Origin: a virus
Taxonomy: Duplodnaviria; Caudoviricetes
Length of the DNA: 58,494 nt
Virus record (IMG/VR): IMGVR_UViG_3300032163_000016
Coordinates: 1-58,494 of that record
Strand: one strand, 5' to 3'
Shown here: one piece after another, positions 1-58,494 of the stretch
Position numbering within the stretch: position 1 is the first letter of the stretch
Layout of the letters: the number at the start of each line of letters is the position of its first letter
The notes under the pieces: generated by a model
What the model saw: only the letters and a program-made list of their open reading frames with translations
Told to the model about the DNA's origin: nothing
Databases searched by the model: none
Position numbers and translations under genes: made by a program

Positions 1-155
1 GGCTCGATCACTTCAACCTCGGAACAGGGCGTAGTTATTGGCAGCACAACTCAAGATGGCACTTTGACATTATGGAGTCCAACCTATGACTATCTAGGTG
101 TGCTTTCTCCGGCCACACTTACTGGTGGACGAGCTTGGACAATGCCGAATGCGAG
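1..155. repeat. Terminal direct repeat (identical to 58340-58494); circular-assembly overlap
   Basis: Bases 1-155 match 58340-58494 exactly. The sequence is also an internal repeat unit of the tail-fibre gene. Confidence 0.9.
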
Positions 156-890
156 TGGCACGGTTGCAGTTAATGTTGGTTCAATGGCCTATGCCGATTC
201 GACAAAATATCATGGTTCAGAAAGCATTACAACCCTTTCCCCATCCATTGCTATTTACACATCTGGCTCAATCACCTCAACTTCGGAACAGGGTATTGTC
301 ATTGGCAGCACAACTCAAGATGGCACTTTGACATTATGGAGTCCAACCTATGACTATCTAGGTGTGCTTTCTCCGGCCACACTTACTGGTGGACGAGCTT
401 GGACAATGCCGAATGCGAGTGGCACGGTTGCAGTTAATGTTGGTTCAATGGCCTATGCCGATTCGACAAAATATCATGGTTCAGAAAGCATTACAACCCT
501 TTCCCCATCCATTGCTATTTACACATCTGGCTCAATCACCTCAACTTCGGAACAGGGTATTGTCATTGGCAGCACAACTCAAGATGGCACTTTGACATTA
601 TGGAGTCCAACCTATGACTATCTAGGTGTGCTTTCTCCGGCCACACTTACTGGTGGACGAGCTTGGACAATGCCGAATGCGAGCGGCACGGTCATCACAA
701 CAGGCAATCTCTTAAACATAACGGCAACCAGTCCACTTGCAGACAGTTGCCTTGCCACAATTTCGACAGCTGGAAAGGTTTCAGGAAGCGCGATCACAAC
801 TGATAACATTTACACATCTGGCTCGATCACTTCAACCTCGGAACAGGGCGTAGTTATTGGCAGCACAACTCAAGATGGTTCTTTGACATT
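1..890 (+). repeat. Tandem coding repeats in the tail fibre (264-bp and 291-bp units sharing a ~155-bp core)
   Basis: The core GSITSTSEQG...MPNASG starts at 58049, 58340/1, 265, 529 and 820 (partial), giving spacings of 291, 264, 264 and 291 bp. Confidence 0.95.
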
Positions 891-2250
891 GTGGAGCGCG
901 GCAAACGACAAACTGGCCGTTATTTCTTCTGCCACACTGAGCAACAGTAGGGCTTATAGTTTGCCAAACCTATCTGGCACGTTTGCGTTGACAACCAACT
1001 CTACATTCGGTTCTGGTTCAATCTGGAATGGGGCGGCAATTGATACTCAATACACGGATGCGAAAGTACGGAAGATCATCGCGGGAAGTAACGTAACAAT
1101 TTCGCCAACCTCTGGGCTTGGCGATGTAACGATCAATTCTCTTGGTGGTGTGGATAGCGTGTACAGGCTAATCTATTCCAGCGCATCGGACACAACGGCT
1201 GCAGGAACGGTTGGAACAAAGGTTTTCTTCGAGAACCTTCCAGGATGGTATACAAAAGTCAGGGCGTACTATACTCGTCAAGCGTCTGATTCGGCACTTG
1301 TGGCAAAATTTTTGATGACAGTAAAGAAAAATTCAGTAGGTGGTTCTGCGTGTCTTTATTTTGGGGATGCTCCGAGTGTCACAATTAACCATACCACAGT
1401 AGATACATTGATTACGCTAAGAACTGTTGTTGGTACTGCCATTGCCGATTCGGTTTACACCATAGAATTTCAGTTAAAGGCGGAGGATCAAACAGATTCT
1501 GTTCTTGTAAAGCATCTCAATATCTACGCCGTGAAATATACAACGGGTGGCGGTGGGGGCGGGGGCGGCAAATCTTATATTACGCAACCCGCCGACAAAC
1601 CGCCGGATAATTCTAACTCCTTTGACGATGAATTTAACATCTCAACGATTGACACCACAAGCAAATGGAAGTGGCGCAATCGGGGAGTGACGACATACTT
1701 GGCTGCCCAGCAAAGTTTCTGTGTTATGAGAGACACAGGAACTGGCGCAACAAGCAACTGGAGAATCTTGGAGCAAACCATCACGGACACTACCTGGTCG
1801 ATCACCGCGAAGATCTCCTACGCGTCAGCGGCGGGAGCGTTCAACAATGTCGGCCTAATCGCTTTCGACTTGACCAACGGAAGACTCCTGGACTTCGGCC
1901 CTGCGCAGGATGCTTCTTACTGTTACGTCCAGTTGAACAAGTACAACTCCGTGACTTCCTACAACAGCAGCGGCTACTCCAAGACGGTAAATGCTAACGC
2001 CGGTTTGACCGCCTACTATCGACTAAGGAAAGATTCGGCAAAGAACTTCTACGCGGATCTCTCGCAGGATGGTGTCGTCTGGTCCTGTGTCTGGTCTGAG
2101 GCTGGCTCGACGTTCATCGAATCAAGCGGCAAAGTCGATCGGATAGGGATAGGTGTCAACGCGTACGGTTCTGGAATCATAGCGCCTGGAGTATTCTGGT
2201 TTTTCCGTTACAACTGGACAGCAGATTTCGACCCAACGACGGATAACTGA
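1..2250 (+). CDS. Tail fibre/adhesin, 3' part (continues from 57134 across the junction; ~1150 aa in total)
   Basis: Frame is open from position 1 and in frame with the ORF running off the right end. It has Thr/Ser/Gly-rich repeats, a poly-Gly linker and a C-terminal beta-sandwich/lectin-like domain (DDEFN...KWKWRN). Confidence 0.75.
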   Translation, partial: GSITSTSEQGVVIGSTTQDGTLTLWSPTYDYLGVLSPATLTGGRAWTMPNASGTVAVNVGSMAYADSTKYHGSESITTLSPSIAIYTSGSITSTSEQGIVIGSTTQDGTLTLWSPTYDYLGVLSPATLTGGRAWTMPNASGTVAVNVGSMAYADSTKYHGSESITTLSPSIAIYTSGSITSTSEQGIVIGSTTQDGTLTLWSPTYDYLGVLSPATLTGGRAWTMPNASGTVITTGNLLNITATSPLADSCLATISTAGKVSGSAITTDNIYTSGSITSTSEQGVVIGSTTQDGSLTLWSAANDKLAVISSATLSNSRAYSLPNLSGTFALTTNSTFGSGSIWNGAAIDTQYTDAKVRKIIAGSNVTISPTSGLGDVTINSLGGVDSVYRLIYSSASDTTAAGTVGTKVFFENLPGWYTKVRAYYTRQASDSALVAKFLMTVKKNSVGGSACLYFGDAPSVTINHTTVDTLITLRTVVGTAIADSVYTIEFQLKAEDQTDSVLVKHLNIYAVKYTTGGGGGGGGKSYITQPADKPPDNSNSFDDEFNISTIDTTSKWKWRNRGVTTYLAAQQSFCVMRDTGTGATSNWRILEQTITDTTWSITAKISYASAAGAFNNVGLIAFDLTNGRLLDFGPAQDASYCYVQLNKYNSVTSYNSSGYSKTVNANAGLTAYYRLRKDSAKNFYADLSQDGVVWSCVWSEAGSTFIESSGKVDRIGIGVNAYGSGIIAPGVFWFFRYNWTADFDPTTDN

Positions 2251-2371
2251 GGAGAGATACTTTGCTTGATCTGATACCTCTCATGATTGCAAACGGCTGC
2301 GCGGTCGCGCTTTTCGGAATCCTTGTCTTCTGTGTCTGGTACTTCTGGCCCGAAGAGAAGAAGGAAACTCA

Positions 2372-3529
2372 ATGAGAAAAGTCACGATAATCATAGGTCT
2401 AATCGTCATCGCTTGCAGTCTTTCCCAAGCACAGTTCATTGTTGCCTGGGAAAAGCTGGAATCGCTTCCAAGTGCTGGATCGATGGGCCGTCGTGTTGTC
2501 TGCAACGACACTTTCTGGGTCGACATCGGCACAGCTTGGAAGATGGACAATGTGCTCCACTACATCAAGTCTTACAGTCCATCGGTCGTCTACACCTATT
2601 CCGAAGTAGCCGATCAGTACCGCAAACACCCTAACGGAGCCATCACGGTCGCGCGCTATCTTTGTTCTGACAGCCTCTGGTCAGTACCGGACAGCATTGA
2701 TCTTGCAAGCGGTCTCGTCAGCGGGAATCTACCGGTCAACCGTCTGGGCGGTGGCACAAACGCAAACTCGACTACATACTGGCGCGGAGATGCAACTTGG
2801 ACGACACCATCAGGAGGCGCGCCTGATTCGAGCATCTGGGCAAAAAAGTGGTGGGTGACGAACGGGCTTGATGGCAAAGCGAACAACTCGCACTCACATT
2901 CGCCCACAGATGTAACCGGAACGGCGGTCATCACGACGGACTCAAGATTATCTGATGCTCGCGCACCGCTTACTCATAATCAAGACGCTTCCACCATCAA
3001 TGCGGGATCTCTTGACGGAGATAGGCTTCCAGCACTTTCGAGCACCAAACGCGGCGGCGTACCGGCGACGGGAACACCGACTGGACTATTTTTGAAAGAC
3101 GATGGAACCTGGGCAGCGGTCGCGGGTGGCGGAGGACTTGGCTATACGATCAACGTTCAAGCTCTCACATCCAGTCCAGCTGATGCTGTAACTGTCTATT
3201 TCGGTATGCTTCCGAAAGCGCCAGTGACATCGGCTGCCATCAGCAAGGTCTATATTCGTAAAGGAGGAACGATCAAGATAGCGCAAATCTATTGCTATTC
3301 GGGAACCGCAGGAACGAGTGAAGCCTGGTCTCTCTATGTGAGAAAAAACAACACGACGGACTATCTCATCGCAACACTATCCGTTGCGACAAGCGAGAGA
3401 GTCTTCAGCAACACGGGGCTGTCAATCGCCGTTGCCGTAGGCGACTACATTGAAATCAAAGGCATCCAGCCAACCTGGACAACCAACCCAGCAACCACGA
3501 TTTATGGCGGATATATCTACATCGAATGA
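2372..3529 (+). CDS. Tail-fibre-like protein with N-terminal signal peptide
   Basis: Starts MRKVTIIIGLIVIACSLSQA|Q. Contains fibre-like motifs (TTYWRGDATW, DSRLSDARAPLTH, FLKDDGTWA), a Gly linker and a C-terminal beta-rich domain. Confidence 0.75.
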   Translation: MRKVTIIIGLIVIACSLSQAQFIVAWEKLESLPSAGSMGRRVVCNDTFWVDIGTAWKMDNVLHYIKSYSPSVVYTYSEVADQYRKHPNGAITVARYLCSDSLWSVPDSIDLASGLVSGNLPVNRLGGGTNANSTTYWRGDATWTTPSGGAPDSSIWAKKWWVTNGLDGKANNSHSHSPTDVTGTAVITTDSRLSDARAPLTHNQDASTINAGSLDGDRLPALSSTKRGGVPATGTPTGLFLKDDGTWAAVAGGGGLGYTINVQALTSSPADAVTVYFGMLPKAPVTSAAISKVYIRKGGTIKIAQIYCYSGTAGTSEAWSLYVRKNNTTDYLIATLSVATSERVFSNTGLSIAVAVGDYIEIKGIQPTWTTNPATTIYGGYIYIE

Positions 3530-3596
3530 ATAGGAGAAGATTTCTCTGAGGATCCAATGCCAAGAAGGAGAGCCAAGCAGACGAAGATGAAGGGTT

Positions 3597-3986
3597 TCAT
3601 AAAGTGTCTCCAATGAATTTGAAAAACTTGTAGAAAAGGAATCCGAGGCCGAGGAGAGAACCAATCCAAATGAAAAGGACGAGAAACCCGATAGCAAGTT
3701 CAAGTGCGGTTGGTTTACGCAACCCCCACTCATCTTGCCAAGATTCACCCGTAGTAGGTGAAGGTGCACGGGGCCATCGGTTGTCGATTTTATGAATACT
3801 GTAGAGAAAGATAATCCAAAAGGGAAGGATAAGAACGGCCTGAACGCAAACAGACAGGAACCCGTTGGTGATGAATTGTTCAACGAGGAGAGCGAGGGCA
3901 CCGAAGAAGGGGAATAGGACAGTGACGCAGGTGATTATAGCAAGGTCTGGCTTCTGCAAACCCGACCGCAAAAACAAGGATTTCAT
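3597..3986 (-). CDS. Small multi-TM membrane protein, antisense moron-like gene
   Basis: About three hydrophobic segments; SD-like GAGGTG upstream; has its own sigma70-like promoter. Confidence 0.7.
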   Translation of the reverse strand: MKSLFLRSGLQKPDLAIITCVTVLFPFFGALALLVEQFITNGFLSVCVQAVLILPFWIIFLYSIHKIDNRWPRAPSPTTGESWQDEWGLRKPTALELAIGFLVLFIWIGSLLGLGFLFYKFFKFIGDTL

Positions 3987-4005
3987 TTAGCACCTCGAAC
4001 AGACG

Positions 4006-4034
4006 AGGATAGTTGATTTTGAACCGAATGTCAA
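4006..4034 (-). promoter_or_regulatory. sigma70-like promoter TTGACA-17-TATCCT
   Basis: The minus strand reads TTGACA (4034-4029), a 17-nt spacer and TATCCT (4011-4006), 20 nt upstream of the start of 3597..3986. Confidence 0.7.
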
Positions 4035-4049
4035 GAACAAAGTGAGGCG

Positions 4050-4250
4050 ATGCCAAATCCCCGACCGATAGCGGCTTTTCTCAACGAGGCAACGGAGGCA
4101 CAGCGCGACTTCGGGTATAACCTTATTGACAGGTTTGTAGAAGCAGGTTATGACCTTAGATCAAGTATTTACTGGAAGGAGCGCGTGAAGAGCCGCCAAA
4201 TTCAGGATGCAAGAAAATTCGCAGAAGAACTGACGGAGGATTCGCGTTGA
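4050..4250 (+). CDS. Hypothetical protein
   Basis: 66-aa ORF with GAGG SD. Confidence 0.55.
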   Translation: MPNPRPIAAFLNEATEAQRDFGYNLIDRFVEAGYDLRSSIYWKERVKSRQIQDARKFAEELTEDSR

Positions 4251-4274
4251 AAGCGAAAAAAAGGAGACACAGCA

Positions 4275-4904
4275 ATGCCAAATCCATACCAAAGAGGACC
4301 AAACATACCCAGAGACGTAATCACGCAACTGGCGGATCTGCCGTACTCTGGTGCTGGGGTCAAGACACTAGAGGATTTGAAGAGGTCATATGGGATAGGA
4401 CCATCGAGGATAGGTGACATTTTCGGGGCAAAAAGACGCAACCTAGCCAACAGAAGGGGCCAAGCGCTATCAAGTGCCTCTGCCCGTCTTGGAACCCGTG
4501 TAGCCACGCCTGAGAGCATTTTCACGCCCATTGAGGGTGAGTTTGCAGGCGCGTTCGGCGAGTTAGAAGCTCAGGAAGCCGGGGCGGAGGTCGGTCAGGA
4601 GAATTTCCTCACCCAGTTGTTGAACAGTGTGCGGCAGGGCGAGAACCAATTCCAACTCGGCAAGCAAGGTCTTCAATTATCCGCACTAGGGCAACAGTTC
4701 CAGCAGGACTATTACGAACAGAACCAACCCGGATGGTTAGATGATCTCCTTTCAGGTATCGGTGTTGGTGCTCAAGGTGCTGGTGCGCTAGGATGGAAAC
4801 CATTCGCCTCGGGTGGATCAAAAACATCAGGGGAGTCAAGTGGTGGGAGTGACACAATTGCGCTACTGGCATCATTGGCGCAACTCGCCGCAATGTTTGC
4901 ATAG
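4275..4904 (+). CDS. Putative internal virion (ejection) protein
   Basis: AGGAG SD; Gly/Ala/Gln-rich and helical with a C-terminal hydrophobic patch; lies just before the large ejection proteins. Confidence 0.55.
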   Translation: MPNPYQRGPNIPRDVITQLADLPYSGAGVKTLEDLKRSYGIGPSRIGDIFGAKRRNLANRRGQALSSASARLGTRVATPESIFTPIEGEFAGAFGELEAQEAGAEVGQENFLTQLLNSVRQGENQFQLGKQGLQLSALGQQFQQDYYEQNQPGWLDDLLSGIGVGAQGAGALGWKPFASGGSKTSGESSGGSDTIALLASLAQLAAMFA

Positions 4905-4915
4905 GAGGATGAACA

Positions 4916-6142
4916 ATGGCCGGACAGATTTACAGAGCGATCAGACGAAACCCCGATGCGATCACCGCATTAGCGACACTTCTCGCAGGTGGCACGGCAG
5001 AAAGGGAGAGACGGCAGCAATACCAGGATATTGTCAATCTTCTGACAACGACAGAGATTGGACCATCGCCTGAGATAGAAGCACGCGCCGCCGCATTGGA
5101 AGGAATGCCAACCATCGAAGCGCAGCCGCCCAGCAAGAGAGAGATTCACTCAGATGCGGGGACAATGCCAGCGACACAGGTTCCGCACGAACCAGCGGTA
5201 GCAACAAGGCGGATGAGGGGCATCGGGGAACTCGGAGGACGGGACTTTCTGCGTTTACTATCACTCCTCAGAGTACCAGCGGGAAGCGCGATTGAGATGT
5301 TGGCAAGAACAGAGGAAAGTCGTAGACCGAAAGTGACATTCGCACCTGCGGGCGCTCAACCAGGAAGGATTAGCCCGACCGGAGAGTGGACCCCACTTGG
5401 CGCGCCCGTTCCGAGAGCAGATGTAAGCATCACGGGTTACGAAGATTTTCGAGCTGGAGGAGTAAGAAGAAAGACAGCCGAAGAGTGGGAGCAGGCGAGA
5501 ACGAAACCAGAAAAGCCGACATCGGTGTGGCTCGGGACTGAGGATGTAAAGGACGGCGGAAAGACCAAGAAGGCAGACATCTACGGTTACTACGATGAGA
5601 CTGGGAAGAAAGTCGTGACGGATCGGAAGTATCAGGATTTCTCGAAGCAAGAGGGGCTCTCAGACGCCGACAAGCGTTACTACGAAACGCAGATCAGGGG
5701 TCTCACAGAGAAGAACCTGAAACTTGGGAAGCAGATCAAGGATGTGTACGGGCAATATCAATCATTCGAGGGTGGAAGGGGTCTACTTGCAAAGGGTGGT
5801 GGTCTTCGCTATACGGACTCGAAGGGAGAGTTGGTTGAACTAAGAGGCGATGAAGCCGCAGCGAAGACTCAACAAATCGAGCAAGCCGTTAAAGCCGCGA
5901 AGGATGAACTCGAAGAGAACGAGAGGATGATCGAGTATTACAACTCGCTCATTGGCGGGAGATTCAAAGCGCGGGAATATAGAGAAGGATCATCCAGTGG
6001 GGTAGAAAAACTCACTGCAGAAAGACAGACTGGTCAGGGTGCGGCAACGGAGCAGGGCGGACTTCCCGCATTGCTACCGGGTGAAACCAAAGACCAGTAC
6101 ATCCAACGGTTAAAGGCTAATGGCTATACCATTACCCAATAG
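4916..6142 (+). CDS. Putative internal virion (ejection) protein
   Basis: AGGAGG SD; charged coiled-coil protein directly upstream of the giant protein. Confidence 0.55.
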   Translation: MAGQIYRAIRRNPDAITALATLLAGGTAERERRQQYQDIVNLLTTTEIGPSPEIEARAAALEGMPTIEAQPPSKREIHSDAGTMPATQVPHEPAVATRRMRGIGELGGRDFLRLLSLLRVPAGSAIEMLARTEESRRPKVTFAPAGAQPGRISPTGEWTPLGAPVPRADVSITGYEDFRAGGVRRKTAEEWEQARTKPEKPTSVWLGTEDVKDGGKTKKADIYGYYDETGKKVVTDRKYQDFSKQEGLSDADKRYYETQIRGLTEKNLKLGKQIKDVYGQYQSFEGGRGLLAKGGGLRYTDSKGELVELRGDEAAAKTQQIEQAVKAAKDELEENERMIEYYNSLIGGRFKAREYREGSSSGVEKLTAERQTGQGAATEQGGLPALLPGETKDQYIQRLKANGYTITQ

Positions 6143-9100
6143 AACAGTACGTCAGTCAGATATTGATACTTTATTCGTGCAGGAGCAGCACCCGCGAGAA
6201 AAGACTGTCTCTCTGTCGGATATTAACGAAATGTTCTCACGGCAAAAAAAGACTGTGTCTCTGTCGGATATTGACGCGATGTTTTCACCGCAAGCCATTC
6301 AGGGGCCGATTCAACCGCCCGAATTTGATACTGTCCCTGCGGCAGTGACAAAAGTGGAACCGATTGTCCTTCCAGAGAAGCCAGAGGAACGCAAACGAGC
6401 TGGATTGGGAGTCCCGTCGTATGTCGAACCGGGGAAAGAAATCTATGAGCGTGCACCGAGTTTGGAAGAGCCGGAGAAGAAAGTCGGTGTATTCCAGATG
6501 CCGGAAGTCGAGGTTACGGCTCCGAGAAGGGAAGCGCGATTAACCCCAGAAGAGCAAGCCCGCGTCAGCCCAATGCAACTTGAGCAATACCGCCGCGAGG
6601 CGCCGCCCAGCATCACAGAACCCACAACCGAGTCAGAACTAGCCTACGAATCTTATCGTCAGGAACTTGAGAAATCTCTTGGAAGGAAGCTGCCAGAGGC
6701 AAAGAATCTCGCAGAAGCCGAAAAGGTTCTTGCGCAGATGGGGTCAAGGGACAGGTGGCTTTTGGCTGCCCCCTTGTATTCCGAGGTAGCAAAGCGCGCA
6801 CCGTTCATCGGCGGGATCTTCGCTGGAATTGAGGAATCCGCAAAGGCAGCCACCGAGCCAGACGTTTTGTCTAAAGCACTCAAGTTCGTAAAGGGAACGG
6901 GTGAAGCAGCTCTTGGGGTAGTGATCGCGCATGCCGCCGCATCGCCGTTGATTCAGGGATTTGAACTCTCAGCCCAGACTCAAATGGACATTGGCGAGCC
7001 AGTGCGTGAGGTTGGAAAAACGGTGGGTGAAAAGTCGGCGGAGGCTCTCGGATTTTCAAGTCGGGCGAAAGAACTCAGCGGTGAACTCGGTGGGATGATA
7101 ACAGAGTTGGGCACTTGGATACTGCTTGCAAAAGCCCCAAGTCTATTCGGCAGGATCAAGTCGGGCAAGGCGACGCCCCAAGAAATAAAACAGGCGGTTG
7201 AGGAGATTCGCAAAACCAATGCCGAGGAAATTCGCCAGATCAAGGATGAGAAACTGAGAAAGAAGGTTGAGGAAGTCGCACAACAGATGGAAGAAGTCAC
7301 TCGGATAGGGATTCGCACTGAGGAGCAGCGCGCAAGAGAAGGGATCATTCCTCGCCCAGCCGAAGAGAAAATTCCCCAGATAGCGGCGGAAATTCAACCA
7401 CCGAGAATCGAAACTCCTGTAACTGAGCCGCAGGTGCAGAAGAAACGACTCACCGAAGAAGCCATTGAGACAGGTCAGACATTCAATCTTGATCAAGCCC
7501 GCGCCCGATGGGAAGAAAGGAAGGGGATCGAGAAGCAAGCAATTGAGAGGGGAGAACCGAAGAGCCGTGAGCAGGCAGATGCGCTAATGAAATTGGGTCT
7601 TGAATCGCAGCGTGCCCGCGAAGAAGTAGAAGGTTTCATTGCCGAGCAGAGAAGGATTCTGAAGTCCAAGATGACAGGCAAAGAAGAACCGCTTGAGCAC
7701 AAGGCGTATACGCGCGGACAGATTGAGGAGAAGCTGAACGAAATCGCGAAATGGCAAAGGGTTAAGCAGTATCCCGGGAGGTTGCCGCCGGAACAAGAAT
7801 TGGCTAGGCTAGAGCCATTGCCGCCTGAAGTGACACTGGAAAAACCATCTGCCGAGGTCCCAGCAAAGGATAAATACGCACCCGTTCGCGATTTGATTGA
7901 GGAAAACGCAAGGAAAGACCCAGAGCGGTTTCCGGTGAACATCGGGGAGCGACTATTCGACGACATTCAGAAAGCCATTGAGCAAAAGGATTACGCCAGA
8001 TTGAGGGATATGGTTCATCCGATGAACCCGGTGTGGCGCGCATACTTCCAGCGGATCACAGGGAAACAACTTCCACAGACGGTCGGTGGTTCTGAGACAG
8101 CGGCTAAAGAGATTGTTGGAACAGGGGGGATGGAGACGTTTGAGGCGGCACGAAAGGCGGGCGAGGAAAGGCGGGCAGGCGAGCATATCCAATTCATTGC
8201 AAATCGTCTATCACAGCAAGGGTATCGCAATCCAGATGGTACGACGATCACCGCGAAAGAACGGATCGACCAAGCCATCGCAAGCGGTCAGACGGAACTG
8301 ACAAGTCACCAGAGGGGCGCAACAAAACAGTATTTCCTAACCAGGCCAGGAGAAGGAAGTGGCCCAGTAATCGTAGGGGCCGATCAGATTGAGTATGCGA
8401 GAGCAACGACCAAGAAAGTCACCCCCGAAAAGCCAGTTTCACCAATTGGTGAACAGGGACGGATAACTGGAACAAAGCCAGAAAAGTATAAAAACGCCAG
8501 AGACTTTGCTGAGACACTTGTAGGCCGACTTGGGCAATATAGCAAGTTGACAAGCGGATATGCAAACGAGGGCTTTGAACTATTCGATGAAAACAGATTT
8601 TTTGACAGACTTGGGCGTGAGTTTAAGTTGACGAGAGAAGAAATCAAGTCAATCTTTCCGGTAGAGAGGACGGAACCGGTATTTGAGGGTAGCGGGGGAT
8701 TGATGAAGCGCCCATCGAAAGAAGATCTCGCCGAGTTCTATAATCGCGCAATCAAGGAAAAACCTTCTCCCGCCCCCAAGCCCCCAGAGATGATGACGAG
8801 GGAACAATCTGATTTTCTCGAAGCGTATCCAGAACTTGTTGATATAGTCAAAAGAGCGAAGGTCAAACAGGCGGACATGCTTGCGAATCCAATCTATGAG
8901 AAGGCTGAAGAAATCGAGGGGACATCGAGAGCTGGGTTTGGTCTGAAACTGAGTACTATCTTTGGTAAGCAGAAACCACTACAGAACTTTATTGATCTCG
9001 CCGAGAAGTACGGGAAGAAAGTCGAAGTGCCAGAAGAGAAAGGGGTTGCAGGCATACTGGGTCGACCCGAGAAATTCCGTCAACTCGCAGATCAGATGCA

Positions 9101-12100
9101 AGGCCAGATTGACGAGCGACGGCGTGAAATGACGCAAAACCCAACACCGAAGCGGATGAAGGAATATCGTAGTCGAGTGATTGAGGGTGACGATCTTGAA
9201 CGCGCGCAGCAGGCACTCCGAACTTTGGCGGATGCTCACGAACGCGGAACGGTTCCCCCGATATTGAGAGAGCTCAAGAGCAAGTCAGAAGTTCTGCCGT
9301 TAGTCAGAAAGGGCACAACAGGCGGGGGTGGGTACTACGATGTGATCGCCTCAATGGAGTACAAGGACACGAGTCCACAAGGAAAAGCACTTCAAGATTT
9401 GATGGAGGCCAAGCCGGAGTTAAGAGTTGCGGATGTTGAGAAGCAGAAGGCTCAGAAACTCGCGCAGATGGAGGCCGAGGTTCAGTTCCGACCACTGCCA
9501 GGATTTTTTCCAACGCCGAAGCCGCTTGTGCGCAAGATGATCGAGGCCGCCGACATTGAGGAAGGTCAAAAGATTCTCGAACCATCCGCAGGGAAGGGCG
9601 ATATTCTTGATGTTCTCAAGGAGGAAAAGCCCGAAGCCACAGATGTAAAAGCGGTAGAGCTGATGAGTCCCTTGGTGAACATCCTTGAAGCCAAGGGATA
9701 CGATGTCACCAGCAAGGACTTCCTAGAGTACAAGGAACCCGCCGATAAAATCTTGATGAACCCGCCATTCGAGAAAGGTCAAGACATAGACCACGTTCGA
9801 CACGCGTACGACCTGCTGAATCCCGGTGGCCGCGTAGTCGCAATTGTGTCGGAGGGGTCATTCTCTCGCTCAGACAAAAAAGCAACTGGATTCCGCGAGT
9901 GGTTGGATGAAGTTGATGGGAGGTCTGAAAAGATAGAACGTGGGGCATTTACTGGCAAAGAGGCATTCCGACAAACGGGTGTGGCCTCAAGGATGGTTGT
10001 GATTGACAAGCCCGCCGAGGCGAAGCCAGAAATCGCGCCGATCCGCGAAGAGGCAGTTGCAGGGTTGCCGCAGTTGAAAACCGCAGAAGAAATTCCTACC
10101 TTAGAACCAATGAAACCCCCAAGGGGGCCGGGCAAGCAACCTACCGAGATCAAAACCCCACAGCCCGAAGGTAGGAAGTTCAAAAACTGGTTTGCCGATT
10201 CAAAGATTGTGGATAAATCTGGCAACCCCTTAGTAGTATATCATGGGACAGGAGCAGATGTTAAGTCGTTCGACCCGCGTTTTCAGGGACTTGGAACCCA
10301 GTCCGAACTTGCGCAAAAGGGTATTTTTTTTACAAACTCAAAAGCGGCAGCGCAAACGTATGCCGACCGAGCACCAAGTAGAGAATTTTTAGAGTCACTT
10401 CCGGGAAGCAAGAAAGTGTCGGAAGTCCAATACGCGCTGCAAGATCAAATGAGTAAGGAACTTTCCGATTATCATGATTCATTTTTGAAAACCCATAAGA
10501 TCACTGAACATCAGTTAAGCGAGAACGAAGTTCTCTACAAGAAGTACAGTGAGGCTTATGATAAGATCGGCCAAAAGTACGAAACTCAAATTCACGCCTT
10601 ACAAGATGATTTCTTTAAGGTACATCCAAAACGTGAAGCGGTAGCGGTACCACGAATCGTTTCTGCCCATCTAAGAATTAGACAACCAGAAATCATAGAT
10701 GCGCGTGGAGCGGTGATTACAGACATCGAGATAGAATCAATAGTTGACAAAGCATTACGTGATAAACGAGATGGTGTTGTGATTCGTAACGTGATTGATG
10801 TCTTTGGGGAAGAATCTTTGGTTTCGGATGTTTACATCGCCTTTTCGCCAGAGCAAGTAAGAATTATTTCCCCTAACCTCTCCCGCGCCCCTGAAGGTGG
10901 GGCGCAAGTTGTACCCGCGTTAAAACCCACCGAAGTTCCCTCCGAAAAGCCACTCCGCCCCACCGGAACCGAGGGCAAGAAACTCGCGATGGAGTTGCTG
11001 CCGACCGCCGCCTATTTATCCGTTGATGCCCTGCCAGTAGATGATGACACAAAGGAAAAGCTCAAGATTGCTTTTGGTGCGCTCGCGATTGCGGGGTTAG
11101 GACTCGCCGCCAGTAAACGCGTAAAGGACTTGAGTAAAGAATTCCGCAATGCGGCATTTAGCAGAGCGATGCGTGGTGAGATCAAACCGACCGAACTTGA
11201 GGCCGACGTGCGAAAACGCGTGACGGATTTCTTCAAATCTGAAGAGTCAAAAAGTCTCAGCATTGAAGAAAAGAAGGAACTCATCCGCGCACACGGGATG
11301 GAGCCGTTCAGAGCAGAAGCGAAGAGAGCGGCTACCGAGATCAACAAAGCACTAAGCGAGGAAGTCCCAGTTCCAGAGCACCAGAAGGGAAGTCTATCCA
11401 GCCAGATTGCGGCAAAGAACGAAAAAACGGAAAGAAAAAAGCCACTAGCATCTCGGATCAATCAAAAGATCGCCGAGTATAGGCTGGATGCGCAACGAGA
11501 CGGACTGCGAGGAATTGAGTTGGTAGACTATGTTCGTGGTCGAGTAAACGAGTATGTGAAGACCGAGAAGCCGACAGGATTCACCGAAAAGCAACGAGAA
11601 ATGATTGGTCGGAAGACGGGCACGCTAGAACTGAAAAACGCGATTAAAAGACTTCAAGAGACAGAACAAAGAACGCAGAGAATTGCCCAAGCACGGGATC
11701 GCGCTGCGGATATAGCGATAGAGACACAGAGGCGGCTAATCAATAACTACGCAAAACCAGAGGAAGCGAAGAAGATCATCACCAGGGTTGATGAACTCGC
11801 AGATCACTTCCGTGACATACTGCCAGAGTCAAACTACAAAACTTTGAAGGGTGGCCTTATGAGTCGCAACGCAGTTTTCACACGCGACTTCGGACCCGCC
11901 GGTGCGGAACTGCAACTTCTCTTCCTTGACGGAAACATCAAAGAACGAACGCTAAGGGATGTCTTCATCGATCAGGTTTCGCAGCACAGGGAAATCTTTG
12001 AGGAGATCAATAGAAACAAATCTTCCCTAGCGAAAAAGGTTGAAATCGGTAGAGAGGTCAAAGATGCGTTAAACGACCGAGAACATGCACAGACCTATCT

Positions 12101-13919
12101 CACCAGTGAAACCGCGAGGCAAGTATACGAGACGTACAAAGATGTTTTCGATAAGGCCGAGACACTAATTCGAGCGAAGGGATACACAGTTGAGGATAAT
12201 TACTTCCCGCGTTTGAAGCAGGCTAAATCATTCGAGCAGAGAATGGAGGAACTTGAGAACCTAACTGGGCAGGATTTCCACAAAGCAAGACAAATGAACG
12301 CACCCATAAAGGGCATAGTCTCTGAGAAGAGTCCACGCCTGAAAGAACGCACGGCAGAGGAAGAGCAATTTCCGACTCGATTTGATGTCGAGAACATTTT
12401 ACCTCAGTACCTGAACAGCATCATCCGCGAACTGTCCTATGGTGATGCGATGAAGTACTTGAAGAACGACTTCACGCATCTAATTCCAGAACCCTTATTC
12501 CAGAGAGCACCATTCCAGCGCGTCGCGGATCTTGTGAAGGGGAACCTCCGGCCAGATGTTGGCCGAGGATTTTTCTGGAAGGCAGAATCGTACATCTCTA
12601 ATAACATCATTCAGTCTGCCGTCGAATTCAGTCTGAACAACAACGTGATGAACTTAACACAAACGGACTTTACACGCCTGTATATGGGTCCAGAAGGAAC
12701 CCGACTTGCAAACCAAATTTGGAAGCAACGTAAAACCCTCACGGGCAAACTCAAGGATGCTATACAGATTGCCTCGGAAGAGGAGTCACCGTACATCGAG
12801 CGGTCGCCAGCAGAACTGAAGCGAAGAAAGATTCTCCAACGATCCGTCGAGAAGTACGGACCACAACGGATGGGTGAACGTCACAACTGGCGTTGGTCTG
12901 AATTGGGCCTGATTGTAGATTCTGCCGTAAAGAACCCCAAGTTCTCAGAGATTTACAAAAGGGTGAATGACCCAGTCAAGGCCATGAACGAGTTGTTTGA
13001 GAAGGATCAGACAGCGTATCAAACGGCAATCCGAAATGCACAAGTACTTACAATGAAGACCCAAGTAAGTCAGGATATTGCGGCGAGGCCGGAGTATTGG
13101 GATACGCGAGCGATAAAGATGTTCTTGCGGCTTAAATCGTTCAAGTTTCGAGCCATAGAAGTCGTAGCCGAGGCTTTCAAGAAGCAAGAAGGTGCATACG
13201 GCGTTAGGAATCAAACCATCTGGTCTCGTGGTGTTTTTAGTGAAGCCACGAAACCAGGCGAGGTACTTTTGCAGATCGAGGACTATCGTGCCAGGGTTGA
13301 CCGAATTTTGAAAGATCCAGATGCCGTTAAACTCCTTGACGTGAAAAGCAAGCAGACGATCTCGGACTTTAGGGACTACCTCGGTGGTCAAGAGAGAGAA
13401 TTAAACGCGATCATCAAGCAGATGGAACCCCTCTCTATGAATCCCAAATCCGAAATAGGTCGAATACGAACCTTCAAAATCCTAGCTAAGTACTATCCCA
13501 AGATTGTGATGACATCAATTCTCACAACCTACCTAAGCAACCTTATTGATAATGTTGTGGGAACTCCCGACCAGGATGAGGACAAACTCCATGCCTACGC
13601 GGTGCAGAGAATGTTCTTGGACCTGAATCCGTCGCCGTTTTACGGAGTGAACCCACTTGAGTGGTTGAAGCCAATCATTATTCCTGGACGATGGGTCGCG
13701 AAATATGGTCTTTCTAAACGGACGATTGTACATGATGCGGTTCAGTACGGAATCGCCGGTCTAATCCCGTTTGGTGGGATGGTTGATAGATGGGCGGGCG
13801 GCATCGCGACAAAGACAATTACAAACCTGATTGTGCCACCGAAAAAGAAGCTCGGAACCGCGCCTCCGATAATGGGCAAACGTAACGCCATTGAGCAACT
13901 GAGTGGACTAGCGAAGTAG
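6120..13919 (+). CDS. Giant polyvalent ejection protein with N6-adenine MTase and ART-PolyVal-like ADP-ribosyltransferase domains
   Basis: MTase motifs GFFPTP...ILEPSAGKG...ILMNPPF (~9500-10010). ART-PolyVal-like motifs FKNWFADSKIVDKSGNPLVVYHGT...GIFFT...DGVVIRNVID...YIAFSPEQVR (~10180-10865). The C-terminus is helical. Confidence 0.8.
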   Translation: MAIPLPNRTVRQSDIDTLFVQEQHPREKTVSLSDINEMFSRQKKTVSLSDIDAMFSPQAIQGPIQPPEFDTVPAAVTKVEPIVLPEKPEERKRAGLGVPSYVEPGKEIYERAPSLEEPEKKVGVFQMPEVEVTAPRREARLTPEEQARVSPMQLEQYRREAPPSITEPTTESELAYESYRQELEKSLGRKLPEAKNLAEAEKVLAQMGSRDRWLLAAPLYSEVAKRAPFIGGIFAGIEESAKAATEPDVLSKALKFVKGTGEAALGVVIAHAAASPLIQGFELSAQTQMDIGEPVREVGKTVGEKSAEALGFSSRAKELSGELGGMITELGTWILLAKAPSLFGRIKSGKATPQEIKQAVEEIRKTNAEEIRQIKDEKLRKKVEEVAQQMEEVTRIGIRTEEQRAREGIIPRPAEEKIPQIAAEIQPPRIETPVTEPQVQKKRLTEEAIETGQTFNLDQARARWEERKGIEKQAIERGEPKSREQADALMKLGLESQRAREEVEGFIAEQRRILKSKMTGKEEPLEHKAYTRGQIEEKLNEIAKWQRVKQYPGRLPPEQELARLEPLPPEVTLEKPSAEVPAKDKYAPVRDLIEENARKDPERFPVNIGERLFDDIQKAIEQKDYARLRDMVHPMNPVWRAYFQRITGKQLPQTVGGSETAAKEIVGTGGMETFEAARKAGEERRAGEHIQFIANRLSQQGYRNPDGTTITAKERIDQAIASGQTELTSHQRGATKQYFLTRPGEGSGPVIVGADQIEYARATTKKVTPEKPVSPIGEQGRITGTKPEKYKNARDFAETLVGRLGQYSKLTSGYANEGFELFDENRFFDRLGREFKLTREEIKSIFPVERTEPVFEGSGGLMKRPSKEDLAEFYNRAIKEKPSPAPKPPEMMTREQSDFLEAYPELVDIVKRAKVKQADMLANPIYEKAEEIEGTSRAGFGLKLSTIFGKQKPLQNFIDLAEKYGKKVEVPEEKGVAGILGRPEKFRQLADQMQGQIDERRREMTQNPTPKRMKEYRSRVIEGDDLERAQQALRTLADAHERGTVPPILRELKSKSEVLPLVRKGTTGGGGYYDVIASMEYKDTSPQGKALQDLMEAKPELRVADVEKQKAQKLAQMEAEVQFRPLPGFFPTPKPLVRKMIEAADIEEGQKILEPSAGKGDILDVLKEEKPEATDVKAVELMSPLVNILEAKGYDVTSKDFLEYKEPADKILMNPPFEKGQDIDHVRHAYDLLNPGGRVVAIVSEGSFSRSDKKATGFREWLDEVDGRSEKIERGAFTGKEAFRQTGVASRMVVIDKPAEAKPEIAPIREEAVAGLPQLKTAEEIPTLEPMKPPRGPGKQPTEIKTPQPEGRKFKNWFADSKIVDKSGNPLVVYHGTGADVKSFDPRFQGLGTQSELAQKGIFFTNSKAAAQTYADRAPSREFLESLPGSKKVSEVQYALQDQMSKELSDYHDSFLKTHKITEHQLSENEVLYKKYSEAYDKIGQKYETQIHALQDDFFKVHPKREAVAVPRIVSAHLRIRQPEIIDARGAVITDIEIESIVDKALRDKRDGVVIRNVIDVFGEESLVSDVYIAFSPEQVRIISPNLSRAPEGGAQVVPALKPTEVPSEKPLRPTGTEGKKLAMELLPTAAYLSVDALPVDDDTKEKLKIAFGALAIAGLGLAASKRVKDLSKEFRNAAFSRAMRGEIKPTELEADVRKRVTDFFKSEESKSLSIEEKKELIRAHGMEPFRAEAKRAATEINKALSEEVPVPEHQKGSLSSQIAAKNEKTERKKPLASRINQKIAEYRLDAQRDGLRGIELVDYVRGRVNEYVKTEKPTGFTEKQREMIGRKTGTLELKNAIKRLQETEQRTQRIAQARDRAADIAIETQRRLINNYAKPEEAKKIITRVDELADHFRDILPESNYKTLKGGLMSRNAVFTRDFGPAGAELQLLFLDGNIKERTLRDVFIDQVSQHREIFEEINRNKSSLAKKVEIGREVKDALNDREHAQTYLTSETARQVYETYKDVFDKAETLIRAKGYTVEDNYFPRLKQAKSFEQRMEELENLTGQDFHKARQMNAPIKGIVSEKSPRLKERTAEEEQFPTRFDVENILPQYLNSIIRELSYGDAMKYLKNDFTHLIPEPLFQRAPFQRVADLVKGNLRPDVGRGFFWKAESYISNNIIQSAVEFSLNNNVMNLTQTDFTRLYMGPEGTRLANQIWKQRKTLTGKLKDAIQIASEEESPYIERSPAELKRRKILQRSVEKYGPQRMGERHNWRWSELGLIVDSAVKNPKFSEIYKRVNDPVKAMNELFEKDQTAYQTAIRNAQVLTMKTQVSQDIAARPEYWDTRAIKMFLRLKSFKFRAIEVVAEAFKKQEGAYGVRNQTIWSRGVFSEATKPGEVLLQIEDYRARVDRILKDPDAVKLLDVKSKQTISDFRDYLGGQERELNAIIKQMEPLSMNPKSEIGRIRTFKILAKYYPKIVMTSILTTYLSNLIDNVVGTPDQDEDKLHAYAVQRMFLDLNPSPFYGVNPLEWLKPIIIPGRWVAKYGLSKRTIVHDAVQYGIAGLIPFGGMVDRWAGGIATKTITNLIVPPKKKLGTAPPIMGKRNAIEQLSGLAK

Positions 13920-13934
13920 AGAGGAAAGAAGCCT

Positions 13935-14276
13935 ATGAACATACCATTTTTGAAGCGCAGGGCGAAACTGATTGACGCGGATGGAAACTGCATTGCCGTG
14001 GTTGAGGTTCCGAAGAAGAACAACCACGGATGGCTGAAGGCGCTTATACCTATCGCTATTATGATTGCGGGTGGCCTAATTGGATATGGTCAACTCAAAG
14101 AAAGGGTGGATACTCTCAAAGTCGAAACGAACGACATGAAGAAGGAACTCGCCGACACGAGCAAGCGTCAGGCCGCAATGGAAGAAATGTTCAAGTACAT
14201 CGCAAAATCGCTTGACGAAATCAAGGCCAACCAAGAGAAGTTGCGAGACAAGATCGAAAAAAAGAAGGACAAATAA
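13935..14276 (+). CDS. Membrane-anchored coiled-coil protein (holin-like/lysis block)
   Basis: One TM segment followed by a coiled coil. Confidence 0.5.
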   Translation: MNIPFLKRRAKLIDADGNCIAVVEVPKKNNHGWLKALIPIAIMIAGGLIGYGQLKERVDTLKVETNDMKKELADTSKRQAAMEEMFKYIAKSLDEIKANQEKLRDKIEKKKDK

Positions 14277-14288
14277 AAGGAGAGCAAC

Positions 14289-14525
14289 ATGATCATTGAC
14301 CGAATCGGCGGACGGAAGAATGTTCTCGGTTATGTATTTCTCGGCTGCGTGACATTCTTGGCAAATGCAATGGTTATCAGTAATCACGACCCAGACTACG
14401 TAGGAATGGCAACCGTGATCGGCGCGATGGCAGCCGGTCTTGGTGCTATCGTCTGGGGCAACGTGAAAGAACACCAAGCAAAGGCGAACGGCAATGGACT
14501 CCAACCTGCAGTTCCTAGTTCTTGA
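14289..14525 (+). CDS. Putative holin
   Basis: 78 aa with two TM segments, GRK before TM1 and GNVKEH after TM2; AGGAG SD. Confidence 0.55.
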   Translation: MIIDRIGGRKNVLGYVFLGCVTFLANAMVISNHDPDYVGMATVIGAMAAGLGAIVWGNVKEHQAKANGNGLQPAVPSS

Positions 14526-14988
14526 TTACTGCATCATTGATTTCGTTTTCGCCCTATGGATTCTCTTGGATTCCTGGGCGGTGAAGTGGCAGGAAGCCTT
14601 TTGGGAATTCGGCGGGTACAAGCCCAAACTGAGTCAGGAGTATGTGAAGTGCCTTCTGACTGTATTTTCGCTCCTGATGGTGTTTCTAGTCGTTCTAACG
14701 GGTCGGTGGTGGCTTATCGTGCCTTTTGTGTTCCGCCAGCAGTGCGGGTTTGAAGATTTGGGGTACTGGCTGGTCGGGACGGGCATATTCGGCAAGGACT
14801 GGTCCTTCACTGAGACGGGGAAATTCTTAGGAATGCCCTATCCGCGTTGGTGGCCGTGGTTGAACACTATGCCAGTATTGAGATTCATTTCGGGCGGGAC
14901 GGTTTCCTTTGGTGGTTTGCTGCGGGCAGTCATAATCTGTGAAGTGCTCGTATTTGTGTGGTTAGTGTGGATCAACCATATCATTTAA
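14494..14988 (+). CDS. Membrane protein
   Basis: Several hydrophobic, Trp-rich segments. Confidence 0.6.
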   Translation: MDSNLQFLVLDYCIIDFVFALWILLDSWAVKWQEAFWEFGGYKPKLSQEYVKCLLTVFSLLMVFLVVLTGRWWLIVPFVFRQQCGFEDLGYWLVGTGIFGKDWSFTETGKFLGMPYPRWWPWLNTMPVLRFISGGTVSFGGLLRAVIICEVLVFVWLVWINHII

Positions 14989-14991
14989 TCT

Positions 14992-15282
14992 ATGAAAAAA
15001 CCCAAGATCAAACTTGTGGACAGGTTTCACATGGTAGATGAGGTCTCTGGTCCCCGAGGCCCACGTCGAGTCAAAGAATTCCTAGATAGCAAGGAAAACC
15101 GTTGCCGAGTTTTCGCGACGCGGGATTTACGGGACGCACTTGGTTATAGTGAGTCGCATTTCAAAACGGCAATTGGAGCGCATCCCGATGTCCAATGTTA
15201 CAGGCTACAGATCGCCTATCATCGCTATGTTTGGGGCAACTCCAAAGTCCTCAAACAATTCAAGGAGGAACGGGGATGGTGA
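14992..15282 (+). CDS. Hypothetical (possible HTH) protein
   Basis: 96 aa, basic; ATRDLRDALGYSES resembles an HTH. Confidence 0.5.
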   Translation: MKKPKIKLVDRFHMVDEVSGPRGPRRVKEFLDSKENRCRVFATRDLRDALGYSESHFKTAIGAHPDVQCYRLQIAYHRYVWGNSKVLKQFKEERGW

Positions 15283-16325
15283 AAACGACAAAGGCAGTTG
15301 AAGAGGACTTGAAGGGGCGGGAAATAAAGCAATACAAGAAAGAGAAGGAACTGAAATCAAGACTCGCGAAACTCCTTATTGGAAGCAACAATCCCTGGAC
15401 AGTTGCAACACTCTCTGACAGGTTTGAATGTTCCGAGGGCGATGTGACAAATTGCTTGAGGAAACTTGCGAAAGAAGGTCGGCGGGTCATCTTTCTCAAC
15501 GAGGGAGTTCAGATTTCAACAGAGATGCCGCCGAGTTCCGAGACGATTCCGATCAGTAATGCTAAGGCAAGGTGGATAAGATTTGGGGCGACAGCAGACA
15601 ATCATCTTTGTAGCAAATACTCTCGCCTTCAGGTTCTTAACGCACTCTTTGACCGATGGCAAGAGCAGGGAATTAAAACCGTTTATCAGATGGGCAACAT
15701 CATTGATGGCGAATGCAATTACAACAAATATGATCTCTATGTGCGGGGTGTTGATGCCCAGACGGACTACCTGATTGAGAACTGGCCCCATCGGAAGGGC
15801 ATCACCACGCGCTTCATAACGGGTGACGATCATGAGGGTTGGTACATTCAGCGAGAAGGTATCAACATCGGTGAATACATCGAGCAGCGGGCAAAGAAGG
15901 CGGGCCGGAACGACCTGATTTATCTTGGTCACATGGAGCATAATATCACGTTCACGAGCAAGGAAGGTGCATCGCAACTGAGGCTCATTCACACTGGCGG
16001 CGGCACAGCATACGCGATAAGTTACAATGTTCAAAAGCTTGCCGAGTCGCTGCAGGGAGGGGAAAAGCCGACAATGCTACTTTTGGGCCACAGTCACAAA
16101 TATGATTACAGTTACCCGCGAGAAATCCATGCAATCCAGGTTGGATGCACCATCGATCAAACCCCCTATATGCGGAAGAAGCGACTGCAGGCAATGGTGG
16201 GTGGTTGCACGGTGGAGATACTTCAGGATGAGCACGGGATTGTGCGAGAGGTCAAAGCAACCTGGATGCCATTCTACGACCGGAAATTCTACACAGACAA
16301 ACTCTGGAAGTACCATTGGAAATGA
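15276..16325 (+). CDS. Calcineurin-like metallophosphoesterase with N-terminal HTH
   Basis: Motifs ADNHL, GNIIDG, GDDHE, HTGG and GHSH; GGAGG SD before ATG 15276. Confidence 0.85.
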   Translation: MVKTTKAVEEDLKGREIKQYKKEKELKSRLAKLLIGSNNPWTVATLSDRFECSEGDVTNCLRKLAKEGRRVIFLNEGVQISTEMPPSSETIPISNAKARWIRFGATADNHLCSKYSRLQVLNALFDRWQEQGIKTVYQMGNIIDGECNYNKYDLYVRGVDAQTDYLIENWPHRKGITTRFITGDDHEGWYIQREGINIGEYIEQRAKKAGRNDLIYLGHMEHNITFTSKEGASQLRLIHTGGGTAYAISYNVQKLAESLQGGEKPTMLLLGHSHKYDYSYPREIHAIQVGCTIDQTPYMRKKRLQAMVGGCTVEILQDEHGIVREVKATWMPFYDRKFYTDKLWKYHWK

Positions 16326-16576
16326 ACGGTCAAGAGGAAATAGATTGCCAAAGTGCAGAAGATCAAGCAGTATTAGAGAGCCATGCCGCGCAGTTGATGG
16401 AACGGTTCGACACCGTTCAGATTTTCGCAACTCGGCATGAACCATCGCGCTTAAATGGAACGGTTGAAGCATCAATTGGTCAAGGCAATTGGTTTGCCCG
16501 CTGGGGTCAGGTGCGGTTGTGGTGCGAACGGGAACAGGTAAAAGAAGCGAGTAGGGAGAACGCGAACGAAGATTGA
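16316..16576 (+). CDS. Hypothetical phage protein
   Basis: 86-aa ORF overlapping the upstream stop; GNWFARWGQVRLW. Confidence 0.6.
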   Translation: MEMNGQEEIDCQSAEDQAVLESHAAQLMERFDTVQIFATRHEPSRLNGTVEASIGQGNWFARWGQVRLWCEREQVKEASRENANED

Positions 16577-16688
16577 ATTCAAAACAAAAGATCGCACAAA
16601 ACCGACCCTCTAGTGGCTAGTTTCGTGCAGAAAAATGTATAAATACGGGCAACATTCGCCCGTATTGTCGCCCGAAGAGAGTTGAACA

Positions 16689-17237
16689 ATGACTTTTCAC
16701 AGAGATGAAATCTGGGTGCGTTGCAAACTAACAGCCCCTAAGTACGGTTTTGACCCGTTGCTACTTTTGGCTGTCGCGACTCAAGAGGCACAGAAGGACA
16801 GAAAGAATCCACTTCTGTATTGTGGAGATGTGGCGGCACTAGAACAGGGCTACTACCGGCGATATATCGAGCCAAAGAACTTCGCCACGACAACCGAGGT
16901 ATTGCTCTCCGCATCGTACGGAGTATTTCAGATGATGGGAAATAGTCTCTACGAACTCGGTTGGTTCGACCAGGAGTTCTTGCGCCAACCCGTGCAGTAC
17001 CGAGAATTCTACAACAACAACTCAATGGATGAAGTCAACGTAACAAAGGCATTGAACCGATACTGCAATGATCTTGATTACCAGGTCGATACGGCCTGTC
17101 GTCATCTATCCAAAAAACGAACGGCAGTAGGGGGGGACACCCGCAAGATTCTTTTGGCTTGGAACGGTGGAGCTAATCAGCAATACGATGATGAAGTTCT
17201 CGCGAAGATGGAGAAGTTGAGAATAGAGTTAGAATGA
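16689..17237 (+). CDS. Endolysin, lysozyme-like/lytic transglycosylase fold
   Basis: LLLAVATQE (catalytic Glu position), SYGVFQMMG and LLAWNGG...YDDEVL. Confidence 0.8.
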   Translation: MTFHRDEIWVRCKLTAPKYGFDPLLLLAVATQEAQKDRKNPLLYCGDVAALEQGYYRRYIEPKNFATTTEVLLSASYGVFQMMGNSLYELGWFDQEFLRQPVQYREFYNNNSMDEVNVTKALNRYCNDLDYQVDTACRHLSKKRTAVGGDTRKILLAWNGGANQQYDDEVLAKMEKLRIELE

Positions 17238-17391
17238 CATTCGGCCTAAGCATCAAAGATTTGTTGGCTGGAAAGAAAATCACGCCAGAAGGGAAGATAG
17301 TATGAGGATGTACGCTAATGGCAGATAGGAGTGCTATCTGCCGATAGCATACAAAAAGCCTATAACAGACTTAAAAGAAAGGAGTAATCTA

Positions 17392-17580
17392 TTGGCAAAA
17401 CTAACGACAGAAGAAGCCGACAGGATTGAAGATGAGATGCGACGATTAGAAAATGATCCATGTGTTACAAAATTGCAACTACGTCTGTTTATGCAAAGTT
17501 GTATGCCATGCGGTCATGCTGTTGGGAATCTTCTGACTTGTTCGGAACCACCATACGGTTGTGTAATATGCGAAAAGTAG
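17392..17580 (+). CDS. Small Cys-rich hypothetical protein
   Basis: AAGGAG SD with a TTG start; CGH and CxxC motifs. Confidence 0.5.
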   Translation: MAKLTTEEADRIEDEMRRLENDPCVTKLQLRLFMQSCMPCGHAVGNLLTCSEPPYGCVICEK

Positions 17581-17632
17581 ACCACAGTTCAAACCGCTTA
17601 GGATTCTAACAATCAAATAAAGGGGAAAAACT

Positions 17633-17953
17633 ATGCCACACTACAAAGACGGAACGCCAGCAAAGATTGGCGACACCGTGAAGGGCAAAGGATACAATCT
17701 CAGGATAACCGATGGGGAGCTTCGTGAACTCGTCGGTACAGTTGTAGATGTTCGGCCCGGGACTGAGACGTGCAACCTGACAGTCTTTGTTCCAGAGATC
17801 ATTGATCTCGGGGAGAATTTCCAATGGCCGAACACTCGGATTTTTGCGCTGAGAGAAGGTCTACATACCGTACTCAGAGCAGATGGGCACACCGTTGCTG
17901 TGAAATACCTAATTGAGTTTGGTCAGACAGACGCGTTCGAGAAAATCGCTTGA
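17633..17953 (+). CDS. Hypothetical phage protein
   Basis: SD present; MPHYKDGTPAKIGDTVKG start. Confidence 0.65.
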   Translation: MPHYKDGTPAKIGDTVKGKGYNLRITDGELRELVGTVVDVRPGTETCNLTVFVPEIIDLGENFQWPNTRIFALREGLHTVLRADGHTVAVKYLIEFGQTDAFEKIA

Positions 17954-17977
17954 CTACCAAAAGAAAGAATCAATAAG

Positions 17978-18613
17978 ATGAATCTACTTGGAATTTTCCA
18001 AAAAATCCAAGACAGCATCAAGGCGATTCTCATTGGTGTAGGAATTGCGTCTCTGATCGGAACGGGTCTGTACATTCGCGGCTGCCAGGACGGTGAAGCG
18101 CGGATGGACGCGAAGTACAAGCAGGAATTCAGAAACGCGAAACCGCGTGAGGTATCAAGGGATACGAGTTTCACCCCCCAGAAACCCGACAGCGGCAAGT
18201 ATGCAATTCTTGTAGAAGATTCGTCAAGTGATCGTCAGGCAATCGTCAGGTATAAGAAGAGGGTAGATACGATTCTAAAAAAAGGCGATGAACTCGCGGC
18301 ATCGCAGGCGACCGAGATTGAAGGACTCCGCGCAAAGAACAAATACCTCGAAGAGAAGTTGCGCCAAGCATACGAGTCGAGATTAGTGTATCTGAACACC
18401 CCGCAAATCGGCGAACTGTGGGCGTGGATTTACCCGGCAGATTCAACACTGAGACCGTACAAACACAACCCGTCACCATTGCAGATCATCACGATAAAGA
18501 CAGAACTGCCAGTGCTCGAACCACGTTCAACCTGGGAGACGGCAAGAGACGTAGGAATTGGAGTCATTGGCGGGGCGCTCATAACGTATGCTGTCATTCG
18601 CGTGAGCCGATGA
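17978..18613 (+). CDS. Spanin-like membrane protein
   Basis: N-terminal TM, coiled coil and C-terminal hydrophobic segment; downstream of the endolysin. Confidence 0.5.
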   Translation: MNLLGIFQKIQDSIKAILIGVGIASLIGTGLYIRGCQDGEARMDAKYKQEFRNAKPREVSRDTSFTPQKPDSGKYAILVEDSSSDRQAIVRYKKRVDTILKKGDELAASQATEIEGLRAKNKYLEEKLRQAYESRLVYLNTPQIGELWAWIYPADSTLRPYKHNPSPLQIITIKTELPVLEPRSTWETARDVGIGVIGGALITYAVIRVSR

Positions 18614-18805
18614 GAGAACGTATCTGAGGCACATTTCCGGCCTCGCGCGGATGAAGTTAATATAAAAGAGGGGAAGGTCGAAGTCTTCCGCGAGTTTCCA
18701 GTTAGACAGTCGGTCTTCTGTCATCATCTTGAACAACTTCAGTATCAGGCGCGGCCCCAACTTGTCCTCTATTTTTTTCAACATCCGATTTTCCAGTTCC
18801 CGCAT
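18527..18805 (-). CDS. Putative HTH regulator
   Basis: LSNWKLAEDFDLPLFYINFIR resembles an HTH; GAG(G)AG-like SD upstream. Confidence 0.5.
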   Translation of the reverse strand: MRELENRMLKKIEDKLGPRLILKLFKMMTEDRLSNWKLAEDFDLPLFYINFIRARPEMCLRYVLSSAHANDSIRYERPANDSNSYVSCRLPG

Positions 18806-19139
18806 ATAGAGCTCCTCGAATAAGGGTCAGTCCCGAAGACTGATGTTTTTTGAGTGACTTGCGCTCTTGGTCGAGATGCCACTGGTGGTTGCGAAGATAC
18901 CACTGGACGTATTCATCAGCACCGGGCGCGAGGATGTACCTAGTTATGGTGATCTCCGAGATAATCTGAGAAATGCGCCCTAAAGTAATGCCCAGAATCG
19001 GAACTAAGCTTGAAAGGGAGTCACCCTGATTCAAACGGTCAAGCAGCCAGAGAAGTTGTTGCATACCTCGTTTACGGACGAAATTCTCTACAACCCGATA
19101 TGACTTTTGGCGAAGATGTCCCATCCCAACCCCCCCCAC
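18702..19139 (-). CDS. Putative HTH repressor-like protein
   Basis: GDSLSSLVPILGITLGRISQII resembles an HTH; divergent from the early operon. Confidence 0.55.
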   Translation of the reverse strand: MGGVGMGHLRQKSYRVVENFVRKRGMQQLLWLLDRLNQGDSLSSLVPILGITLGRISQIISEITITRYILAPGADEYVQWYLRNHQWHLDQERKSLKKHQSSGLTLIRGALYAGTGKSDVEKNRGQVGAAPDTEVVQDDDRRPTV

Positions 19140-19228
19140 ACCGTGAATGAAGGGTATTCTATTAGTGGCACAGAAATTGTGACGTATGGCAAGCAGTAAA
19201 GAAATCCGTCAATTGCTTCGCTTTTAAC

Positions 19229-19257
19229 TTGACTTTGTGCAGCTTGCGCAGCATATT
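19229..19257 (+). promoter_or_regulatory. sigma70-like promoter TTGACT-17-CATATT in the divergent control region
   Basis: The -35 and -10 boxes are 17 nt apart in the intergenic region between the divergent HTH genes. Confidence 0.45.
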
Positions 19258-19516
19258 TGAGGCAACCACAATGGGTCGGCCGAGCCCAACAATGACTCAC
19301 ATCATCCGATCTCTTCTTTCCTGCTTTTGCGTTCCCGCATTTGTCTGATAATGTATATTACACGCGGGAAACCGTAAAGTTGTAAAGACCTGATCGCTAA
19401 AGAAGTTTACAGAAGCTCGGTTGACTCGAAAGAGTTGATCGAGCTTTTTTATTCTGTGGACAAGATAGCATGTCCCGCCCCCCGAAGTCAAGGACAATAA
19501 ATTCCGAAAAGAGAAA

Positions 19517-19840
19517 GTGATCTCGGCGATGGCGCACCGAAGCGAGAAAGATTTTCCCCTACCACCCATAAGCGAAGCTGTCAAGGCCGCGATCTACAAA
19601 AGGTCTGGGCGCATTCGCGGCAGTCGTCACCCTTACGAGATAACAGCGGAGGATGTTTTACACGTTACCCGAAAGACCTTCAATCGGATGATGCGGTACG
19701 GGAGATTCGATTTCACAGATGATTTAATTCCCATCATCGAGTGGACTCAAAGCATGGGACTGATAGAGGCGATCTCTTTGGAGTTGACGAGAGTTCTCAC
19801 AAGCCGAAAGAAAGAGGACAATGAACAACTTCGCGTTTAA
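19517..19840 (+). CDS. Putative regulatory protein (CII-like HTH)
   Basis: AEDVLHVTRKTFNRMM HTH-like segment followed by DDLIPIIEWTQSMGLIEAI. Confidence 0.45.
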   Translation: MISAMAHRSEKDFPLPPISEAVKAAIYKRSGRIRGSRHPYEITAEDVLHVTRKTFNRMMRYGRFDFTDDLIPIIEWTQSMGLIEAISLELTRVLTSRKKEDNEQLRV

Positions 19841-20012
19841 GTTGAAGCAGCAGCAATTCCAAGCGGACTATCTGCGCGTGATCTTGCACATCGGCGGTCA
19901 CAGGGAGATCATTGAGAACCGCGTGGAATATGCGCCCCTCGGAAGAATTCTCACGTGGAACGAAATAATTGTCGTTGAGAGGATCGTCGGAAGAACCGGA
20001 TTGGAGAATTAG
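19821..20012 (+). CDS. Hypothetical protein
   Basis: GAGG SD; 63 aa. Confidence 0.5.
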   Translation: MNNFAFKLKQQQFQADYLRVILHIGGHREIIENRVEYAPLGRILTWNEIIVVERIVGRTGLEN

Positions 20013-20014
20013 CA

Positions 20015-20215
20015 ATGCCGTTCATCGTGCGCCGGAAAGATCCGCCAGCATATCCAGGAGCGAAAACGTACTGGGAGACTTTGGCGCGGCGAACGACATT
20101 AGAGGAAGCCAAGAAAGCGATGGCGATCCTAAAAAGCTACACTAAGGATAATACAGTTTGGTGGTGTGGTGAAGAAACAATAAATGCCGAACCAGAAGAG
20201 AAGCAAGAGGAATAA
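20015..20215 (+). CDS. Hypothetical protein
   Basis: GGAG SD; tightly packed with its neighbours. Confidence 0.55.
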   Translation: MPFIVRRKDPPAYPGAKTYWETLARRTTLEEAKKAMAILKSYTKDNTVWWCGEETINAEPEEKQEE

Positions 20216-20237
20216 TCAACCAAGAGGAGGACTGAAA

Positions 20238-20645
20238 ATGGAACTCTATGGAACCGAACCCCGCATTTGCGGTGAATGCTATCAGGAACTTCCGATTGAC
20301 GATCTCATCGGCACCTCAGATGTTAAACGACGGATGAGCATTTCCTGCGTCCATTGCTACCGGGAGAAAAAACACGAATACAGTTGCGAAGATTGTGACC
20401 GTGTTTTCTGGTTCACGGGTATCCCAATCCGCTGCCCACTTTGCAACTCAGTCAAGATCACAACTGGATTCCGCGCCGCCGACATTTTGATCGAAGAGGA
20501 GCAGACAAAGGCAGCACATCGGGTGAGGGATGCCGCCGTCCATTCTCTTGAGAACATTACGGAGAAAGCATTTGTATCGGCTGGGATTCCACTGGATGAA
20601 CTCCGCGATCTTCGGAGCGCACTCAGAAAACGAATGGGGACATAA
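20238..20645 (+). CDS. Zn-finger protein
   Basis: Four CxxC pairs; GAGGAGG SD before ATG 20238. Confidence 0.7.
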   Translation: MELYGTEPRICGECYQELPIDDLIGTSDVKRRMSISCVHCYREKKHEYSCEDCDRVFWFTGIPIRCPLCNSVKITTGFRAADILIEEEQTKAAHRVRDAAVHSLENITEKAFVSAGIPLDELRDLRSALRKRMGT

Positions 20646-20663
20646 CTAAACAGGGAGGTATCT

Positions 20664-20834
20664 ATGTATTACCTAATCGCACCTGACGCGAAGAGAGTCC
20701 TCTCGAAAGGCAAGGACTTGAAGATTTTGGAGATGTTCGCGATGGACGCAACAAAGACCGAGACCATCGAGGATGCTCTAAAATCTCTCAATGCTGTAAT
20801 TGTGGTAAATGTCAAACCAACCAAGGAGGAATAA
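20664..20834 (+). CDS. Small hypothetical protein (56 aa, not in the ORF track)
   Basis: GGGAGGT SD; MYYLIAPDAKRVLSKGKDL...KEE*; fills the gap exactly. Confidence 0.65.
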   Translation: MYYLIAPDAKRVLSKGKDLKILEMFAMDATKTETIEDALKSLNAVIVVNVKPTKEE

Positions 20835-20837
20835 GCT

Positions 20838-21884
20838 ATGACAACGCAGAACCCAGAGACCGAAGAACCCGAAGTCATTGAGGTTCCGGCGACCGCCGAG
20901 ACACTTGAGCAAGAGGAATTCTCTCTACTCAAGATCGGGTCAGAGAAAGAATTCACCGAGGCATTGACGAAGGTGGACAATGCCCTGAAGTTGGTTGACC
21001 AACTCAGGGGATTCTGCCTTCAACGTTCAAAGCCGAATGATTGGCTAGACACAGGCGGCAATCCGTACTTCACCGATGCTGGCTGCAATCGCTTTCGCGC
21101 CCCGTTCGGAATGTATGAGCAAGGTGTGAAGATGTGGACGATTGACAGCAATGGGATTCGGAAGGAGATCAATGAGCGCACCGTCTTCGAGGGCGAGATC
21201 GACTTCATCTTTTTCGAGGGAATCATCGGCTCGAAGTTGCTCGGAGTAGAGGCCAGTTTCCAAGGTGGAAGTCGCCCCTCCAAAGAAGATGCCTTTAGAT
21301 CCAAAGAAGACATTCTCTTCTACATCCAGAAGGGCAAAGCCAACTGGAACGGTCGCGGATTCCGCAAATTGTTGGGTTTGGAGAACCTGACTTGGGACGA
21401 TTTGAGCAACGCGGGGATCAACCGAGAAAAGGTGCGGAGAGTCGAATACTTGACCACCGAAAAGGGAAATCCCAAGGAGGCGAAGAAACTCTGGGATATG
21501 CTCCTCGAACTCAACGATGGCGATCCGACAAAGGCGGAGGATTACCTGTTCAATTTAACGAACACCGGCGAGTACAAGGGCAAGCGCAAGCCATCGCAAC
21601 TGACCGCGAAACAAATGCCCTGGATCACCAAGAAGGTTCAGGCGGAATGGGAGAAGCGGTTCCCCGAGAAACTCTCACAGGAACCGAAGGCCGAAGCCGC
21701 AAAGGTCACGGATGATTCCTTCCAGAAGTCCATTGCGAACTTGAAGGCCCATATTGAAGAGAAGGACTGGGCGGATCTGCTCGCGAAGTTCCACATTCAA
21801 GATGTTGTGGAGATTGCGATTGACAAGCGGAACACGTTCTTGCTTGAACTCGGTAAGGCCGCGCACAAGAAGGGAGGGAAGTGA
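20838..21884 (+). CDS. Putative single-strand annealing/recombination protein
   Basis: AGGAGG SD; paired with the downstream exonuclease, the usual SSAP-exonuclease layout. The function is inferred from position. Confidence 0.45.
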   Translation: MTTQNPETEEPEVIEVPATAETLEQEEFSLLKIGSEKEFTEALTKVDNALKLVDQLRGFCLQRSKPNDWLDTGGNPYFTDAGCNRFRAPFGMYEQGVKMWTIDSNGIRKEINERTVFEGEIDFIFFEGIIGSKLLGVEASFQGGSRPSKEDAFRSKEDILFYIQKGKANWNGRGFRKLLGLENLTWDDLSNAGINREKVRRVEYLTTEKGNPKEAKKLWDMLLELNDGDPTKAEDYLFNLTNTGEYKGKRKPSQLTAKQMPWITKKVQAEWEKRFPEKLSQEPKAEAAKVTDDSFQKSIANLKAHIEEKDWADLLAKFHIQDVVEIAIDKRNTFLLELGKAAHKKGGK

Positions 21885-22951
21885 AGATGATTAACCTCGC
21901 GAAAGATTCTCTCCCGACAACGCGGGAACTCGCCGCCCTAGTGGAAAAGTCCGTAGAGGACAAGATCAAGATGTATCCTCGGAATTCCATCTGGGCAAGT
22001 CAATTAGATCATCCCTGCCTCAGATACAACGAATACGGACTAACGCGCTGGAAAGATCAAGCCCCGGTCAATCGCTGGTTGCAGGAGATATTTGAAGAGG
22101 GCAAGGACCAAGAAGAGATCGTGAAGAAGGCATTGATCGAGGCCGGATATTTGCTCCGCCAATCGCAACGACCATTGGTGGAGACCGTGAAAAATAACGG
22201 TAGCGAATCCCGCTACAAGATCAGTGGGCGGCTGGATGTGGAAATCACGCACCCCTATCTCCTGAGAAACATCTGGTATCCCGCCGAGATCAAGTCAGTT
22301 GATTCATTTATGTTCGACTCAATCAACGAGGAGAAAGGAGCCGAACAGTTCCTTGAGAGCAAGCGGTGGTATGTCCGGCAATATCCAGGACAGATCATCT
22401 TCTACTTGTACGCATCGGGCAAGGAACTGGGTCTGATGATCTTCAAGAACAAGTTGGCGCGCCGGATGAAATTCGTGTGGGCGAAACTGGACTACGACAT
22501 CGCCGAGCGGATGTTGCAGAAGGCCGAAGAGATCAACCGAGTCGTGGCTAAAGTAGAGAAGAACCCCGATAAGGCAGAGGACCTGTTGAGTCCCCGCCTC
22601 GAGGGGAATGAGCAGGTATGTTCCAAGTGCTCATTCGCGCATATCTGTCTACCGAGTATGCAATTCGGCGGGACGGAGATCGAACTGGATCCCGAGATAG
22701 AGACGAAACTCCGTGAATGGATTCGGCTGAAAGAGGAAAAGGAGAAGTTTGAGGAGTTAGATGAGGAAGTCAAAGAGCCATTCAAGAAGCGGGGGCCGGG
22801 CTTGTATCTCGTCGGTGGATCGTTCAATGTCAAAGTGAGCACATTCAGCCGTGCCGTGTACAACGTGCCAGCGGAACTCAAAGAGCAATATCGAGAGCAA
22901 GCGACATCGACGCGGGTGGACATTAAGCAATTAGATGGAAAGGCGAAGTGA
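21881..22951 (+). CDS. Cas4-like PD-(D/E)xK exonuclease
   Basis: ASQLDHPC, ISGRLD, AEIKS, QxxxY and CSKCSFAHIC (split 1+3 Cys Fe-S ligands). Confidence 0.85.
   Translation: MKMINLAKDSLPTTRELAALVEKSVEDKIKMYPRNSIWASQLDHPCLRYNEYGLTRWKDQAPVNRWLQEIFEEGKDQEEIVKKALIEAGYLLRQSQRPLVETVKNNGSESRYKISGRLDVEITHPYLLRNIWYPAEIKSVDSFMFDSINEEKGAEQFLESKRWYVRQYPGQIIFYLYASGKELGLMIFKNKLARRMKFVWAKLDYDIAERMLQKAEEINRVVAKVEKNPDKAEDLLSPRLEGNEQVCSKCSFAHICLPSMQFGGTEIELDPEIETKLREWIRLKEEKEKFEELDEEVKEPFKKRGPGLYLVGGSFNVKVSTFSRAVYNVPAELKEQYREQATSTRVDIKQLDGKAK
22406..22537 (+). repeat. 132-bp inverted repeat, copy 1 (inside the exonuclease gene)
   Basis: Reverse complement of 25431-25562 with 3 mismatches. Confidence 0.95.
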
Positions 22952-23033
22952 TTCGAGGCGGTGCGGGAATCGGCGCAATTCCTTGCTGGTGAGGAGGCAG
23001 GATTTGTGAACCCGCGCCGCCGAGGTTACGCGA

Positions 23034-23324
23034 ATGAGGACTCTAATGAGTGGCGGCGAGAATAAGAATCAATCCATCTTCGATTACCTGACGAGTCCTG
23101 AGTTTCGGCAAGGGATTCAAGCCATTGTGGAAACATTCATTGCGTTCCAGCAAGACCTCGATGCAGAAAAACGGGCAATGGAACGCCAGTGGGCGAAGCG
23201 AGAGAAGACGATTCAACGGGCACTTCTCGCTACTGATCGGATACACGGTTCTTTGCAGGGGATACTCGGAACAAATGCAATGCCCGACCTTCAGAAAGCA
23301 CTACCGGAAGCAAGAACGGATTGA
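23034..23324 (+). CDS. Stand-alone DUF2130-like C-terminal fragment
   Basis: YLTSPEFRQGIQAIVETF...DLDAEKRAMERQWAKREK...GSLQGI matches my recollection of DUF2130 C-termini. Confidence 0.65.
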   Translation: MRTLMSGGENKNQSIFDYLTSPEFRQGIQAIVETFIAFQQDLDAEKRAMERQWAKREKTIQRALLATDRIHGSLQGILGTNAMPDLQKALPEARTD

Positions 23325-23331
23325 ACCAAGG

Positions 23332-23640
23332 ATGCCGTTAAATTCCATGAAAATCGCACCACGATTGTCGCTACGGAGAGATGTAACGGCTGTTCGAGCA
23401 ATCTATCAAAGAAGGATAATTCGTCTCAGGAAACGATTTGAGCGGGGTAAGTCGGCGACGGCCATTGCTGGAGATTTGAAACTATCCCCGCCGACGGTAT
23501 TGATGATTTTGAAGTATCCAGATCGGTCCGTTTCACTAAGGACGATGTTGAAAGTAATAAGGGGGACAGAGCGGAAAAATCGTCGCTGCCCAAAGATAGC
23601 ATCATTCCGAGGCGGTATCTGGTGTCAGGATTCGATTTGA
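23332..23640 (+). CDS. HTH DNA-binding protein
   Basis: GKSATAIAGDLKLSPPTVLMIL. Confidence 0.55.
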   Translation: MPLNSMKIAPRLSLRRDVTAVRAIYQRRIIRLRKRFERGKSATAIAGDLKLSPPTVLMILKYPDRSVSLRTMLKVIRGTERKNRRCPKIASFRGGIWCQDSI

Positions 23641-24105
23641 TTGTTCTTTGAGGCAAGCACACAGTTGCTGCTAAGGAACGGGGAACGATTTGTAGAATCG
23701 ATGGTCATAGTTTGACAACCGTTCCAGCGATTGTCGTGCTTGCCATTGTTCTTTGAATGTTGCAGTTGTTTCTGACCAGCAGCAGCCTTTGGATAGCGTA
23801 ACCTATGCCAAGGGTGCACCTAGGCGAAAGCCGATGGTTCAAATACGAGCTAACTGGCGACCAGACAAGCAAAGTGCTTGCTGACAACTGCAACTTAATT
23901 CTTGGATGGCCGTGGTGTGGGAACCTAATCTTGGAGACGGGCATTGGTTGTGACTGAGGATATTCAAGGAACCCAGCAACGAGATTGCAGACCAACTGCC
24001 AGCCACCCATTGATTGTATTCCGGTTTAGCCTTTCGCCGGAGTAAAAGCAAAGGCATTAATCCTCCCTCTGGGCCGCCGTGTACGGTGCGCGGCGGCTCG
24101 GTTTA
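23640..24105 (+). ncRNA. Candidate structured non-coding RNA region
   Basis: No credible ORF; several nested inverted repeats, a GGC-GAAA-GCC tetraloop and a terminal GC-rich hairpin. Confidence 0.45.
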
Positions 24106-24121
24106 ATAAGGAGAAAAACGA

Positions 24122-24793
24122 ATGTGCTTTCTTGAGCCACGGGTACTGCGAATTACGACAGAGCAAAATCGCATACCAGACGCAGTTCTGGTTGACATTC
24201 TGTGTGTGTATGAATTCGCTAAGAGGGAAGACATTCCAGCACTGCCCAATGAGTTGATTTGCAAGCGAAACGGTGACTTCTGGACAACTTGGACAAAGGT
24301 TTTAGACATACGAGACAACAACAAGTCTATTCCACGCAAGGAGGACATCATGAACTCAGACCAAATTGAAACAAGGTGGCAGAGGAGTTACGAAGGCATT
24401 GTTGCCGACCGCCGTGATTTCAACTTGAAGGTGAGGGAAGTATTGGAACTCGCGAGGTCAATCTACGGATATGGCGAATATGACCGCGCCGTTCAGGAAA
24501 TAAAAAATCGGCGGTTGACGATCATCGGACGGGAGAAGCGCAAGCACTTCCCGCTCAAGAAATATCAGATGCTTTTCGGTAGGCAGAAGGGCAACTGCGG
24601 TATCTGTAGACTAGAGCTTGAGGTGGCAGGACCGCCGAATGTGATCGACCATAAAGACGTCAATCGGACGAAGGGATACAACTCCGACAGCAACTTGCAA
24701 CTCGTTCATAAGGACTGTAATGCGGAGAAGGCGGCCAAAAGCATCCCGCAGCAAGCGAAGCATTACGGGGAGACAATGATGGAGTTGATATGA
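24122..24793 (+). CDS. HNH endonuclease
   Basis: CGIC...IDHKD...NLQLVHKDCNAEK; a second strong SD with in-frame ATG lies at 24350. Confidence 0.8.
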   Translation: MCFLEPRVLRITTEQNRIPDAVLVDILCVYEFAKREDIPALPNELICKRNGDFWTTWTKVLDIRDNNKSIPRKEDIMNSDQIETRWQRSYEGIVADRRDFNLKVREVLELARSIYGYGEYDRAVQEIKNRRLTIIGREKRKHFPLKKYQMLFGRQKGNCGICRLELEVAGPPNVIDHKDVNRTKGYNSDSNLQLVHKDCNAEKAAKSIPQQAKHYGETMMELI

Positions 24794-25056
24794 ACCGCAC
24801 CCTGAAATTTTTTGCGCGCCCGAATCCGGTCTGGGGATTCATCTTACTGATGCTGATTGTTCTGGCGGCGTGGCTGATAGCGGGACTAATCATAGAGAAT
24901 CCCATAGTTGCCCGGGTCGCCGTTGCCGCGTTCTTGATTTTCCCAGTGGCATTTGTGGTGAGGGGTCTCGCCCTAACGTGGTACGAAGTCGAAGAGAAGG
25001 TGCGCGGATTTTTTGAAGCCATCAATGCAGAATCAACGAAGAGGGACTGCGACTAA
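24790..25056 (+). CDS. Two-TM membrane protein
   Basis: Two hydrophobic helices; ATGA overlap with the upstream gene. Confidence 0.65.
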   Translation: MNRTLKFFARPNPVWGFILLMLIVLAAWLIAGLIIENPIVARVAVAAFLIFPVAFVVRGLALTWYEVEEKVRGFFEAINAESTKRDCD

Positions 25057-26969
25057 TGAAGTTTCTGGACTGGAAATCTTGCTATAAAGAATCTGGCAAA
25101 AATCTCTGGGTCCCGTTAGCGTACACCCACCCAGCGAAGATGTCTGTCGGATTATGCCGCAAAATCTTCGCGTTTATGGAAGAGAAGGGGATGCTGAAGA
25201 AGGGGAATGTGGTCTGCGATCCCTTTGCGGGAATCTTCACGACGGGACTAATCGGAGCAATGAAGGGGTATCGGGTTGTGGGAGTTGAACTCGAAGAGAA
25301 GTTCTGCAAGTTGTCCAAGCAGAACATCGAGAAGAACCATAAGATTCTTGAGAGGCTTGGTGTGCCCATTCCTGAAATTTATCAAGCAGATAGTAGAAAA
25401 CTTTCAGAGGTGATCGCATTTCGCCAAGCCGTTGATCTCTTCGGCCTTCTGCTACATCCGCTCGGCGATGTCGTAGTCCAGTTTCGCCCAGACGAATTTC
25501 ATCCGACGCGCCAACTTGTTCTTGAAGATCATCAGACCCAGTTCCTTGCCCGATGCGTACAAAAAGTGGAAGGAATTGTGACAAGTCCACCATTTTCAAT
25601 GGCGAATTGCCAACCGGTTAGTTCGACGGTATTAGGATCGGGACAAGGAGTGCGGAGTAAATATAAGGAAATTGGTAAACGACCCGATGATAATTTGGGT
25701 GGAACCAAAGGACAGATTGCAATTTTGAAGGAAGGGTCCATCTCCGCCGTTCTGACAAGCCCGCCGTACGCAGATACTCCGACAAGCGCACAAAATGTTG
25801 GGAACACAATCAAGAAGAATTGGGGCAAGGGCAGAAGGCTTGTTGATGACAAAGAACCAAACTATGGAATGGAAGTTGGTCAAATCGGTTCTCTCAAAGA
25901 CAAAGGCATCGACGCCGTTATCACCTCGCCGCCCTATGCTGAGATACGACAGGATGGAGGTTCTACGAGACCCGGGTACACCGGCATGACGCCTTACAGC
26001 GGTGAACCCCGAAATGCTTGGCGAACGACTCGCAATCAAGAGAACATTGGCAATGTGCCCGAGGGCGATGTTGATAGTGTGATAGGAGGAACAACATGCG
26101 ATACTGTGAAGATTGTGGGAAATCAGTTGGTCCCCAAAGTAGATGGTGCAAGAAATGTTATCGATACCACATCGGGAGGCCGGGAGTCCCCAAGACAGAA
26201 GAACATAAGCGGAAGATCGGACTTGGACATCTCAACATCGCAGATCCGTTGCACTACGCCGACAAAAACAAGAATTGGAAAGGTGGAGATGAGAGGTGGA
26301 GGGGATTCGCGTGGAGAATCCAAAGACGTAAAGCACTCGCCCACGACAACTATCAATGCCGAAAATGTGGAGCACGAGAGTATCTCGTTGTCCATCACAA
26401 GAAAGACAAAACCCAAACAGGAGGGGAGTGGGACAACTCGATTGAAAACCTTGAAACACTCTGTCGAACCTGTCACAACCAGCATCACAGCAAGGACGAA
26501 AGAATCTACAGAATTAAATGCAAAGTTTGTGGCAACTATTACACTAGTAGAAGCGCGGTTCCAGGAGCCTGCTCCCGTAAGTGCAGGACAAAACTCAACA
26601 CAGCCAAGCACAGAAAATGGGTTCAAAAGAAACGAGCCGCCGACATATTGGTCGGAGATGGCCAAAATATATCTTGAATGCTGGAAGATTTTGAAACCTA
26701 ACGGGTATATGGCAATCACAGTTAAGGACTTTGTACGCGCAAAAAAGCGCGTACCCCTATGCGACAATACCGTGAAGTTGCTTGAGCATCTTGGATTCAA
26801 AGTCGAATACCGTGCCCGTGCTTGGTTGACTGAGGATTTAGGAACCCCCGATGCCTTCACGGGAAGGACCAAGAGCAAACAAAGGAAGTCATTTTTCAGA
26901 AGGCTGGCAGAAAGTAAAGGCAGTCCGAGGATAGATTGGGAGGAGGTTCTGATATGCCAGAAGATTTAA
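25056..26969 (+). CDS. Amino (N4C/N6A) DNA methyltransferase with triplicated SPP(Y/F) modules and two in-frame insertions
   Basis: HPAKM, DPFAGIFTTG and GVELE; TSPPF/TSPPY/TSPPY; C-terminal YWSEMAKIYLECWKILKPNG. Confidence 0.8.
   Translation: MKFLDWKSCYKESGKNLWVPLAYTHPAKMSVGLCRKIFAFMEEKGMLKKGNVVCDPFAGIFTTGLIGAMKGYRVVGVELEEKFCKLSKQNIEKNHKILERLGVPIPEIYQADSRKLSEVIAFRQAVDLFGLLLHPLGDVVVQFRPDEFHPTRQLVLEDHQTQFLARCVQKVEGIVTSPPFSMANCQPVSSTVLGSGQGVRSKYKEIGKRPDDNLGGTKGQIAILKEGSISAVLTSPPYADTPTSAQNVGNTIKKNWGKGRRLVDDKEPNYGMEVGQIGSLKDKGIDAVITSPPYAEIRQDGGSTRPGYTGMTPYSGEPRNAWRTTRNQENIGNVPEGDVDSVIGGTTCDTVKIVGNQLVPKVDGARNVIDTTSGGRESPRQKNISGRSDLDISTSQIRCTTPTKTRIGKVEMRGGGDSRGESKDVKHSPTTTINAENVEHESISLSITRKTKPKQEGSGTTRLKTLKHSVEPVTTSITARTKESTELNAKFVATITLVEARFQEPAPVSAGQNSTQPSTENGFKRNEPPTYWSEMAKIYLECWKILKPNGYMAITVKDFVRAKKRVPLCDNTVKLLEHLGFKVEYRARAWLTEDLGTPDAFTGRTKSKQRKSFFRRLAESKGSPRIDWEEVLICQKI
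25431..25562 (-). repeat. 132-bp inverted repeat, copy 2 (antisense exonuclease fragment inside the MTase gene)
   Basis: 129/132 identical to the reverse complement of 22406-22537. Confidence 0.95.
26096..26677 (+). CDS. HNH homing endonuclease nested in an alternative frame of the MTase
   Basis: AGGAGG SD at 26084-26089; Zn fingers; NUMOD3-like KTEEHKRKI; NWKGG; CRKC...VHH...NSIENLETLCRTCH. Confidence 0.85.
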   Translation: MRYCEDCGKSVGPQSRWCKKCYRYHIGRPGVPKTEEHKRKIGLGHLNIADPLHYADKNKNWKGGDERWRGFAWRIQRRKALAHDNYQCRKCGAREYLVVHHKKDKTQTGGEWDNSIENLETLCRTCHNQHHSKDERIYRIKCKVCGNYYTSRSAVPGACSRKCRTKLNTAKHRKWVQKKRAADILVGDGQNIS

Positions 26970-27308
26970 TTTCGCTCTACGAATCAGGGAAAAGTGTGCG
27001 AAACATCTCAGAACTCAAATGAGTACGGGTACAAGTCACCTATTGGCAAAGGCAACCGTCGTGACCAATACTGGTGGAATGTTTCACCAGAAGGATTACG
27101 GTGGTTGTTGCCGCAGGTTCTTCCGTACCTGCTAGTAAAGAAAAAACACGCGGAGATTGTTCTCGAACTTCTGAGCAAAAACAGCAGAAGCAAGAGACTT
27201 CCGAATGAAAGAAAGATGGAGCTGCGAGATGAAATCCGACGACTTAATATCAAAGGACGTAAACAATCTGAGGAAGAAGTGATCTTCGTACAGAAGGCAA
27301 CAGATTAG
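26954..27308 (+). pseudogene. Degenerate LAGLIDADG-type homing endonuclease remnant
   Basis: A short ORF MPEDLISLYESGKSVRNISELK* (HTH-like, GGAGG SD) is followed in another frame by YWWNVS...LLPQVLPYLLVKKKHAEIVLE, like a LAGLIDADG C-terminal half. Confidence 0.55.
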
Positions 27309-27491
27309 ATGTCCCTCGCTCAGATCATATTACTGGGTCTCAATTCGCGCAAGACTCCGCCAGTCAGGATAAAACAATGCGACGGCTGCGGCAGATGGCG
27401 ACCAATAAGTTGGTTCTATGACCGCGACAAGAAGAAGGCGAAGGTTCGGTGCAAGAAATGCTTATCGGGAATCCAAAAGAAGAAGAACTGA
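27309..27491 (+). CDS. Small Zn-finger protein
   Basis: CDGC...CKKC. Confidence 0.55.
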   Translation: MSLAQIILLGLNSRKTPPVRIKQCDGCGRWRPISWFYDRDKKKAKVRCKKCLSGIQKKKN

Positions 27492-27847
27492 TGACCGAAA
27501 CCACGATAAAGGTATTTGAGTATCTCATCGACAGGGAAGGGTTTGTGCCAGCGATTGACTTGGCGAAAGCACTTGGGTACAAGAACGAGCGCCCATTGCG
27601 CGCCATAGGAACGACCATAGGTGTATTAGACAGGGCGAGCCGTGAGATATTTGAAGACAGGGGTTGGGTACTCATCACAAGGATGCGTGAGCCCTCGGGC
27701 GTGAAACTTAGTAAAGACCCCGAAGAAATCGCTGCCGCAAAGGAACAGTGGGTAAAATGGTTCTGGCCGATAAAGAAGAACAAGATTGATTTCTACGAAA
27801 GATGCGAACGCACGTTAAGAAGCAAGCAGATGGAGTTGGCCGTATGA
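27491..27847 (+). CDS. Winged-HTH-like protein
   Basis: VFEYLIDREGFVPAIDLAKALG; TGATG coupling with the upstream gene. Confidence 0.55.
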   Translation: MTETTIKVFEYLIDREGFVPAIDLAKALGYKNERPLRAIGTTIGVLDRASREIFEDRGWVLITRMREPSGVKLSKDPEEIAAAKEQWVKWFWPIKKNKIDFYERCERTLRSKQMELAV

Positions 27848-27949
27848 GCGTCATTTTGCCGATTGTTAGGCGTTCGATGCTCTATTGATTTCGCGGCAAC
27901 GGCCAAAGTGTCGGGTAGTAGACTCCTATACATTAGGAGGGCACAAATT

Positions 27950-28201
27950 ATGGCATACAAAGGAAGTTCGCTCGGTCGACGTTCGCAAGGACGGACACAT
28001 AATCCAACCTCGATAGAAAAACAAGGTGCACCGTTGCGTAGGATTGTTGAGGTGATGGAATCATCTAAGAATATCTTCCAACCCTCATACGTCAGATTGG
28101 ATTGCGGACATACAGCATATACTTACTCACGGTTCAACGTGAGGGCGCGGTGCGCCGAATGCAAAGTGGCCGTTGCCGCTACAAAAAGCACTGACGCCTA
28201 A
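27950..28201 (+). CDS. Cassette gene, small Zn-binding hypothetical protein
   Basis: AGGAGG SD; LDCGH...CAEC; the stop codon lies within the CCTAAC box. Confidence 0.7.
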   Translation: MAYKGSSLGRRSQGRTHNPTSIEKQGAPLRRIVEVMESSKNIFQPSYVRLDCGHTAYTYSRFNVRARCAECKVAVAATKSTDA

Positions 28202-28337
28202 CGTTCGCGGCAAAACGCAGCGAGCGAACCAACTGACAGAAAGCTAAAAACAATGAGCGAGTTGAGCGACAAAACCGAATTAAACCAGTGGAGCGGAGTT
28301 TTGCCGATTGTTATGTGCCGTGCCCGCAGAAGGATTT

Positions 28338-28973
28338 ATGATTGAACCATATTACTCTGAGGATGGGATCACGTTGTATTGTGCAAGAGCGGAGGATGTT
28401 TTGCCGCAACTATCTGAGAAAAGCGTGGACTTTGGATTTGCAGACCCACCCTATGGAATTGAGAAAGCAGAGTGGGATTGTCGGTATCCGGAATGGTGGT
28501 TTGAGCGGGAGCTATTGCGCGTATGTACGCGGGGTGTGGCGGTGACTCCGGGGCAGGATAACATTGCGACTTGCATTATGAGAATGGGGAATGATTACAG
28601 AGGAATTCATTTTGCGAGGAATTTGAACGGAATGACGTTTGGCGGGATAGGTTTCGAGAACTTTATTGCTGCGGTAATAGGAGGAGAAGCACGGCGCGGG
28701 ATGAGTTACTTTGATTTTGTGGTGCGGGGAGAGAAGCCCAAACATCCTTCGCCAAAACCGACCGAGTATATGGCGAAATTGCTTGAGAGATTCACGGAAG
28801 AGAAAGAAATTGTGATAGATTGCTTTGTGGGCAGCGGTACTACTCTTGTTGCGGCAAAACGTCTTGGGCGTAAGGCGGTTGGGATTGAGATGAGCGAGGC
28901 ATACTGCAAAATAGCAGTACAAAGGTTGAGTCAAAAAGAACTCTTCGGAATTGAGAACGGGCATGGCATATAA
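28338..28973 (+). CDS. Cassette gene, beta-class N6A/N4C DNA methyltransferase
   Basis: ADPPY, HPSPKP, DCFVGSGTT and GIE; the stop codon lies within the ATAAC box. Confidence 0.9.
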   Translation: MIEPYYSEDGITLYCARAEDVLPQLSEKSVDFGFADPPYGIEKAEWDCRYPEWWFERELLRVCTRGVAVTPGQDNIATCIMRMGNDYRGIHFARNLNGMTFGGIGFENFIAAVIGGEARRGMSYFDFVVRGEKPKHPSPKPTEYMAKLLERFTEEKEIVIDCFVGSGTTLVAAKRLGRKAVGIEMSEAYCKIAVQRLSQKELFGIENGHGI

Positions 28974-29025
28974 CTACGGTAACTACGCACTTTTTGTTCG
29001 TAGTACTGTCCTATGGACGAAATGA
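28970..29025 (+). repeat. 56-bp array-end element, copy 1
   Basis: 55/56 identical to 30844-30899; contains two small hairpins. Confidence 0.9.
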
Positions 29026-29046
29026 GACAAAAAAAGGAGTAACAGG

Positions 29047-29457
29047 ATGACCGCCGAAGAAGAAAAACCTGACGGACAAATCATGGAAGATGTAACCGGT
29101 GCGTTTGCTTCTCACCGCAAGGTAGCAGGCACTCAAGAATTCAAAATGCAACTTGACCAGATCGGTATTGAGTCGGGTTTATATCCAGATCAAGCGATGA
29201 AACAAACCTCGGCAATACTGGAACTTCTTCAACGAGGCAATGTAGGGAGCCAATCCGCTAAAGATGCGGCGAGCGAAGAACTCAAGAACGCGAAAACCGA
29301 ACTTGCCAAGTGGCAAACAATGTGCGAAGGATTTGTCGGGGTATCGGTAGTGGCAGACATTTTTGTGAACGAGCCACATACACCGCATGTTTTTGGACTC
29401 TACGTGAAGAATCTCATTGAGCAAATTCGCGAACTTAAGCGAGCCACCAAGAAATAA
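29047..29457 (+). CDS. Hypothetical protein
   Basis: AAGGAG SD; 136 aa. Confidence 0.65.
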   Translation: MTAEEEKPDGQIMEDVTGAFASHRKVAGTQEFKMQLDQIGIESGLYPDQAMKQTSAILELLQRGNVGSQSAKDAASEELKNAKTELAKWQTMCEGFVGVSVVADIFVNEPHTPHVFGLYVKNLIEQIRELKRATKK

Positions 29458-29635
29458 AGCATTGTGGCTAATATATCGGGCAAGCACGCAGTAACCGTTG
29501 AATTGTGGAAGTCGCTGCTATAAACCACACCGTTGAAGGCAGCAACCAACGGTCTTAGGATTCACGTTATTAGCGTGCTTGCCATTGTTATCTGTTCGGC
29601 ACTCAATAATGACGCGGTTGCGCCGAAAGGAATTT

Positions 29636-29941
29636 ATGGGACTCAACATCGTTGTCACAATACCGAAGGAGCGGGTGAAGCAAGTTGAAGCAGAGGAAAC
29701 TGAAGTAGCGAAACGGATCAAGACGGGAGAGAAGGACATCGTCTATTGGTGGAGTATTCCGAGTGAGCCAGTCAAAAGAGTCGAGCGAATCTACTTCGTC
29801 TGGAATGGGGCGATCCGAGCCTGGCATGAAATTATAGAAATCATTCACGAGACCAGTGTACGGGTCTATATGAAGCCAGAGATACACATGCTCAAAGAAC
29901 CAATACCGATGAAAGGATTTCGGGGTTGGCAATACTTCTGA
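29636..29941 (+). CDS. Cassette gene, PUA/ASCH-like protein
   Basis: RIYFVWNGAIRAW and a C-terminal PIPMKGFRGWQY, resembling ASCH-family ends. Confidence 0.5.
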   Translation: MGLNIVVTIPKERVKQVEAEETEVAKRIKTGEKDIVYWWSIPSEPVKRVERIYFVWNGAIRAWHEIIEIIHETSVRVYMKPEIHMLKEPIPMKGFRGWQYF

Positions 29942-30078
29942 TTCACAACGCGGCGCAACCGCTAAAGAGAAGTGCTGACAGATAACGTTCAAGTAAGTCC
30001 GACGTTTGGGCGTACCAATATCTAAGACTGAATCGACCAAATGTGCAACATCACACCAAAAAGAATGGAGCGAACTCT

Positions 30079-30393
30079 ATGGAAAATCAAAATAACCTGA
30101 GCGACGTAAACATTGTTAGGTGTTCGTTGCGGCTACAGACGGAATACCAGTACATAAAGTTTGAAGAGCTACCCAATCTTGCAACTCCTAAAACGAAACA
30201 TTGGTGCTGCATAAACAAACGAGTCGACTCGGTAGTTGGTTGGGTTTGTTGGGACAATGGTTGGCGGCAATATGTATTCACCCCAAAATTTAAATGTATC
30301 TTCAGCACGGGATGTCTCAAAGATGTCATACACTTTATCGAACAGGTGATGAGCGAACATCGGCAGAAAGCAATGAGCCGCAATGACACCTAA
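30079..30393 (+). CDS. Cassette gene, hypothetical; starts in the linker and reads through GTT
   Basis: GGAG SD and ATG 30079 lie in the linker; the stop codon lies within the CCTAAC box. Confidence 0.65.
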   Translation: MENQNNLSDVNIVRCSLRLQTEYQYIKFEELPNLATPKTKHWCCINKRVDSVVGWVCWDNGWRQYVFTPKFKCIFSTGCLKDVIHFIEQVMSEHRQKAMSRNDT

Positions 30394-30625
30394 CGTCTGG
30401 CAAAACACCGACGTTGCTAAAAAAAGTAGCGGGGCTGAATGAACCATACACAACATGAACTTGCGACACAATTTTGGATGCGATATTTTTGGAATTCTAC
30501 CGATAGTCCAGAGAAAAGCGATTTCTTCAACCTTTGTGAGTCACTGTGCGAGGCAACCAATCGCAATGTAGGGAGCGAAGCGACCGACGGTGTTTTGCCT
30601 GTTATGTGCAGTTTTTTGAAACAGC

Positions 30626-30847
30626 ATGAAGACAAAATTAACTCAAAAACAGAAAGATGACTTTGCTGACATTATTGCCAGCTATTCGATAATCAGTGTA
30701 AAAATGAACGGCAAGGAGATTTGGGACTGTACTGGGAAAGAAACTAAAGATTCCATCAAGTTAGGGATTACTGCCGAACACAAAAGAATATATGTGAGGG
30801 GAATCGTTAGCGAGATACTGGACTATGTTTCAAAAAATTGCACATAA
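30626..30847 (+). CDS. Cassette gene, hypothetical
   Basis: 73 aa; the stop codon lies within the CATAAC box. Confidence 0.6.
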   Translation: MKTKLTQKQKDDFADIIASYSIISVKMNGKEIWDCTGKETKDSIKLGITAEHKRIYVRGIVSEILDYVSKNCT

Positions 30848-30899
30848 CTACGGTAACTACGCACTTTTTGTTTGTAGTACTGTCCTATGGACGAAATGA
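30844..30899 (+). repeat. 56-bp array-end element, copy 2
   Basis: Matches 28970-29025 with one mismatch. Confidence 0.9.
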
Positions 30900-30924
30900 A
30901 TCAAAAGTGAAAGGAGCCTGAGAA

Positions 30925-31545
30925 TTGGCAGAATCTTTTCGGGAAATGCCAAAAGCCCAAGCAGTTCGGTCCTGGACTCCGAGTGTCCGCAAAGAAGCCT
31001 TTGAGTGGTGTGTGAAGGCAAACGGGAAGGCTTGCGTCTCGGTGAAGCACGACGAAGGCCGTGCATTCCGTCAATGGGACATTCACCACAAGGATGGGGA
31101 CAGGACTCACAACCCGCCCGACGGGTCAAATTGGGCACTGATGTGTCACCCCTGCAATGTGAGAGAGTCGCCGCACGGCCCGCCCATGCACGATAGATTC
31201 AGCACTCACCTGCACTTCAAGGAGTCACGTACATACCAACGCACACGCGAGCGGCTAGCAGTGAAAACTCTTGCAATGCAGAGGAATGTGACTGCTGAGC
31301 CGATCGTACGCGAATTCGCCAGAGAGAAGATCAAAGAGAAGGGCGAGGTCGGGCTGGAGGATCTGATTGACGCGGCGGCGGAAGAGGTTTTAAGGCGGAC
31401 CAAAAGTAGGTGCAGTATAACGCAAGAACGCGTCCGGTTGTATTTGGACAAGATGTTGAATCCTTTGACGGGAGAGTATGAGATTTTTGAGGATGAGGAT
31501 GGAGTGGAATGGATAAGGAGACGGCAAGATGATTCGACGCATTGA
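30925..31545 (+). CDS. HNH-domain protein
   Basis: IHHKDGDRTHN...NWALMCHPCN; AAGGAG SD. Confidence 0.75.
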   Translation: MAESFREMPKAQAVRSWTPSVRKEAFEWCVKANGKACVSVKHDEGRAFRQWDIHHKDGDRTHNPPDGSNWALMCHPCNVRESPHGPPMHDRFSTHLHFKESRTYQRTRERLAVKTLAMQRNVTAEPIVREFAREKIKEKGEVGLEDLIDAAAEEVLRRTKSRCSITQERVRLYLDKMLNPLTGEYEIFEDEDGVEWIRRRQDDSTH

Positions 31546-31816
31546 CAATAGTCAGAGAGAAAAGAAAAGAGTGAAGAAAGGCGAACTGAACGGAGAAATC
31601 GAACGATTGAAAACCACCATCAGCCAGTTGCAGAAAGGAATAATCGACGATCCGGCAGAATCCGAGCGCCGCAAGCATTGCGTGGACTGCGGGCACAAGA
31701 AAAACGACAAGCGAAGCGCGCAGGTCGCGGAAGAAAAAGCAAAACCAAGGCGGGAATCCGAGATGAGCCAAACCAGGCGCAGCTACGAGAAGATGATGGT
31801 TGGATACAACAGGTAG
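31529..31816 (+). CDS. Hypothetical protein
   Basis: AGGAG SD; coiled coil plus CxxC. Confidence 0.45.
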   Translation: MIRRIDNSQREKKRVKKGELNGEIERLKTTISQLQKGIIDDPAESERRKHCVDCGHKKNDKRSAQVAEEKAKPRRESEMSQTRRSYEKMMVGYNR

Positions 31817-31826
31817 GGGGGACACA

Positions 31827-32129
31827 ATGAAATTCAGAATGAGTCTTGGTCAGATCAAGTTCTACATTGAGCGCTTGCAGAATTACGGCACGAAGTTTCA
31901 TTTCCTAGTGACCATTCTCATCGCAATCAATGTTGGGGTGGCAGCATGGTATTGGTGGTTACTTCTCATCCCAATCGGAATCGTAACGGTGATCCTAGAC
32001 CGCAAGTATGTGGCCGCCGACGATCTGAGGGAGTACATGAGGATCAACCCCGCCTGGATAGAGATGACGGAACGGTTAGAGCGCATTGAGAAGGTGTTGA
32101 AGGAAAAGAATGAACAGAGCAAACGATAA
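31827..32129 (+). CDS. Two-TM membrane protein
   Basis: Hydrophobic helices and a C-terminal coiled coil. Confidence 0.6.
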   Translation: MKFRMSLGQIKFYIERLQNYGTKFHFLVTILIAINVGVAAWYWWLLLIPIGIVTVILDRKYVAADDLREYMRINPAWIEMTERLERIEKVLKEKNEQSKR

Positions 32130-32493
32130 TTGGGTCGCATCCATAGTTATTGCCGGAGTGTGTGTCTTAGCCGTTTTCCTGAGCGGTCTGGTTTTTAATG
32201 GACACCCAAGAAATGCTTGGGAGGATCTCTTAACACTTGCGGCACTGGGAATTTTGTTACTCGGCATCAACGTGTTATTGCTGCTTGCGGTTACGGGATT
32301 CTGGCAGTTTGGACTCTTTGTTGTAGAGAAATTGGCAATGCGCGGAAAAAAGACCCGCCACCTACCCCATACGTGCCTATGCTGGTTCTGGAACTGGCGA
32401 AGGGGATGGGAAGAGGTAGACAATCCTGATGGATTGTATCCGCTCGAAAGATGTCGCCGCTGCGGGATTCACAGAGAGAGGAAAAGGTACTAA
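32110..32493 (+). CDS. Membrane protein
   Basis: Two TM segments and a C-terminal CRRC. Confidence 0.55.
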   Translation: MNRANDNWVASIVIAGVCVLAVFLSGLVFNGHPRNAWEDLLTLAALGILLLGINVLLLLAVTGFWQFGLFVVEKLAMRGKKTRHLPHTCLCWFWNWRRGWEEVDNPDGLYPLERCRRCGIHRERKRY

Positions 32494-32711
32494 AAGCTTG
32501 GATCGCATCTGCATTGACTGCGCGTGTGGGTACTCATTCTGTTTGAGTCGCGCGGTATTGGAACATAGCACAGGTGGATTTTTCGAGTGCCCTGGAAAGG
32601 AGATAAAGCATTGTACGCGGCGATTTCGCCCCGCTGATATGCTGGCCCTAATGAACCGAGGCGAAAGAGAGTATAAGGTGGAAGAGAAACAAGAAAATCT
32701 AGAGTTGAACA

Positions 32712-34091
32712 GTGGATCACCTTGATTTGTTCTCAGGAATCGGTGGTTTCGCTCTCGCGGCGAAATGGGTTTGGAAGGATGAATACGTAAATGTCGGACA
32801 CTCGGAAATTGACAAATACTGCTGCCAAGTCTATCACAAGCGATTCCCCGAAAGCAAATGCTTCGGAGACATCACGAAGGTTGACTGGTCGAAAGTCAAA
32901 GCGAAACTCGTTACAGGGGGATTTCCTTGCCAGCCATTCAGTGTTGCCGGGAAGCGAAGAGGCAAGGCGGATGACCGCTACCTCTGGCCGCCAATGTTTG
33001 ATGCGATACGAGCAATTCATCCGAGGTTCGTGGTCGTTGAGAATGTGCCGGGTCTTGATGACAAAACCTATCTGGCACTCGATGGCTGTATCTCTGATTT
33101 GGAAAGCGCGGGCTACGAAGTCGCGCCGCCGTTTTGGATTCCAGCTTGTGCCATTGGTGCGCCGCATAAAAGGGAGAGAATTTGGATTCTTGCTCACCAC
33201 GCCAACATCAATGGATGGTATGCAAAGCAAGAAAAAACGAGATCGGCTTTTCATAACAAAAAACCAAACGGTGAGATACCGGGGCAAGGGCGGCAAAACA
33301 AGCAATGCGGGATTACGCAGTCAACTGGAACATTATCTTGCATTATTGCCAACACCAGAATCACGGGACTATCGGAGTCCAGACTGCAATCCAAAAACGA
33401 GAAGGCAACGTGTAAAGTCAGAACTCAACACGACCATAGGGTTAATTCCCACGCCGCGCCTAAAAATGGTGAACGGGCCAAGTCAATCAGAGATAGACGC
33501 AGGGGACCCGAAGCGGAGAATCGAGGTCACAATTGGAATGAACCCTGGCTTGAAGTTGCAACCCGCCTTTGTGGAACACCTAATGGGCTATCCGCTTGGC
33601 TGGACCGAAATAACGGAGGATTGAATGGGTCAACCGCAAAAAAGGTTACCCGACAAAATCTGCCCTATTTGTGGCACTATATTCAACAGGAAGCGATTCG
33701 GCAAGACCCTGGAGGATGCGAATCGATACCAGACACGCAAAACCTGTTCGCAGTCTTGTGGCAACACTTTACTCGAACCACTGGACAGAAGCACCTATTA
33801 CTTGAGAGCGCGGAAGCATCTGAAGCCCGCCTGCGAAACGTGTGGATCGAAAATCAAGTTGGACGTTCACCACAAAGACGGGAATATCAAGAACGAGCAA
33901 CCGGAGAATTTGCAGACGCTTTGCCACTGCTGTCACATGAAGTTGCATTGGCGACAGAGAAAATGGTGAAGCGGTATTCTGCCCATCGGGTGGACAGACT
34001 TAGAGCATTAGGCAACGCAATTATGTGGCAACTGGCCGCCGCGATGATGCAGGCCATGAAGGAAGTTGACGATAAGGAGATAGGAACATGA
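32712..34091 (+). CDS. C5-cytosine DNA methyltransferase, large (alpha) polypeptide lacking motif IX
   Basis: DLFSGIGG, GDI, GGFPCQPFS, ENV, HKRERIW and motif X RLRALGNAI. Confidence 0.9.
   Translation: MDHLDLFSGIGGFALAAKWVWKDEYVNVGHSEIDKYCCQVYHKRFPESKCFGDITKVDWSKVKAKLVTGGFPCQPFSVAGKRRGKADDRYLWPPMFDAIRAIHPRFVVVENVPGLDDKTYLALDGCISDLESAGYEVAPPFWIPACAIGAPHKRERIWILAHHANINGWYAKQEKTRSAFHNKKPNGEIPGQGRQNKQCGITQSTGTLSCIIANTRITGLSESRLQSKNEKATCKVRTQHDHRVNSHAAPKNGERAKSIRDRRRGPEAENRGHNWNEPWLEVATRLCGTPNGLSAWLDRNNGGLNGSTAKKVTRQNLPYLWHYIQQEAIRQDPGGCESIPDTQNLFAVLWQHFTRTTGQKHLLLESAEASEARLRNVWIENQVGRSPQRREYQERATGEFADALPLLSHEVALATEKMVKRYSAHRVDRLRALGNAIMWQLAAAMMQAMKEVDDKEIGT
32791..33624 (+). CDS. Overlapping beta polypeptide of the C5 MTase (TRD repeats plus motif IX); true start uncertain (e.g. 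32971)
   Basis: LLTTPT/LLPTP/LIPTP repeats and LQPAFVEHLMGYPLGWT in the +1 frame, as in the M.EcoHK31I alpha/beta arrangement. Confidence 0.75.
   Translation: MSDTRKLTNTAAKSITSDSPKANASETSRRLTGRKSKRNSLQGDFLASHSVLPGSEEARRMTATSGRQCLMRYEQFIRGSWSLRMCRVLMTKPIWHSMAVSLIWKARATKSRRRFGFQLVPLVRRIKGREFGFLLTTPTSMDGMQSKKKRDRLFITKNQTVRYRGKGGKTSNAGLRSQLEHYLALLPTPESRDYRSPDCNPKTRRQRVKSELNTTIGLIPTPRLKMVNGPSQSEIDAGDPKRRIEVTIGMNPGLKLQPAFVEHLMGYPLGWTEITED
33625..33969 (+). CDS. HNH endonuclease nested in the C5 MTase gene
   Basis: GGAGG SD; CPIC...TCSQSC; CETC...VHHKDGNIKNEQPENLQTLCHCCH. Confidence 0.85.
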   Translation: MGQPQKRLPDKICPICGTIFNRKRFGKTLEDANRYQTRKTCSQSCGNTLLEPLDRSTYYLRARKHLKPACETCGSKIKLDVHHKDGNIKNEQPENLQTLCHCCHMKLHWRQRKW

Positions 34092-34228
34092 AACTCCGAT
34101 GGTTTTTGATTTTGGGTGGAGTTGTGCTGGCAGTTGCGATTGTACGGTATTTGCATCCCAGAAGGCGCCGCCCCGATGTGACAAAGATATTTGACGGCAT
34201 AATGGATTTCGTCGATGAGAGGGAGTGA
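34088..34228 (+). CDS. Small membrane peptide (46 aa, not in the ORF track)
   Basis: AGGAG SD; MKLRWFLILGGVVLAVAIVRYL...; fills the gap exactly. Confidence 0.55.
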   Translation: MKLRWFLILGGVVLAVAIVRYLHPRRRRPDVTKIFDGIMDFVDERE

Positions 34229-34921
34229 ATGCTGAAGAAGTCACAAGGGAACATGTATCCTTGGACAAGCCACACGCACAGTCATCTTGGTGGTGAATGT
34301 CCACACAAATGCGTCTACTGTTACATGAACCATCCTCGCTTCGGCAGGGCAGCGCGATACACAGGCAGGGTGCGGCTAATAGAGTCGGAATTGAGCGTAA
34401 ACTATGGTACGGGCAAAGTAATCTTCATCGAACACACCGGCGACATAATGGCGCGAGATGTGCCAAGCGAATTCGTGGACAAGATACTCACGCATTGTAG
34501 AGCGTATCCCGAAAATGAATACGTATTCCAGTCGAAAAATCCAAGAAGATTCCTTGAGTTTCGCGGTAAATTCCCGCCGAAGATCATGCTTGGCACAACG
34601 ATTGAGACAAACCGCACCATCGAGGGTATCTCGGAGGCCCCTACACCAGAGCAAAGATACTGGGGCATGCTTTCTTTGAGAATACTTGCCGCAAATTGTC
34701 CAACATTTCTTACGATTGAACCAGTCCTTGACTTTGATGTTCGGATACTCGGTGCTTGGATTATCAACTTAGATCCGCACTTTGTAAATATCGGTGCAGA
34801 CTCAAAGAACCACAAACTCGTCGAGCCGAGAAGAGAAAAGGTTGTGGCCCTAATGGACTATCTCAAGAAGAGCGGGATTGAACTTCGAGAGAAACACAAC
34901 TTGAATCGGTTGATCAAATGA
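34229..34921 (+). CDS. Radical-SAM protein (gp37/gp68/DUF5131-like)
   Basis: CPHKCVYCY, FQSKNP, GTTIETNR, TIEP and VNIGADS. Confidence 0.85.
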   Translation: MLKKSQGNMYPWTSHTHSHLGGECPHKCVYCYMNHPRFGRAARYTGRVRLIESELSVNYGTGKVIFIEHTGDIMARDVPSEFVDKILTHCRAYPENEYVFQSKNPRRFLEFRGKFPPKIMLGTTIETNRTIEGISEAPTPEQRYWGMLSLRILAANCPTFLTIEPVLDFDVRILGAWIINLDPHFVNIGADSKNHKLVEPRREKVVALMDYLKKSGIELREKHNLNRLIK

Positions 34922-35165
34922 GGAAAGATCGACAATGCTCGTAAACATCACAATCCCCGAGCTCATTGCCGTGGGGATTATCCATTCTCGCAGTTGGACA
35001 TAGGCAATGAAGATCCTCAAATTGGTTGGCAAGATAGTGCTACTAATCGTTTGCTCAGTACTCTTTCTAGCGATTTGGGGGTTCATCTGGTTTGGATTGT
35101 TATTGATAGCGAAATGACGATGTGGAGACTAAATGAAAAGGGACTTATATACCTGACTCCACTAA

Positions 35166-35657
35166 ATGAACATTGAGCGAATATGGGAAATGCCGAATCG
35201 CTACACCTTCAAAATGCGGGCAGTAGACCGTCTTTTGAGGCAGGAAATGTCTGGCACTTGGATTGATCCTTTCTCTGGCCTGTTTAGCCCTGCGCAGATT
35301 CGCAACGACGCAGATGAGGCATTACCGGCGGATTCGCATGTTGATGGCTTGGAGTTTCTGCGGACATTACCAGCGAAGAATTTTGACGGAGTGCTGTTTG
35401 ACCCGCCCTATTCATGCGAACAAGCTCTCAGGAAATACAAGCCGCGACAGAATGGAACGGCTGGACGCGCTGAATACTGGGCCAAATGCAAGGACGAGAT
35501 TGCTCGCATTGTCAGGCCAGGCGGGAAGGCCATCTGTTTCGGGTGGGACTCTACGGGTATCGGTAAGAAGCGTGGTTTTAGACTCGAACGTATTTTGTTG
35601 CTGTGCCACGGAGCGTGTCACAACGACACGATTATCACGGTGGAGTTAAGTATATAA
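35166..35657 (+). CDS. Small adenine-type DNA methyltransferase-like protein
   Basis: WIDPFSG, VLFDPPYS, RIVRPGG and CHGACHND. Confidence 0.8.
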   Translation: MNIERIWEMPNRYTFKMRAVDRLLRQEMSGTWIDPFSGLFSPAQIRNDADEALPADSHVDGLEFLRTLPAKNFDGVLFDPPYSCEQALRKYKPRQNGTAGRAEYWAKCKDEIARIVRPGGKAICFGWDSTGIGKKRGFRLERILLLCHGACHNDTIITVELSI

Positions 35658-35663
35658 ATCCGA

Positions 35664-35954
35664 ATGAAAAGGGATAGTGGGGAGACTCGTTACTGTGAAG
35701 CATGCGGCAAAGAATTGACGAAGGGCAAGCAGCGATTTTGTACTGTCTGCGGAAACGCGAAACTACATCTAAATCATGAAGCCGAGTCCCGCATCAGGGG
35801 TCATATCAGGATAAAAGGCACGAAGAGGGGCAACTGTCCTGTTTGTGCAACCAGCCCCGGTAGATACAGATTAACCGGAAGAGTTACGTATTGCGGTTTT
35901 TGTGCGAAGCCACTTCGAGTTCATAGCGGGCGAGGTCTTAGGTCAAGAATGTAA
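35664..35954 (+). CDS. Zn-finger protein
   Basis: Four CxxC pairs. Confidence 0.55.
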   Translation: MKRDSGETRYCEACGKELTKGKQRFCTVCGNAKLHLNHEAESRIRGHIRIKGTKRGNCPVCATSPGRYRLTGRVTYCGFCAKPLRVHSGRGLRSRM

Positions 35955-36175
35955 ATAAGAATTGGGGATGCGAAAATACTTCATGATGTCGAGTGTTTTG
36001 TGATGCTGGAATAATTGAGTCGGTTCTAAAGCGCTGCGAGCTGTAGTCTGACTCGGAATGAAGATCACTGATCTAACTGATGACGAATTGCTAGAGTTCA
36101 TTGCTCAAGGCGGTGGCATCTCCGATTTTCTCGCCGCCGTAAAGGAATTAGTCAAAAGGTTCAAGGAGTTGAAGT

Positions 36176-36571
36176 ATGGACGAAAGCAGAAAGACGCATT
36201 GGGCTCTAAGCATTAAGCAACCGTGGGCTTGGGCGATCATTTGCGCGGGAAAGAACATTGAGAACCGAGATTGGTGGGCGGACTATCGGGGTGAGTTGTA
36301 CATTCACGCATCCAAGAGATTTGACCAGTGGGGACTTCGGAAATTATTGAAGGGTGGACTCATCCCAGCGATTTGGGCACCAGGGGATCTTTACCGGGGT
36401 GGGATAATCGGGAAGGTAAAACTGGTGGACGTAGTAACCCACTCAAAGAGCAAATGGTTTGAAGGTCCTTATGGATTCGTGCTGGAGGATCCCGAGCCGA
36501 TTGATTTCTTCCCCTTGAGAGGTCGGCTGAACATTTTCCAATTTTCGTTCGAGAAGAAGGAGGCACCCTGA
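36176..36571 (+). CDS. ASCH domain protein
   Basis: ALSIKQPWAWAI..GKNIENRDW..YRGELYIHAS..GGIIG. Confidence 0.9.
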   Translation: MDESRKTHWALSIKQPWAWAIICAGKNIENRDWWADYRGELYIHASKRFDQWGLRKLLKGGLIPAIWAPGDLYRGGIIGKVKLVDVVTHSKSKWFEGPYGFVLEDPEPIDFFPLRGRLNIFQFSFEKKEAP

Positions 36572-36822
36572 TGATTTACGTCGTACTGTGTGGAATCAGT
36601 ATGTTCATCTGCATCGTAGTGGCTATTATAGGCAACGATCCCGTCGTATCAAGGCTTGATTTGATTATAGCGATGTTGTGGATGTTCGCTGGGCTGCAAG
36701 GTGTCAAGGATCTCAAAGAAAAGGAGGAAACCCGCAAACAGGAAGAAAAGCGAAAGTCCCCGAAAATGCACGGTCTAAGAGACGAGCGTAACAAGGAAGA
36801 CAGCGAATGGCCTATAACATAG
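36571..36822 (+). CDS. Membrane protein
   Basis: Two hydrophobic segments; AGGAGG SD. Confidence 0.55.
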   Translation: MIYVVLCGISMFICIVVAIIGNDPVVSRLDLIIAMLWMFAGLQGVKDLKEKEETRKQEEKRKSPKMHGLRDERNKEDSEWPIT

Positions 36823-37016
36823 AATCTGGCATAAAACCGCCCAAGGAACACAGAAGGCAGAAGTATCCGTTCGGCCTGATGAACGTAGGTGACTCGTTCC
36901 CATTCCCAATCGAGGACTACATGCGCATAGCCTCAGCGATGGTGATGTATGGCAATCGGCAGGGCAAGAAGTTCCGGTTGAGTAAGATGGAACTCCGTTG
37001 TTGGAGAGTTAAGTAA
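36807..37016 (+). CDS. Small conserved phage protein (putative DNA-binding)
   Basis: IESGIKPP...KYPFGLMNVGDSF...RCWRVK. Confidence 0.7.
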   Translation: MAYNIESGIKPPKEHRRQKYPFGLMNVGDSFPFPIEDYMRIASAMVMYGNRQGKKFRLSKMELRCWRVK

Positions 37017-37218
37017 TGTTAAGTTGCATCAGAATTTGAAAAATCTCAAGGGCGAGTATTGATGATGGCCGTGTGAATACGTTAATTGTGTGTTAGGAGA
37101 AACCGTGGGGATTCTCCTACACCTCCTTGGCCCCGATTCGAGCGCTCGGTTGACCTGCAAAGGTTGCGGATCGGGGTTTTTGTTTTGTTGCGGCGCACAG
37201 TCGCCGAAGAAAGTAGTG

Positions 37219-37701
37219 ATGAAACAGAAAAAGCCAACAAAGGCTCACAGAGCCAGACCCAGAGGCAGACCGAAAGAGAATGTTGCCGACAAAGTAGACT
37301 TTGAGCGACTTGAGCGCCTGATGGCGATGGGGCTCACCGATGAGCAACTGGCGGGTGTTCTCCAAGTTGATCGAAGTACGGTGTCTCGATGGAAATATGA
37401 CCCCGAATTTTTGAGACACCTAAAAAAAGGCAAGAGCCTTGCAAATGCGAAAGTTGAACGGAGTTTGTATGCGAGAGCCGTCGGTCTGAACGCGGAAGAA
37501 ATAACACTGATACGCAGACGAAACAAGCTCATCGTAAAGAAGATCGTCACGAAGTACTGGCCGCCCGATGTTGCAGCCTGCATGTCATGGCTCACAAACC
37601 GCGACAAAGATAATTGGAAACACAGATACGCACTTGAAGGCACACCCGAACATCCTATTCCTTTTAGGCTCGTTGCTGATCATGACTGCGACCGCGACTG
37701 A
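37219..37701 (+). CDS. terS: Terminase small subunit
   Basis: GRPK, HTH (GLTDEQLAGVLQVDRSTVSRWK), VERSLYARAVG and PPDVAACMSWLTNR; directly upstream of TerL. Confidence 0.85.
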   Translation: MKQKKPTKAHRARPRGRPKENVADKVDFERLERLMAMGLTDEQLAGVLQVDRSTVSRWKYDPEFLRHLKKGKSLANAKVERSLYARAVGLNAEEITLIRRRNKLIVKKIVTKYWPPDVAACMSWLTNRDKDNWKHRYALEGTPEHPIPFRLVADHDCDRD

Positions 37702-39220
37702 TCGGATTCCCGACTGGAAACTTGGTTGGAATCCGAAACAGTGGGAGTTATGGAAGCTGATTGACGAATCGCCCGCCACACTGATCGGTGAAGGTGGAAG
37801 CAGGGGTGGCTCGAAGTCCCACTCACTCAGGACAATGTGTCTGATGCGGCGCGTGAAGTATGACCGCACAGACGGGTTGATCTTCAGGCGCAAACTGAAG
37901 GATCTCACGGACAACCACATCATTCCATTGCTCAGGCAGTTCCCCAAACTCAGAAGATACTACAAGCAGCAAGACCGCAAGATTTACCTACCGAACGGGT
38001 CAATGATCACATTCGGTTACGGCGAGCATTACAGAGACATTCTGGACTACCGGGGTAAGGAGTACGCGGACGAGTTCATTGACGAGGCCACCCATTTGAC
38101 GGGCGAGGAGATTGAGGAGTTGAGGGGTGCCAACCGCTGCACGACAAATAACGAGATCCTATGCAAGATGATTTTGGCGATGAATCCCGGCGGACCGGGC
38201 CACGGATACATCAAGCGGATACTCGTTGATCGCAACTACCTGCCGAATGAAAACCCGAAGGACTTCGCATTCCTGCAGACGTACGGATGGGACAACGTGC
38301 GCCACGTTTTGCCTGCATTGCGGAAAGCCGGATACACGGCAAAGGACTATTATTCTTGGCCGGAGAAGCAGAGGTTCATCTGGTACGTCACAAGGAGCCA
38401 ATACGGGCGGAAACAGTATCAGTTACCGGAGGATAAGCGGAAGGCAGATCTGTTCGGCGATTGGAACATATTCGCTGGGCAGTTCTTCTCGATATTCAGG
38501 CATCACATTCACGTCCAGAAATCATTCCAACCGCCGGATGAGTGGAGAATGTTGGGCGCATTGGACTGGGGTCAGCGAGCCGTATTGGAGGTAGCGGCAC
38601 GGGCACCGCAGGGAATGATTGTGAATTTCGGCGAGGTGTACACCGAGCACGAAGCGGCAACACCGAGAGCAATCGCAATAGCGGACTTTCTGCTTGAGAA
38701 GAAGTTGTACCGTCTTGACATTCGGTACGACACAAACATGGACATCGACCTGAGCGAAGTCGGCTACGACAAAGTCCCAATCAAGACCGTAAAGCAAGTG
38801 CTCAAAGAGAAGATGGGTGACAAGGCTCCCATCCTAACGGTAGTTTCAAAGAAAACTGTTGACAATCGGCATTATCGGGAATTGTGCAACGACGTATTCA
38901 AGGAGTATCTGAACTGGCGGCTTGACACCCAGGGGGAGATAAGAGTGAAGCCGAAGTGGGTGGTCACTGAAGACTGCCCCATGTTGATACAGACATTGCC
39001 GGGGTTGCAGCATCCCAAAGTCAATCCAACCGGGCGCGATTTTGACCAGAAGATTGGAATTGCAGACCCATTTGATGCGGCGAAGATGGCATTGATGTCG
39101 TTGTTACCGCCGAGGGAGATTCCGAAGGAGAGGCCGAAGGAATGGTTTGAGGAGGTCTATCAGCATGTAGGGGCAGAAACCCCGGGCAGGGCCCCGTGGT
39201 GGGATCCTTGGAATGTATAA
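37682..39220 (+). CDS. terL: Terminase large subunit
   Basis: GGSRGGSKS (Walker A), FIDEAT (Walker B), MNPGGPGH, LDWG and DPFDA nuclease motifs. The start is uncertain (ORF open from 37568). Confidence 0.92.
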   Translation: MTATATDRIPDWKLGWNPKQWELWKLIDESPATLIGEGGSRGGSKSHSLRTMCLMRRVKYDRTDGLIFRRKLKDLTDNHIIPLLRQFPKLRRYYKQQDRKIYLPNGSMITFGYGEHYRDILDYRGKEYADEFIDEATHLTGEEIEELRGANRCTTNNEILCKMILAMNPGGPGHGYIKRILVDRNYLPNENPKDFAFLQTYGWDNVRHVLPALRKAGYTAKDYYSWPEKQRFIWYVTRSQYGRKQYQLPEDKRKADLFGDWNIFAGQFFSIFRHHIHVQKSFQPPDEWRMLGALDWGQRAVLEVAARAPQGMIVNFGEVYTEHEAATPRAIAIADFLLEKKLYRLDIRYDTNMDIDLSEVGYDKVPIKTVKQVLKEKMGDKAPILTVVSKKTVDNRHYRELCNDVFKEYLNWRLDTQGEIRVKPKWVVTEDCPMLIQTLPGLQHPKVNPTGRDFDQKIGIADPFDAAKMALMSLLPPREIPKERPKEWFEEVYQHVGAETPGRAPWWDPWNV

Positions 39221-39231
39221 TCAGGGGCAAT

Positions 39232-39567
39232 ATGGTCGAGACTGAACAAGAAAGGTGGATAAGGGAGTACGGCCCGAACGCCCCGTGGAAATCGAAAGAG
39301 GACAGTGGGCTTTACGAAGACCTCAGCGATCTCAACGCGGAGTCAGACGAATTTGGCATCATAAGCCAATTCCCAATGCATAGGCGGTATCATGGGAAAT
39401 CGAGGTACGCGGATGTATCGGTAAGGTTGGAAGGTTCGCAGAAATGCCAGGTATTCGGGCACGCGCTGATGGGATTGGAGCCGACTAGCAAATGCAGAGA
39501 ATGTAATAGGACGAGGGAAGACCTAGAGGCAACGGGCGTGATTTGGGATGGAATTAGACCGATATGA
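39232..39567 (+). CDS. Hypothetical protein
   Basis: ORF between TerL and the HNH gene; contains CREC. Confidence 0.5.
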   Translation: MVETEQERWIREYGPNAPWKSKEDSGLYEDLSDLNAESDEFGIISQFPMHRRYHGKSRYADVSVRLEGSQKCQVFGHALMGLEPTSKCRECNRTREDLEATGVIWDGIRPI

Positions 39568-40028
39568 GAGAGATTCCGCTTTCACGGGATATGGTCGCAT
39601 TGGTTGACGACGAGGACTACGCGGATTTGTCGCAATTCAAATGGCATGCCAACAAGGATGGTAATAGGTTTTATGTCCAACGCACTATGCGTCGCGGTGG
39701 TAAATGGTGGGCAGAACCCATGCACCGTCGTATCCTGAATGCCAAGCGGGGCGAAAAAGTCGATCACGTCAATCATAACGGTCTGGATTGCCAAAGAGAG
39801 AACATTAGAATCTGCACGGATAGTCAGAATCAGGGGAACCGAAAGAAAAACATCAACGGTTCAAGTCGTTTTAAGGGTGTTAATTGGCACAAACGGTACA
39901 AGGTATGGCAAGCGAGGATTCAAGGACGGTATCTTGGCTGCTTTACGGATGAGGAACTTGCCGCCCGCGCTTACGATGCAGCGGCTAAAAAGCTGTTCGG
40001 TGAATTTGCGTTGGTGAATTTTCAATGA
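39564..40028 (+). CDS. HNH-AP2 homing endonuclease
   Basis: VDDEDY, MHRRIL, DHVNHNGLDCQRENIR, SSRFKGV and AARAYDAAA. Confidence 0.92.
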   Translation: MREIPLSRDMVALVDDEDYADLSQFKWHANKDGNRFYVQRTMRRGGKWWAEPMHRRILNAKRGEKVDHVNHNGLDCQRENIRICTDSQNQGNRKKNINGSSRFKGVNWHKRYKVWQARIQGRYLGCFTDEELAARAYDAAAKKLFGEFALVNFQ

Positions 40029-42160
40029 TCAAAATTCCCAACCTAGAAGACCCAGGAGAGAAGAAAGTATTTGATGAACTCATCGAAAGGTGGGTCAACG
40101 ACGATGATGCCGTTCATTCAAAGTACGTCGCCGAATGGGACAACATTGATGATCGTCTGCGGAGCGACATTGTGGTATCGGGATTCACGCAGAAGTACAC
40201 AGATAACCTTGCCGACCGCAACAGCCCGAAGACGGCAGATGAAGCAAAGAGGGAAAAATGGTTCGTCCCGCTGAACCGAGCGGCGCCTAATCACGAGGCA
40301 GTCCTAGGAGATTTCTTGAGCCTACGGCGGAAGTTACTGATTCAAGGCCGCACACCGAAAGACAGGAAGTTGGCTAGGATCTTCAAAGCCCGGATCGAAT
40401 ACATCGAAGACTCCGAAATGTTGCCAGAGATGGTGTATTTCCCGCTGATGGACAATGCGTTCGCCAAGGGTTTGCACTGGATCAAGTGCCGATACAATCC
40501 ACAGAAGCGGAACCTCAAGGGCAAGTTTGAGATCAGCACCGTCAACTGCCGAGATGTCCTAGTGGACTGCCGTACCCGGGGGCCGTTCTTTGAAACAAAG
40601 CGCCGGTTCATTCATCGCTTCCAGTTGCCGATTGACGAGGCCAAAGAAAAGTTCAAAGTCTTTCCGACATTCGTGCCAGAGAGTTTAGGTTCAGACACGG
40701 ATTACGACAAGGCGTATGCGCGGACGGAGTACTCCTCAGATGAGATGGCGACATTCTACGAGGTGCATTTCCAGCAGACGCAGATACATTTCTACGGATT
40801 GAATCCAGCGACTGGTGAGGCCGAGGAAATCTCTGAACAAGATTACGAGCAGCAACTTGCCAATCCAGTGACGGCGAAGATGGCATTCGAGGGGGATGAG
40901 GAAACCAAGTATTACGCGGCAGTCTACAATCGGCACACGGGAACATTCGCCGTTCAAGACAACCCGTTTGGGATGGATGTCCTGATTCCGTTGGTGAACA
41001 TCGAGCGCGACGGGCGGCTCTATCCCATAGGGGACGTGGCCCTATATGCGAACCTTCTGGACCTCTTAGACGTATTGGTGACGATTCTCGTCGATAATAT
41101 GAAGCGGCAAAACAAGCCGATTGGTTTTGGAGACGAGAGGGATTTAGCCGAGTATCAGGCGCAGATTGAGACGGCACTCGAGAAAGGTGGGTACGCCCCG
41201 GGTTTGAAGGGTGTAACTTGGCCGCAAGGAATGAATGTGGCATTGATGCAACTCATTCCCTGGGTACTAGGATGGATTCAAGACACGACGAGCAAGCACG
41301 CGGTTTCGATGGGAGAATTGCCGTCGAAGCAGATCGCGAAAGAAACGGTTGAGACCCTAATCGCGAAGGACCGCCAAGCGCACGGTCGGAAAGATGTAAC
41401 GATTGCCTACACCTTGACAATGCTGGCGAAGTTAATGGTGAAGATGATCTCGATATTCGAGACGGAGCCCGATTGGTTCCCGCTCTTGGATGCGAAGCCG
41501 GGAACCCCTGAATACATTCCTGTCAATCAGCGGTGGACGGAGATTGAATACCTAGCCAAGTTACAAGAGATGTATGAAATCCCGACGGCACAAACGGAGG
41601 AGGAGAGTATCGCTTTCGCTCAGAAGATGAGGGAAATCAGGAAGCGGTTTGAGGACGAGAACGACATCGACACCGGGATGACAGAGGGTTATGTGATCCA
41701 ATCGTTGCCGCAGGGTGCCCAGGAGTTCACAGCCGAACAACTGCAGCAGTTTATCGCAAACAGCGGCTTGACCGAGGAAGAAGTATTCTTGAGGTATCAG
41801 CCAGTTGAGGCACCCATCAAAGTCTATCTCGTGAACCAGTTGTCGAAGGACGTGGACCTAGACCTGCGTTATTCGATTGACACCGATTGGCAGAACGACC
41901 CGAAGTTCAAGGCGAACCGAGCTTTCTTACTAAATTCAAAGCAGATGATGAGTCGGTTGGATACATTGCGGGAACTAGGACTTCCGAACCCCGAAGAATT
42001 GATTGAGAATGCCGACAATGAGAACCAAGCGATTCAGTTAGCGAAGCAGATAGTAAGTAACCCACAGTTGCAGGCAGCACTAAGGACTGTATTGCAGGCG
42101 CAGCAGCAACAGAAGGGTGCACCAGCTCAGAAACCACCCGAGGCACAGGAAAATAGATGA
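40025..42160 (+). CDS. Portal protein
   Basis: 711 aa, after the terminase; helical with a Gln-rich C-terminus, typical of podoviral portals. Confidence 0.75.
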   Translation: MIKIPNLEDPGEKKVFDELIERWVNDDDAVHSKYVAEWDNIDDRLRSDIVVSGFTQKYTDNLADRNSPKTADEAKREKWFVPLNRAAPNHEAVLGDFLSLRRKLLIQGRTPKDRKLARIFKARIEYIEDSEMLPEMVYFPLMDNAFAKGLHWIKCRYNPQKRNLKGKFEISTVNCRDVLVDCRTRGPFFETKRRFIHRFQLPIDEAKEKFKVFPTFVPESLGSDTDYDKAYARTEYSSDEMATFYEVHFQQTQIHFYGLNPATGEAEEISEQDYEQQLANPVTAKMAFEGDEETKYYAAVYNRHTGTFAVQDNPFGMDVLIPLVNIERDGRLYPIGDVALYANLLDLLDVLVTILVDNMKRQNKPIGFGDERDLAEYQAQIETALEKGGYAPGLKGVTWPQGMNVALMQLIPWVLGWIQDTTSKHAVSMGELPSKQIAKETVETLIAKDRQAHGRKDVTIAYTLTMLAKLMVKMISIFETEPDWFPLLDAKPGTPEYIPVNQRWTEIEYLAKLQEMYEIPTAQTEEESIAFAQKMREIRKRFEDENDIDTGMTEGYVIQSLPQGAQEFTAEQLQQFIANSGLTEEEVFLRYQPVEAPIKVYLVNQLSKDVDLDLRYSIDTDWQNDPKFKANRAFLLNSKQMMSRLDTLRELGLPNPEELIENADNENQAIQLAKQIVSNPQLQAALRTVLQAQQQQKGAPAQKPPEAQENR

Positions 42161-42615
42161 GCGAACTTATCAGAGGTGGCAATGGGAACGGTGGGGAATT
42201 GGCGATTGTGAAGAGCAAGACACCGATCCTGCCAATACGGGATTTTGAAGACATTCTCATTCAATTGCACACCAACCCGAGTTGTAAGAACTGTTACGGG
42301 CGGGGCTACCTGAGTGTGAGTGCGAACCTTCAAGGTGGAAAGACACTAAACCTCTGCGGATGCGCCTGGTTTGGAGAGACCGAGTTACTGAAGGTAATGC
42401 GCGCGATGAGCATAATCTCCGAGCAACTTGCCGGAATGAACGGTGCCATTATTGAGACATTGCAGAGGGTGGAGAAGGCAGTCCGAGCTAGCGAGGAGCG
42501 GATAGCGGTTATGGAAGAGCATTTGAGGCCGAAGCCAAGACTGGCTGAAAAACTCGAATCTTGGTGGAAGAAGATGAAACCAAAGGAGGCGGCAAGTGAG
42601 ACCAAAACTAGTTGA
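42157..42615 (+). CDS. Hypothetical protein with Zn-ribbon and coiled coil
   Basis: CKNCYGRG...LCGC. Confidence 0.6.
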   Translation: MSELIRGGNGNGGELAIVKSKTPILPIRDFEDILIQLHTNPSCKNCYGRGYLSVSANLQGGKTLNLCGCAWFGETELLKVMRAMSIISEQLAGMNGAIIETLQRVEKAVRASEERIAVMEEHLRPKPRLAEKLESWWKKMKPKEAASETKTS

Positions 42616-42895
42616 CGTCGGTGAAATACCAAGTGGTCCATCGAAAGAAGCGGTAGTTCAACAGAAATGGTATCAGAGCGTCACGGTTGACGCAGACGAC
42701 TTCCCAATACTCGCGGACAAAGAAGTAGGCGACGAGTTGGCGATCATAGCAATTATTCGGAAAATAGGGGAGAGCGAAGACGAGCAGGACGGGAAAGCAA
42801 TCCGACGGTTGCGGCTTCAGATTCGCAAGGTGGGCGAAGTCGCGAAGGAAGAGCGGGACATTCTCAAGGACATGGGCTATCGAGCCAGGGGGTAA
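42596..42895 (+). CDS. Hypothetical (head-associated?) protein
   Basis: AGGAGG SD; position in the head module. Confidence 0.55.
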   Translation: MRPKLVDVGEIPSGPSKEAVVQQKWYQSVTVDADDFPILADKEVGDELAIIAIIRKIGESEDEQDGKAIRRLRLQIRKVGEVAKEERDILKDMGYRARG

Positions 42896-42903
42896 GGAAA
42901 ACC

Positions 42904-43167
42904 ATGGGAAGAAACTTTCTACTGCCGGACGAGTCAGAATCGGTCTTGCGAGAACTCGGATATGAGCAAGACAAAGAAACGATGAAGTGGAGGCATCCGC
43001 AGCTTCCGTTTGAAGTCTATAACAAGAACGGGACACTAGAACTTTGGGTGAACGCAGAATATGACCTTCTTGAGAACCTTTGGATTGCTTGCAACAGAGA
43101 GAACCTTGAAGGATTGACGAACGCGTTTCTTTATCTCAAGAGGAAGATCGAAGTGTACGCAGTGTGA
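42904..43167 (+). CDS. Hypothetical protein
   Basis: AAGG SD; 87 aa. Confidence 0.55.
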   Translation: MGRNFLLPDESESVLRELGYEQDKETMKWRHPQLPFEVYNKNGTLELWVNAEYDLLENLWIACNRENLEGLTNAFLYLKRKIEVYAV

Positions 43168-43206
43168 GGTTGGACGAAAATCACCAACGAAGAAAAGGCT
43201 AAACGT

Positions 43207-43494
43207 ATGCCAAAATGTGGAAAGAAGCACACGCCGATCACCAGCGAAAAGCAGAGGGGACTTTTTGGTGCGGAGCTAGCGCGCAGACGAGCGGGGAAGG
43301 AATCAAGGATCCCGAGCATCACGACAGCGGAATTGGAGTCGCACCTGCATGAATCCGCCGGAAAGGATCTACCGAAGAAGGCCGTGAAGAAAGTTCATCA
43401 CAGCCCAGAGGTAACGCAGGTAGATTGCTCAAAACTGCGCCAGGACAAGCAGATCGACGTAATAGGCGGTGTGCCGAAGCCGGTGAAGTGGTGA
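43207..43494 (+). CDS. Small basic conserved phage protein
   Basis: SEKQRGLFGAELARRRAGK...LPKK. Confidence 0.6.
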   Translation: MPKCGKKHTPITSEKQRGLFGAELARRRAGKESRIPSITTAELESHLHESAGKDLPKKAVKKVHHSPEVTQVDCSKLRQDKQIDVIGGVPKPVKW

Positions 43495-43841
43495 AGGTTG
43501 TCAAATTCGTCGGTAAGGTTCTGATCGGTATTGCGTGGTGGTTCTTATGGATGGTACTCGCAAACCAGGGTATTTGAAGCGCGTCCTCATCAGGATTTGC
43601 GATTTGCTGCTTGAATTGGCAATGGAAAGTTCCAGACCATAATGCAATGCACAGAAGAAGACTACAAAAAAGCCAAATGACTCAAACCCAATATCGGTAT
43701 TTCACACTTTGCTGGCCGCAAACGGCGGCAAAGAATCTGGCTCGGTGGAGGAGATTCCGAAAGGCATTGACCGCCGCGATCGCCAAGGGAACCGACTGTC
43801 CAATAACCGACGCGTTGATAAATATGTAACAAGGAGGTCTT

Positions 43842-44102
43842 ATGGAATTGCGATTCATCTCTGACGCAGTTCGTATTCTAATGGATCAGCCACAGATTCA
43901 CACAGTAACGGTGTTTTGCTCGCCGTTGTCGGACGTAAAGGAAAGAGTGAGGGTAACTCGCATCGGCAAACGCAATCTTGATTTTCGTGTGAAGATCGGC
44001 AAACCAAACTATGCGGAGCGAGAATTCTTGAAGTTGTGCAAAGAGGCGAAGACGGCACCGAAAAAGTTCTGGCTGAAGCCGTATCCGAAGAAGCGAAAGT
44101 AA
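43842..44102 (+). CDS. Hypothetical protein
   Basis: AGGAGG SD; basic, 86 aa. Confidence 0.65.
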   Translation: MELRFISDAVRILMDQPQIHTVTVFCSPLSDVKERVRVTRIGKRNLDFRVKIGKPNYAEREFLKLCKEAKTAPKKFWLKPYPKKRK

Positions 44103-44251
44103 TGACCTCTCTCAAACTCGAACGATTGATTGAAAAGTTGCGGGAAAAGCTGGAAGCGCAGGCAATTCCAGATGACATAACCGGTCAGATAATTATCAAT
44201 CTTCAATCCGGGGGATTGTCGGGCAAGATAACGGTAAAGCAAGATATGTAA
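44102..44251 (+). CDS. Small DUF2292-like protein
   Basis: TAATG coupling; TGQIIINLQSGG motif. Confidence 0.5.
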   Translation: MTSLKLERLIEKLREKLEAQAIPDDITGQIIINLQSGGLSGKITVKQDM

Positions 44252-44266
44252 CGGCACGGGCATCAA

Positions 44267-44737
44267 ATGAAAGAAATCCCGCTATCAAAAGGGTTGTTTG
44301 CGATTGTGGACGATGAGGATTACGCGGGGTTGATGAAGGTTAAATGGTACGTTATGGCTGGGAAATGCTATGCTGGACGCCACATTAAACGGGCTGGCAA
44401 ACAGACGACCGAATACATGCACCGACGCATCTTGCAGGCCCAACTGGGAGAAGAAATTGACCATGTAAATCACAATGGTCTTGACAATCGCAGAGGGAAT
44501 ATTAGAGTTTGTACACGATCTCAAAACCATGGGAACACAAAGAAATTTAGGGGATCAAGCAATTTCAAGGGTGTTCACTGGAATAAAGACAGGCACTCTT
44601 GGCACGCGCAGATTCGATACAAGGGAAAGCAAATCTTCCTCGGACGGTTTACGGACGGTGAAAGCGCCGCTCGCGCCTATGATGAGGCAGCGAGACAATA
44701 CTTTGGTGAATTCGCAGAACTGAATTTCCGAAATTAA
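44267..44737 (+). CDS. HNH-AP2 homing endonuclease (paralogue of 39564..40028)
   Basis: VDDEDY, MHRRIL, DHVNHNGLDNRRGNIR, FKGV and AARAYDEAA. Confidence 0.92.
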   Translation: MKEIPLSKGLFAIVDDEDYAGLMKVKWYVMAGKCYAGRHIKRAGKQTTEYMHRRILQAQLGEEIDHVNHNGLDNRRGNIRVCTRSQNHGNTKKFRGSSNFKGVHWNKDRHSWHAQIRYKGKQIFLGRFTDGESAARAYDEAARQYFGEFAELNFRN

Positions 44738-44780
44738 ATATCAGGCTTACGTTCTGAAGCTCTAAGAGTTTATCACAACG

Positions 44781-44831
44781 AGCCGTGATTGGATGAAGGT
44801 ACAGGCCTTCTCCGGTCACGGCTATTTTTTT
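44781..44831 (+). terminator. Intrinsic terminator/attenuator-like hairpin upstream of the scaffold gene
   Basis: AGCCGTGATTGGA / TCCGGTCACGGCT stem followed by a T-run. Confidence 0.7.
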
Positions 44832-44871
44832 ACACCAGCGGAATCGCACAAGCGATTTAGGAGATAGGAAA

Positions 44872-46203
44872 ATGGCAGACGATGTAAGGGACAAGGGCAC
44901 AGACCCAGAGGATCTCAGAACAGACATTCTCGACGATGCAATAGCACTTCTTGGCACAGACGCAGGCCAGGGCGGACTAGCGAAGCCAGCCGACATCATC
45001 GCGCAGGAGGAAGCGGCGGTAAGGGCGGCAGCCAAAGCCGAAGCGGAACAACCGGCACAAGGGGCAGAGAAGAAAGACGAAGGGGAGCAGGCCGTCACCG
45101 TCCAAGGCATTGACATCGAGATCTTGAAGGCAAAACTCGAAAAGGGCGAAGAACTCACGGAAGAGGAGAAGAAAGCCCTGCAGGTCATCGAGACGGAGGT
45201 GGAAAAACCGGAGAAGCCAGCGAAGCCCACGAAGACGTACACAATCGCTGGAAAGACGGTGAGTTTCGAGGAGATGGAGAAGAAGTGGCGGGAGGAGACA
45301 GGACTTGGGGAGCTGGATGTCTCAGCAGATGCGCTTGAGAAGAGTGTGGACATCTACGTCAAAGCGCAGAACCGTGAGGCCGCCCAAGTCGCTCTTGCTG
45401 AGAGGCAAAAGCAGGTAGCAGTAGAGGTCAAGGAAGTCGAGGGGAGGAAACAGGAATTAACTCTTATCCAACAGCGGCTTGACCTTGAGCGCTCCCGCAT
45501 TCAGATGGAGAAATCCCGCATTGGCAAGATGAAGCAAAGGCTCATTGAAAAGGCCAACGCACCAGTCACGAAACAAGATTTGGAACCGGCAGACCCAACG
45601 GAAAGGGTGGACCCGGACAAGCAATTCCAATACAGCGAAAAACTCCGCGCACAAGCGCAGTTGCAGGAGGTTGAGGAACAAGAAGCCGAGATGGTGCAGA
45701 TGGAAAGAAACATCAATGCCCAACGGCTTTACACTGAGCTCACTCAGTTACAACTCGCGCACTCGCAATACCAGACCAAAGAGGATATTCGGGTGCTTGC
45801 GAAGAAACATAGTGAGGGTCAAGCACTTCCCGCCGAGGATGAGATAAAATTCCTAGCACTCACCACGATGGGGAATGAAGCAATCACACACGGATTGCGG
45901 CTTGACCAGGTCTACGCCTTACGTAAGGCGGAAGGCCGAACATTGCCAGAAGCGGCTGCACGGACACCGCAGAGGCCCGCGCTAGGGACTGAGAAGAAAC
46001 CCGAAACATTGGCGGCGAAGATCGAAGAGTACAAGCGAAGACTCGCCAAGAATCCTAAGTTGGCCGGTGGCTCCGGCGGCGGACAACGCGGCACTGCCGA
46101 GAAGTCCTCCGCTAGAAAAATGATCGAAGGAGACAGGTTCCTTATGGACGAAGACCCAGGCGATTTCGGAAGGAAAGGATGGTTCGAGTCTCCCCGCCGA
46201 TAA
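44872..46203 (+). CDS. Capsid scaffolding protein
   Basis: Acidic coiled coil immediately upstream of the capsid gene. Confidence 0.7.
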   Translation: MADDVRDKGTDPEDLRTDILDDAIALLGTDAGQGGLAKPADIIAQEEAAVRAAAKAEAEQPAQGAEKKDEGEQAVTVQGIDIEILKAKLEKGEELTEEEKKALQVIETEVEKPEKPAKPTKTYTIAGKTVSFEEMEKKWREETGLGELDVSADALEKSVDIYVKAQNREAAQVALAERQKQVAVEVKEVEGRKQELTLIQQRLDLERSRIQMEKSRIGKMKQRLIEKANAPVTKQDLEPADPTERVDPDKQFQYSEKLRAQAQLQEVEEQEAEMVQMERNINAQRLYTELTQLQLAHSQYQTKEDIRVLAKKHSEGQALPAEDEIKFLALTTMGNEAITHGLRLDQVYALRKAEGRTLPEAAARTPQRPALGTEKKPETLAAKIEEYKRRLAKNPKLAGGSGGGQRGTAEKSSARKMIEGDRFLMDEDPGDFGRKGWFESPRR

Positions 46204-46230
46204 CAAATTTGAAAGGCAGGATTTAGAACT

Positions 46231-47415
46231 ATGGCAGCAACACTAGATAATCCAGAACTGCCAGTAAAGTATCGGGACACCCCGATTTCGTCTGTCTATG
46301 GGACGACGATCAACATTGATTTCAGTGCTGATCTCACTCTAGACCACGAGTCGGAGGTTCCACTTCTGACGCTTCTGGGAAAACTCAAAACCGCAAAGAC
46401 GGCGACGCATCAATTCAAGTTTGCGGTGGGCCGATTTGCGCCGCGCACATCGATGACGACCGCTGAGGTAGCAGCTACCGCAGTAGGCACGTCGGCGACG
46501 GTACCGGTAGCCGATGGTACGGTGTTCAATGTGAGCGATGTCGTTGAGGTTCCAGATGTCAACGACGATGCAACGCACACAAGCCAACTCCTTATCACGG
46601 GGATTACAACCAACGATCTCACATGCCGACCGTACAAGCCCGCAACGTACGGTGTTTCGGCAATCGCAACCGGGGCAACAGTCCGCAAGATTTTCTCCGC
46701 GATGATAGAAGCTTCGAGCGGCAGGTGGTCTCATCAAACCGTGCCAACGGTCTACGACCAGTATATCCAGATTTTCGAGGATTACTTCGACGTGACCAAC
46801 GTTCAGGCCGAGAATCGACAGTACACCCAGCCTGAGCGATCGCGGTTGCGTGAGGAATGCCGCAAGAAACACGCACTCGACCAAGAGTACGCGTTGTATC
46901 TCGCGAAGAAAGTCCAGGACACCTCGACGACCGGGAAGCCCCGGTATCAGATGGATGGACTCGACGCACAGACGATTTCCTGGGTGCTCACCTACGGTGA
47001 CAACCTGCTGGAAACGAACCTGTTCGATTTCATCCGAAAGGTTCACAACCCAGCATACACAGGCGGGAACAAGCGACTTGTTGTATCAAGCTTGGAGTTG
47101 ATCTCTCGAGTCAACAAGCTCATCACGGAGAGGATGCGCGCGACCCCGCGCGACACGACTTGGGGACCGGGCGTCACCGACATTCAATTCGGTGACAAAG
47201 TCTGGTCATTCGTTGAGGCTCCCGTGCTTTCAGCTGCAAGGACGGGTTACGGGTATGTTGTGCACCCGATGTTCTTGCGGAAGCGAGTATTCATACCGAC
47301 AACGTACAGGATGAACGTCCAGAACCCAGTCGACAACTTCTTCAAGGACGGTTTCATCACGGCAATGGCCCTTGAACAACGGCTCGAGGAAGTAGCTGGG
47401 AAGATCAAGCCCTAA
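46231..47415 (+). CDS. Major capsid protein (with inserted beta domain)
   Basis: PLLTLLGK, YIQIFEDYFDVT, KHALDQEYAL and RYQMDGL, resembling SU10/DUF5309-type HK97-fold MCPs. Confidence 0.8.
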   Translation: MAATLDNPELPVKYRDTPISSVYGTTINIDFSADLTLDHESEVPLLTLLGKLKTAKTATHQFKFAVGRFAPRTSMTTAEVAATAVGTSATVPVADGTVFNVSDVVEVPDVNDDATHTSQLLITGITTNDLTCRPYKPATYGVSAIATGATVRKIFSAMIEASSGRWSHQTVPTVYDQYIQIFEDYFDVTNVQAENRQYTQPERSRLREECRKKHALDQEYALYLAKKVQDTSTTGKPRYQMDGLDAQTISWVLTYGDNLLETNLFDFIRKVHNPAYTGGNKRLVVSSLELISRVNKLITERMRATPRDTTWGPGVTDIQFGDKVWSFVEAPVLSAARTGYGYVVHPMFLRKRVFIPTTYRMNVQNPVDNFFKDGFITAMALEQRLEEVAGKIKP

Positions 47416-47496
47416 GATGGAAACGCAGTAGAACGAAAACCCTAACCACAGCCCTGCTAGTCTCGTAAAGCGGGACTGGCAAGAAAGGATACTCAC

Positions 47497-47976
47497 ATGA
47501 GTACAAACGGCACACCAACGATGGTCGAACTTGAGTGCATTTATTTAGGTGGGAGTTACGCCGCATTTGAGGTCGCACCCGGTAGATCATTGGATTTCAC
47601 CAATGGTCGAGCGCAGATCTCACAAGAGAGACTAGATGCGCTTCAGCAAAAAGATTCCTTCAAACGTCTCTGGGGCCGCGAAATCGGTCTCTTGGGAACC
47701 CTAACGGGCGCCGCCAAAGCGAATCCCGTCAAGGTCATCCGCGCAACGGATAACCTTGAGGCATTGAGACGGGAACTGGCGGTGAACCAGGGAGCGCCCC
47801 CAACCGCGCTTGACGATCATCCATTCTTGGACGAACACCAGAAGCCGAAATTCGAGCTAACGGACGACGACAAGCGGAAGATCGAGGAGCAGTTGAAGGA
47901 GGACGAGGAGGATCTGAAGGCAACGGTAGGCGCTGGGGCTACATTGGGGGACAAGAAATCCAAGGGCAGAAAGTAA
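47497..47976 (+). CDS. Hypothetical virion-module protein
   Basis: AAGGA SD; follows the MCP. Confidence 0.6.
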   Translation: MSTNGTPTMVELECIYLGGSYAAFEVAPGRSLDFTNGRAQISQERLDALQQKDSFKRLWGREIGLLGTLTGAAKANPVKVIRATDNLEALRRELAVNQGAPPTALDDHPFLDEHQKPKFELTDDDKRKIEEQLKEDEEDLKATVGAGATLGDKKSKGRK

Positions 47977-47981
47977 CGAGA

Positions 47982-48018
47982 CCCCGCCCCGGTTATTGAT
48001 TAGTTGGGGCGGGATTTC
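47982..48018 (+). terminator. Hairpin terminator candidate
   Basis: CCCGCCCC / GGGGCGGG stem just after the stop codon. Confidence 0.5.
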
Positions 48019-48050
48019 ATTCACACAAAACGAAAGCGAGGTAAGAAGCA

Positions 48051-48599
48051 ATGAGAACGCGAATTACGAAAGCAATCTTCGCGGCTATCATCCTCATTTT
48101 GGGGATCACGCTCCTGAGTGGACTAGCAACCGGAACGGAGTACACAAAGAGTTATTCCGGGGCGAAGGTGACACTCACCAACAATTACGGCTACGCCTAT
48201 CGTTTCACGCATACGTTTGTGGCGGCTACAGATACAATTATCTGCACACTGCCACAACCGCCCCGATTGCTCGGTCCGGCGGACAGCTTGCTTTATATGC
48301 TGAACGTAGGGGTTAGTAGCGCGAACGGTGACAGCACGGACATCGGGGTACGGTTTCAGGTTTCGAGTGACAATTCCAGTTGGACATCAATCACAATTGG
48401 GACAGACTCAACAACCTGGGCCACAACCGAAACCGGCACATCCTATAAGGTGACATCGGTTTTACTCGGATGGTCGGCCACAAGCGGCACGCTGGGGGTT
48501 GCCAATCAGCCATACCATCGGTTGAAAATCGTTGGCATCACAGGCAACAACATCGGCACGAAGCTGAGGGTGGACCTAGTTCCGATCAAGCAGCAGTGA
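48051..48599 (+). CDS. Signal-peptide-bearing beta-sandwich virion-module protein
   Basis: MRTRITKAIFAAIILILGITLLSGLA; VRFQVSSDNSSWTSI. Confidence 0.7.
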   Translation: MRTRITKAIFAAIILILGITLLSGLATGTEYTKSYSGAKVTLTNNYGYAYRFTHTFVAATDTIICTLPQPPRLLGPADSLLYMLNVGVSSANGDSTDIGVRFQVSSDNSSWTSITIGTDSTTWATTETGTSYKVTSVLLGWSATSGTLGVANQPYHRLKIVGITGNNIGTKLRVDLVPIKQQ

Positions 48600-48621
48600 C
48601 AGCCGCGATGAAGCAGTAAAT

Positions 48622-48790
48622 ATCTCGGCACAGTCCGCCAATGCGTTAGGACTGGTGATGAGAGCGGCAAGTCGGATGATGGGCAACGTAGCCCCCGACC
48701 CAAGAATGTGCCCCCAGAGCTTGCTACCTATGCTCTCATCGTGGGTTCCGCCAAAAGCGGAAGTAAAGCAAGCCGGACTGACCCGAGGTT
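48622..48790 (+). ncRNA. Candidate structured RNA
   Basis: Nested stems CTCGG/CCGAG, CAGTCCG/CGGACTG, GATGAGAGC/GCTCTCATC, GTCGG/CCGAC and TTCCGC/GCGGAA in an ORF-free gap. Confidence 0.5.
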
Positions 48791-48809
48791 TCTTGAGAAA
48801 GGGAATTGA

Positions 48810-49694
48810 ATGACCTCAAGCAATCTGGTCGGGTACATAAAGCGATACCGGATATTGGGAGAGAAGCAAATTTCTATCGAGCCGGATCGCATCTATCTAG
48901 CGGGAACGTGGAGCCAGAACGAAATCTGCTCGGAGTTGAGGCTCCTGCAGCAGTGGGTCAATTTGACTCTGATTCAGGGCCAGGAGAGGTATCAGTTCAC
49001 GCCGATGACGGTTAAGGGTGCGACCAATGCAACTCCGATAGTCCTTGAGATAACGGGTCACGTTTTGAATACTGGGGACTGTCTCGTTGTTGGGGGAGCT
49101 CTCGGCAACACAGGTGCAAACGGCAGATGGCCCACTATAACGAAGGTGGATGCCAACCACGTTTCACTCGATGGCTCGGTTGGCAATGGAACCTATACCG
49201 CAAATAGTGGCACAGCATATCACGGCCTCAACGCAGCCCTTGATGTCAAATTCCTTCGCAAGAAAGAATCGCCTTACGGTCGTATCAAGCGGAAACTCAT
49301 CGAAACGGTAGAAGACGAGCGGTGCGAATTCGCCGCCGAAGAGTCGCCAACGACCGAAGTCAATCATCTCTACATCACCTACGACGAACCCCTAATCATC
49401 GGGGTAAGAGGTATCCCGAACACAACGATAAAGACGGAAGCACTCATTATCAGGAAACCACTTCCTAGCGAGGATCTGAGTGAAACCGTCAATCCTATTT
49501 TGCCAAGCCAATACGACCAGTTGCTATACAGAGGAACACTGTATCACGTTCTGGAACTTCTTGATCTGCCGGAGGCAGAAGAAGCACTTGCGATGGCACT
49601 CACGAGATACGAGCAAGAGAAAGCGCGCACCCAGAGCATCATCTCAAGAAGCAGGATCGTGAGGGACGACACATCAACATCATTACAGCTCTGA
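48810..49694 (+). CDS. Head-tail adaptor-like protein with inserted beta-barrel domain
   Basis: Helical N- and C-termini (PILPSQYDQLLYRG) flank an ATNATPIV...GH.LNTGD insert. Confidence 0.6.
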   Translation: MTSSNLVGYIKRYRILGEKQISIEPDRIYLAGTWSQNEICSELRLLQQWVNLTLIQGQERYQFTPMTVKGATNATPIVLEITGHVLNTGDCLVVGGALGNTGANGRWPTITKVDANHVSLDGSVGNGTYTANSGTAYHGLNAALDVKFLRKKESPYGRIKRKLIETVEDERCEFAAEESPTTEVNHLYITYDEPLIIGVRGIPNTTIKTEALIIRKPLPSEDLSETVNPILPSQYDQLLYRGTLYHVLELLDLPEAEEALAMALTRYEQEKARTQSIISRSRIVRDDTSTSLQL

Positions 49695-49708
49695 AGGAGA
49701 CACACAAC

Positions 49709-50584
49709 ATGAAAAAGATTCTATTGGTAGTAATTGCGCTTGCTTTCATCTGCGGCATTGTAGCGGGGCAGGAGCACCTAAACCAAGTCCTCTTCAGGGC
49801 GCAGCGGCAGGCAACCTCCGCTTGGGATACGATAAGTGTCTGGACGGGGTCAGTCCCGATGGCAGTAAAGGTGAGTTTCCTCAACACGGGTCCGGACACG
49901 CTCATCATCACGAAGAAGTTGGACACTCTGGCGGCTAACACGGTAAAACTCCGCCCAGGGATGAGTTACGCTGACGATAACTGGCCCCTTGGGTATCTAA
50001 GGGTGAAGGCAAGCGGCCCAACGAATATCGCCTATTACTGGATGGCGATTGGCGGTGGAGAGGTAGGAATAAGCATTGATCGATGGGTGCCGTACCTAAC
50101 GATTGACTCACTGACAAGACCTACAGACGCGACGGCCTATGCGACAAATGACGTAGTGGCTAATAGCACAACCGCAGGGTCAGTCGCTTTCTTGAACTTC
50201 AAAAACGCGGTGCGAACTCCCGGCGGCAGAGGATGGATACAGAGTTTGAGAGTCTGTGCCGATACTGCAAATGTAGCGAACGCGAACTTCATTCTATTTC
50301 TGTATAAGGACACGACATACATCACGAAGATCGCCGACAACGCGCAAATGGCGTTTTTGCCGGCGGCGGTTCTGTATAGAATCATACCCATAACATTCTC
50401 GCTACAGAACACGGGATGCGGCACTGGAACGACGGCGGTTTTTTCCTATCAGACGTATTTGGGAATTCCCTATCAAGCCGCGAGCGAAAAGACAAGCATC
50501 TTTGGGCGGCTGGTTGTGCTTGGGGCTTACCAACCGAAGAATGGTGGCAAGTTCTGGGTTGAACTCGGCATGTTGCAGGAATAA
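49709..50584 (+). CDS. Signal-peptide-bearing virion-module protein
   Basis: MKKILLVVIALAFICGIVAG|Q; LTRPTDATAYATNDVV motif. Confidence 0.7.
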   Translation: MKKILLVVIALAFICGIVAGQEHLNQVLFRAQRQATSAWDTISVWTGSVPMAVKVSFLNTGPDTLIITKKLDTLAANTVKLRPGMSYADDNWPLGYLRVKASGPTNIAYYWMAIGGGEVGISIDRWVPYLTIDSLTRPTDATAYATNDVVANSTTAGSVAFLNFKNAVRTPGGRGWIQSLRVCADTANVANANFILFLYKDTTYITKIADNAQMAFLPAAVLYRIIPITFSLQNTGCGTGTTAVFSYQTYLGIPYQAASEKTSIFGRLVVLGAYQPKNGGKFWVELGMLQE

Positions 50585-50590
50585 AGAGCG

Positions 50591-51799
50591 ATGAAACGAT
50601 TCCTAGAGTTGCTTCTTCTGGGCGCACTTGGAGTTTTGCTACTATCCAATGTGAATGCTCAATCGCAGGGCGCGGCTAGTTTCTTTGAGCATGTAGTGAA
50701 TATCCCAATGCCGCAGTATTGCACTGTGGTGAATGGCGTAGATCAGTACTGGTATACAACCAATCCCTCCAATCTGGATTTGAACGGCCCCGAACGGCTT
50801 GCCAACACTGGATTCGAGACGGATACGAGCAACTGGACGGCGGCGAATGGGACGTATGCGACTTCAACCGCACAGAAGGAAAGCGGAAGTAAATCCTGTC
50901 TCTTGATTGCGACAGCGGCAGCGGCAAGCATTACGTCCGAAACCATCACCAATGCTACGACTAACAAAGGCACGGGTGAGGTGTGGGTCTACTGTGGAAG
51001 TGCTGCCTCTACGAAATCCATCAAACTTGTATTGCTGAAATCCGATCTCACGCCGATTGATTCAACCGTCACAACCGTAACCGCCGTAACCTGGACAAAA
51101 CTGGTCAAGAACAAACAATGGGATGGAACACAGACTGGACTCAAGGTAAGGATTGGTTTCAACGGCGGCGCATCAGGCGACTCGCTCTACATTGACGACG
51201 TCTCATTGACTCAGGCGTGGGATGTGATGATAGTGGGGTCGGTGAACACCACGAGTGCGGTGTTTTTATCAACCGTCTGTCAGTTGGGGGTCGGTTTTTC
51301 GGGATATGGATACCGACTTACGAACGGGGGGCTTGTCACTGTCCTGTTCTTTGACTCGGTGGTAGCTCAAACGTCCAACTCCGCCTCTGCAATCAACAAT
51401 GGGAGAGACCGCTTCGTCGTTATCACCTACAACCGCACCGGTTCCCAGTTGATTTACCTTGATGGGGTTGTGAGCGGAGCCGGGGGTTCCATAGCGGCAA
51501 TCGGAAAGATTTCCCGGGAAACAGCGTTTGCACTTGGCGCAAGGGGCGCACCAGACAGATATTTCGCGGGTAAAATCGGAGAACATATCTTTGTGCGCTA
51601 CTCCGCTCTCCCCTCCGACATTGCCACAACAATCGCGCGGATAAATGCGACGTGGAAGCGGCAGGGATTTCCCAGAGCCTATTCAGGCGGTACAATTGTG
51701 CTCGATGTTGATTGGAAAGCACAAGGCATAGACAAATCGACAAGCGGCAATTCACTAACCCCCGCAGGCGGAGCGATAACAACAAAGATCAACTTCTAA
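50591..51799 (+). CDS. Signal-peptide-bearing CBM-like plus LamG/ConA-like adhesin
   Basis: MKRFLELLLLGALGVLLLSNVNA|Q; NTGFETDTSNW...LYIDDVSL; VVITYNR...IYLDG...FAGKIGE. Confidence 0.75.
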   Translation: MKRFLELLLLGALGVLLLSNVNAQSQGAASFFEHVVNIPMPQYCTVVNGVDQYWYTTNPSNLDLNGPERLANTGFETDTSNWTAANGTYATSTAQKESGSKSCLLIATAAAASITSETITNATTNKGTGEVWVYCGSAASTKSIKLVLLKSDLTPIDSTVTTVTAVTWTKLVKNKQWDGTQTGLKVRIGFNGGASGDSLYIDDVSLTQAWDVMIVGSVNTTSAVFLSTVCQLGVGFSGYGYRLTNGGLVTVLFFDSVVAQTSNSASAINNGRDRFVVITYNRTGSQLIYLDGVVSGAGGSIAAIGKISRETAFALGARGAPDRYFAGKIGEHIFVRYSALPSDIATTIARINATWKRQGFPRAYSGGTIVLDVDWKAQGIDKSTSGNSLTPAGGAITTKINF

Positions 51800-51811
51800 G
51801 GAGATAAAACA

Positions 51812-52075
51812 ATGTGGCGAGGAAACTTAACACAGATTGGTTCTCAACCCATCAACGTGCTGGGCACGATTTACAACCAGATTCAGGCCGAAGTGAAAAA
51901 GATCGATCTGACCAGCGGCGATGTGACGGTTGAGTTCACCCTATTCAGGACGGCTGAGGAACAAAACCCTGGGGATAAGAGAACGATAGTGTTTGGCAGT
52001 GCACAGTACAACAGGTTCGGTTTCAGCAACAACGCGCTCCTTGCGGCGGCACGACCGCTCTTGAATCTCCCGTAA
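51812..52075 (+). CDS. Hypothetical protein
   Basis: AAGGAG SD; 87 aa. Confidence 0.65.
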   Translation: MWRGNLTQIGSQPINVLGTIYNQIQAEVKKIDLTSGDVTVEFTLFRTAEEQNPGDKRTIVFGSAQYNRFGFSNNALLAAARPLLNLP

Positions 52076-52141
52076 GTCAATGTCTCGCTGGGACATTAAG
52101 GACGTAACATATTTCATTATAAAAAAATAAAAGGGAACAGC

Positions 52142-52489
52142 ATGAAACGACTCACAGCAGTCATTCTAATGTTTTTTGTTCTTGCCGCGCTTCTATCGGC
52201 TCAAGAGAAAACAACGAAGGCAGTACAAGATCAATCGGTTAAGCCCATCCCAGCGGCCAGGGTTGCCGAGTCCACGAGGTCTTCCAAAGAGAACGCGGAA
52301 TCGGAGGCCTATCTGAAACTGAGCGTGAACGAGCTCAACTCAGAACTAGCGGCCATCGAAGCACAGCAGGCCCAGTATCGCGATATCCTGAATGCCCTTG
52401 AAGGTCAGAAGATGCTGATAAAAAGGTGGCTCGCAGACTCAACCAAGCTAGTCGAGAACCAAACAAAAAAAGCGAGCAAGGAGAAGTGA
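52142..52489 (+). CDS. Signal-peptide-bearing coiled-coil protein
   Basis: MKRLTAVILMFFVLAALLSA|Q followed by a coiled coil. Confidence 0.7.
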   Translation: MKRLTAVILMFFVLAALLSAQEKTTKAVQDQSVKPIPAARVAESTRSSKENAESEAYLKLSVNELNSELAAIEAQQAQYRDILNALEGQKMLIKRWLADSTKLVENQTKKASKEK

Positions 52490-52490
52490 C

Positions 52491-53348
52491 TTGGCAACGA
52501 CAAGATTCAATTCGCTGATTCTCGAAAGTGCCCGCAGGTTGAAGGACGAGCGGACCGATCCCTCGAGCGGGGGTGATACGGGAAGGAAGTATAACAGCGC
52601 GCTCCTGACACAGTATGCCAACCGTGCCATAAGGGATTTCTTGGTTGAGACCTACAAGCAAATTGGGGAGGATCTCTTCGTGGGTTTGTTTCCCGAGCTG
52701 GTGCGCGAATCGGGTGCGCTTAGTCTAACGAGCGGGGTAGTCGCAAAACCGACCGATGCCTGGTTTGTGTTCGATCTGATTAAGTCGGACGACACAGTCC
52801 GATTCGAGAAGATTCCCCAGGAGAAAATCTTCAGTATCCGGGCTGGGAAGGCTGGGCTGTACAATGCAAGCGCGACGCACCCGAAGTTCTTTGAAGAGGA
52901 AGGCAACATCAAAACCCTCGGTGTGACGACGGGAGATGTGAAGGCCCGATATATTAAAACTCATCAGGACATAGCGGTCAACATCAACACGACCCCTGGC
53001 GGGAATTACCTCTCAAGCGGAACACCGACGTACACGGCTGCAACAAAGACATTGGCTGGCGGGACGATGGCCGCCGTTTACGCGGCGACGGACGAAGGTA
53101 AGTTCATCACATTCAAGAGTTCCGACAATGATATCTGGATTGCCAAAATCAAGACATTTGTTAGCACGACATGGGTAATTCTTGAGGGCGATGGGCTCCC
53201 CGCCGCAGATAAAAGTGTAACTCAAGTCCACATCCCACCATTCACAAACGGCACAGACGATTTGATTCTAAACCAAAACTGGTACGGAGAAATCATCGCG
53301 CGAATGGTGGCTATGGGACTTCAAGATGCCAGCAATCAAAGCCTATAA
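52491..53348 (+). CDS. Tail ring/adaptor-like protein
   Basis: LLTQYANRAIRDF N-terminus and a helical C-terminus; position in the tail module. Confidence 0.55.
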   Translation: MATTRFNSLILESARRLKDERTDPSSGGDTGRKYNSALLTQYANRAIRDFLVETYKQIGEDLFVGLFPELVRESGALSLTSGVVAKPTDAWFVFDLIKSDDTVRFEKIPQEKIFSIRAGKAGLYNASATHPKFFEEEGNIKTLGVTTGDVKARYIKTHQDIAVNINTTPGGNYLSSGTPTYTAATKTLAGGTMAAVYAATDEGKFITFKSSDNDIWIAKIKTFVSTTWVILEGDGLPAADKSVTQVHIPPFTNGTDDLILNQNWYGEIIARMVAMGLQDASNQSL

Positions 53349-53360
53349 GGAGATAGAAAG

Positions 53361-54305
53361 GTGAAAAACTTCTCGACATACAGTGAGATTGACAGCAAGT
53401 GCAGGAAACTGGCTGGTGTGAGCGAGAACGACATCATCACCCCAGTTCGTCAAGCGATCATCAATGATCTAATCTATAAGATTTACGGCCTGTTGGATGG
53501 GGCTAATCATCCGTGGTGGAACCGATTTATCAGCCTGACAGTCCCGGGCGACCTAGAAAGACTCGCTGACACAACCGTCAACGGTGGGATATTGACCGCT
53601 CTAAGTGCATCAGCGCATACTGTAACGCGCAGCACAGGGACTTTTGCAGTTGGGACGATCCTGGATATTATTCTGGTCTTGAGATCAACAGGCGCAGGGG
53701 TCGCACAGTACAAGGCACGCGTTACGGTGGGTGGTACAGGTGTCGGAACCTATGAAGTCATTGGCTCCGTCACAGGTACGGAAACGACGTACGCGTCAGC
53801 TACACACTGCCTATACGTGAACTGCATGAAGAAACTCTCCGCGACAAGTGCGGACCTAAGTACCCAGTATGTGAAGGACATCGTCAAAGTATTCGATGAC
53901 CAGGAGACGGGAAGCAAGGAGCGGGTATTCGACCGGATCAAGGACCCTAGGATCTTCGGCAATGTCCACAAAGATCCCTTCCACACAAAGAGAGTTGCAT
54001 GGCATCACAGCGGGGACACCATTTATTTCGATGTTGGGGCAACCGCTACGGCGATGGGCATAACGCAAGCCGAGGTTGTGGCCTGCCCGACATTGTACAC
54101 CGATGCAACAGAGAACAACAGGCTTGACATCCCGCCAGCAGAGAATCAGATGTTGACAGACGAAGTTGTGGCTGAGTATCTGAAGCAAAGCGAGAAGGCG
54201 ATTCCGAACGACTTGGGTGCTCGGCTCGCGTTGTATCAGAAGCGGTATGAATCAAGCGTAGCGGACAGACTGAAAGCACTTGAGATCAAAGGCAAGACGG
54301 AGTGA
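53361..54305 (+). CDS. Tail ring/adaptor-like protein
   Basis: Similar layout (helical ends, beta insert, LDIPP); AAGGAG SD. Confidence 0.55.
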   Translation: MKNFSTYSEIDSKCRKLAGVSENDIITPVRQAIINDLIYKIYGLLDGANHPWWNRFISLTVPGDLERLADTTVNGGILTALSASAHTVTRSTGTFAVGTILDIILVLRSTGAGVAQYKARVTVGGTGVGTYEVIGSVTGTETTYASATHCLYVNCMKKLSATSADLSTQYVKDIVKVFDDQETGSKERVFDRIKDPRIFGNVHKDPFHTKRVAWHHSGDTIYFDVGATATAMGITQAEVVACPTLYTDATENNRLDIPPAENQMLTDEVVAEYLKQSEKAIPNDLGARLALYQKRYESSVADRLKALEIKGKTE

Positions 54306-56707
54306 GTGTCAAGTCTCTGATACTGGATACATTCCGGGGCCACGCCCCAGATTTGGCGAACCCGCCCCCGAACTCCGCAAGGGCAGGAAAAAACTACGTT
54401 CTCACCCGTCACCGCGATGTAACGAAGGGAATGTTGGGCTGGATTGAACTCGCGCCCGGGTACGCGAAGAAGTTCGATGCTCTGCCAGCGAATGATGCGA
54501 CCATTCGCAAGATCAGTGCTATCGCGCATGAGAACATCTACGACCTCTACATCCCAAACGGTAGTCTGACAGTCACGGTTGTCGTCGCCACTTACACGAA
54601 GACCGGATTTTTCCCAGGCAACCCGACAGTGAACCGTTGTGGGGTATGGATTCGTCCGTACTATAATGGTAGTTCTTGGGTAGACGAATGGCGCGAACTC
54701 ACGGAGATGTTCATTTTTGAAATCGTGTCAATCGGAACTGGCGGAGACTCGTTCAAATGTTACATTGACGACGGCGCAAAGTACAACTTTCCATCGATTG
54801 ATCCTACTGGAATCGTCTTCAATACCAATTACTTCAAGAACTGGACGATTGTCTACCAGGTATTCAGCGATGGAAACAACTATTCCTTGGTGACGAGCTC
54901 AGGGTATGACGGCTCGAGCTATTACCTGAGTGTAAACCATTTCCCCTCACAGCTCGGATGGAGCGAGGGAGGCAAGTTCATCGTTTACCGAGGATTCATT
55001 CCACAAGAACTTCCATCTACTATCTCAAGCCACATCTACGGTCTTTTGTCTGAAGCGAGAATCACCACAGGCAACAACGATGGGGATGTTTGTCTCCAGA
55101 TAGGCTACCGCAACACGAGTTTTGTCCAAGGTGGAGCTGCTCCGTACACGCGCACGGTAAATGAGGTCATTGCAGGTCCGGGCACGCTGAATATCTGGCA
55201 GTATGCTGGTATGGTTGGCATTGATCCAACGCCCGTGCCCGATGCTGGCGGATTGGCGGCCATGACTTGGCACTTCAAATATAGTTTGGTCATGGATGAC
55301 GGTTCCGAGACAAGGCTTTTCGTCGCCGTCACCGAAGCGGGCGGATCTCCGCCAGACTGGACTGCGGGTGGTGGAATTACGCTCACTGAACTCTCAAAGA
55401 TCAAACTCTTCATCTACCGAAGCCACGGCGCAATGCCAGTAAGGGCGCGCTATCTTCGCTTGTATATGTGCAGTGAGAAGGAATGGCCCGTTTATTACTG
55501 GGCAACTGACTATGATCTGCGGGATGCAAGCATTTGGAACTATTTTGCGATAAGGGGTGCCGCAATCTTTGGAGGCATGCACTTTTACGCGCGCACGGAC
55601 AGTGGCGTTTATATTACCGGAAGCGATTGGACGAACGTACGCTCACGAGCGGAGACCCAGATTGGGAGAGCGGTTACTGATACCGGAGTAATCCAGTTCA
55701 AGCACGCAACGGTTGTTGGGCGGAGAGCGTACGCGGTTGGGGTAAAGGCCGGTGGAACTCTATTCCCAAATCACGTCTTCGCAACAACGCAAAGCGGCGA
55801 CGGTGCGCCACAGCGCGATGTGTTTCCGCAACTTTCGACTCTAAACATTGACCTTGAGTACGGCGATAGCGATGAATGCCGCGCAGTCTGGCCGTACGGT
55901 GATCGGCTGTTCGTAGGCAAACGGTCTTCCATCCACATTGTGTCCTATGACAGCATGAGCGGAGCCTTCCTCGCGGACGCCGTGACAAAAGCCGACGGCA
56001 TCTGTAGCGTGAAGACATTAGCCGATTTCGAGGATGTCATCTACTGGGCGGGATACAACGGCATTTATCGTTATTCAACGAGGGGATGGCAGTTGCTCAA
56101 TCTTGATTGGCTCTTGGAGTGGAAGGCGGTCACAACGGCCAACAAGGAAGCGGCTATTGGGGTCTTCGACAAAGCCAACAGGCAGTATCGTATTGCGTTC
56201 ACGCATTCCACACTCGGAACGATTGAACGGGTATTCGATGTAGATAGCAGCGAATGGTTCGCCGCCGATTTGACGAATCAACCGTCTCGATTTGCCTTAG
56301 ACACAAGGGAGATGAAGGTTGATTTCCTTTCCGGGAGTCTGATTCAGACATTTGGGACCGGGACCCGCCATGACGGGACCAACTTCAGTGTCGAGTACGA
56401 ATTCAACGATATGGTCATCACGAAGCAAAAGGGTGTGGATATTCTGTTTCACGGTGTGATGATCGAGTATGTGTCAAGTGTAGCATTGACGGTGCAACTC
56501 TACAAGGACGGGGCAACACTTGGAAGCGCGGCGACATTGGCGGCAAGTTCGACAAGAGGCTTCGTGAAAGCGCCATTGTCGGCGCGGGGCACCCAGTTCT
56601 ATTTGAAGATCACAGCCACGACGACCGCAGATAGTCAGAGTGTAGCTATCAAAACAGTCCAGGCGATCTATGAGGAAATCCCTGGTGGCGTAAGTGTGGA
56701 GGTTTAG
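54302..56707 (+). CDS. Tail nozzle/tubular protein (beta-propeller, P22 gp10/T7 gp12-like role)
   Basis: 801 aa, beta-rich; GDRLFVGKRSSI, GICSVKTL and IYWAGYNGIYRY propeller-type motifs. Confidence 0.7.
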   Translation: MSVKSLILDTFRGHAPDLANPPPNSARAGKNYVLTRHRDVTKGMLGWIELAPGYAKKFDALPANDATIRKISAIAHENIYDLYIPNGSLTVTVVVATYTKTGFFPGNPTVNRCGVWIRPYYNGSSWVDEWRELTEMFIFEIVSIGTGGDSFKCYIDDGAKYNFPSIDPTGIVFNTNYFKNWTIVYQVFSDGNNYSLVTSSGYDGSSYYLSVNHFPSQLGWSEGGKFIVYRGFIPQELPSTISSHIYGLLSEARITTGNNDGDVCLQIGYRNTSFVQGGAAPYTRTVNEVIAGPGTLNIWQYAGMVGIDPTPVPDAGGLAAMTWHFKYSLVMDDGSETRLFVAVTEAGGSPPDWTAGGGITLTELSKIKLFIYRSHGAMPVRARYLRLYMCSEKEWPVYYWATDYDLRDASIWNYFAIRGAAIFGGMHFYARTDSGVYITGSDWTNVRSRAETQIGRAVTDTGVIQFKHATVVGRRAYAVGVKAGGTLFPNHVFATTQSGDGAPQRDVFPQLSTLNIDLEYGDSDECRAVWPYGDRLFVGKRSSIHIVSYDSMSGAFLADAVTKADGICSVKTLADFEDVIYWAGYNGIYRYSTRGWQLLNLDWLLEWKAVTTANKEAAIGVFDKANRQYRIAFTHSTLGTIERVFDVDSSEWFAADLTNQPSRFALDTREMKVDFLSGSLIQTFGTGTRHDGTNFSVEYEFNDMVITKQKGVDILFHGVMIEYVSSVALTVQLYKDGATLGSAATLAASSTRGFVKAPLSARGTQFYLKITATTTADSQSVAIKTVQAIYEEIPGGVSVEV

Positions 56708-56709
56708 CG

Positions 56710-57153
56710 GTGGGATCGGAAAGGCATATCAACTTTGAGCTGGAACTTAGGGGCATTCGCACCCCAGATGACTTGGTTAAGTCATTCCCGAAGATCCTCG
56801 AGTTGATAGGCAAGGAGATCAACTTCATTGAGGATAGATTGCCGCAGTCGCGGGAATCCGCTACCGGACCGTTGCTGGCGATTGCGGGGATCGTAGGGGG
56901 TGCGGGAATGGGTACTACGGCGGTAGCCATTGCCGTCCGCGCCGACTGGGTGAACGTGAGTGCAGGTGTTTTAACAACCATCACGTATCGGCGCGCCCTA
57001 ACGAATGACGACCATTATCTCAAGATGGATTTGTACAACAATGCTGGTGACTGGATCACGTCGGTATTGCCGACGGCGCAAACGAAGAGCGGATTCAAAG
57101 TCCAACCACCCGAAAGCGGAAAGGTGAAATACATTGCGGCGGAGTTTCAGTAA
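56710..57153 (+). CDS. Tail-associated protein
   Basis: GGAGG SD; follows the nozzle gene. Confidence 0.6.
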   Translation: MGSERHINFELELRGIRTPDDLVKSFPKILELIGKEINFIEDRLPQSRESATGPLLAIAGIVGGAGMGTTAVAIAVRADWVNVSAGVLTTITYRRALTNDDHYLKMDLYNNAGDWITSVLPTAQTKSGFKVQPPESGKVKYIAAEFQ

Positions 57154-58494
57154 GATATTGCTGTTGACGGTTCTGGCGAGTTCGATGCTGTTCAGCCAGA
57201 AATCGCAGAAGTACGGAATCGACACGCTCGATGCCTACCTGAAGGCGGCTATCACGTTCATCAAGCCGATTCAGATTGAAACCATCATGCCACGTTATGG
57301 GGGCGCAAACCAAGGAATCACCATCGGGCGCGATACGACTTGGATGCGGATATACGGGGATTCAACACTATTTTATGCGGGCGGTACTCTGCGAACACGA
57401 TTCGATTCAAGTGGATGGAAAACCTACGCTTCTAAGACAGATGATGCTCAATCATTAGTCAATCTTACCGCAGCGACACCAACGGTTCAACAACATTCTC
57501 CATTTTTAAGATTAAGTGCTAATGCTTGGGATCCAACATCAGGCACATCGAAAACCATTACTTGGAGAATACAAAATCAAGCATTTGCGTCTGCGGGGCC
57601 CGGGGGTGGTGTTCTGGTTGCCAAAGTATCGAAATCAGGTTCTGATGATATTATACCATTCGCGATTGACGAACAAGGCCGCGCGTATTTCGGTACGTTC
57701 ACCGGACAAAATTTCAGCGGATACAACGTTATCCTTGCGGGGAATACAACAGTCGGATGGATAAGCAATGGAGTCACCGGGAATCTTGATGTCAATGGTC
57801 AGGTGAGAATCGGAAACAATTCTGAATCACCATTCACAGGCTATTTGATTCTGTATGATGATGCGGCACATGCGGGGACACTATATACTACGACACTCTC
57901 AGGAAATCAAGTTTATACTCTGCCTGATTCAAGTGGCACGATTGCACTGATAGCTAATACGAAAGCAGAGACGAAAGCCCAGATCATTGACAGTTTGAAT
58001 GCCGCGATTCCGTCGGGAATAATGCTTACGCAGGCAATCTACACCACCGGCTCGATCACTTCAACCTCGGAACAGGGCGTAGTTATTGGCAGCACAACTC
58101 AAGATGGCACTTTGACATTATGGAGTCCAACCTATGACTATCTAGGTGTGCTTTCTCCGGCCACACTTACTGGTGGACGAGCTTGGACAATGCCGAATGC
58201 GAGCGGCACGGTCATCACAACAGGCAATCTCTTAAACATAACGGCAACCAGTCCACTTGCAGACAGTTGCCTTGCCACAATTTCGACAGCTGGAAAGGTT
58301 TCAGGAAGCGCGATCACAACTGATAACATTTACACATCTGGCTCGATCACTTCAACCTCGGAACAGGGCGTAGTTATTGGCAGCACAACTCAAGATGGCA
58401 CTTTGACATTATGGAGTCCAACCTATGACTATCTAGGTGTGCTTTCTCCGGCCACACTTACTGGTGGACGAGCTTGGACAATGCCGAATGCGAG
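57134..58494 (+). CDS. Tail fibre/adhesin, 5' part with signal peptide (missed by the ORF track; continues at position 156 after circularisation)
   Basis: TTG 57134 after AAGGTG; MRRSFSKILLLTVLASSMLFS|QKSQ...; no stop to the window end; same frame as the repeat core at 58340. Confidence 0.8.
   Translation, partial: MRRSFSKILLLTVLASSMLFSQKSQKYGIDTLDAYLKAAITFIKPIQIETIMPRYGGANQGITIGRDTTWMRIYGDSTLFYAGGTLRTRFDSSGWKTYASKTDDAQSLVNLTAATPTVQQHSPFLRLSANAWDPTSGTSKTITWRIQNQAFASAGPGGGVLVAKVSKSGSDDIIPFAIDEQGRAYFGTFTGQNFSGYNVILAGNTTVGWISNGVTGNLDVNGQVRIGNNSESPFTGYLILYDDAAHAGTLYTTTLSGNQVYTLPDSSGTIALIANTKAETKAQIIDSLNAAIPSGIMLTQAIYTTGSITSTSEQGVVIGSTTQDGTLTLWSPTYDYLGVLSPATLTGGRAWTMPNASGTVITTGNLLNITATSPLADSCLATISTAGKVSGSAITTDNIYTSGSITSTSEQGVVIGSTTQDGTLTLWSPTYDYLGVLSPATLTGGRAWTMPNA
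58340..58494. repeat. Terminal direct repeat (identical to 1-155)
   Basis: Exact match. Confidence 0.9.

What the first reader, a model, noticed from the sequence alone, without database searches (positions are those of the whole stretch)
26084..26677. HNH homing endonuclease overprinted inside an amino-MTase gene, with the host frame left open
Seen: a 193-aa HNH ORF with its own AGGAGG SD lies wholly inside MTase ORF 25056-26969 in a different frame. The MTase frame stays stop-free for ~580 nt, giving a low-complexity Thr/Ser-rich stretch before the conserved YWSEMAKIY…LKP block resumes. I see no intein (C…HN) or intron hallmarks. Inference: a homing endonuclease avoids inactivating its host gene through dual coding instead of splicing.
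Basis: partly seen in the sequence, partly recalled or inferred. Interest (0 to 1): 0.75.

Follow-up and report, generated by a model that had tools for sequence, protein, structure and literature searches.

The report
Hidden HNH gene inside phage methylase
A phage DNA methyltransferase gene carries a complete HNH endonuclease gene in another reading frame while its own frame stays open; this way for a selfish nuclease gene to live inside a gene without an intron or intein was first described in 2025.

Summary
ORF 25056-26969 (637 aa, DNA methyltransferase) contains ORF 26096-26677 (193 aa, HNH endonuclease). The HNH ORF has its own AGGAGG 6 nt before the ATG and lies in the +2 frame. The methylase frame has no stop across it.

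Insert-free homologues show that the HNH gene is an insertion of 185 codons. It sits in a variable region of repeated SPPY motifs, between catalytic motif IV and the C-terminal core.

I found eight DNA-level cases in this methylase family, with at least three unrelated HNH types, several sites and two frame offsets. I found three more in other methylase families. The host frame is stop-free in all eleven. Synonymous-codon resampling expects 2-22 stops per case (P 0.007 here, 0 of 10,000 resamples in three others). The third frame carries 1-16 stops. No intron or intein signal was found.

So the dual-coding reading is supported. The kind is already published, as the "ShiLan domain" hidden HNH of mycobacteriophage methylases (Arsenault et al. 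2025, PMC11855218). This is a new member in a different, permuted methylase family.

Added here: evidence of selection against stops, a canonical ribosome-binding site, and a second in-frame insertion (25419-25565). That insertion is an inverted copy of part of the phage's own Cas4-like exonuclease gene.

The parts
25056..26969 (+). DNA methyltransferase ORF (637 aa) read straight through both insertions
   Evidence: One search gives the ORF. Pfam N6_N4_Mtase matches at 7.5e-12, with aa 8-88 aligned to profile positions 151-220. 478 homologues have E<=1e-3.
25218..25247 (+). AdoMet-binding motif I (DPFAGIFTTG). It lies at the N-terminus, so the domain order is permuted relative to canonical PF01555 enzymes.
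   Evidence: D55, F57 and G59 are invariant in 78 sequences.
25419..25565 (+). Insertion 1: 147 nt (49 codons, no stop), absent from all aligned homologues. Nt 25431-25562 are a 98% inverted copy of 22406-22537.
   Evidence: alignments; repeat. AF2 pLDDT is 42-66.
22406..22537 (+). Source of insertion 1, inside the Cas4-domain exonuclease gene 21881-22951
   Evidence: phrog_1990 (Cas4-domain exonuclease) matches at 6.2e-19.
25581..25598 (+). Catalytic motif IV (TSPPFS), the first and invariant SPP(Y/F)
   Evidence: S177 and P179 are invariant in 78 sequences. Position.
25599..26084 (+). Variable region with two further G.I..LK.G.i.AV.TSPPYA repeats (25755-25775, 25923-25943), ending in GDVDSVI
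   Evidence: Homologues carry 1 to about 5 such repeats. pLDDT is below 50.
26084..26089 (+). Shine-Dalgarno AGGAGG of the nested HNH gene, 6 nt before the ATG
   Evidence: Similar SDs precede the nested HNH in L007, L029, L072 and L075.
26096..26677 (+). Nested HNH endonuclease gene (193 aa). It has an N-terminal CxxC...CxxC, a CRKCG...VVHH...N...CRTCH core and a C-terminal CxxC...CxxxC.
   Evidence: Nearest solved structure by sequence is 5h0m, E 2e-4. It is 57% identical to P0121/L007.
26085..26639 (+). Read-through of the HNH cassette in the methylase frame (185 codons, Thr/Ser/Gly/Lys-rich). It has no homology to insert-free methylases and is predicted disordered.
26640..26966 (+). Conserved C-terminal methylase core ((P)TYWSEMAKIY...KILKPNG...RKSFFRRL...IDWEEV). 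Its first 38 nt also encode the HNH tail.
   Evidence: pLDDT is 90-98.
24122..24793 (+). Free-standing HNH / endonuclease VII-like gene just upstream. It is not part of the nested element.
   Evidence: Pfam HNH 4.7e-5; PHROGs. Its two alternative frames have 11 and 15 stops.
26123..26878 (-). 251-aa open frame on the opposite strand, in codon register with the HNH frame. This is an antisense by-product, not a gene.
   Evidence: (no family)

Best explanation
The element is an HNH homing-type endonuclease cassette, consisting of an SD, an ATG and a 193-codon gene. It sits inside the phage's DNA methyltransferase gene, in the variable SPPY-repeat region between catalytic motif IV and the C-terminal core.

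One mRNA is read in two ways.
- Ribosomes that start at 25056 translate straight through the cassette in the methylase frame. This gives a 637-aa methylase in which the cassette appears as a 185-aa, probably disordered, loop.
- Ribosomes that start at the internal AGGAGG-ATG (26096) make the 193-aa nuclease.

No splicing is needed. Selection removes stop codons from the methylase frame, mainly through the choice of NTC/NTT codons for Leu, Ile and Val in the HNH gene.

Shown here: the anatomy, that the cassette is an insertion, stop avoidance specific to the host frame, recurrence in unrelated HNH types, sites and methylase families, and lack of intron or intein signals.

Inferred: that both proteins are made, that the methylase still works, and that the nuclease cuts insert-free alleles (homing).
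For: **Anatomy.**

**Insertion.** Defined against 12 and 11 homologues. The minimal family members have one SPPY and about 35 aa before the (E)T(Y/F)W helix (L053), so this region tolerates large length changes.

**Stop avoidance** (mean stops expected in the host frame against observed, by synonymous resampling):

| Case | Expected | Observed | P or count |
|---|---|---|---|
| window | 3.97 | 0 | P 0.0074 |
| L007 | 2.6-3.3 | 0 | P 0.02-0.05 |
| L034 | 11.0 | 0 | 0 of 4,000 |
| L051 | 6.0 | 0 | P 0.002 |
| L066 | 9.9 | 0 | 0 of 10,000 |
| L029 | 12.9 | 0 | 0 of 10,000 |
| L072 | 22.0 | 0 | 0 of 10,000 |
| Applejack gp55 | 5.5 | 0 | P 0.0025 |
| L075 | 2.4 | 0 | P 0.05 |
| L056 | 2.2 | 0 | P 0.06 |

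In 8 of 8 nested cases tabulated, the other alternative frame has 1-16 stops.

**Codon choice.** In the window, all 16 T-middle codons that are followed by an A- or G-starting codon avoid making a stop. Fifteen end in C or T; the sixteenth is TTG before G, which gives TGG.

**Controls.** 7 of 9 free-standing HNH ORFs in the same loci have stops in both alternative frames. So do 3 of 3.

**Which frame is conserved.** Window against L007: 57% identity in the HNH frame, 34% in the methylase-frame read-through, 38% in the third frame. Only 'no stop' is conserved in the host frame.

**Methylase flanks.** They stay conserved and in frame in invaded alleles; 25 columns are invariant across 12 sequences that include L034, L051 and L038.

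**Degenerate case.** L056 keeps the host frame open although its HNH has lost its N-terminal third.

**Structure model.** pLDDT is above 85 for aa 1-130 and about 90 or more for aa 530-637. It is below 50 for most of aa 183-528.

**Splicing signals.** No Rfam intron and no intein domain.

**Literature.** The same arrangement is published for mycobacteriophage methylases (PMC11855218).
Against: - There are no RNA or protein data, so splicing, bypass or failure to make the full-length protein are not excluded experimentally.
- The window's own P value is modest (0.007-0.015). For this HNH family and frame relation only 2-4 stops are expected, so each member alone is weak evidence.
- The family members share ancestry and are not fully independent.
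- Relative to the closest homologues (P0002, P0005) the window lacks the last TSPPYE repeat. Insertion 1 puts 49 foreign residues just before the catalytic strand. This particular methylase could therefore be impaired or dead.
- The AF2 model is uninformative for aa 183-528.
- HNH identity (57%) is about equal to host-core identity (55%) between the window and L007, and 60% against 53% for L034/L029. That gives no sign of recent transfer, and homing is not shown.
- No insert-free allele of this same phage was seen.
Confidence: 0.75

Rival explanations
1. The methylase gene of this phage is already dead or dying. On this view the open frame across the HNH gene is a legacy of an ancestor or chance, and only the HNH gene matters now.
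For: - Insertion 1 (25419-25565) places 49 foreign, antisense-derived residues 5 codons before the catalytic TSPPF, with pLDDT 42-66.
- The last TSPPYE repeat is missing relative to P0002 and P0005.
- The window's own stop-avoidance P is only 0.007-0.015.
- Decayed methylase remnants exist in related phages (L039, L058, L067, L071).
Against: - All family-invariant residues are present.
- Both insertions are multiples of three without stops.
- Some homologues also lack the last repeat (P0023) or carry about 20 extra residues at the site of insertion 1 (P0101/L038).
- The same open-frame rule holds in 8 of 8 family cases.
Confidence: 0.12
2. A cryptic self-splicing intron or another RNA- or translation-level removal (such as bypass) takes the cassette out. 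On this view the open host frame is incidental.
For: HNH genes are common passengers of phage group I introns (recalled; the title of PMC3428280 appears in the listing). The cassette sits next to a conserved catalytic motif, as introns often do.
Against: - No Rfam family reaches E<=10 as an intron in 24800-27300.
- The cassette has only 11 nt before the ATG, and the ORF runs 38 nt past the 3' boundary, leaving no room for an intron core outside the ORF.
- Host-frame-specific stop avoidance in 10 resampled cases has no purpose if the segment is removed.
- RNAweasel and MFannot were also negative for the published ShiLan-type elements (PMC11855218, section 3.5).
Confidence: 0.05
3. Stops are avoided for a reason other than methylase function. 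One possibility is preventing transcriptional polarity on downstream genes. Another is that upstream ribosomes deliver or limit translation of the HNH gene.
For: The read-through sequence itself is not conserved (34% identity). No promoter-like site above chance lies in front of the HNH gene, so it depends on the methylase transcript.
Against: The C-terminal methylase core stays conserved and in the same frame as the N-terminal core in the full-length invaded alleles (window, L034, L051, L056) and in the one with an in-frame HNH (L038). In L007, L066 and L075 the 5'-truncated host frame runs open into the C-terminal core, and L029 ends before it. That conservation is what a full-length protein needs and goes beyond what polarity needs. 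The HNH gene's own ribosomes would also protect the RNA.
Confidence: 0.05
4. The nuclease is not a selfish homing gene but a domesticated partner of the methylase. It could form a restriction-modification-like pair or a packaging or host-DNA nuclease, nested so that it is never expressed without the methylase.
For: HNH and host cores have diverged to similar degrees. That fits long co-residence. Free-standing HNH genes also lie next to these methylases (window 24122-24793; L020, L026, L039).
Against: - Only 5 of 62 IMG/VR loci of this methylase family carry an out-of-frame nested HNH, and 1 carries an in-frame one.
- At least three unrelated HNH types occur, at several sites and in two frame offsets.
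- One copy is degenerate (L056). That is the pattern expected of repeated invasion and decay.
Confidence: 0.08

Closest known systems
ShiLan domain / 'hidden' out-of-frame HNH endonuclease in mycobacteriophage DNA methylases (Arsenault, Gosselin & Gogarten 2025, Genes 16:178, PMC11855218; earlier PMC9957025; Applejack gp54/gp55 in PMC12613952)
   Same: - An HNH gene of about 195 aa with a central HNH core and flanking zinc fingers.
- It lies inside a phage PF01555-type methylase gene in another frame and starts a few nt into the insertion.
- The host frame is stop-free, there are no intron or intein signals, and the read-through is predicted as a loop.
- Applejack gp55 shows the same stop avoidance in my test: 5.5 stops expected, 0 observed, P 0.0025.
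   Different: - It is not the same element. The window HNH and Applejack gp55 align over only 91 aa at 31% (pairwise E 5e-4).
- The methylases share only motif-level similarity (27% over 71 aa).
- Domain order is opposite: Applejack has DPPY first and motif I last, while the window has motif I first.
- The insertion site in the fold differs.
- The paper found no ribosome-binding site and proposed leaderless initiation. Here a canonical AGGAGG precedes the ATG.
- In the parts I read, the paper gives no test of stop avoidance.
- I could not see its repository or supplements, which may list further cases.
Group I intron-encoded HNH homing endonucleases of phages (for example I-HmuI, recalled; I-PfoP3I, title and abstract start seen)
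   Same: An HNH gene sits inside a conserved gene next to a catalytic motif, and the host gene stays usable.
   Different: The rescue there is by RNA splicing, and introns normally carry stops in the host frame. Here no intron core is detectable and the host frame is kept open.
Inteins with homing endonuclease domains, and the cyanobacterial dnaX intein with an out-of-frame homing endonuclease (bioRxiv 10.64898/2026.09.14.751524; listing and abstract start only)
   Same: The insertion is translated with the host protein. The dnaX case also has the nuclease in another frame.
   Different: There is no Hint domain and there are no splice-junction residues here (sequence). The extra peptide is presumably kept as a loop, not spliced out.
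Free-standing homing endonuclease genes that split a host gene into working pieces (mobE in Aeromonas phage Aeh1 nrdA) or travel with a translational bypass (T4 gene 60 with mobA).
   Same: These are intron-less, intein-less ways for a homing endonuclease gene to sit in a gene without destroying it.
   Different: Those cases yield two polypeptides or a ribosome hop. Here a single continuous polypeptide is expected.

Membership tests
[quoted passage not shown] 2025) | An extra segment in a DNA methylase gene relative to insert-free homologues | tested here: met
   In alignments A1, A2 and A4, aa 344-528 have no counterpart in 12, 8 (of 11) and 11 homologues respectively. The other three rows of A2, P0014, P0061 and P0070, have residues in some of these columns; P0014 carries the same read-through.
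[quoted passage not shown] 2025) | The host reading frame has no stop across the segment | tested here: met
   0 stops in 193 codons against 3.97 expected (P 0.0074).
[quoted passage not shown] 2025) | Another frame of the segment encodes an HNH endonuclease | tested here: met
   PF01844 at E 5.6e-8. 12 of 14 matching PHROG families are HNH endonuclease families.
[quoted passage not shown] 2025) | No self-splicing intron or intein features | tested here: met
   Rfam scan at E<=10 finds no intron family. Pfam finds no Hint/intein domain. This is computational only.
[quoted passage not shown] 2025) | Disjunct distribution among related methylases, as a sign of mobility | tested here: inconclusive
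   5 of 62 IMG/VR loci carry an out-of-frame nested HNH. HNH and host cores are about equally diverged, and no empty allele of the same phage was found.
ShiLan element itself (homologous lineage) | Sequence homology of both the HNH and the host methylase to ShiLan-type genes | tested here: not met
   Against Applejack gp55 and gp54: 31% over 91 aa and 27% over 71 aa. No mycobacteriophage appears among the 25 GenBank phage records matching the HNH at E<=1e-3. No phage record matches the methylase at E<=1e-5.
PF01555 N6_N4_Mtase (beta-class amino-methyltransferases) | DPPY-type motif IV followed by the target-recognition region and a C-terminal FxGxG motif I | tested here: not met
   Only aa 8-88 match, to profile positions 151-220, so motif I comes first and SPP(F/Y) after it. 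The profile of 78 homologues hits 2zie, DpnA, M.PvuII and CcrM through the motif I part only. The enzyme is related but circularly permuted. Base specificity was not determined.
PF01844 HNH endonuclease | A beta-beta-alpha-metal core with HH...N...H and CxxC...CxxC zinc ligands | tested here: met
   (score 33.2 against cut-off 21.4). The motifs CRKCG, VVHH, NSIENL and CRTCH are at aa 88-127. Nuclease activity was not tested.
Group I intron with an HNH ORF | A conserved catalytic RNA core (P3-P9) flanking or enclosing the ORF | tested here: not met
   One search finds no match. Only 11 nt of insertion precede the ORF and none follow it.
Intein | Hint fold, N-terminal Cys/Ser, C-terminal His-Asn followed by Cys/Ser/Thr | tested here: not met
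   No Hint family found. The read-through begins GGTTC and ends ...KRNEP. The nuclease is in another frame.

The most novel reading that the evidence does not exclude
The sites beside the SPPY motifs of this methylase family are recurrent landing pads for nuclease genes. On this reading, the 147-nt in-frame insertion at 25419-25565 is a break-repair scar. It is an inverted, 98% identical copy of the phage's own Cas4-like exonuclease gene. It lies at the same inter-codon position where L034 carries a nested HNH gene. An HNH cut there would have been patched by copying ectopic DNA through microhomology, and the patch now destroys the target and blocks re-invasion.

More broadly, 'loop-out' dual coding with ordinary SD-driven internal initiation would be a general third lifestyle of homing endonuclease genes, beside introns and inteins. 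It would be spread across N6/N4 and C5 methylases of unrelated phages, including an unannotated case in Staphylococcus phage CUB-EPI_14.
Probability: 0.25. Interest if true: 0.65.

Novelty: new member of a known kind. Interest (0 to 1): 0.45.

Why it matters
Homing endonuclease genes are textbook examples of selfish DNA that survives inside genes by splicing, through introns or inteins. A third route was proposed only in 2025 from a few mycobacteriophages, without statistics or experiments: stay in the gene, be read in another frame, and keep the host frame open.

This window and the related loci found here show four things.
- The arrangement recurs in a different, permuted methylase family from uncultivated sediment phages, and in C5 methylases.
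- It involves unrelated HNH types, sites and frame offsets.
- It is maintained by selection against stops in the host frame.
- It can use an ordinary ribosome-binding site.

There is also a practical consequence. Gene callers report only the long methylase ORF. The nested HNH of the window had only two called relatives among 5.8 billion proteins, so such nucleases are systematically missed in annotation.

Tried and rejected
**Searches that added nothing**
- GenBank phages: blastn with the methylase gene gave no match. tblastn with the methylase protein gave no match at 1e-5.
- IMG/VR scan for P0014: no locus, so the nested HNH inferred for P0014, P0018 and P0034 rests on protein similarity only.
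- IMG/VR scan with the single HNH protein: six weak partial matches (L001-L006), not examined further.
- IMG/VR scan with the HNH alignment: three distant free-standing HNH genes, used only as controls.
- The metagenome scan returned only L007.
- Promoter and terminator scan of 23800-27600: nothing above the shuffles.

**Sequencing runs**
- No RNA holder is listed, so nothing can be said on expression or splicing.
- Parts of the stretch without cover in X2-X4, including the HNH gene, are not evidence.
- The joint 26023->26916 with 508 other letters in X2-X4 belongs to a diverged P0002-like relative, not to an empty allele of this phage.

**Structure**
- The AF2 model says nothing reliable about aa 183-528.
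- I did not run a fold search.

**Ideas rejected**
- De novo overprinting of an HNH gene inside a pre-existing linker. The HNH belongs to old families.
- A methylase-HNH frameshift fusion. There is no slippery site at 26084-26100, and a fusion would not need the frame open to the end.
- A real gene on the minus strand at 26123-26878. It has no family match and is in register with the HNH frame.
- Assembly artefact for insertion 1. The right junction is present in Logan contigs of X1 and of a second study, X4. The left junction was not independently seen.

**Limits of the survey**
- The search for nested nucleases used HNH queries only, so nested genes of other nuclease families would be missed.
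- The alt-frame ORF listing covered 19 of the 62 loci.
- Single stops in L043, L047 and L059 were not followed up.

- The look-up of encoding contigs was stated closed and was not called.
- Supplements and the GitHub repository of PMC11855218 could not be seen. They may hold a wider survey that overlaps these cases.
Full report
**Observation**

The window is a complete virus record of 58,494 bp with direct terminal repeats. ORF 25056-26969 (+, 637 aa) and ORF 26096-26677 (+, 193 aa) are both present, and the second lies wholly inside the first in frame +2. AGGAGG sits at 26084-26089, six bases before the ATG. Stops in the HNH frame lie just upstream.

The inner ORF is an HNH endonuclease. Pfam PF01844 matches at E 5.6e-8. 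Twelve of its 14 matching PHROG families are HNH endonuclease families. The nearest solved relative by sequence is 5h0m.

The outer ORF is a DNA methyltransferase. Pfam N6_N4_Mtase matches only aa 8-88, and it matches them to the end of the profile. The AdoMet motif I (DPFAGIFTTG) therefore comes first and the SPP(F/Y) motif IV follows, which is a permuted order.

The methylase frame has no stop over the 193 HNH codons, while the third frame has 11.

**What the insertion is**

A search of 5.8 billion proteins gave 478 relatives of the methylase at E<=1e-3, of which 120 were listed, 350-832 aa long. Alignments show a conserved N-terminal core (aa 1-120), an invariant first SPP(F/Y) (S177, P179) and a conserved C-terminal core from (E)TYW to the end.

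Between motif IV and the C-terminal core lies a very variable region made of 0-4 further copies of a unit 'YG...GQIG.L..G.iDAViTSPPY'. The shortest relatives (L053) have only about 35 residues there.

In the window, aa 344-528 (nt 26085-26639) have no counterpart in any insert-free homologue. They begin directly after GDVDSVI, where relatives continue with TSPPYE, and they end at (P)TYW. The closest relatives (P0002, P0005) have a last TSPPYE repeat of about 55 aa at this place. Others (P0023) have only 7 residues.

The HNH ORF starts 11 nt into the insertion and ends 38 nt beyond it, so its tail is encoded by conserved methylase codons. The same holds in L007.

**Is the open host frame more than chance?**

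I kept the HNH protein and redrew synonymous codons from the usage of 41 other long ORFs of the genome. This gives on average 3.97 stops in the methylase frame, and none in 0.74% of 20,000 draws. With the HNH's own usage the figure is 1.5%.

All 16 codons with T in the middle that precede an A- or G-starting codon avoid making a stop. Fifteen end in C or T, and the sixteenth is TTG before G. Low T content (18%) helps, but it is already part of the null.

**Related loci**

- The only called relatives of the HNH protein are P0121 and P0122 (57-58% identity).
- P0121's contig (L007, 1,210 nt, 61% GC) shows the same nesting. The HNH is at 319-888 and the methylase frame is open from 2 to 1207. The insertion again starts right after a 'GDLDAII' strand.
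- The window's read-through peptide matches 3 of the other 119 listed methylases: P0014 at 6e-15, P0018 at 1e-13 and P0034 at 9e-10. These presumably hold the same cassette. That evidence is biased towards open frames.
- An unbiased DNA-level sample came from IMG/VR, which gave 62 loci encoding the methylase.
  - 52 have both cores. 46 of those are in one frame without stops. 6 are shifted or interrupted.
  - Several are plain remnants (L039, L058, L067, L071).
- I scanned all 3,035 stop-to-stop ORFs of at least 70 aa in these loci with nine HNH queries. Fourteen ORFs matched.
  - Five are out-of-frame ORFs inside the methylase gene (L029, L034, L051, L056, L066).
  - One is an in-frame HNH_3 domain fused into the methylase (L038, which is P0101).
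  - Eight lie outside the methylase.
- A genome-collection scan added L075, from a Sedimentisphaerales MAG contig.

That makes eight DNA-level cases in this methylase family: the window, L007, L029, L034, L051, L056, L066 and L075. In all eight the methylase frame has no stop across the HNH ORF.

**The cases are not one event**

- The window, L007, L056 and L075 share one HNH family (41-57% identity) and frame offset.
- L029, L034 and L066 carry an HTH-HNH of another family (phrog_7545; 39-60% identity to each other) in the other offset.
- L051 carries an HNH_3 (Pfam 3.7e-9) before motif III.

These assignments rest.

**Stop avoidance in the other cases**

Host-frame stops expected against observed:

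| Locus | Expected | Observed | P or count |
|---|---|---|---|
| L034 | 11.0 | 0 | 0 of 4,000 |
| L051 | 6.0 | 0 | P 0.002 |
| L066 | 9.9 | 0 | 0 of 10,000 |
| L029 | 12.9 | 0 | 0 of 10,000 |
| L007 | 2.6-3.3 | 0 | P 0.02-0.05 |
| L075 | 2.4 | 0 | P 0.05 |
| L056 | 2.2 | 0 | P 0.06 |

The remaining frame has 1-16 stops, at or above expectation.

Free-standing HNH genes serve as controls. Seven of 9 and 3 of 3 have stops in both alternative frames. Of the two exceptions, L060 turned out to be nested in a C5 methylase. L026b is overlapped by another long ORF.

L056 is informative. Its HNH has lost the N-terminal third and has no clear start, yet the methylase frame is still open.

Between the window and L007, the HNH frame is 57% identical, the methylase-frame read-through 34% and the third frame 38%. 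In the host frame only the absence of stops is conserved.

**Other methylase families**

A weak tblastn hit led to Staphylococcus phage CUB-EPI_14 (ON325435.2). Its annotated C5-cytosine methyltransferase gp45 (601 aa; PF00145 at 2.2e-83) contains an unannotated 160-aa HNH ORF (PF01844 at 2.3e-5) with AGGAGG before its ATG. At 35% GC, 22 stops are expected in the methylase frame and none is seen.

**How it most likely works**

One transcript is read twice. It is read from 25056 through the cassette to give the 637-aa methylase with a 185-aa loop. It is read from the internal SD-ATG to give the nuclease.

The AF2 model, built on an alignment of 78 sequences, is confident for aa 1-130 and 530-637 (block means 85-98 and 79-98). 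It is below 50 for most of aa 183-528, without secondary structure. That is compatible with a loop but proves nothing.

SD-like sequences precede the start in L007 (AAGGAG), L029 (GGAG), L072 (AGGAGG) and L075 (GAGG).

No intron family is found, no intein domain and no promoter-like site above chance. Whether the methylase is active, and whether the nuclease homes, is inferred and not shown.

HNH and host cores are about equally diverged, so the cassettes may be old residents rather than recent arrivals.

**A second insertion**

Nt 25419-25565 (49 codons, no stop) are absent from every homologue. They lie between 'SRKLSEVIA' and 'VEGIVTSPPF', 5 codons before motif IV. This is the same position where L034 carries its HNH gene, and it is close to that of L029.

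Nt 25431-25562 are a 98% identical inverted copy of 22406-22537. That segment lies inside the phage's Cas4-domain exonuclease gene (21881-22951; phrog_1990 at 6e-19). It is the only inverted repeat of at least 30 nt in the genome.

The right junction is also present in Logan contigs of the probable source run and of a run from another study.

I read it as a templated patch, possibly of a nuclease-made break at a homing site. This is speculation. It also raises the chance that this particular methylase is impaired.

**Comparison with what is known**

The arrangement is published. Arsenault, Gosselin & Gogarten (Genes 2025, PMC11855218) describe the 'ShiLan domain' of mycobacteriophage methylases. 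I read the abstract, sections 1, 3 and 4, and the legends and tables. Their element is an out-of-frame 195-aa HNH with flanking zinc fingers, a stop-free host frame, no intron or intein features and a predicted loop. They also describe a second case in Pacc40. They found no ribosome-binding site and proposed leaderless initiation.

A 2025 genome announcement annotates such a pair in phage Applejack (PMC12613952; passages read). I fetched it.
- Its HNH is only distantly related to the window's, at 31% over 91 aa.
- Its methylase is a canonical PF01555 enzyme with DPPY first. It shares only motif-level similarity with the window's.
- It passes my stop-avoidance test, with 5.5 stops expected, 0 observed and P 0.0025.

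A 2026 preprint reports an out-of-frame homing endonuclease in a dnaX intein (listing only).

**Verdict**

The thing is a new member of a recently described kind and not a new kind.

New here are:
- the different, permuted methylase family from uncultivated sediment phages;
- quantitative evidence that the host frame is kept open by selection, in several independent invasions;
- the canonical SD;
- a degenerate copy that still respects the host frame;
- cases in C5 methylases;
- the ectopic in-frame patch at a second site.

Noticed in passing
window 25419-25565 and 22406-22537: A 147-nt in-frame insertion lies in the methylase gene just before catalytic motif IV. 132 nt of it are a 98% inverted copy of an internal piece of the phage's own Cas4-domain exonuclease gene. 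It is the only inverted repeat of at least 30 nt in the genome. It sits where L034 carries a nested HNH gene. It may be a templated break-repair patch.
   Followed up: partly
L072 (Staphylococcus phage CUB-EPI_14, ON325435.2) 1129-2934 and 2288-2770: The annotated C5-cytosine methyltransferase gp45 contains an unannotated 160-aa HNH ORF in another frame, with AGGAGG before its ATG. At 35% GC, 22 stops are expected in the methylase frame and none is seen.
   Followed up: yes
L060 648-2169 and 1679-2071; L026 6979-7368, 7293-8315, 8373-8867, 8338-9144: In L060, a C5 methylase whose N- and C-terminal parts lie in two frames holds a nested HNH ORF before motifs IX/X. In L026, HNH genes flank a C5 methylase. 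The downstream HNH is wholly overlapped by a 268-aa ORF with a membrane-protein-like tail.
   Followed up: partly
L038 4001-5977 (= P0101): A relative of the methylase carries an HNH_3 domain plus an HTH-like segment fused in frame at an SPPY site (Pfam 1.3e-14). This is a third way for a nuclease to sit in this gene.
   Followed up: partly
L056 4522-4944 within 4001-5263: This is a 5'-truncated remnant of the window-type HNH gene, with no clear start. The methylase frame is still open across it, as expected if selection acts on the host frame.
   Followed up: yes
window 25581-26084 and homologues; X4 contig joint 25578->25753: The methylase family carries 1 to about 5 repeats of a 'G.iDAViTSPPY' unit. 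A low-depth contig from another sample lacks exactly 174 nt between the first two repeats. In L029, L066 and L075 the cassette is flanked by two copies of the strand that precedes SPPY.
   Followed up: no
L039, L058, L063, L067, L071: These loci hold decayed or rearranged copies of the methylase gene. Examples are an N-terminal 50 aa joined out of frame to the last 30 aa (L071), a lone C-terminal 30 aa (L067) and a frameshift (L063).
   Followed up: partly
window 25878-26083 versus P0002 and contigs of runs X2-X4: The stretch just upstream of the HNH cassette is far more similar to the HNH-free relative P0002 than the rest of the protein is. It is about 87% identical at the nucleotide level and nearly identical in protein, against 56% overall. 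This looks like within-gene mosaicism.
   Followed up: no
window 24122-24793 and 33808-33957: The genome has two further HNH-type sequences. One is a free-standing 223-aa HNH / endonuclease VII-like gene directly upstream of the methylase operon. The other is a weak HNH match near 33.8 kb.
   Followed up: partly
window 1-974 and 58034-58494; 28963-29032 and 30837-30906: Tandem repeats of about 264 nt lie at both genome ends and form part of the terminal repeat. A pair of 70-nt direct repeats (93% identical) lies 1,874 nt apart.
   Followed up: no
L044 1-2025: The methylase frame stays open for about 440 codons upstream of the point where homology begins. No N-terminal core is detectable there. 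The region is GC-rich and its content was not identified.
   Followed up: no

Follow-up and report, generated by a model that had tools for sequence, protein, structure and literature searches.

A probable integron-type gene cassette array in a phage genome and the short open reading frames crossing its attC junctions

The phage genome described here probably carries an array of integron-type gene cassettes, and the short open reading frames (ORFs) that cross the GTT of its attC sites would mostly be by-products of the repeats, obeying no frame rule. The window, i.e., the whole stretch of 58,494 nucleotides analysed, corresponds to a virus record that is complete and bears direct terminal repeats. 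This phage encodes a Cas4-like exonuclease and several HNH endonucleases. The array lies between 27.85 and 30.9 kb of the window on the (+) strand, and comprises five gene cassettes with attC hairpins between them, one of the five being made of two genes joined by a decayed site. Phage_integrase and Resolvase have no match in the phage genome at E <= 1, and the intI gene and attI site that would make a complete integron are absent beside the array. Since the phage lacks a tyrosine or serine recombinase, the array would be classified as a CALIN, an attC cluster lacking the integrase. An accessory region of this phage, formed by a methyltransferase and small unknown genes, would thus be built and varied as integron cassettes, and a variant of it is found in another sample.

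At its start, a cassette of this array would have half an R' box (TTA...), followed by a single gene that usually brings a ribosome-binding site of its own, and at its end an attC hairpin displaying, in this order, an R'' box, an L'' arm, a variable loop, an L' arm, and an R' box. All features given below are on the (+) strand. The left end of the array is site A (27856..27871), the right half of an attC only (L' arm, 4-nt spacer, R' box GTTAGGC), which is 94% identical to the attC ends of a bacterial MAG described below. Cassette 1 holds an 83-residue gene (27950..28201) belonging to no family and preceded by a strong SD (-10.7 kcal/mol); the TAA in the R'' box of attC B (28196..28316) serves as its stop codon. 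This attC possesses an R'' box GCCTAAC, L'' and L' arms, and an R' box GTTATGT, with 111 nt from TAA to GTT, and its R''-L'' end is 94% identical to the attCs of the MAG. Cassette 2 begins with an N6/N4 DNA methyltransferase gene (28338..28973; Pfam PF01555, 4e-22; phrog_67, 1e-38) that terminates on the TAA of an R''-like box. Such a box opens the first copy of D5 (28963..29032), a short hairpin element that has no GTT box and is probably a decayed short attC; the two D5 copies share 93% identity. The second gene of this cassette (29047..29457) codes for 136 residues of no family, and attC C (29466..29593) follows, with a degenerate R'' box ending in TAAT, perfect 11-nt arms at 29479-29489 and 29573-29583, and an R' box GTTATCT. 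The gene of cassette 3 (29636..29941, about 101 residues) has a weak match to DUF1489, below the cut-off. The degenerate attC D (29978..30121), of which the R'' box ends at 29986 and the R' box GTTAGGT lies at 30115, gives no clean hairpin on folding. Cassette 4 contains a gene of 104 residues from ATG 30079 (30079..30393), which ends on the TAA contained in the R'' box of attC E (30388..30607). This last attC has an R'' box ACCTAAC, 15-nt arms 171 nt apart, an R' box GTTATGT, and 210 nt from TAA to GTT. Cassette 5 carries a 73-residue gene (30626..30847) with no family and no SD (+0.4 kcal/mol); it stops on the TAA of a further R''-like box, which agrees with the R' box of attC E along 10 nt, and the second D5 copy (30837..30906) forms the right end of the array.

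The first-pass annotation had called these linkers attC-like, which their R boxes, hairpin arms, matched half-boxes, and homology to bacterial arrays bear out. The inverted arm pairs are 14, 11, and 15 nt long in attCs B, C, and E, respectively, and in the folds of B and E the two R boxes are paired at the base. Inverse core sites, nnnTAAC...GTTAnnn, are present in B, D, and E, as expected for R'' RYYYAAC and R' GTTRRRY boxes; the purine/pyrimidine rule of RYYYAAC/GTTRRRY is not strictly kept, as in GTTATGT. AttC B and attC E have a box sequence in common, and these two are not independent sites. Half-boxes agree between neighbouring sites. The R' box of one site and the R'' box of the next match perfectly over 9, 9, 9, and 10 nt in the pairs A-B, C-D, D-E, and E with the second D5 copy, and the fifth successive pair, B with the first D5 copy, agrees in 9 of 10 positions. 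R' and R'' boxes of one and the same site match over at most 4 nt, and runs of at least 9 nt occur in 30 of 20000 random pairs of GTTA and TAAC boxes (rate 0.0015). In other words, a cassette can pair through its 5' end with the R'' box of the attC that it carries, as in integron cassettes. Such cassette-specific half-boxes are expected if circular cassettes are cut at the R box, and RNA signals do not explain them. An assignment of D5 to an unrelated promoter or terminator was rejected, since its first 9-10 nt turned out to pair, as an R'' box, with the R' box before it.

Long arrays made up of this attC family occur in a Bacteroidetes MAG, next to the gene of an IntI/XerA-like tyrosine recombinase. 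Seven of the 11 loci found by the genome pattern scan come from this single MAG, and the other four (L044-L047) are chance matches inside genes, as are 4 of the 17 loci of the metagenome pattern scan (L027, L031, L033, and L036). The scanner detects 31 and 14 same-strand attCs on two contigs of the MAG. Its false positives, 10.35 hits per shuffle over all sequences and both strands, were counted for an earlier, looser version only, the sole control of the final version being the empty opposite strands. Some 80 sites display about 10 different complementary L''/L' arm pairs, on one strand per array; as the scanner demanded complementarity, this variety does not constitute independent evidence of covariation. 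The loops of these attCs range from 45 to more than 200 nt, the attCs of the family reach 279 nt, and the central spacers are unequal, 5-6 nt against 4 nt. The MAG array ends with the recombinase gene and a GTTA junction. The recombinase, a 388-residue protein, adjoins the array, and VchIntIA is its closest relative of solved structure (E 4.8e-41). It passes NF040815 ("tyrosine recombinase/integron integrase") with 224 against 220 bits, and falls below the TIGR02249 cut-off (218 against 265 bits), with a match in two pieces. Between these pieces about 40 residues are missing, at the place of the integron-specific insert of VchIntIA. This shared family of recombination sites links an uncultivated sediment phage to a likely host group.

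A natural variant of the array has been identified in a metagenomic contig (run X3), in which 27861 is joined to 30112 across nine shared letters (ATTGTTAGG), and cassettes 1-3 are missing. The joint falls inside the GTT box, within ATTGTTAGG, and the identity at the joint amounts to 9 nt, or to 17 nt with one mismatch. The breakpoints of phage and MAG conflict: they are on the GTT side in the phage and mostly on the TAAC side in the MAG, where both R boxes occur. A crossover at the TAAC-side box of the phage, deduced from the MAG, was no longer held to be firm in view of the X3 joint and of the two kinds of breakpoints in the MAG. In run X3, the 136-residue gene adjoins a different attC; this record, in which a B-like attC follows the gene, is uninformative on polarity, the attC being only ~85% identical to B. 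A further joint (X2, 30612>30837) was not relied on, as its shorter side covers just 23 letters. Among the runs listed for this region, not one is registered as RNA. Other searches returned little. The DNA of 26900-31600 has no match among GenBank phages, in which the terminase has only distant relatives (<34% identity). In IMG/VR, 2 of the 12 loci of a 16-mer scan are true sites and 10 are chance matches, a second pattern leads to the same two contigs, the terminase search yields three loci, none of them informative on the array, and searches with the upstream gene and with a 26-mer from the loop of attC E give 0 matches.

It could be argued that the hairpins act at the RNA level only, in processing, stability, or termination, with their likeness to attCs as a relic and homologous or microhomology recombination as the source of variation. 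The phage has no recombinase but does encode the exonuclease and endonucleases named above, the identity at the X3 joint is usable by slippage or annealing, and sites A, C, and D and the D5 repeats are degenerate. This explanation is nevertheless highly improbable, as the matched half-boxes vary cassette by cassette. Furthermore, the linkers have no Rfam family at E <= 1, and the promoter and terminator scan remains at chance level, with 5 terminator-like sites for 5.5 expected. According to the cassette reading, which we prefer, a host recombinase of the IntI/XerA-like kind would insert and remove cassettes at the GTT box, and the phage would gain swappable small accessory genes, a DNA methyltransferase among them.

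Relative to the attCs, the genes of the phage and those of the MAG have opposite polarities, which a simple picture of host integron cassettes in a phage leaves unexplained. A tentative alternative, to which we would give a low probability, is a strand-symmetric integron-like system common to phage and host, in which one attC family is used in both polarities with crossover at opposite R boxes. Phage genes would then occupy what is the antisense strand of the bacterial arrays; in the MAG, breaks are seen at both R boxes. The recombinase would work without the insert by which classical integron integrases read extrahelical bases, and the phage would keep its sites short, open to ribosomes, and in the frame of the stop codon upstream. 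If true, the opposite polarity bears on strand choice in integron-like systems devoid of the classical extra domain.

Five short ORFs crossing the GTT had been claimed in the first-pass annotation, and all five are found in the sequence exactly as it described them, with GTT read as a codon (frame 0) in each. ORF A (27844..27888, 14 residues, SD-like score -5.9 kcal/mol) crosses the GTT at 27865 and reads MSVILPIVRRSMLY followed by a stop; its ATG shares bases with the stop codon of the gene ahead of it, and 62 nt separate its end from ATG 27950. ORF B (28253..28345, 30 residues) has no SD (-0.1 kcal/mol), and its TGA (28343-28345) overlaps the methyltransferase gene that starts at ATG 28338. 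ORF C (29533..29688, 51 residues) starts with TTG and has neither an ATG nor an SD (+1.6 kcal/mol); it contains the expected ...VLAIVIC... and ends 52 nt beyond ATG 29636. The ORF from ATG 30079 (ORF D) reads through the GTT straight into the 104-residue ORF of cassette 4. The relatives of this protein share a conserved core from about residue 20, where three of them have a Met and the phage protein a Leu. Finally, ORF E (30439..30660, 73 residues) crosses the GTT at 30601 within attC E, from the loop of which it arises, and overlaps the next gene, ending 35 nt beyond ATG 30626. The SD-like scores of ORFs A, D, and E, from -5.5 to -5.9 kcal/mol, are around the median of the phage genes and rank among the best 17-20% of random ATGs.

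The presence of these frame-0 ORFs at 5/5 sites of the window had suggested that leader ORFs are always held in one frame over the GTT, so that ribosomes melt the hairpin and couple or fuse any incoming cassette to an upstream start. The comparison of homologous linkers that the first-pass annotation had proposed, naming a random frame as the ground for giving up the idea, was carried out; the frame proves random in this set, and the idea is not supported. On the coding strand of 74 homologous attCs, ATG-led ORFs over the GTT use frames 0/1/2 in 8/12/13 cases. On the strand equivalent to that of the phage, the figures are 18/18/29 for 76 bacterial and metagenomic attCs, which split by set into 4/9/21 of 49 and 14/9/8 of 27, and the main cassette ORFs give 11/15/13 of 39. 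Among nine phage-context sites, comprising those of the window, of a related phage, and of one phage-like contig, an ATG-led frame-0 ORF occurs in five, compared with 18/76 (24%) on the same strand; the p values are borderline (Fisher 0.056, binomial 0.039) and have to be read in the light of the post hoc choice of frame 0, made after inspection of the sites. Against the 8/74 bacterial attCs of the coding strand, p is 0.004. The other four of the nine sites have no ATG-led frame 0, and the related phage lacks an ATG in this frame at two of its three linkers. Over the L'-spacer-R' motif, frames 0 and 1 are free of stops, and frame 2 meets a TAG if the box is GTTAG, so that only two to three frames are available. 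As two frames of this motif contain no stop, and given the mutual homology of the sites, the crossing ORFs would mostly be by-products of the repeats. Some traits do set the phage sites apart. In B, in D, and in each of the three linkers of the related phage, frame 0 stays open from one end of the attC to the other, as opposed to 4 of the 76 bacterial and metagenomic attCs on the same strand, the phage sites being shorter. The distance from TAA to GTT is divisible by 3 in 5/7 phage attCs and in 20/76 elsewhere. In the related phage, ORF G3 bridges two genes, from the stop codon of the first to 11 nt inside the second, a link that would favour the leader idea, which also has a precedent in the ORF-11 and ORF-18 of attI1 and the short ORFs of attCs (PMC8876359).

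The translation signals of the ORFs nevertheless make a conserved frame an unlikely expression device. Besides the missing SDs of ORFs B and C, the frame-0 stops are scattered relative to the next start (-62, +5, +52, and +35 nt, or fused), and a stop at the next start, as in coupling of the ORF-11 type, is found at B alone (+5 nt). Among the four next genes scored, three are preceded by their own SD-like sites (-4.8 to -10.7 kcal/mol), and folding places the start sites of the next genes outside the hairpins. Even at B, the TGA belongs to the first codons of the methyltransferase itself and is kept in the related phage, whose methyltransferase gene has no attC ahead of it. Coupling to the next gene is not supported as a general rule over the junctions, and from the sequence appears plausible at only one or two of them: at B because the stop overlaps the methyltransferase start, and at E because no SD precedes the next gene. 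The weakest SDs among the next genes are those at 28338 (-4.8) and 30626 (+0.4 kcal/mol), precisely the two genes that short ORFs overlap. Under the cassette reading, ribosomes may therefore pass through one or two ORFs, from B to the methyltransferase and from E to the SD-less gene. The site anatomy, the homology to the bacterial arrays, the matched half-boxes, the array variant, and the frame statistics are observations, and the nature of the acting enzyme and any translation of the short ORFs are a matter of inference. More generally, a control set of homologous sites is needed before short ORFs over attC junctions are taken for a designed expression device.

Some crossing ORFs, foremost ORF E, might be real small protein genes, which we hold to be improbable. 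Residues 1-58 of ORF E are 98% identical to two database proteins, P0005 and P0006, and in run X3 the same 145 nt occur in another context, with a GGAGG seven letters ahead of the ATG. The SD-like score of ORF E itself (-5.5 kcal/mol) is average for this phage. However, both database proteins are unrelated to ORF E beyond the R' box, after which each of the three versions continues with its own C-terminal part, 15 to 64 residues long and unrelated to the others. ORF E has no Pfam or PHROG family, and all four substitutions seen in it (4/4) change the residue. It lies in the loop of a hairpin with 15-nt arms, and such long loops are common in the family. Between two paralogous linkers of the related phage, five codons change the residue and one is silent. 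At the level of these comparisons, no selection is visible on the crossing peptides, be it in ORF E or in the linkers of the related phage.

Several known systems resemble this array. The PeSLs of T4-type phages are promoter-plus-terminator modules recombining by homology. Like the sites described here, they recur between genes as hairpins on either side of small accessory genes, in a plastic part of the phage genome, and are linked to gene shuffling; in contrast, the present sites have integron R and L boxes, with half-boxes matched cassette by cassette. In "inverted integrase" sedentary chromosomal integrons, as in Treponema denticola, the integrase gene is co-oriented with the cassettes. 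The MAG array is similar, as its recombinase gene points into same-strand cassettes with one homogeneous attC family, whereas its recombinase departs from that integron group by the missing insert region of ~40 residues and by its score under the TIGR02249 cut-off.

Short ORFs have been reported in class 1 attI1 (ORF-11, ORF-18, and ORF-17) and in attCs (Hanau-Bercot 2002 and Jacquier 2009, as cited in PMC8876359). Their proposed role is to keep ribosomes on the mRNA, the next cassette being translated by termination-reinitiation (PMC8876359). By that account, cassette expression aided by short ORFs is already known for integrons. ORFs of the ORF-11 type and those of the phage are alike in that they span the crossover or sit in the hairpin (PMC8876359). 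As presented in that source, ORF-11 is preceded by a canonical SD, and positions 3-5 of GTTRRRY provide its stop codon, i.e., frame 2. The phage ORFs read GTT as a codon (frame 0), have scattered stops, and two of them lack an SD.

CALINs have already been described in phage genomes by Qi et al. 2023 (PMC9892861). As they appear in that description, these are likewise attC arrays with small co-oriented cassettes and without an integron integrase, and cassettes of the N6_N4_Mtase family are found in both cases. Relative to what the same description gives, the present array differs in that its attC family is tied to the arrays of one bacterial MAG, its polarity is opposite to that of the MAG, and a natural variant without three of the cassettes exists.

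The window carries a phage-borne integron-type cassette array (27.85-30.9 kb) whose attC family is also found in a bacterial array, and this structure is real and well supported. The attC-type linkers are delimited by outer boxes (R'' and R') and inner arms (L'' and L'). In sites B (28196..28316), C (29466..29593), and E (30388..30607), the arms pair over 14, 11, and 15 nt, respectively, and RNA folds of B and E pair the TAAC-ended box with the GTTA box at the base. Site A (27856..27871) is a right half only, and site D (29978..30121) is degenerate. A possible left arm of site A lies inside the upstream gene (27748-27760), with one mismatch to the complement of the right arm; it may be a chance match, 3.8 of which are found in shuffled windows. 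The strongest evidence for real cassette junctions is the matching of half-boxes between successive sites. The R' box of one site is perfectly complementary to the next R'' over 9 nt (A-B, C-D, and D-E) or 10 nt (E and the second copy of a 70-nt repeat, D5), and the R' of B is complementary to the R'' of the first D5 copy in 9 of 10 positions. Boxes within one site match over 4 nt only, and random GTTA/TAAC pairs from the window reach 9 nt in 30 of 20000 cases. This complementarity is expected if the cassettes were once circles cut inside the R box. The two D5 copies (28963-29032 and 30837-30906, 93% between copies) start with an R''-like box matching the preceding R' and form an 8-bp bulged hairpin. 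The D5 element, devoid of a GTT box, probably derives from a short attC by decay; this would account for the present placement of the methyltransferase gene and a 136-aa gene in a single cassette. Furthermore, the TAA of the R'' box serves as the stop codon of four genes of the window and of one gene in a related phage.

This related phage, known from two IMG/VR contigs and a metagenome locus of the same sequence, possesses three such linkers. Metagenomes and a genome collection were scanned with a 19-base pattern derived from the right arm. Full sites are present at 13 of the 17 metagenome loci, the remaining four being rejected as chance matches within genes. In the genome collection, seven of 11 loci belong to one metagenome-assembled genome (MAG, G006) labelled uncultured Bacteroidetes bacterium, and the other four were rejected as chance matches. 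The arrays of this MAG are long: the site scanner counts 31 and 14 sites on two contigs, on a single strand throughout. None of the cassette content recurs between phage and MAG, whose site ends alone are alike (94% over about 35 nt). A metagenome contig of 2152 nt (L028) is a second phage-like context: downstream of one attC of the window family, it carries MT-A70 and N6_N4 methyltransferase genes on the same strand.

A gene coding for a 388-aa tyrosine recombinase stands at the end of the larger MAG array (contig C60, 74161-75327, minus strand; L054, 1195-2361) and points into it, a GTTA junction lying about 70 nt past its stop. Its best relative of known structure is the Vibrio integron integrase VchIntIA (E 4.8e-41), matched in two pieces, about 40 residues being absent at the integron-specific insert. 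The protein passes the cut-off of NF040815 (224 bits vs 220) and does not pass that of TIGR02249 (218 bits vs 265). Its N terminus is extended by about 110 residues. Relative to attC, the MAG cassette genes are borne by the strand opposite to that bearing the genes in the phage: the longer ORF is on this opposite strand in 37 of 43 MAG cassettes, and Pfam domains are found in two of the eight MAG ORFs scanned.

The first-pass annotation had assumed that crossover occurs at the GTT box, and two natural joints agree with this position. Contigs from three other sediment runs were compared with window 27400-31200. One of them (run X3, 323 nt, depth 2.7) joins 27861 to 30112, with nine letters (ATTGTTAGG) compatible with both sides; it is an array variant in which cassette 4 directly follows site A. 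Two database proteins are 98% identical to residues 1-58 of ORF E, a short ORF crossing site E (ATG 30439); their similarity to it ends immediately past the residues that the R' box encodes. Among MAG cassette copies, the attC core is mostly kept with the right-hand segment, bounded at the TAAC-side box: nine pairs share the core and right flank only, and one pair the core and left flank only. In eight further pairs, the right flank is the same, the cores differ, and the break is at the GTTA box. Breakpoints of this attC family thus fall at both R boxes, and the attC cores of the MAG partly behave as modules of their own. The duplicated cassettes showing both breakpoints are on contigs C60 and C51 (L058-L061), and one 284-nt MAG cassette is present four times with its attC.

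The window is the entire IMG/VR record (58,494 bases), with direct terminal repeats, and all its sizeable genes are on the + strand. Their products include terminase subunits, the terminase having distant relatives only, together with at least four DNA methyltransferases, several HNH endonucleases, and a Cas4-like exonuclease. A search of the window for Phage_integrase and Resolvase domains gave no match at E <= 1, and a DNA-level search of GenBank phages returned nothing similar to the array. The genome region that holds the array is plastic and contains homing-endonuclease-like genes. Genes of HNH or endonuclease VII-like type are numerous (24122-27491, 30925-31545, 39564-40028, and 44267-44737), several of them adjoining methyltransferase genes. 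The central part of a single 2599-residue ORF (6120-13919) is methyltransferase-like (phrog_15406 and others, E to 1e-73). At both record ends (1-974 and 58034-58494), tandem repeats of 264 nt (97-100% between first copies) lie within a long open frame that continues past the record on either side; the record's terminal repeat is part of this repetitive gene.

The five short ORFs described at the junctions by the first-pass annotation are all present exactly as written, each reading the GTT of the right-hand box as a codon (frame 0). The ATG of ORF A (27844) overlaps the stop codon of the preceding gene, and the ORF terminates 62 nt ahead of ATG 27950. The terminal TGA of ORF B (ATG 28253) overlaps the methyltransferase start (ATG 28338); this TGA is part of the first codons of the methyltransferase gene, and the related phage has it too, in a copy of the gene not preceded by an attC. 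ORF C has a TTG start only (29533) and extends 52 nt into the next gene. ORF E, located in the loop of the final hairpin, has its last 35 nt in common with the next gene. The ORF from ATG 30079 in site D continues as a 104-aa cassette protein. In relatives of this protein, a conserved core begins at about residue 20, where three relatives have Met and the window copy Leu; the start within site D may thus have replaced an earlier one, or it may be an artefact of annotation.

Shine-Dalgarno (SD)-like pairing energies at the starts of ORFs A, D, and E (-5.9, -5.6, and -5.5 kcal/mol) are close to the median for genes of this phage (-5.7) and fall in the top 17-20% of random ATGs; those of B and C are -0.1 and +1.6 kcal/mol. 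The next genes score -10.7 (27950), -4.8 (28338), -5.6 (29636), and +0.4 kcal/mol (30626), the two weakest being those overlapped by a short ORF, and their start sites lie outside the hairpins in the folds. Coupling may still occur at the B and E junctions. In ORF E, all four substitutions seen alter the residue, and two paralogous linkers of the related phage differ by five codons with a residue change and one silent codon. At the sequence level, nothing suggests that the peptides would be under selection.

The first-pass annotation further proposed that one conserved frame across GTT is a built-in device for cassette expression, a view that the larger set of homologous attCs does not support. 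The right-arm motif leaves frames 0 and 1 free of stops and has TAG in frame 2 if the box is GTTAG, and B and E have identical boxes. Hence the five window sites cannot count as independent, nor were all three frames available to them. On the phage-equivalent strand, ATG-led ORFs cross GTT in frames 0, 1, and 2 in 4, 9, and 21 cases at the MAG attCs (49 sites) and in 14, 9, and 8 cases at the metagenome attCs (27 sites). On their own coding strand and with their own crossover GTT, the homologous attCs give 8, 12, and 13 (74 sites), and their 39 main cassette ORFs are distributed as 11, 15, and 13. Within a phage-context set (the five window sites, the three of the related phage, and the phage-like contig with two methyltransferase genes), an ATG-led frame-0 ORF exists at five of nine sites and is absent at C, at two related-phage linkers (G1 and G2), and at L028. 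Post hoc comparisons that ignore relatedness yield p 0.056 (Fisher) and 0.039 (binomial) for this proportion relative to the 24% same-strand background, and p 0.004 relative to the coding-strand set. The crossing ATG-ORF of L028 is in frame 1, not frame 0. Frame 0 is open over the entire site in B, D, and all three related-phage linkers, vs 4 of 76 longer bacterial or metagenomic sites, and 5 of 7 phage sites have a TAA-to-GTT distance divisible by three, vs 20 of 76 elsewhere. The open frame 0, this spacing, the R''-box stops, and the overlaps of the genes with weakest SD-like scores favour some function and are not dismissed. As a separate observation, six of eight phage cassettes (A, B, C, and E; L010 3013 and 3337) have the start of the next gene in frame 1 with respect to GTT, and in five of the six this frame is open back to a TTG formed by the spacer and the G of GTT; bacterial cassettes display no such bias.

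Integrase-less attC arrays have been described from both temperate and virulent phages (PMC9892861); N6_N4 methyltransferase cassettes occur among them, and several of the sites were recombined by IntI1. The present finding owes its weight to the host link, the naturally occurring array variant, and the unexplained difference in gene polarity rather than to the leader peptides. In the review PMC8876359, short ORFs spanning the attI1 crossover (ORF-11, ORF-18, and ORF-17) and short ORFs in attC are described as aiding translation of the next cassette by termination-reinitiation, and are said to stop the hairpin from blocking ribosomes. The mechanism first proposed here thus carries an idea already described over to a phage array. 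A 2024 study emphasises that array expression is shaped by translation of upstream cassettes (PMC11511950). In ORF-11 of attI1, the stop is taken from the core site (frame 2); the window ORFs instead read GTT as a codon, in frame 0.

What the first reader, a model, noticed from the sequence alone, without database searches (positions are those of the whole stretch)
27849..30899. Phage-borne integron-like gene-cassette arrays with extended self-complementary cassette ends and no integrase
Seen: five single-gene units each start with GTT and end with AAC, and each unit's ends complement each other but not the other units' ends beyond the core box. They are 27865 GTTAGGCGT / ACGCCTAAC 28202; 28310 GTTATGTGCCGTGCCCG / CGGGCATGGCATATAAC 28974 (15/17); 29587 GTTATCTGT / ACAGATAAC 29986; 30115 GTTAGGTGT(T)CGTTGCGGCT / AGCCGCAATGACACCTAAC 30394; and 30601 GTTATGTGCAGTTTTTTGAAACA / TGTTTCAAAAAATTGCACATAAC 30848 (22/23). 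Further inner stems occur at 27893-27905/28167-28179 and 29614-29625/29951-29962. In four of five units the gene's TAA lies inside the AAC box. Linkers of ~110-210 bp carry their own inverted repeats (CGGCAAAAC/GTTTTGCCG, GGCAAGCACGC/GCGTGCTTGCC, GGCAAAACACCG/CGGTGTTTTGCC); the 29987-30114 linker is degenerate. Established: integron attC sites run R'' (RYYYAAC) to R' (GTTRRRY), recombine at G^TT, and a cassette's R'' complements the R' at its own 5' end. Inference: this is an attC-like shuffling system for phage accessory genes (one cargo is a DNA MTase), with much longer outer stems than a normal 7-bp R box. No tyrosine recombinase is recognisable here, so it would use a host IntI or another enzyme in trans.
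Basis: partly seen in the sequence, partly recalled or inferred. Interest (0 to 1): 0.92.

Follow-up and report, generated by a model that had tools for sequence, protein, structure and literature searches.

The report
Recombinase-less integron-like cassette arrays in phage
A complete 58-kb sediment phage carries two short rows of single-gene cassettes separated by folding DNA sites of the same family that builds long cassette arrays, next to an integron-like recombinase, in chromosomes of one order of Bacteroidota, so the phage probably swaps accessory genes with an enzyme lent by its host.

Summary
Each unit's ends pair with each other (9 to 23 bp). The linkers between them carry their own inner inverted repeats.

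The decisive result is a 23-nt linker module that hits one genome among 185,579 species, a Bacteroidetes MAG. That MAG has 19 such sites in a row between cassettes. The array sits beside a 388-aa tyrosine recombinase whose closest solved relative is the Vibrio integron integrase, but which lacks the integrase-specific insert.

- The module (up to 2 mismatches) occurs in 89 of 277 genomes of that order.
- A profile built only from the MAG sites finds the phage linker at E = 2.8e-6.
- In both phage and MAG, outer arms match their own cassette and inner boxes match within a site.
- Other sediment contigs show a cassette deletion inside the ATTGTTAGG box and shuffled cassette order.

The phage has no recombinase, so action in trans by a host enzyme is inferred, not shown. 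The sites fit canonical attC poorly: box consensus is weak, there are no bulged bases, and the stems are long.

Integrase-less attC clusters in lytic phages are published. This scan had already noted the insert-less recombinase type on other DNA.

The parts
27845..27864 (+). Half-site that opens array 1: the inner L' box (TTTTGCCG) and the ATT spacer. No partner L'' lies upstream.
   Evidence: Matches positions 129-159 of the profile built from MAG sites, E = 2.3e-4. 89-94% identical over 31-35 nt to five MAG sites. Found in other contexts in runs X1 and X2, with loose ends at 27843/27845 and 27876.
27865..28202 (+). Cassette u1. Arms GTTAGGCGT/ACGCCTAAC and inner stem 27893-27905/28167-28179. 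ORF 27950-28201 (83 aa, no family).
   Evidence: The 5' 25 nt and the 3' 48 nt are shared with different cassettes of relative A.
28203..28309 (+). Site 1: spacer GTTCG, L'' CGGCAAAAC, loop, L' GTTTTGCCG, spacer ATT.
   Evidence: Full-length match to the MAG-site profile (positions 2-159) at 28195-28317, E = 2.8e-6. L pair 12/14.
28310..28974 (+). Cassette u2. 17-bp arms. ORF 28338-28973, an N4/N6 DNA methyltransferase.
   Evidence: PF01555, E = 4e-22. Arms. The ortholog in relative A (L095 12691-13395) has no arms. Homology starts at the ATG and ends about 8 codons before the stop.
28975..29032 (+). Element E, copy 1: conserved hairpin-bearing stretch that closes array 1.
   Evidence: 70-nt direct repeat 28963-29032 / 30837-30906, 93% identical. 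The 25-nt core occurs only twice in the window, against 0 expected.
29047..29472 (+). Sixth unit: gene 29047-29457 (136 aa, no family) ending in a degenerate R'' box, GGCTAAT.
   Evidence: X3 record 14 joins 29464 directly to a CGCCTAAC-plus-linker-1-like stretch. Its 3' arm pairs at 7 of 8 positions with the 5' arm of relative A's first cassette.
29473..29586 (+). Site 2: L'' GGCAAGCACGC / L' GCGTGCTTGCC, then ATT.
   Evidence: 11/11 pair. Single-strand DNA fold z = -2.59 on the + strand and -3.15 on the - strand.
29587..29986 (+). Cassette u3. Arms GTTATCTGT/ACAGATAAC and inner stem 29614-29625/29951-29962. ORF 29636-29941 (101 aa).
   Evidence: Weak DUF1489 match below the cut-off.
29987..30114 (+). 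Site 3, degenerate. It has lost its L boxes but keeps the family's central block. It supplies the start codon of u4's ORF (30079).
   Evidence: Weak profile match at 29980-30080, E = 0.096. Central AATGGAGCGAACTCT resembles the MAG sites' AATGGAGCGAGCTCTTTA. No significant fold.
30115..30394 (+). Cassette u4. Arms of 9 bp, one bulged T, then 10 bp. ORF 30079-30393 (104 aa).
   Evidence: The X3 contig joins 27861 to 30112.
30395..30600 (+). Site 4: L'' GGCAAAACACCGACG / L' CGACGGTGTTTTGCC. The 171-nt loop holds the start of ORF 30439-30660.
   Evidence: 14/15 pair. 30438-30582 occurs in another context in X3 record 14.
30601..30848 (+). Cassette u5. 23-bp arms. ORF 30626-30847 (73 aa, no family).
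   Evidence: (z = -5.84).
30849..30906 (+). Element E, copy 2, which closes array 2.
23640..23756 (+). Solo site-like element: GGCAAGCACAC ... TCGTGCTTGCC, flanked on both sides by ATTGTTCTTTGA.
   Evidence: Not found by the MAG-site profile.

Best explanation
Region 27845-30906 holds two short arrays of integron-type gene cassettes without a recombinase. This is the arrangement called CALIN for classical integrons.

Each cassette is one small gene. Each inter-cassette site is a structured repeat of 85-220 nt with this layout: ...TAAC, a 5-nt spacer, inner box L'', a loop, inner box L', a 3-4-nt spacer, GTTA... The sites belong to a repeat family that builds long cassette arrays next to an IntI/Xer-like tyrosine recombinase in chromosomes of one order of Bacteroidota. 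The phage's host probably belongs to that order.

Proposed mechanism (inferred). On one DNA strand, here the + strand, a site folds into a hairpin. The two outer arms form one stem and L''/L' form a second stem, with an unpaired spacer between them. The host recombinase cuts at or next to the GTTA/TAAC core. Cassettes are then cut out, inserted or reordered.

The long self-complementary ends of each cassette are the two halves of one long hairpin stem that recombination has separated.

Shown: the anatomy; the homology of the sites; the link between arrays and recombinase in bacteria; and differences in cassette content between related phages and sediment variants.

Inferred: that the hairpin is the substrate; which phosphodiester is cut; and that the host enzyme acts on phage DNA.
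For: 1. Homology to bacterial arrays.
- The pattern GAGCGNNNTTTTGCCGATTGTTA hit 4 stretches (7 matches), all in one MAG, out of 185,579 species genomes.
- On contig C60, 19 paired sites lie on one strand between 52.0 and 73.4 kb.
- A profile built from these 19 sites alone finds window 28195-28317 over its full length (E = 2.8e-6), window 27842-27872 (2.3e-4) and relative A's sites (5.7e-5 and 2.4e-3). All hits are on the + strand.
- Apart from the sites, 20 kb of phage DNA shares nothing with the MAG: 7 matches, all site modules.

2. Link to a recombinase.
- A 388-aa tyrosine recombinase lies about 0.8 kb beyond the last site.
- Its best solved relative is Vibrio IntI4 (2a3v, 144.5 bits).
- Family scores: NF040815 224.3 (cut-off 220) and TIGR02249 218.2 (cut-off 265).
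- Orthologs of 53-63% identity occur in 4 of 5 array-rich genomes tested.
- The recombinase sits beside the array in the same relative orientation in all 3 genomes where one contig holds both: G001, G146:C19 and G130:C5.

3. Spread. The L'-R' module (up to 2 mismatches) is in 89 of 277 genomes of the order. G001 has 57 copies and G141 has 22. The reversed-pattern control gives about 17 hits in all.

4. Covariation.
- L''/L' agree at the variable tetramer in 18 of 19 MAG sites, with three variants.
- At positions 5-16, arms pair with their own cassette at a mean of 7.72 of 12 positions. Within a site the mean is 5.21, and all-against-all it is 5.17.
- In the phage, the own-partner count is the highest or tied highest in its row of the arm-pairing matrix for every unit but u4, whose ungapped count (5+1) ties with u2's 3' arm and falls below u1's and Ac2's (5+2); its own partner leads only once the bulged T is allowed.

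5. Strand. Among the 9 well-paired MAG cassettes the arm mismatches are 9 G:T, 1 A:C and 3 other on the + strand. In the phage's long arms all 5 are G:T. MAG genes lie on the other strand, so the structure follows the site and not the mRNA.

6. Turnover.
- Relative A has three sites with other cargo.
- The N6 methyltransferase is a cassette in the window but not in A. The C5 methyltransferase is a cassette in A but not in the window.
- A 323-nt contig in X3 joins 27861 to 30112, with 9 shared letters and no letters between.
- X3 record 14 has the units in a different order.
- A duplicated MAG cassette is 92% identical to its copy and its + strand downstream site is 90% identical, against 73% for the upstream site.
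Against: - No recombinase is encoded in the complete phage genome, and none was found in the 52%-complete relative A. No circle or excision junction was seen.
- Only site 1 matches the bacterial profile at full length. Site 3 has lost its L boxes, site 2's outer box is TAAT, and site 4 has a shorter spacer.
- Folded alone as single-stranded DNA, site 1 is no better than shuffles (z = +1.1). Only 2 of the 6 sites folded reach z < -2 on both strands.
- The canonical box consensus is met by 3 of 7 phage and 5 of 19 MAG sites for R'', and by 3 of 7 phage and 7 of 19 MAG sites for R'.
- No phage cargo protein has a relative in the bacterial loci held here.
- Phage genes are inverted, relative to site polarity, compared with 14 of the 15 MAG cassettes that have an ORF of 50 aa or more.
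- In X3 record 14, gene 29047 is followed by a different site than in the window. That does not fit a unit of cargo plus downstream site.
- Whole-gene gains and losses without any box also occur nearby, for example 32702 to 34064.
- The variant contigs have low depth (2.7 and 6.4).
- Covariation cannot tell a cut on the GTTA side from a cut on the TAAC side.
Confidence: 0.68

Rival explanations
1. The conserved linkers are only stretches of shared sequence. The phage's or host's general recombination machinery swaps genes at them, as proposed for the PeSL promoter/stem-loop cassettes of T4-type phages. No site-specific enzyme acts on the phage.
For: - The X3 junction lies in 9 shared letters, and the site modules are the only sequence shared between otherwise unrelated cassettes.
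- In X3 record 14 the same cargo carries a different downstream site.
- Box-less gene gains and losses show that this region is generally mosaic.
- The phage has no recombinase.
Against: - General recombination does not explain why each cassette's two ends complement each other for 9-23 bp.
- It does not explain why the same site family sits beside a dedicated recombinase in 3 of 3 testable bacterial genomes.
- Promoter-like and terminator-like sites are not enriched here: 5 against 4.6 expected, and 3 against 3.8. The defining PeSL make-up is therefore absent.
Confidence: 0.17
2. The stems act in RNA. Each gene's mRNA pairs its 5' and 3' ends, for example as an RNase III processing or stabilising stem. 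The boxes are conserved for that reason.
For: - As RNA, the minimum-energy fold of 5 of 5 units pairs the nine outermost bases of both ends. z values are -1.6 to -5.8 against 30 shuffles that do not preserve dinucleotides.
- All mismatches in the long arms are G:U in the mRNA sense.
- Stem lengths of 17-30 bp suit RNase III (recalled).
- Four of the five units rank in the top five of 75 genes for own-end duplex strength.
Against: - In the bacterial arrays the genes lie on the opposite strand, yet the G:T pairs stay on the same strand of the site: 9 G:T against 1 A:C. There, the mRNA would carry A:C mismatches.
- RNA function does not explain the invariant GTTA/TAAC core or the adjacent recombinase.
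- The stems would still form in phage mRNA and may have side effects.
Confidence: 0.07
3. The arrays are fossils. The sites were once mobile or were captured from a host array together with flanking DNA. They are now inert, decaying repeats between ordinary phage genes.
For: - Site 3 is degenerate, site 2 has TAAT, and the opening half-site lacks a partner.
- Site 1 does not fold better than shuffles.
- The cargo is typical phage cargo, such as a methyltransferase.
Against: - Arms of 17 and 23 bp with only G:T mismatches are not decayed.
- Cassette content differs between close variants within the same sediments.
Confidence: 0.08

Closest known systems
Clusters of attC sites lacking an integrase (CALIN) in virulent phages (Qi et al. 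2023, PMC9892861; abstract and section 3.4 read)
   Same: Same-direction single-gene cassettes separated by hairpin sites in lytic phage genomes, with no integrase. DNA methyltransferases (N6_N4_Mtase) are among the cargo. Action of a bacterial integrase in trans was proposed and, in that paper, shown for IntI1 on 5 of 6 sites.
   Different: Their sites were called by IntegronFinder/HattCI as canonical attC. The sites here match the R-box consensus in a minority of cases and have arms of 9-23 bp. Their bacterial counterpart sits beside a recombinase without the IntI insert. I could not see that paper's supplementary tables of phages.
Sedentary chromosomal integrons, especially the 'inverted integrase' group (Treponema denticola type; recalled from memory, not read here)
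   Same: Long arrays of cassettes with highly similar sites of about 120-150 nt. The recombinase lies at one end and, in the inverted group, points the same way as the cassette genes. Outer boxes match the cassette's own far end.
   Different: The MAG recombinase has 35 residues where IntI4 has 77 and scores below the integron-integrase cut-off (218 against 265). Outer stems are 15-20 bp. No bulged bases are predicted, but one mismatch is conserved in the L stem in 19 of 19 sites.
Integron-like arrays with Xer-type, insert-less recombinases noted earlier in this scan (AI notes e1-1159985, e1-5951526, e1-6084765, e1-6239760, e1-5729963; unchecked)
   Same: Hairpin-bounded cassettes in Bacteroidota and their phages. 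The recombinase lacks the IntI insert. Cargo includes DNA-modification genes. One note also reports unusual gene orientation.
   Different: Those phages encode their own recombinase. This one has none, and its sites are tied by sequence to chromosomal arrays of one bacterial order.
PeSL regulatory cassettes of T4-type phages (PMC2839356, PMC4122927; search listing and start of abstracts only)
   Same: Small accessory genes in a variable phage region, flanked by a repeated motif that mediates modular shuffling.
   Different: PeSLs are direct repeats of a promoter plus a stem-loop, and shuffle by homologous recombination. Here the ends are cassette-specific inverted repeats, and promoter and terminator scans show no enrichment.
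Xer-dependent elements: pdif modules of Acinetobacter plasmids (PMC7399989, listing only) and the folded single-strand attP of CTX phage (recalled)
   Same: Gene modules bracketed by inverted recombinase sites and served by a host Xer-type enzyme in trans. CTX phage shows that a Xer enzyme can use a folded phage hairpin.
   Different: No 28-bp dif-like core with two similar arms is evident here. The R and L boxes are unrelated in sequence (checked by eye only).

Membership tests
Canonical integron attC site | Outer boxes R'' = RYYYAAC and R' = GTTRRRY (consensus recalled) | tested here: inconclusive
   Phage sites: 3 of 7 match R'', 3 of 7 match R', and 1 of 7 matches both. MAG sites: 5 of 19, 7 of 19 and 2 of 19. 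The TAAC/GTTA core is present in 25 of 26 R'' boxes and 26 of 26 R' boxes.
Canonical integron attC site | Inner L''/L' pair set off from the R boxes by an unpaired spacer | tested here: met
   Present in 3 of 4 internal window sites and 3 of 3 sites of relative A. Spacers are 5 nt and 3-4 nt. Compensatory variants occur in 18 of 19 MAG sites.
Canonical integron attC site | Extrahelical (bulged) bases in the L stem that mark the recombining strand (recalled) | tested here: not met
   No bulge appears in the L stems of the predicted folds. Instead there is one conserved mismatch 9 nt into the 12-nt stretch compared, in 19 of 19 MAG sites.
Canonical integron attC site | Length about 57-141 nt (recalled) | tested here: inconclusive
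   Phage sites are 85-220 nt, with 5 of 7 within range. MAG sites are 149-189 nt, with 0 of 19 within range.
Canonical integron attC site | A cassette's R'' complements the start of its own cassette rather than the adjacent R' | tested here: met
   Own-cassette pairing exceeds within-site pairing in both phage and MAG, and extends far beyond 7 bp.
Canonical integron attC site | Called by the IntegronFinder attC covariance model or by HattCI | not testable with these tools
   Neither program is available here. Rfam gave 0 matches at gathering score, and only one chance-level match (osmY, E = 0.9) at the relaxed threshold.
Canonical integron attC site | Recombined by IntI at G^TT on the bottom strand | not testable with these tools
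   One variant junction falls within 9 shared letters that include G^TT. The better-pairing strand is the complement of the gene strand in the MAG but is the gene strand in the phage.
Complete integron | intI beside the array | tested here: not met
   In the phage, PF00589 gives 0 matches in six frames of the complete genome.
Integron integrase IntI (the MAG enzyme) | IntI-specific additional domain, and a score above the TIGR02249 cut-off | tested here: not met
   The alignment to IntI4 (2a3v) skips chain residues 176-252. The query has 35 residues there. TIGR02249 scores 218.2 against a cut-off of 265. NF040815 (XerA/integron integrase) scores 224.3 against a cut-off of 220.
CALIN (two or more attC sites with no integrase nearby; definition recalled) | At least two sites in a row and no integrase | tested here: met
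   There are four internal sites and one half-site, and no recombinase. This holds only if the sites are accepted as attC-like.
PeSL cassettes of T4-type phages | Repeated early promoter plus terminator-like stem-loop between genes | tested here: not met
   Promoter-like sites: 5 against 4.6 expected. Terminator-like sites: 3 against 3.8 expected. None lies in the conserved modules, apart from one weak hairpin at 30575-30598.

The most novel reading that the evidence does not exclude
Bacteroidota hold a second lineage of integron-like gene capture. It is run by an IntI-related recombinase that lacks the insert thought to be needed for hairpin sites. Its sites have 15-23-bp outer stems and a conserved mismatch in place of bulged bases. 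Lytic phages of these bacteria carry enzyme-less arrays of the same sites, with reversed gene polarity. They use the host enzyme during infection to swap anti-restriction and other accessory genes. The array would thus be a shared gene market between host and virus.
Probability: 0.4. Interest if true: 0.82.

Novelty: new variant of a known kind. Interest (0 to 1): 0.68.

Why it matters
Integrons are held to be almost absent from Bacteroidetes. IntegronFinder 2.0 reports one complete integron there (PMC9024848, one passage read). They are also held to need the IntI-specific domain to handle folded sites (PMC4792948, abstract read).

Here one site family links three things:
- a lytic phage without a recombinase;
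- long chromosomal arrays in a third of the genomes of one bacterial order;
- a recombinase close to IntI but without that domain.

If the enzyme works on these sites, that bears on how integron chemistry arose from Xer-type recombination. It would also show that phages can take part in a host's cassette economy without paying for the enzyme. In addition it gives a sequence-based host clue for an uncultured phage.

The orthologous methyltransferase genes, found with and without arms in two related phages, offer a rare view of how a gene becomes a cassette.

Tried and rejected
- Rfam: 0 matches at gathering score over the whole window. At the relaxed threshold there was one chance-level match. 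No tRNA was found.
- Close relatives by DNA in the phage collection: none.
- The upstream 132-aa protein and the E-element core in viral contigs: no relatives.
- A 15-mer scan of viral contigs gave 94 stretches. Only two, both from the same phage lineage, carried the module's context.
- Protein-guided scans found only relative A and a distant relative B, which has no sites.
- The first bacterial-genome scan used too strict a pattern and found nothing.
- Run search: no RNA holder listed. All four runs laid were contigs, so starts, ends and rare circles cannot be seen.
- Homologs of gene 29047: two proteins only.
- Sigma-70 promoter and terminator scan: no enrichment.
- IS200/IS605-type, serine-recombinase and retroelement readings were rejected: no such enzyme in six frames. 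DDE transposase families were not searched.
- A reading as a MITE with target duplication fits only the solo element at 23640-23756. Flanks of the array sites are not direct repeats.
- tblastn of the window's seven cargo proteins against the bacterial loci held here: no hit. The four relative-A queries in that call were mis-framed and count for nothing.
- Literature searches found no printed description of insert-less-recombinase cassette arrays in Bacteroidota or of this site family. These were four word searches of an open-access library, not proof of absence.
- Supplementary tables of Qi et al. 2023 were not available and might list related phages.

Full report
WHAT THE WINDOW IS. The window is a complete phage genome of 58,494 bases with direct terminal repeats. 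All genes lie on the + strand. It has a P22-like portal, an SU10-like capsid protein and a terminase. The region in question lies in a variable block rich in DNA methyltransferases and HNH endonucleases.

CHECK OF THE OBSERVATION.
- Five units begin with GTTA and end with TAAC, and each unit's two ends pair.
- u1 and u3 pair over 9 bp. u2 pairs over 17 bp, two of them G:T. u4 pairs over 9 bp, then 10 more after one bulged T. u5 pairs over 23 bp, one of them G:T.
- u1 and u3 have further perfect inner stems of 13 and 12 bp.
- Three of the four internal linkers have their own inner inverted repeat.
- Both arrays end in the same element of about 58 nt.
- The stop codon is the TAA of the box in 4 of 5 units.

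A caution is needed. Short brackets of this kind are not rare: the window has 11 with at least 8 matches, against 17.75 in shuffles. The case therefore rests on other things. The units tile the region. The flanks are conserved. Three arms are long. Each 5' arm pairs best, or equal best, with its own 3' arm, except u4, where the ungapped count ties with arms of the same box type. As RNA or as DNA, each unit's lowest-energy fold closes its two ends. Four of the five units are in the top five of 75 phage genes for such end-to-end pairing.

Gene 29047-29457 is a sixth unit with a decayed end box.

RELATIVES. Viral and metagenome collections hold one close relative, here called A. It appears as four near-identical records and is about 69% identical in DNA in the conserved genes. 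They also hold one distant relative, B, which has no sites.
- A has three sites of the same family and four cargo genes, none shared with the window.
- The end modules are shared while the cargo is not. The window's u1 has the 5' end of one A cassette and the 3' end of another.
- The N6 methyltransferase is a cassette in the window and a plain gene in A. Homology begins at the ATG and stops about eight codons before the end, so the window protein's tail is encoded by the arm. The C5 methyltransferase shows the reverse pattern.

SEDIMENT VARIANTS. Contigs of four sediment runs were laid on 25000-34500.
- One 323-nt contig in X3 joins 27861 directly to 30112, inside nine shared letters, ATTGTTAGG. 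This puts the opening half-site straight in front of u4.
- A 2,315-nt contig has the units in a different order. In it, gene 29047 is followed by an intact TAAC box and a site like site 1.
- The half-site module 27845-27876 occurs with foreign flanks in X1 and X2.
- Against a box-only picture, a whole methyltransferase gene (32702 to 34064) and an HNH insert (33572 to about 33985) come and go without boxes.
- All of these are low-depth contigs, not reads.

THE BACTERIAL COUNTERPART. A 23-nt pattern from the most conserved module hit only one of 185,579 species genomes. That genome is a MAG titled "uncultured Bacteroidetes bacterium" (CAVUAC01, handle G001), with seven matches.
- On its contig C60, 19 complete sites of 149-189 nt lie on one strand between 52 and 73 kb, separating cassettes of 0.2-3.2 kb.
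- A profile made only from these sites finds the phage's site 1 over its full length at E = 2.8e-6, and the half-site and A's sites at 2e-4 to 2e-3. All hits are in the same orientation.
- The phage and the MAG share nothing else in the 20 kb tested.

- Inner boxes covary within a site, with three compensated variants in 18 of 19 sites.
- Outer arms pair with the far end of their own cassette. Nine of 18 cassettes have at least 10 of 12 positions paired beyond the core. The mean is 7.72, against 5.21 within a site. The same G:T occurs at position 11, or the same bulged T at position 10.

The long self-complementary ends are therefore a trait of the family.

THE RECOMBINASE. About 0.8 kb beyond the last site lies a 388-aa tyrosine recombinase, pointing the same way as the cassette genes.
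- Its best solved relative is the Vibrio integron integrase IntI4. The alignment skips IntI4 residues 176-252, and the query has only 35 residues there. Archaeal XerA aligns without a gap.
- It passes the XerA/integron-integrase model (224 against a cut-off of 220) but not the integron-integrase model (218 against 265).
- Orthologs occur in 4 of 5 other array-rich genomes. In the two where the contig allows a check (G146:C19 and G130:C5) they sit beside the array in the same arrangement.
- The site module, with up to two mismatches, is in 89 of 277 genomes of the MAG's order, with up to 57 copies in one genome. The reversed control gives about 17 hits in total.

STRAND AND POLARITY. Arm mismatches are nearly all G:T on the strand that is + in the phage: 9 G:T, 1 A:C and 3 other in the MAG, and 5 of 5 G:T in the phage's long arms.
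- In the MAG the genes are on the other strand. Of 18 cassettes, 14 have their longest ORF on the - strand, 1 on the + strand, and 3 have none.
- The favoured strand there is thus the complement of the coding strand, as in integrons.
- This rules out an mRNA structure as the primary cause.
- In the phage the genes are inverted relative to the site, for reasons unknown.

Covariation cannot say whether the cut is on the GTTA side or the TAAC side. One duplicated MAG cassette favours cargo plus the + strand downstream site as the unit (92% and 90% identity, against 73% upstream). One X3 contig speaks against that.

READING. The region is a pair of integron-type cassette arrays without a recombinase. 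Their sites are homologous to those of chromosomal arrays that are tied to an IntI-like, insert-less recombinase in one Bacteroidota order. Action of that host enzyme on the phage is the most economical mechanism, but it is inferred.

Rivals are general recombination at the shared modules, an RNA role for the stems, and inert fossil sites. All are weighed in the Rival explanations section.

COMPARISON WITH WHAT IS KNOWN. Integrase-less attC clusters in virulent phages, with methyltransferase cargo and trans action by IntI1, are published (Qi et al. 2023; abstract and section 3.4 read). The sites here fail or only partly meet several attC criteria (and the membership table), and the associated enzyme lacks the IntI insert.

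This scan has already noted insert-less integron-like arrays in Bacteroidota, Patescibacteria and Bacteroidota phages on other DNA (AI notes, unchecked). New here are a phage array with no enzyme and a direct sequence link to host-type arrays.

My four literature searches found no printed account of this variant.

Noticed in passing
window 33572-33988: Contigs in X2 and X3 skip 409-415 nt here, with 19-25 other letters in their place. The skipped part holds the HNH ORF 33625-33969 inside the C5 methyltransferase gene. It looks like a mobile HNH insert that is present in this phage and absent in its variants.
   Followed up: partly
window 32702-34064: A 3,031-nt X2 contig lacks the whole C5 methyltransferase gene and has GGCTT in its place. 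This is a clean gene-sized gain or loss with no GTTA/TAAC box.
   Followed up: no
window 23640-23756: A solo element with the same inner boxes as site 2 (GGCAAGCAC.../...GTGCTTGCC). It is flanked on both sides by the 12-nt direct repeat ATTGTTCTTTGA, like a target duplication or an empty site.
   Followed up: partly
window 23760-24105 and L095 about 13960-14010: A non-coding stretch of about 350 nt upstream of HNH gene 24122. It contains a block (GCAGACCAACTGCCAGC...) that is also present in relative A. Rfam found nothing.
   Followed up: no
window 28975-29032 and 30849-30906: Element E closes both arrays. It has an 8-bp stem with an 11-nt T-rich loop and a second small hairpin, with no T run after it. 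Its function is unexplained. In relative A the array also ends after a cassette with the same arm type, but without E.
   Followed up: partly
window 30414-30584: The loop of site 4 holds the start of a 73-aa ORF (30439-30660). 30438-30582 recurs in another context in an X3 contig. The inner boxes may therefore bracket cargo too.
   Followed up: no
window 25431-25562: Contigs of X1 and X2 end or branch exactly at 25431 and 25562. These are the borders of the 132-nt inverted copy flagged in note e1-6285005.
   Followed up: no
L115 (G001:C41) 12500-15520: A second mini-array in the MAG: two sites at about 12519 and 13356, followed by a 305-aa tyrosine recombinase (14600-15517, - strand) in the same relative arrangement.
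   Followed up: partly
window 6120-13919: A 2,599-aa protein with an ART-PolyVal ADP-ribosyltransferase domain and weak methyltransferase matches. It is probably an ejected polyvalent virion protein.
   Followed up: no

Follow-up and report, generated by a model that had tools for sequence, protein, structure and literature searches.

A probably selfish HNH nuclease gene lies one base out of step with a phage cytosine-methylase gene

The genome of a tailed virus (Duplodnaviria; Caudoviricetes), analysed here as a window of 58,494 nucleotides (positions 1 to 58,494 of IMG/VR record IMGVR_UViG_3300032163_000016), carries a gene for an HNH endonuclease, probably a selfish one, one base out of step with a cytosine-methylase gene. 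It is likely that this is a mobile gene of the homing type, residing inside a C5 methyltransferase gene without an intron or an intein. A recurrent class of such elements, as suggested in the original prediction, is borne out, though it was already in print: the principle was published in 2025 (Arsenault, Gosselin and Gogarten, Genes 16:178; PMC11855218, as far as its available part goes), and the present case is a further example with new details.

The large subunit of the C5 DNA methyltransferase, here called alpha, is encoded on the plus strand at 32712..34091, from a GTG at 32712 to a TGA at 34091 (459 aa), and an ORF scan counts 0 stops in its frame between 32712 and 34089. Nested in it, in the +1 frame of the same strand, is the beta ORF (32791..33624, 277 aa), the probable small subunit. 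The HNH endonuclease ORF (33625..33969, plus strand; ATG at 33625, TGA at 33969; 114 aa) occupies the beta frame, +1 relative to alpha, and its ATG stands directly behind the beta TGA at 33622-33624, forming a stop-start junction at 33622..33627 on the plus strand. A GGAGG Shine-Dalgarno sequence at 33615..33619 (plus strand), within the last codons of beta, precedes the ATG at a spacing of five bases. The HNH had been described as 114 residues long, with a GGAGG and an ATG straight after the beta TGA, and as placed between SAWLDR and motif X of alpha; the sequence agrees on each point, SAWLDR being alpha residues 294-299 (33591-33608) and motif X, RVDRLRALGNAI, residues 426-437 (33987..34022, plus strand). 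A signal scan across 32300-34300 found no promoter-like site on the plus strand and no terminator-like site. At loci of this type gene callers overlook alpha, beta or the HNH.

The HNH protein consists of an N-terminal CxxC zinc ribbon and an HNH core, and has 63 homologues at 44-80% identity. PF01844, the Pfam HNH family, is matched by 14 of the 18 aligned members, the protein of the window alone staying under the gathering cut-off (17.8 vs 21.4 bits), and PHROGs returns phrog_1271 at 2.4e-10. C70, C73, H82, H83, N95, C100, H104 and H108 are invariant in the alignment, so that the core has the paired CxxC zinc ligands and the catalytic His and Asn that define the HNH superfamily (PF01844 / PF13392). 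The AF2 model has a mean pLDDT of 87.3; a Foldseek search with it found nothing in the PDB at E<=0.001, and HNH nucleases turned up among the weak rows only.

Mismatches between related loci, counted in all regions on pairs that are not independent of one another, show which frame is under selection along the gene. Before the middle region they peak at the third position of alpha codons (40130/24870/74307), in the middle region they are highest at position 3 of beta codons (9502/5476/5444; 307 pairs), over the HNH they stand at 3559/1866/2095 for alpha positions 1/2/3 (88 pairs), which places the peak at HNH codon position 3, and after the insert, in the motif X region, the alpha third-position peak returns (1888/1330/4857). 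The HNH is thereby marked as a genuine gene under selection, its nuclease activity being predicted. R426, G434 and N435 of motif X are invariant columns in a 16-row alpha alignment and, together with the third-position peaks, indicate that alpha is translated upstream as well as downstream of the insert. Motif X is thus intact and under alpha-frame selection, neither degenerate nor untranslated. The window has the motif X variant GNAIMWQ, the family consensus being GNAIVPQ.

Alpha matches a single Pfam family, PF00145 (DNA_methylase; 1.6e-42, aa 2-277), and phrog_363 of PHROGs (2.2e-63, aa 1-454). Its first 165 aa hold motifs I-VIII, and a long linker free of constraint leads from there to motif X at the C-terminus; the motif numbers are our own assignment. 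The pLDDT of its AF2 model is 80-93 over most of aa 1-165 and up to 86 at the C-terminus, and falls below 50 over about aa 167-413 (167-280 and 339-413). With this low pLDDT and with selection in the beta frame, the middle of alpha is a linker. Beta contains TPTxxD-like repeats and ends in ...LQPAFVEHLMGYPLGWTEITED; its LMGYPLGWT is a segment that may be equivalent to motif IX. It matches phrog_1008 (4.3e-20) and has 30 homologues in the protein database, and its relatives were found through these two sources only: Pfam gave no match, a PDB profile search gave a single chance-level row (E 0.33), and tblastn of its middle part (33190-33621) gave no phage match at 1e-5. Beta is probably a small subunit that combines target recognition with a motif IX-like segment, its start codon being provisional. 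The arrangement of beta inside alpha recurs in nearly all of the 80 related loci. A search of viral contigs with alpha returned three loci only, on the contigs of L005-L007.

The two chains may assemble into one enzyme. A model of the alpha-beta complex has an ipSAE of 0.83 against 0.00 for the best of 3 controls, a mark that 116 of 157 solved complexes attain and that 2 of 215 mismatched pairs attain as well; these counts apply only approximately, own alignments having been used for the model. The model runs share at least 55% of their contacts, with a partner pLDDT of 55-58. In the modelled interface motif I, motif VIII and the motif X helix of alpha meet residues 77-121 and 254-275 of beta, the latter packing against the motif X helix. 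The good score may mirror a likeness to the solved single-chain C5 methyltransferases and not actual binding between chains.

The same arrangement could also be read as a single methylase chain made by two programmed frameshifts, one leaving alpha for beta behind motif VIII and the other returning to alpha ahead of motif X, with the alpha read-through not a functional product. Motifs I-VIII of alpha, joined to the middle of beta and then to motif X of alpha, would restore the canonical motif order of C5 methyltransferases, and the first TPT repeat of beta starts exactly where motif VIII ends. However, such a chain needs no open alpha frame through the middle, yet that frame is open in the window (P=0.0028) and in nearly all loci. 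Beta is also kept open for about 100 codons 5' of the supposed shift site, its N-terminal half (aa 77-121) touches alpha in the model, and the stretch overprinted by the HNH would require reading in the alpha frame anyway. The example of M.EcoHK31I, which functions as two chains (PMC2836561), likewise argues for separate subunits, and we regard the frameshifted chain as very doubtful. According to the available part of PMC2836561, the beta of M.EcoHK31I is encoded wholly inside alpha in a different frame and activity requires the two chains together, alpha having motifs I-VIII and X plus the target-recognition domain and beta only motif IX. The nested out-of-frame beta and an alpha with motifs I-VIII and X are common to both systems; in the present one the whole alpha middle is without amino-acid selection and beta bears the selected sequence. 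The likeness is one of layout, and no HNH insert is described for M.EcoHK31I in that part of PMC2836561.

The alpha frame stays open across the HNH, and this openness is selected. When synonymous codons of the HNH were swapped among positions holding the identical residue, alpha was free of stops in 0.2% and 0.34% of the permutations in two runs (0 stops observed, 4.5 expected), and P<=0.01 was obtained in 24 of 29 loci. Of 38 related loci, 37 have an alpha frame without a stop over the HNH, L040 being the exception, so that the openness, on whose conservation the original prediction depended, is kept. In two HNH genes that stand free in this phage, by comparison, the other frames contain 9-15 stops. 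The peptide read in the alpha frame over the HNH (with LPYLW, LFAVLW and LRNVW) was considered as a conserved domain and rejected, because these motifs arise when CxxC, CSQSCGN and HH of the HNH are read in the -1 frame and because substitutions track the HNH frame.

Group I introns are the classical carriers of homing HNH genes, and computational searches detect known ribozyme families only; both points leave some room for removal of the insert by a self-splicing intron, or an atypical intein, that escaped recognition, the open alpha frame then being incidental or serving a precursor. A covariance-model search, which covers known families and which a novel ribozyme would escape, found no Rfam family at gathering score anywhere in the window, and in 33000-34400 no intron family even at E<=5. 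An intron, moreover, needs no open host frame, whereas here openness is selected (P ~0.003; 37 of 38 loci). In an intein the nuclease would share the host frame and be accompanied by Hint motifs, but the nuclease is in another frame than its host, and alpha has no Hint or intein match in Pfam at E<=0.1. Inteins generally end in His-Asn and are followed by Cys, Ser or Thr, whereas the alpha-frame insert ends in ...SAH and is followed by R. Over the insert, selection is seen in the HNH frame only, which speaks against both forms of splicing, and we consider removal of the insert very improbable indeed. Alpha would then be read through without splicing, as suggested by searches that failed to find known intron or intein signatures.

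The insert is patchy and sporadic among related methylases. It lies inside the gene in 2 of the 80 related methylase loci and is missing from the other 78. On a FastTree tree of 87 alpha rows, 17 of them with the HNH, the label changes 10 times against a shuffled mean of 15.8, and the starred branches force only 2 changes, the HNH-bearing rows having come from an HNH-based search and the HNH-free rows from a methylase-based one. This distribution bears on the view that the HNH is a fixed partner of the methylase and does not home, or never did, being for example a compact restriction-like nuclease against whose damage the methylase protects, or one that serves the phage. The nuclease is always physically tied to a methylase gene, as a partner would be, and a possible co-opted DNA-binding role is raised in section 4.2 of PMC11855218. 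A fixed partner would hardly be present in 2 of 80 loci and scattered over the methylase tree, and members of the one HNH family in different methylase subfamilies, including the canonical single-chain enzymes of L034, L037 and Staphylococcus phage CUB-EPI_14 (gp45), fit a mobile element better than a partner matched in specificity, as do free-standing relatives near methylase genes (L117, L142). A fixed partnership is therefore improbable, and a mobile element is preferred. Among cultured phages, hidden copies are present in CUB-EPI_14 gp45 and in Komagataeibacter phage phiKX1, which opens the way to bench tests.

Comparison of alleles with and without the insertion places the insert directly upstream of motif X, at the end of beta. 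In the alpha protein alignment the extra stretch is about 126 codons long relative to five HNH-free relatives (L135, L155, L147, L122 and L125), somewhat more than the approximately 120 codons first proposed, and read in the alpha frame it covers about 33603..33986 on the plus strand (126-130 codons vs HNH-free alleles). Contig joints from 33572 to 33982, 33985 or 33988, in methylases of other organisms, amount to a net 390 nt and are a weak hint, with sides of 20-21 letters. A nucleotide alignment of the sister alleles L096, L015 and L022 (~63% identical) misplaced the gap and fixed no boundary.

A segment common to both host frames stands on each side of the insert. The upstream copy (33592..33612, plus strand) is read in beta as PLGWTEI, its C-terminal motif, for which the family consensus is MGYPxGWTDL. 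The downstream copy (33982..34002, plus strand) is read as PIGWTDL in the beta/HNH frame, where it is followed by EH and a stop at 34009, and as AHRVDRL in alpha, where it runs into motif X. Second copies of this doubly read segment are also found in L003, L004, L027, L029 and L030. The junction at the other end recurs as well: among the 29 related loci listed, a GGAGG lies 10-16 bases 5' of the HNH start in 8, and the gap from the upstream stop in the same frame to the HNH start is 0 in 12 and <=30 nt in all 29.

These features suggest how three proteins, alpha, beta and the HNH, could be obtained from one stretch of DNA. Alpha would supply the catalytic large domain, composed of motifs I-VIII and the C-terminal motif X helix, and between motif VIII and motif X a stop-free linker would suffice for it; beta, nested in this linker and translated from its own frame, would provide the selected middle part. 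The 5' end of the HNH cassette would contribute the GGAGG, the beta stop and the ATG, and the codon choice of the HNH keeps alpha without a stop. The common segment (PxGWT[D/E][I/L] in beta, RVDRL in alpha) is doubled, with one copy on each side of the insert, so that both host proteins would stay intact. Alpha would be translated straight through, carrying an extra floppy loop of ~126 aa, and the HNH would be translated from its own Shine-Dalgarno sequence, probably aided by ribosomes terminating on beta, so that its translation may be coupled to that of beta. The HNH presumably has homing activity, its target being HNH-free alleles, which it would cut near a conserved site, repair then copying the gene in. 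The insert would be tolerated because the host is a two-subunit alpha/beta enzyme, a point that the original prediction left implicit, and the insertion falls in an unconstrained linker.

A fuller reading, which we offer tentatively and would not press, is that of triply used DNA, in which the element is adapted to two-frame methylases: it would enter the beta frame, end beta with its own stop, borrow the terminating ribosomes of beta through the TGA-ATG junction and the GGAGG, and duplicate the doubly coded segment so that both subunits survive. If true, selfish genes of the splice-free kind would preferentially land in the unconstrained linker of two-subunit methylases. It would also answer a question left open in PMC11855218, at least in its available part, of how hidden HNH genes get translated.

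The closest known system is the ShiLan domain, a hidden out-of-frame HNH in the gp65 DNA methylase of mycobacteriophage ShiLan; the available part of PMC11855218 also describes a separate insertion in Pacc40 gp60, making two different insertions in two different methylases. For the ShiLan HNH no ribosome-binding site was found there, and leaderless initiation was proposed (PMC11855218). As described in that part of the paper, the two cases agree in several respects: an insertion lies in a phage methylase gene, the host frame is without a stop and the HNH occupies a different one, neither intron nor intein is detectable, the insertion is disjunctly distributed over related methylases, and the host-frame reading is predicted as a poorly ordered loop. 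They differ in the HNH family, and tblastn of both HNHs of the window against 50,697 phage records (19 and 25 hits) found no Mycobacterium phage at E<=1e-3. They differ also in the length of the nuclease, 195 aa in the available description of ShiLan and 114 aa here, in the clear GGAGG and the stop-start junction with an upstream translated ORF, in a host that is a two-frame alpha/beta C5 enzyme with a doubly coded segment flanking the insert twice, and in the presence of two such elements in one genome. Judged by these characters the element is of the same kind as the ShiLan-type hidden HNH and of a different sequence family. A literature search on overlapping frames in cytosine methyltransferases, 'overprinted' HNH and a Paenibacillus phage 'internal gene' returned nothing relevant.

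The present lineage, large and well sampled, joins a class of selfish elements that was first described in 2025, that of nuclease genes of the homing type which do without intron and intein because the host frame stays readable. Three points are new relative to the published case. The host is a two-frame, two-subunit enzyme whose linker accepts any stop-free sequence, which makes the insert harmless; the HNH begins right at the stop of a translated ORF, behind a strong Shine-Dalgarno sequence, a testable route of translation; and the insert is bracketed by two copies of a segment that both host frames share. Homing endonucleases borne by introns or inteins are likewise selfish nucleases at conserved sites of host genes, with a patchy distribution and with host function preserved. 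Here, in contrast, no splicing apparatus was detected, and it would be the stop-free out-of-frame read-through that preserves the host.

The same genome has another hidden HNH (26096..26677, plus strand, 193 aa; GGAGG at 26085-26089), inside an N6/N4 methyltransferase ORF at 25056-26969. It matches Pfam HNH at 5.6e-8 and its host ORF matches N6_N4_Mtase at 7.5e-12; the host frame is stop-free across it (permutation P=0.032). The two HNHs had been said to differ in length and N-terminal architecture, and they do: one has 193 aa and the other 114 aa, and their likeness is confined to the HNH core (38% identity over 53 residues). Because the HNH subfamilies and the methylase classes are different, two separate insertions in one genome are the simplest reading. 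The proposal that dual coding arose twice, both times in methylase genes, holds in this respect (P 0.003 and 0.03), while for its being splice-free the evidence is negative and computational. Relatives of the 193-aa HNH are few, with 2 homologues in the protein database and 1 locus in the metagenome scan, and a scan of viral contigs yielded matches to its C-terminal zinc ribbon only. The relative L177, the only one found for the N6/N4 case, retains the layout.

The methylase gene and the HNH reading frame inside it lie on the plus strand of a virus record from a sediment metagenome, complete at 58,494 bp and bounded by direct terminal repeats. The alpha ORF runs from a GTG at 32712 to a TGA at 34091 (459 codons) and encodes a C5 DNA methyltransferase (Pfam PF00145, 1.6e-42; phrog_363, 2.2e-63). 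Two shorter ORFs are arranged end to end in its +1 frame: beta (32791-33624, 277 aa), which ends at a TGA, and, immediately after this stop, the HNH ORF from an ATG at 33625 to a TGA at 33969 (114 aa), with a GGAGG at 33615-33619. The alpha frame is free of stops from 32712 to 34089, a span in which the third frame has 29. ORF and sequence inspection bore out the coordinates, the 114-aa length and the landmarks SAWLDR and RVDRLRALGNAI that the original prediction had given for the insert. The HNH ORF is a genuine gene, with 63 homologues in the protein database (44-80% identity), and the zinc ligands and HNH residues are invariant across an 18-row alignment, 14 members of which match Pfam HNH, the window copy by itself falling under the cut-off. 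PHROGs assigns the window copy to HNH endonucleases (2.4e-10), and its AF2 model has a mean pLDDT of 87.3; a Foldseek search with this model gave no match at E<=0.001, HNH nucleases appearing solely among the weak rows.

The open alpha frame over the HNH is selected and not due to chance. When synonymous codons of the HNH were swapped among positions with the same residue, the alpha frame was stop-free in 0.2% and 0.34% of trials in two runs (4.5 stops expected); 9-15 stops interrupt the other frames of two HNH genes that stand free in this genome. Conservation of the open frame among homologues, on which the original prediction turned, was found in 37 of the 38 viral contig loci examined (L003-L040, of 80 returned with HNH relatives), where the equivalent frame is open across the whole match over spans of 304-696 codons, the exception being L040; permutation gave P<=0.01 in 24 of 29 loci tested.

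In nucleotide alignments of sequence pairs, mismatches were assigned to alpha codon positions, alpha position 1 being the third codon position of beta. Among the non-independent pairs of the HNH-bearing set (23 sequences, the window and 22 loci), positions 1/2/3 hold 3381/2505/5894 mismatches in motifs IV-VIII (selection on the alpha frame), 347/240/254 from motif VIII to the HNH (beta frame), 3559/1866/2095 in the HNH (HNH frame) and 543/394/927 after it (alpha frame). The pairs from 70 HNH-free loci, likewise non-independent, give 40130/24870/74307 in motifs IV-VIII (alpha frame), 9502/5476/5444 in the middle (beta frame) and 1888/1330/4857 in the C-terminal part (alpha frame). The alpha protein is therefore constrained at its two ends only, and across the middle and the HNH its frame is simply kept open. 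Conserved-looking alpha-frame motifs over the HNH proved to be a shifted reading of the HNH cysteine and histidine motifs.

Alignment of alpha with the HNH-free alleles L135, L155, L147, L122 and L125 points to the HNH as an insertion: about 126 extra codons, close to the 120 or so predicted, lie between ...GLSAWL and DRLRALGNA. A gathering-score Rfam search of the window gave no match, nor did any intron family appear in 33000-34400 at E<=5, and a Pfam search of alpha gave no Hint or intein domain, which leaves unspliced read-through of alpha as the best-supported reading.

In HNH-free alleles of the subfamily the same nucleotides encode the beta end, ...PxGWT[D/E]L, and the alpha lead-in to motif X, ...RVDRL. 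This doubly coded segment occurs twice in the window. The upstream copy (33592-33612, plus strand) reads PLGWTEI and is used by beta; the downstream copy (33982-34011, plus strand) reads PIGWTDL in the beta/HNH frame, followed by EH and a stop, and AHRVDRL in the alpha frame. Second copies are also present in L003, L004, L027, L029 and L030; in L013-L023, which form an AT-rich clade, the HNH ORF continues straight into the old beta tail and its stop. Of 29 loci, 12 have the same-frame upstream stop directly against the HNH start (0 nt), and in none is it more than 30 nt away; GGAGG is found in the window's clade. This spacing and the GGAGG suggest that translation of the HNH may start at its own Shine-Dalgarno and also draw on ribosomes terminating on beta.

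Among the best 80 methylase loci, out of 569 relatives, 2 carry the HNH inside the gene, and in two further loci, L117 (E 8e-8) and L142 (E 9e-7), a relative stands free near an HNH-free methylase of the same family. A FastTree tree was built from 87 alpha rows, 17 of them HNH-bearing, with the HNH-bearing and HNH-free rows drawn from different searches; on this tree the HNH label needs 10 changes (shuffled mean 15.8), and the starred branches force at least two. The HNH family also occurs upstream of motif IX in canonical single-chain C5 methylases (L034, L037 and CUB-EPI_14 gp45). Staphylococcus phage CUB-EPI_14 (ON325435.2, 842-2647), whose gp45 is annotated solely as a DNA-cytosine methyltransferase, and Komagataeibacter phage phiKX1 (LC644975.1, 860-2506), with the relative in a 549-codon alpha frame, are cultured carriers and offer usable experimental systems. 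In another sediment sample a contig of 3,031 nt (X3; depth 11.4) agrees with the flanks apart from 4-7 differences, the sides being 255 letters, and connects 32702 to 34064 through 5 other letters; it therefore represents a near-identical phage without the whole C5 methylase gene (32703-34063). Contigs with methylase and HNH are present in the same run at a lower depth of ~3. X1, from which the window may itself derive, does not count as an independent observation. The methylase/HNH gene is therefore a dispensable accessory cassette set between two genes.

Beta matches phrog_1008 (4.3e-20) and 30 database proteins, and the alpha and nested-beta layout is found in nearly all of the 80 related methylase loci (L089-L167 among them). 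Almost all members of this family thus have their catalytic ends in one frame and, in the +1 frame, a middle under selection. Annotation of this layout is inconsistent: beta is 'g49 internal gene' in Paenibacillus phage Diva, alpha of phiKX1 is unannotated and beta-like ORFs are 'hypothetical protein'. One database protein, P0087, begins in the alpha frame (…GGFPCQP) and proceeds in the beta frame (…SVLPGSEEARRMT…), a change of frame due either to an indel of one base or an error in its contig or to a naturally frameshifted allele. The beta frame is also open for ~100 codons upstream, into the alpha catalytic region (permutation P mostly 0.003-0.3 per locus; 0.042 in the window). Modelled alone by AF2, alpha is folded in residues 1-165 and a C-terminal helix, with pLDDT <50 in 167-280 and 339-413. 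The alpha-beta complex scored 0.83 (best of 3 controls 0.00), a mark that 116 of 157 solved complexes attained, as against 2 of 215 mismatched pairs; the counts are approximate, since our own alignments were used for the complex model. At least 55% of contacts are shared between runs, and partner pLDDT is 55-58; the modelled interface joins the motif I, VIII and X regions of alpha to beta 77-121 and 254-275, and the HNH-overprinted part lies outside it. The score may stem from likeness to solved single-chain C5 methyltransferases; the model supports the two-chain reading, in which the two chains would bind each other.

The same genome holds a second methylase gene with an out-of-frame HNH, as predicted. 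An N6/N4 methyltransferase ORF (25056-26969; PF01555, 7.5e-12) contains an HNH at 26096-26677 in its +2 frame (PF01844, 5.6e-8; GGAGG at 26085-26089), across which the host frame is stop-free (permutation P=0.032). In L177, the only relative with DNA (56% identity), the host frame is open over all 401 contig codons (P=0.15). The two hidden HNHs are distinct, being alike in the core only (38% identity over 53 aa).

The principle of a hidden HNH in a phage methylase is already published: PMC11855218 describes an out-of-frame HNH whose host frame stays open, with neither intron nor intein and with a disjunct distribution, as well as an unrelated second example in a different methylase. According to its section 3.6, phages Tiff81 and Sashimi have an HNH that stands free upstream of the methylase, an arrangement that L117 and L142 recall. 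Compared with that case, the window HNH belongs to a different, smaller family (neither window HNH has a mycobacteriophage match), its host is an alpha/beta enzyme whose linker accounts for tolerance of the insert, a strong Shine-Dalgarno accompanies its stop-start junction, the doubly coded segment is duplicated and the genome carries two elements.

Two free-standing HNH genes (24122-24793 and 30925-31545; Pfam HNH 4.7e-5 and 3.8e-4) bring the HNH ORFs of the phage to four. The genome is unusually methylase-rich, with a third methyltransferase gene at 28308-28973 (N6_N4_Mtase, 4.6e-22). An ORF at 35166-35657 has no Pfam match and contains FDPPYS, a motif characteristic of N6/N4 methylases. 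The stretch 6120-13919 is taken up by one ORF of 2,599 codons.
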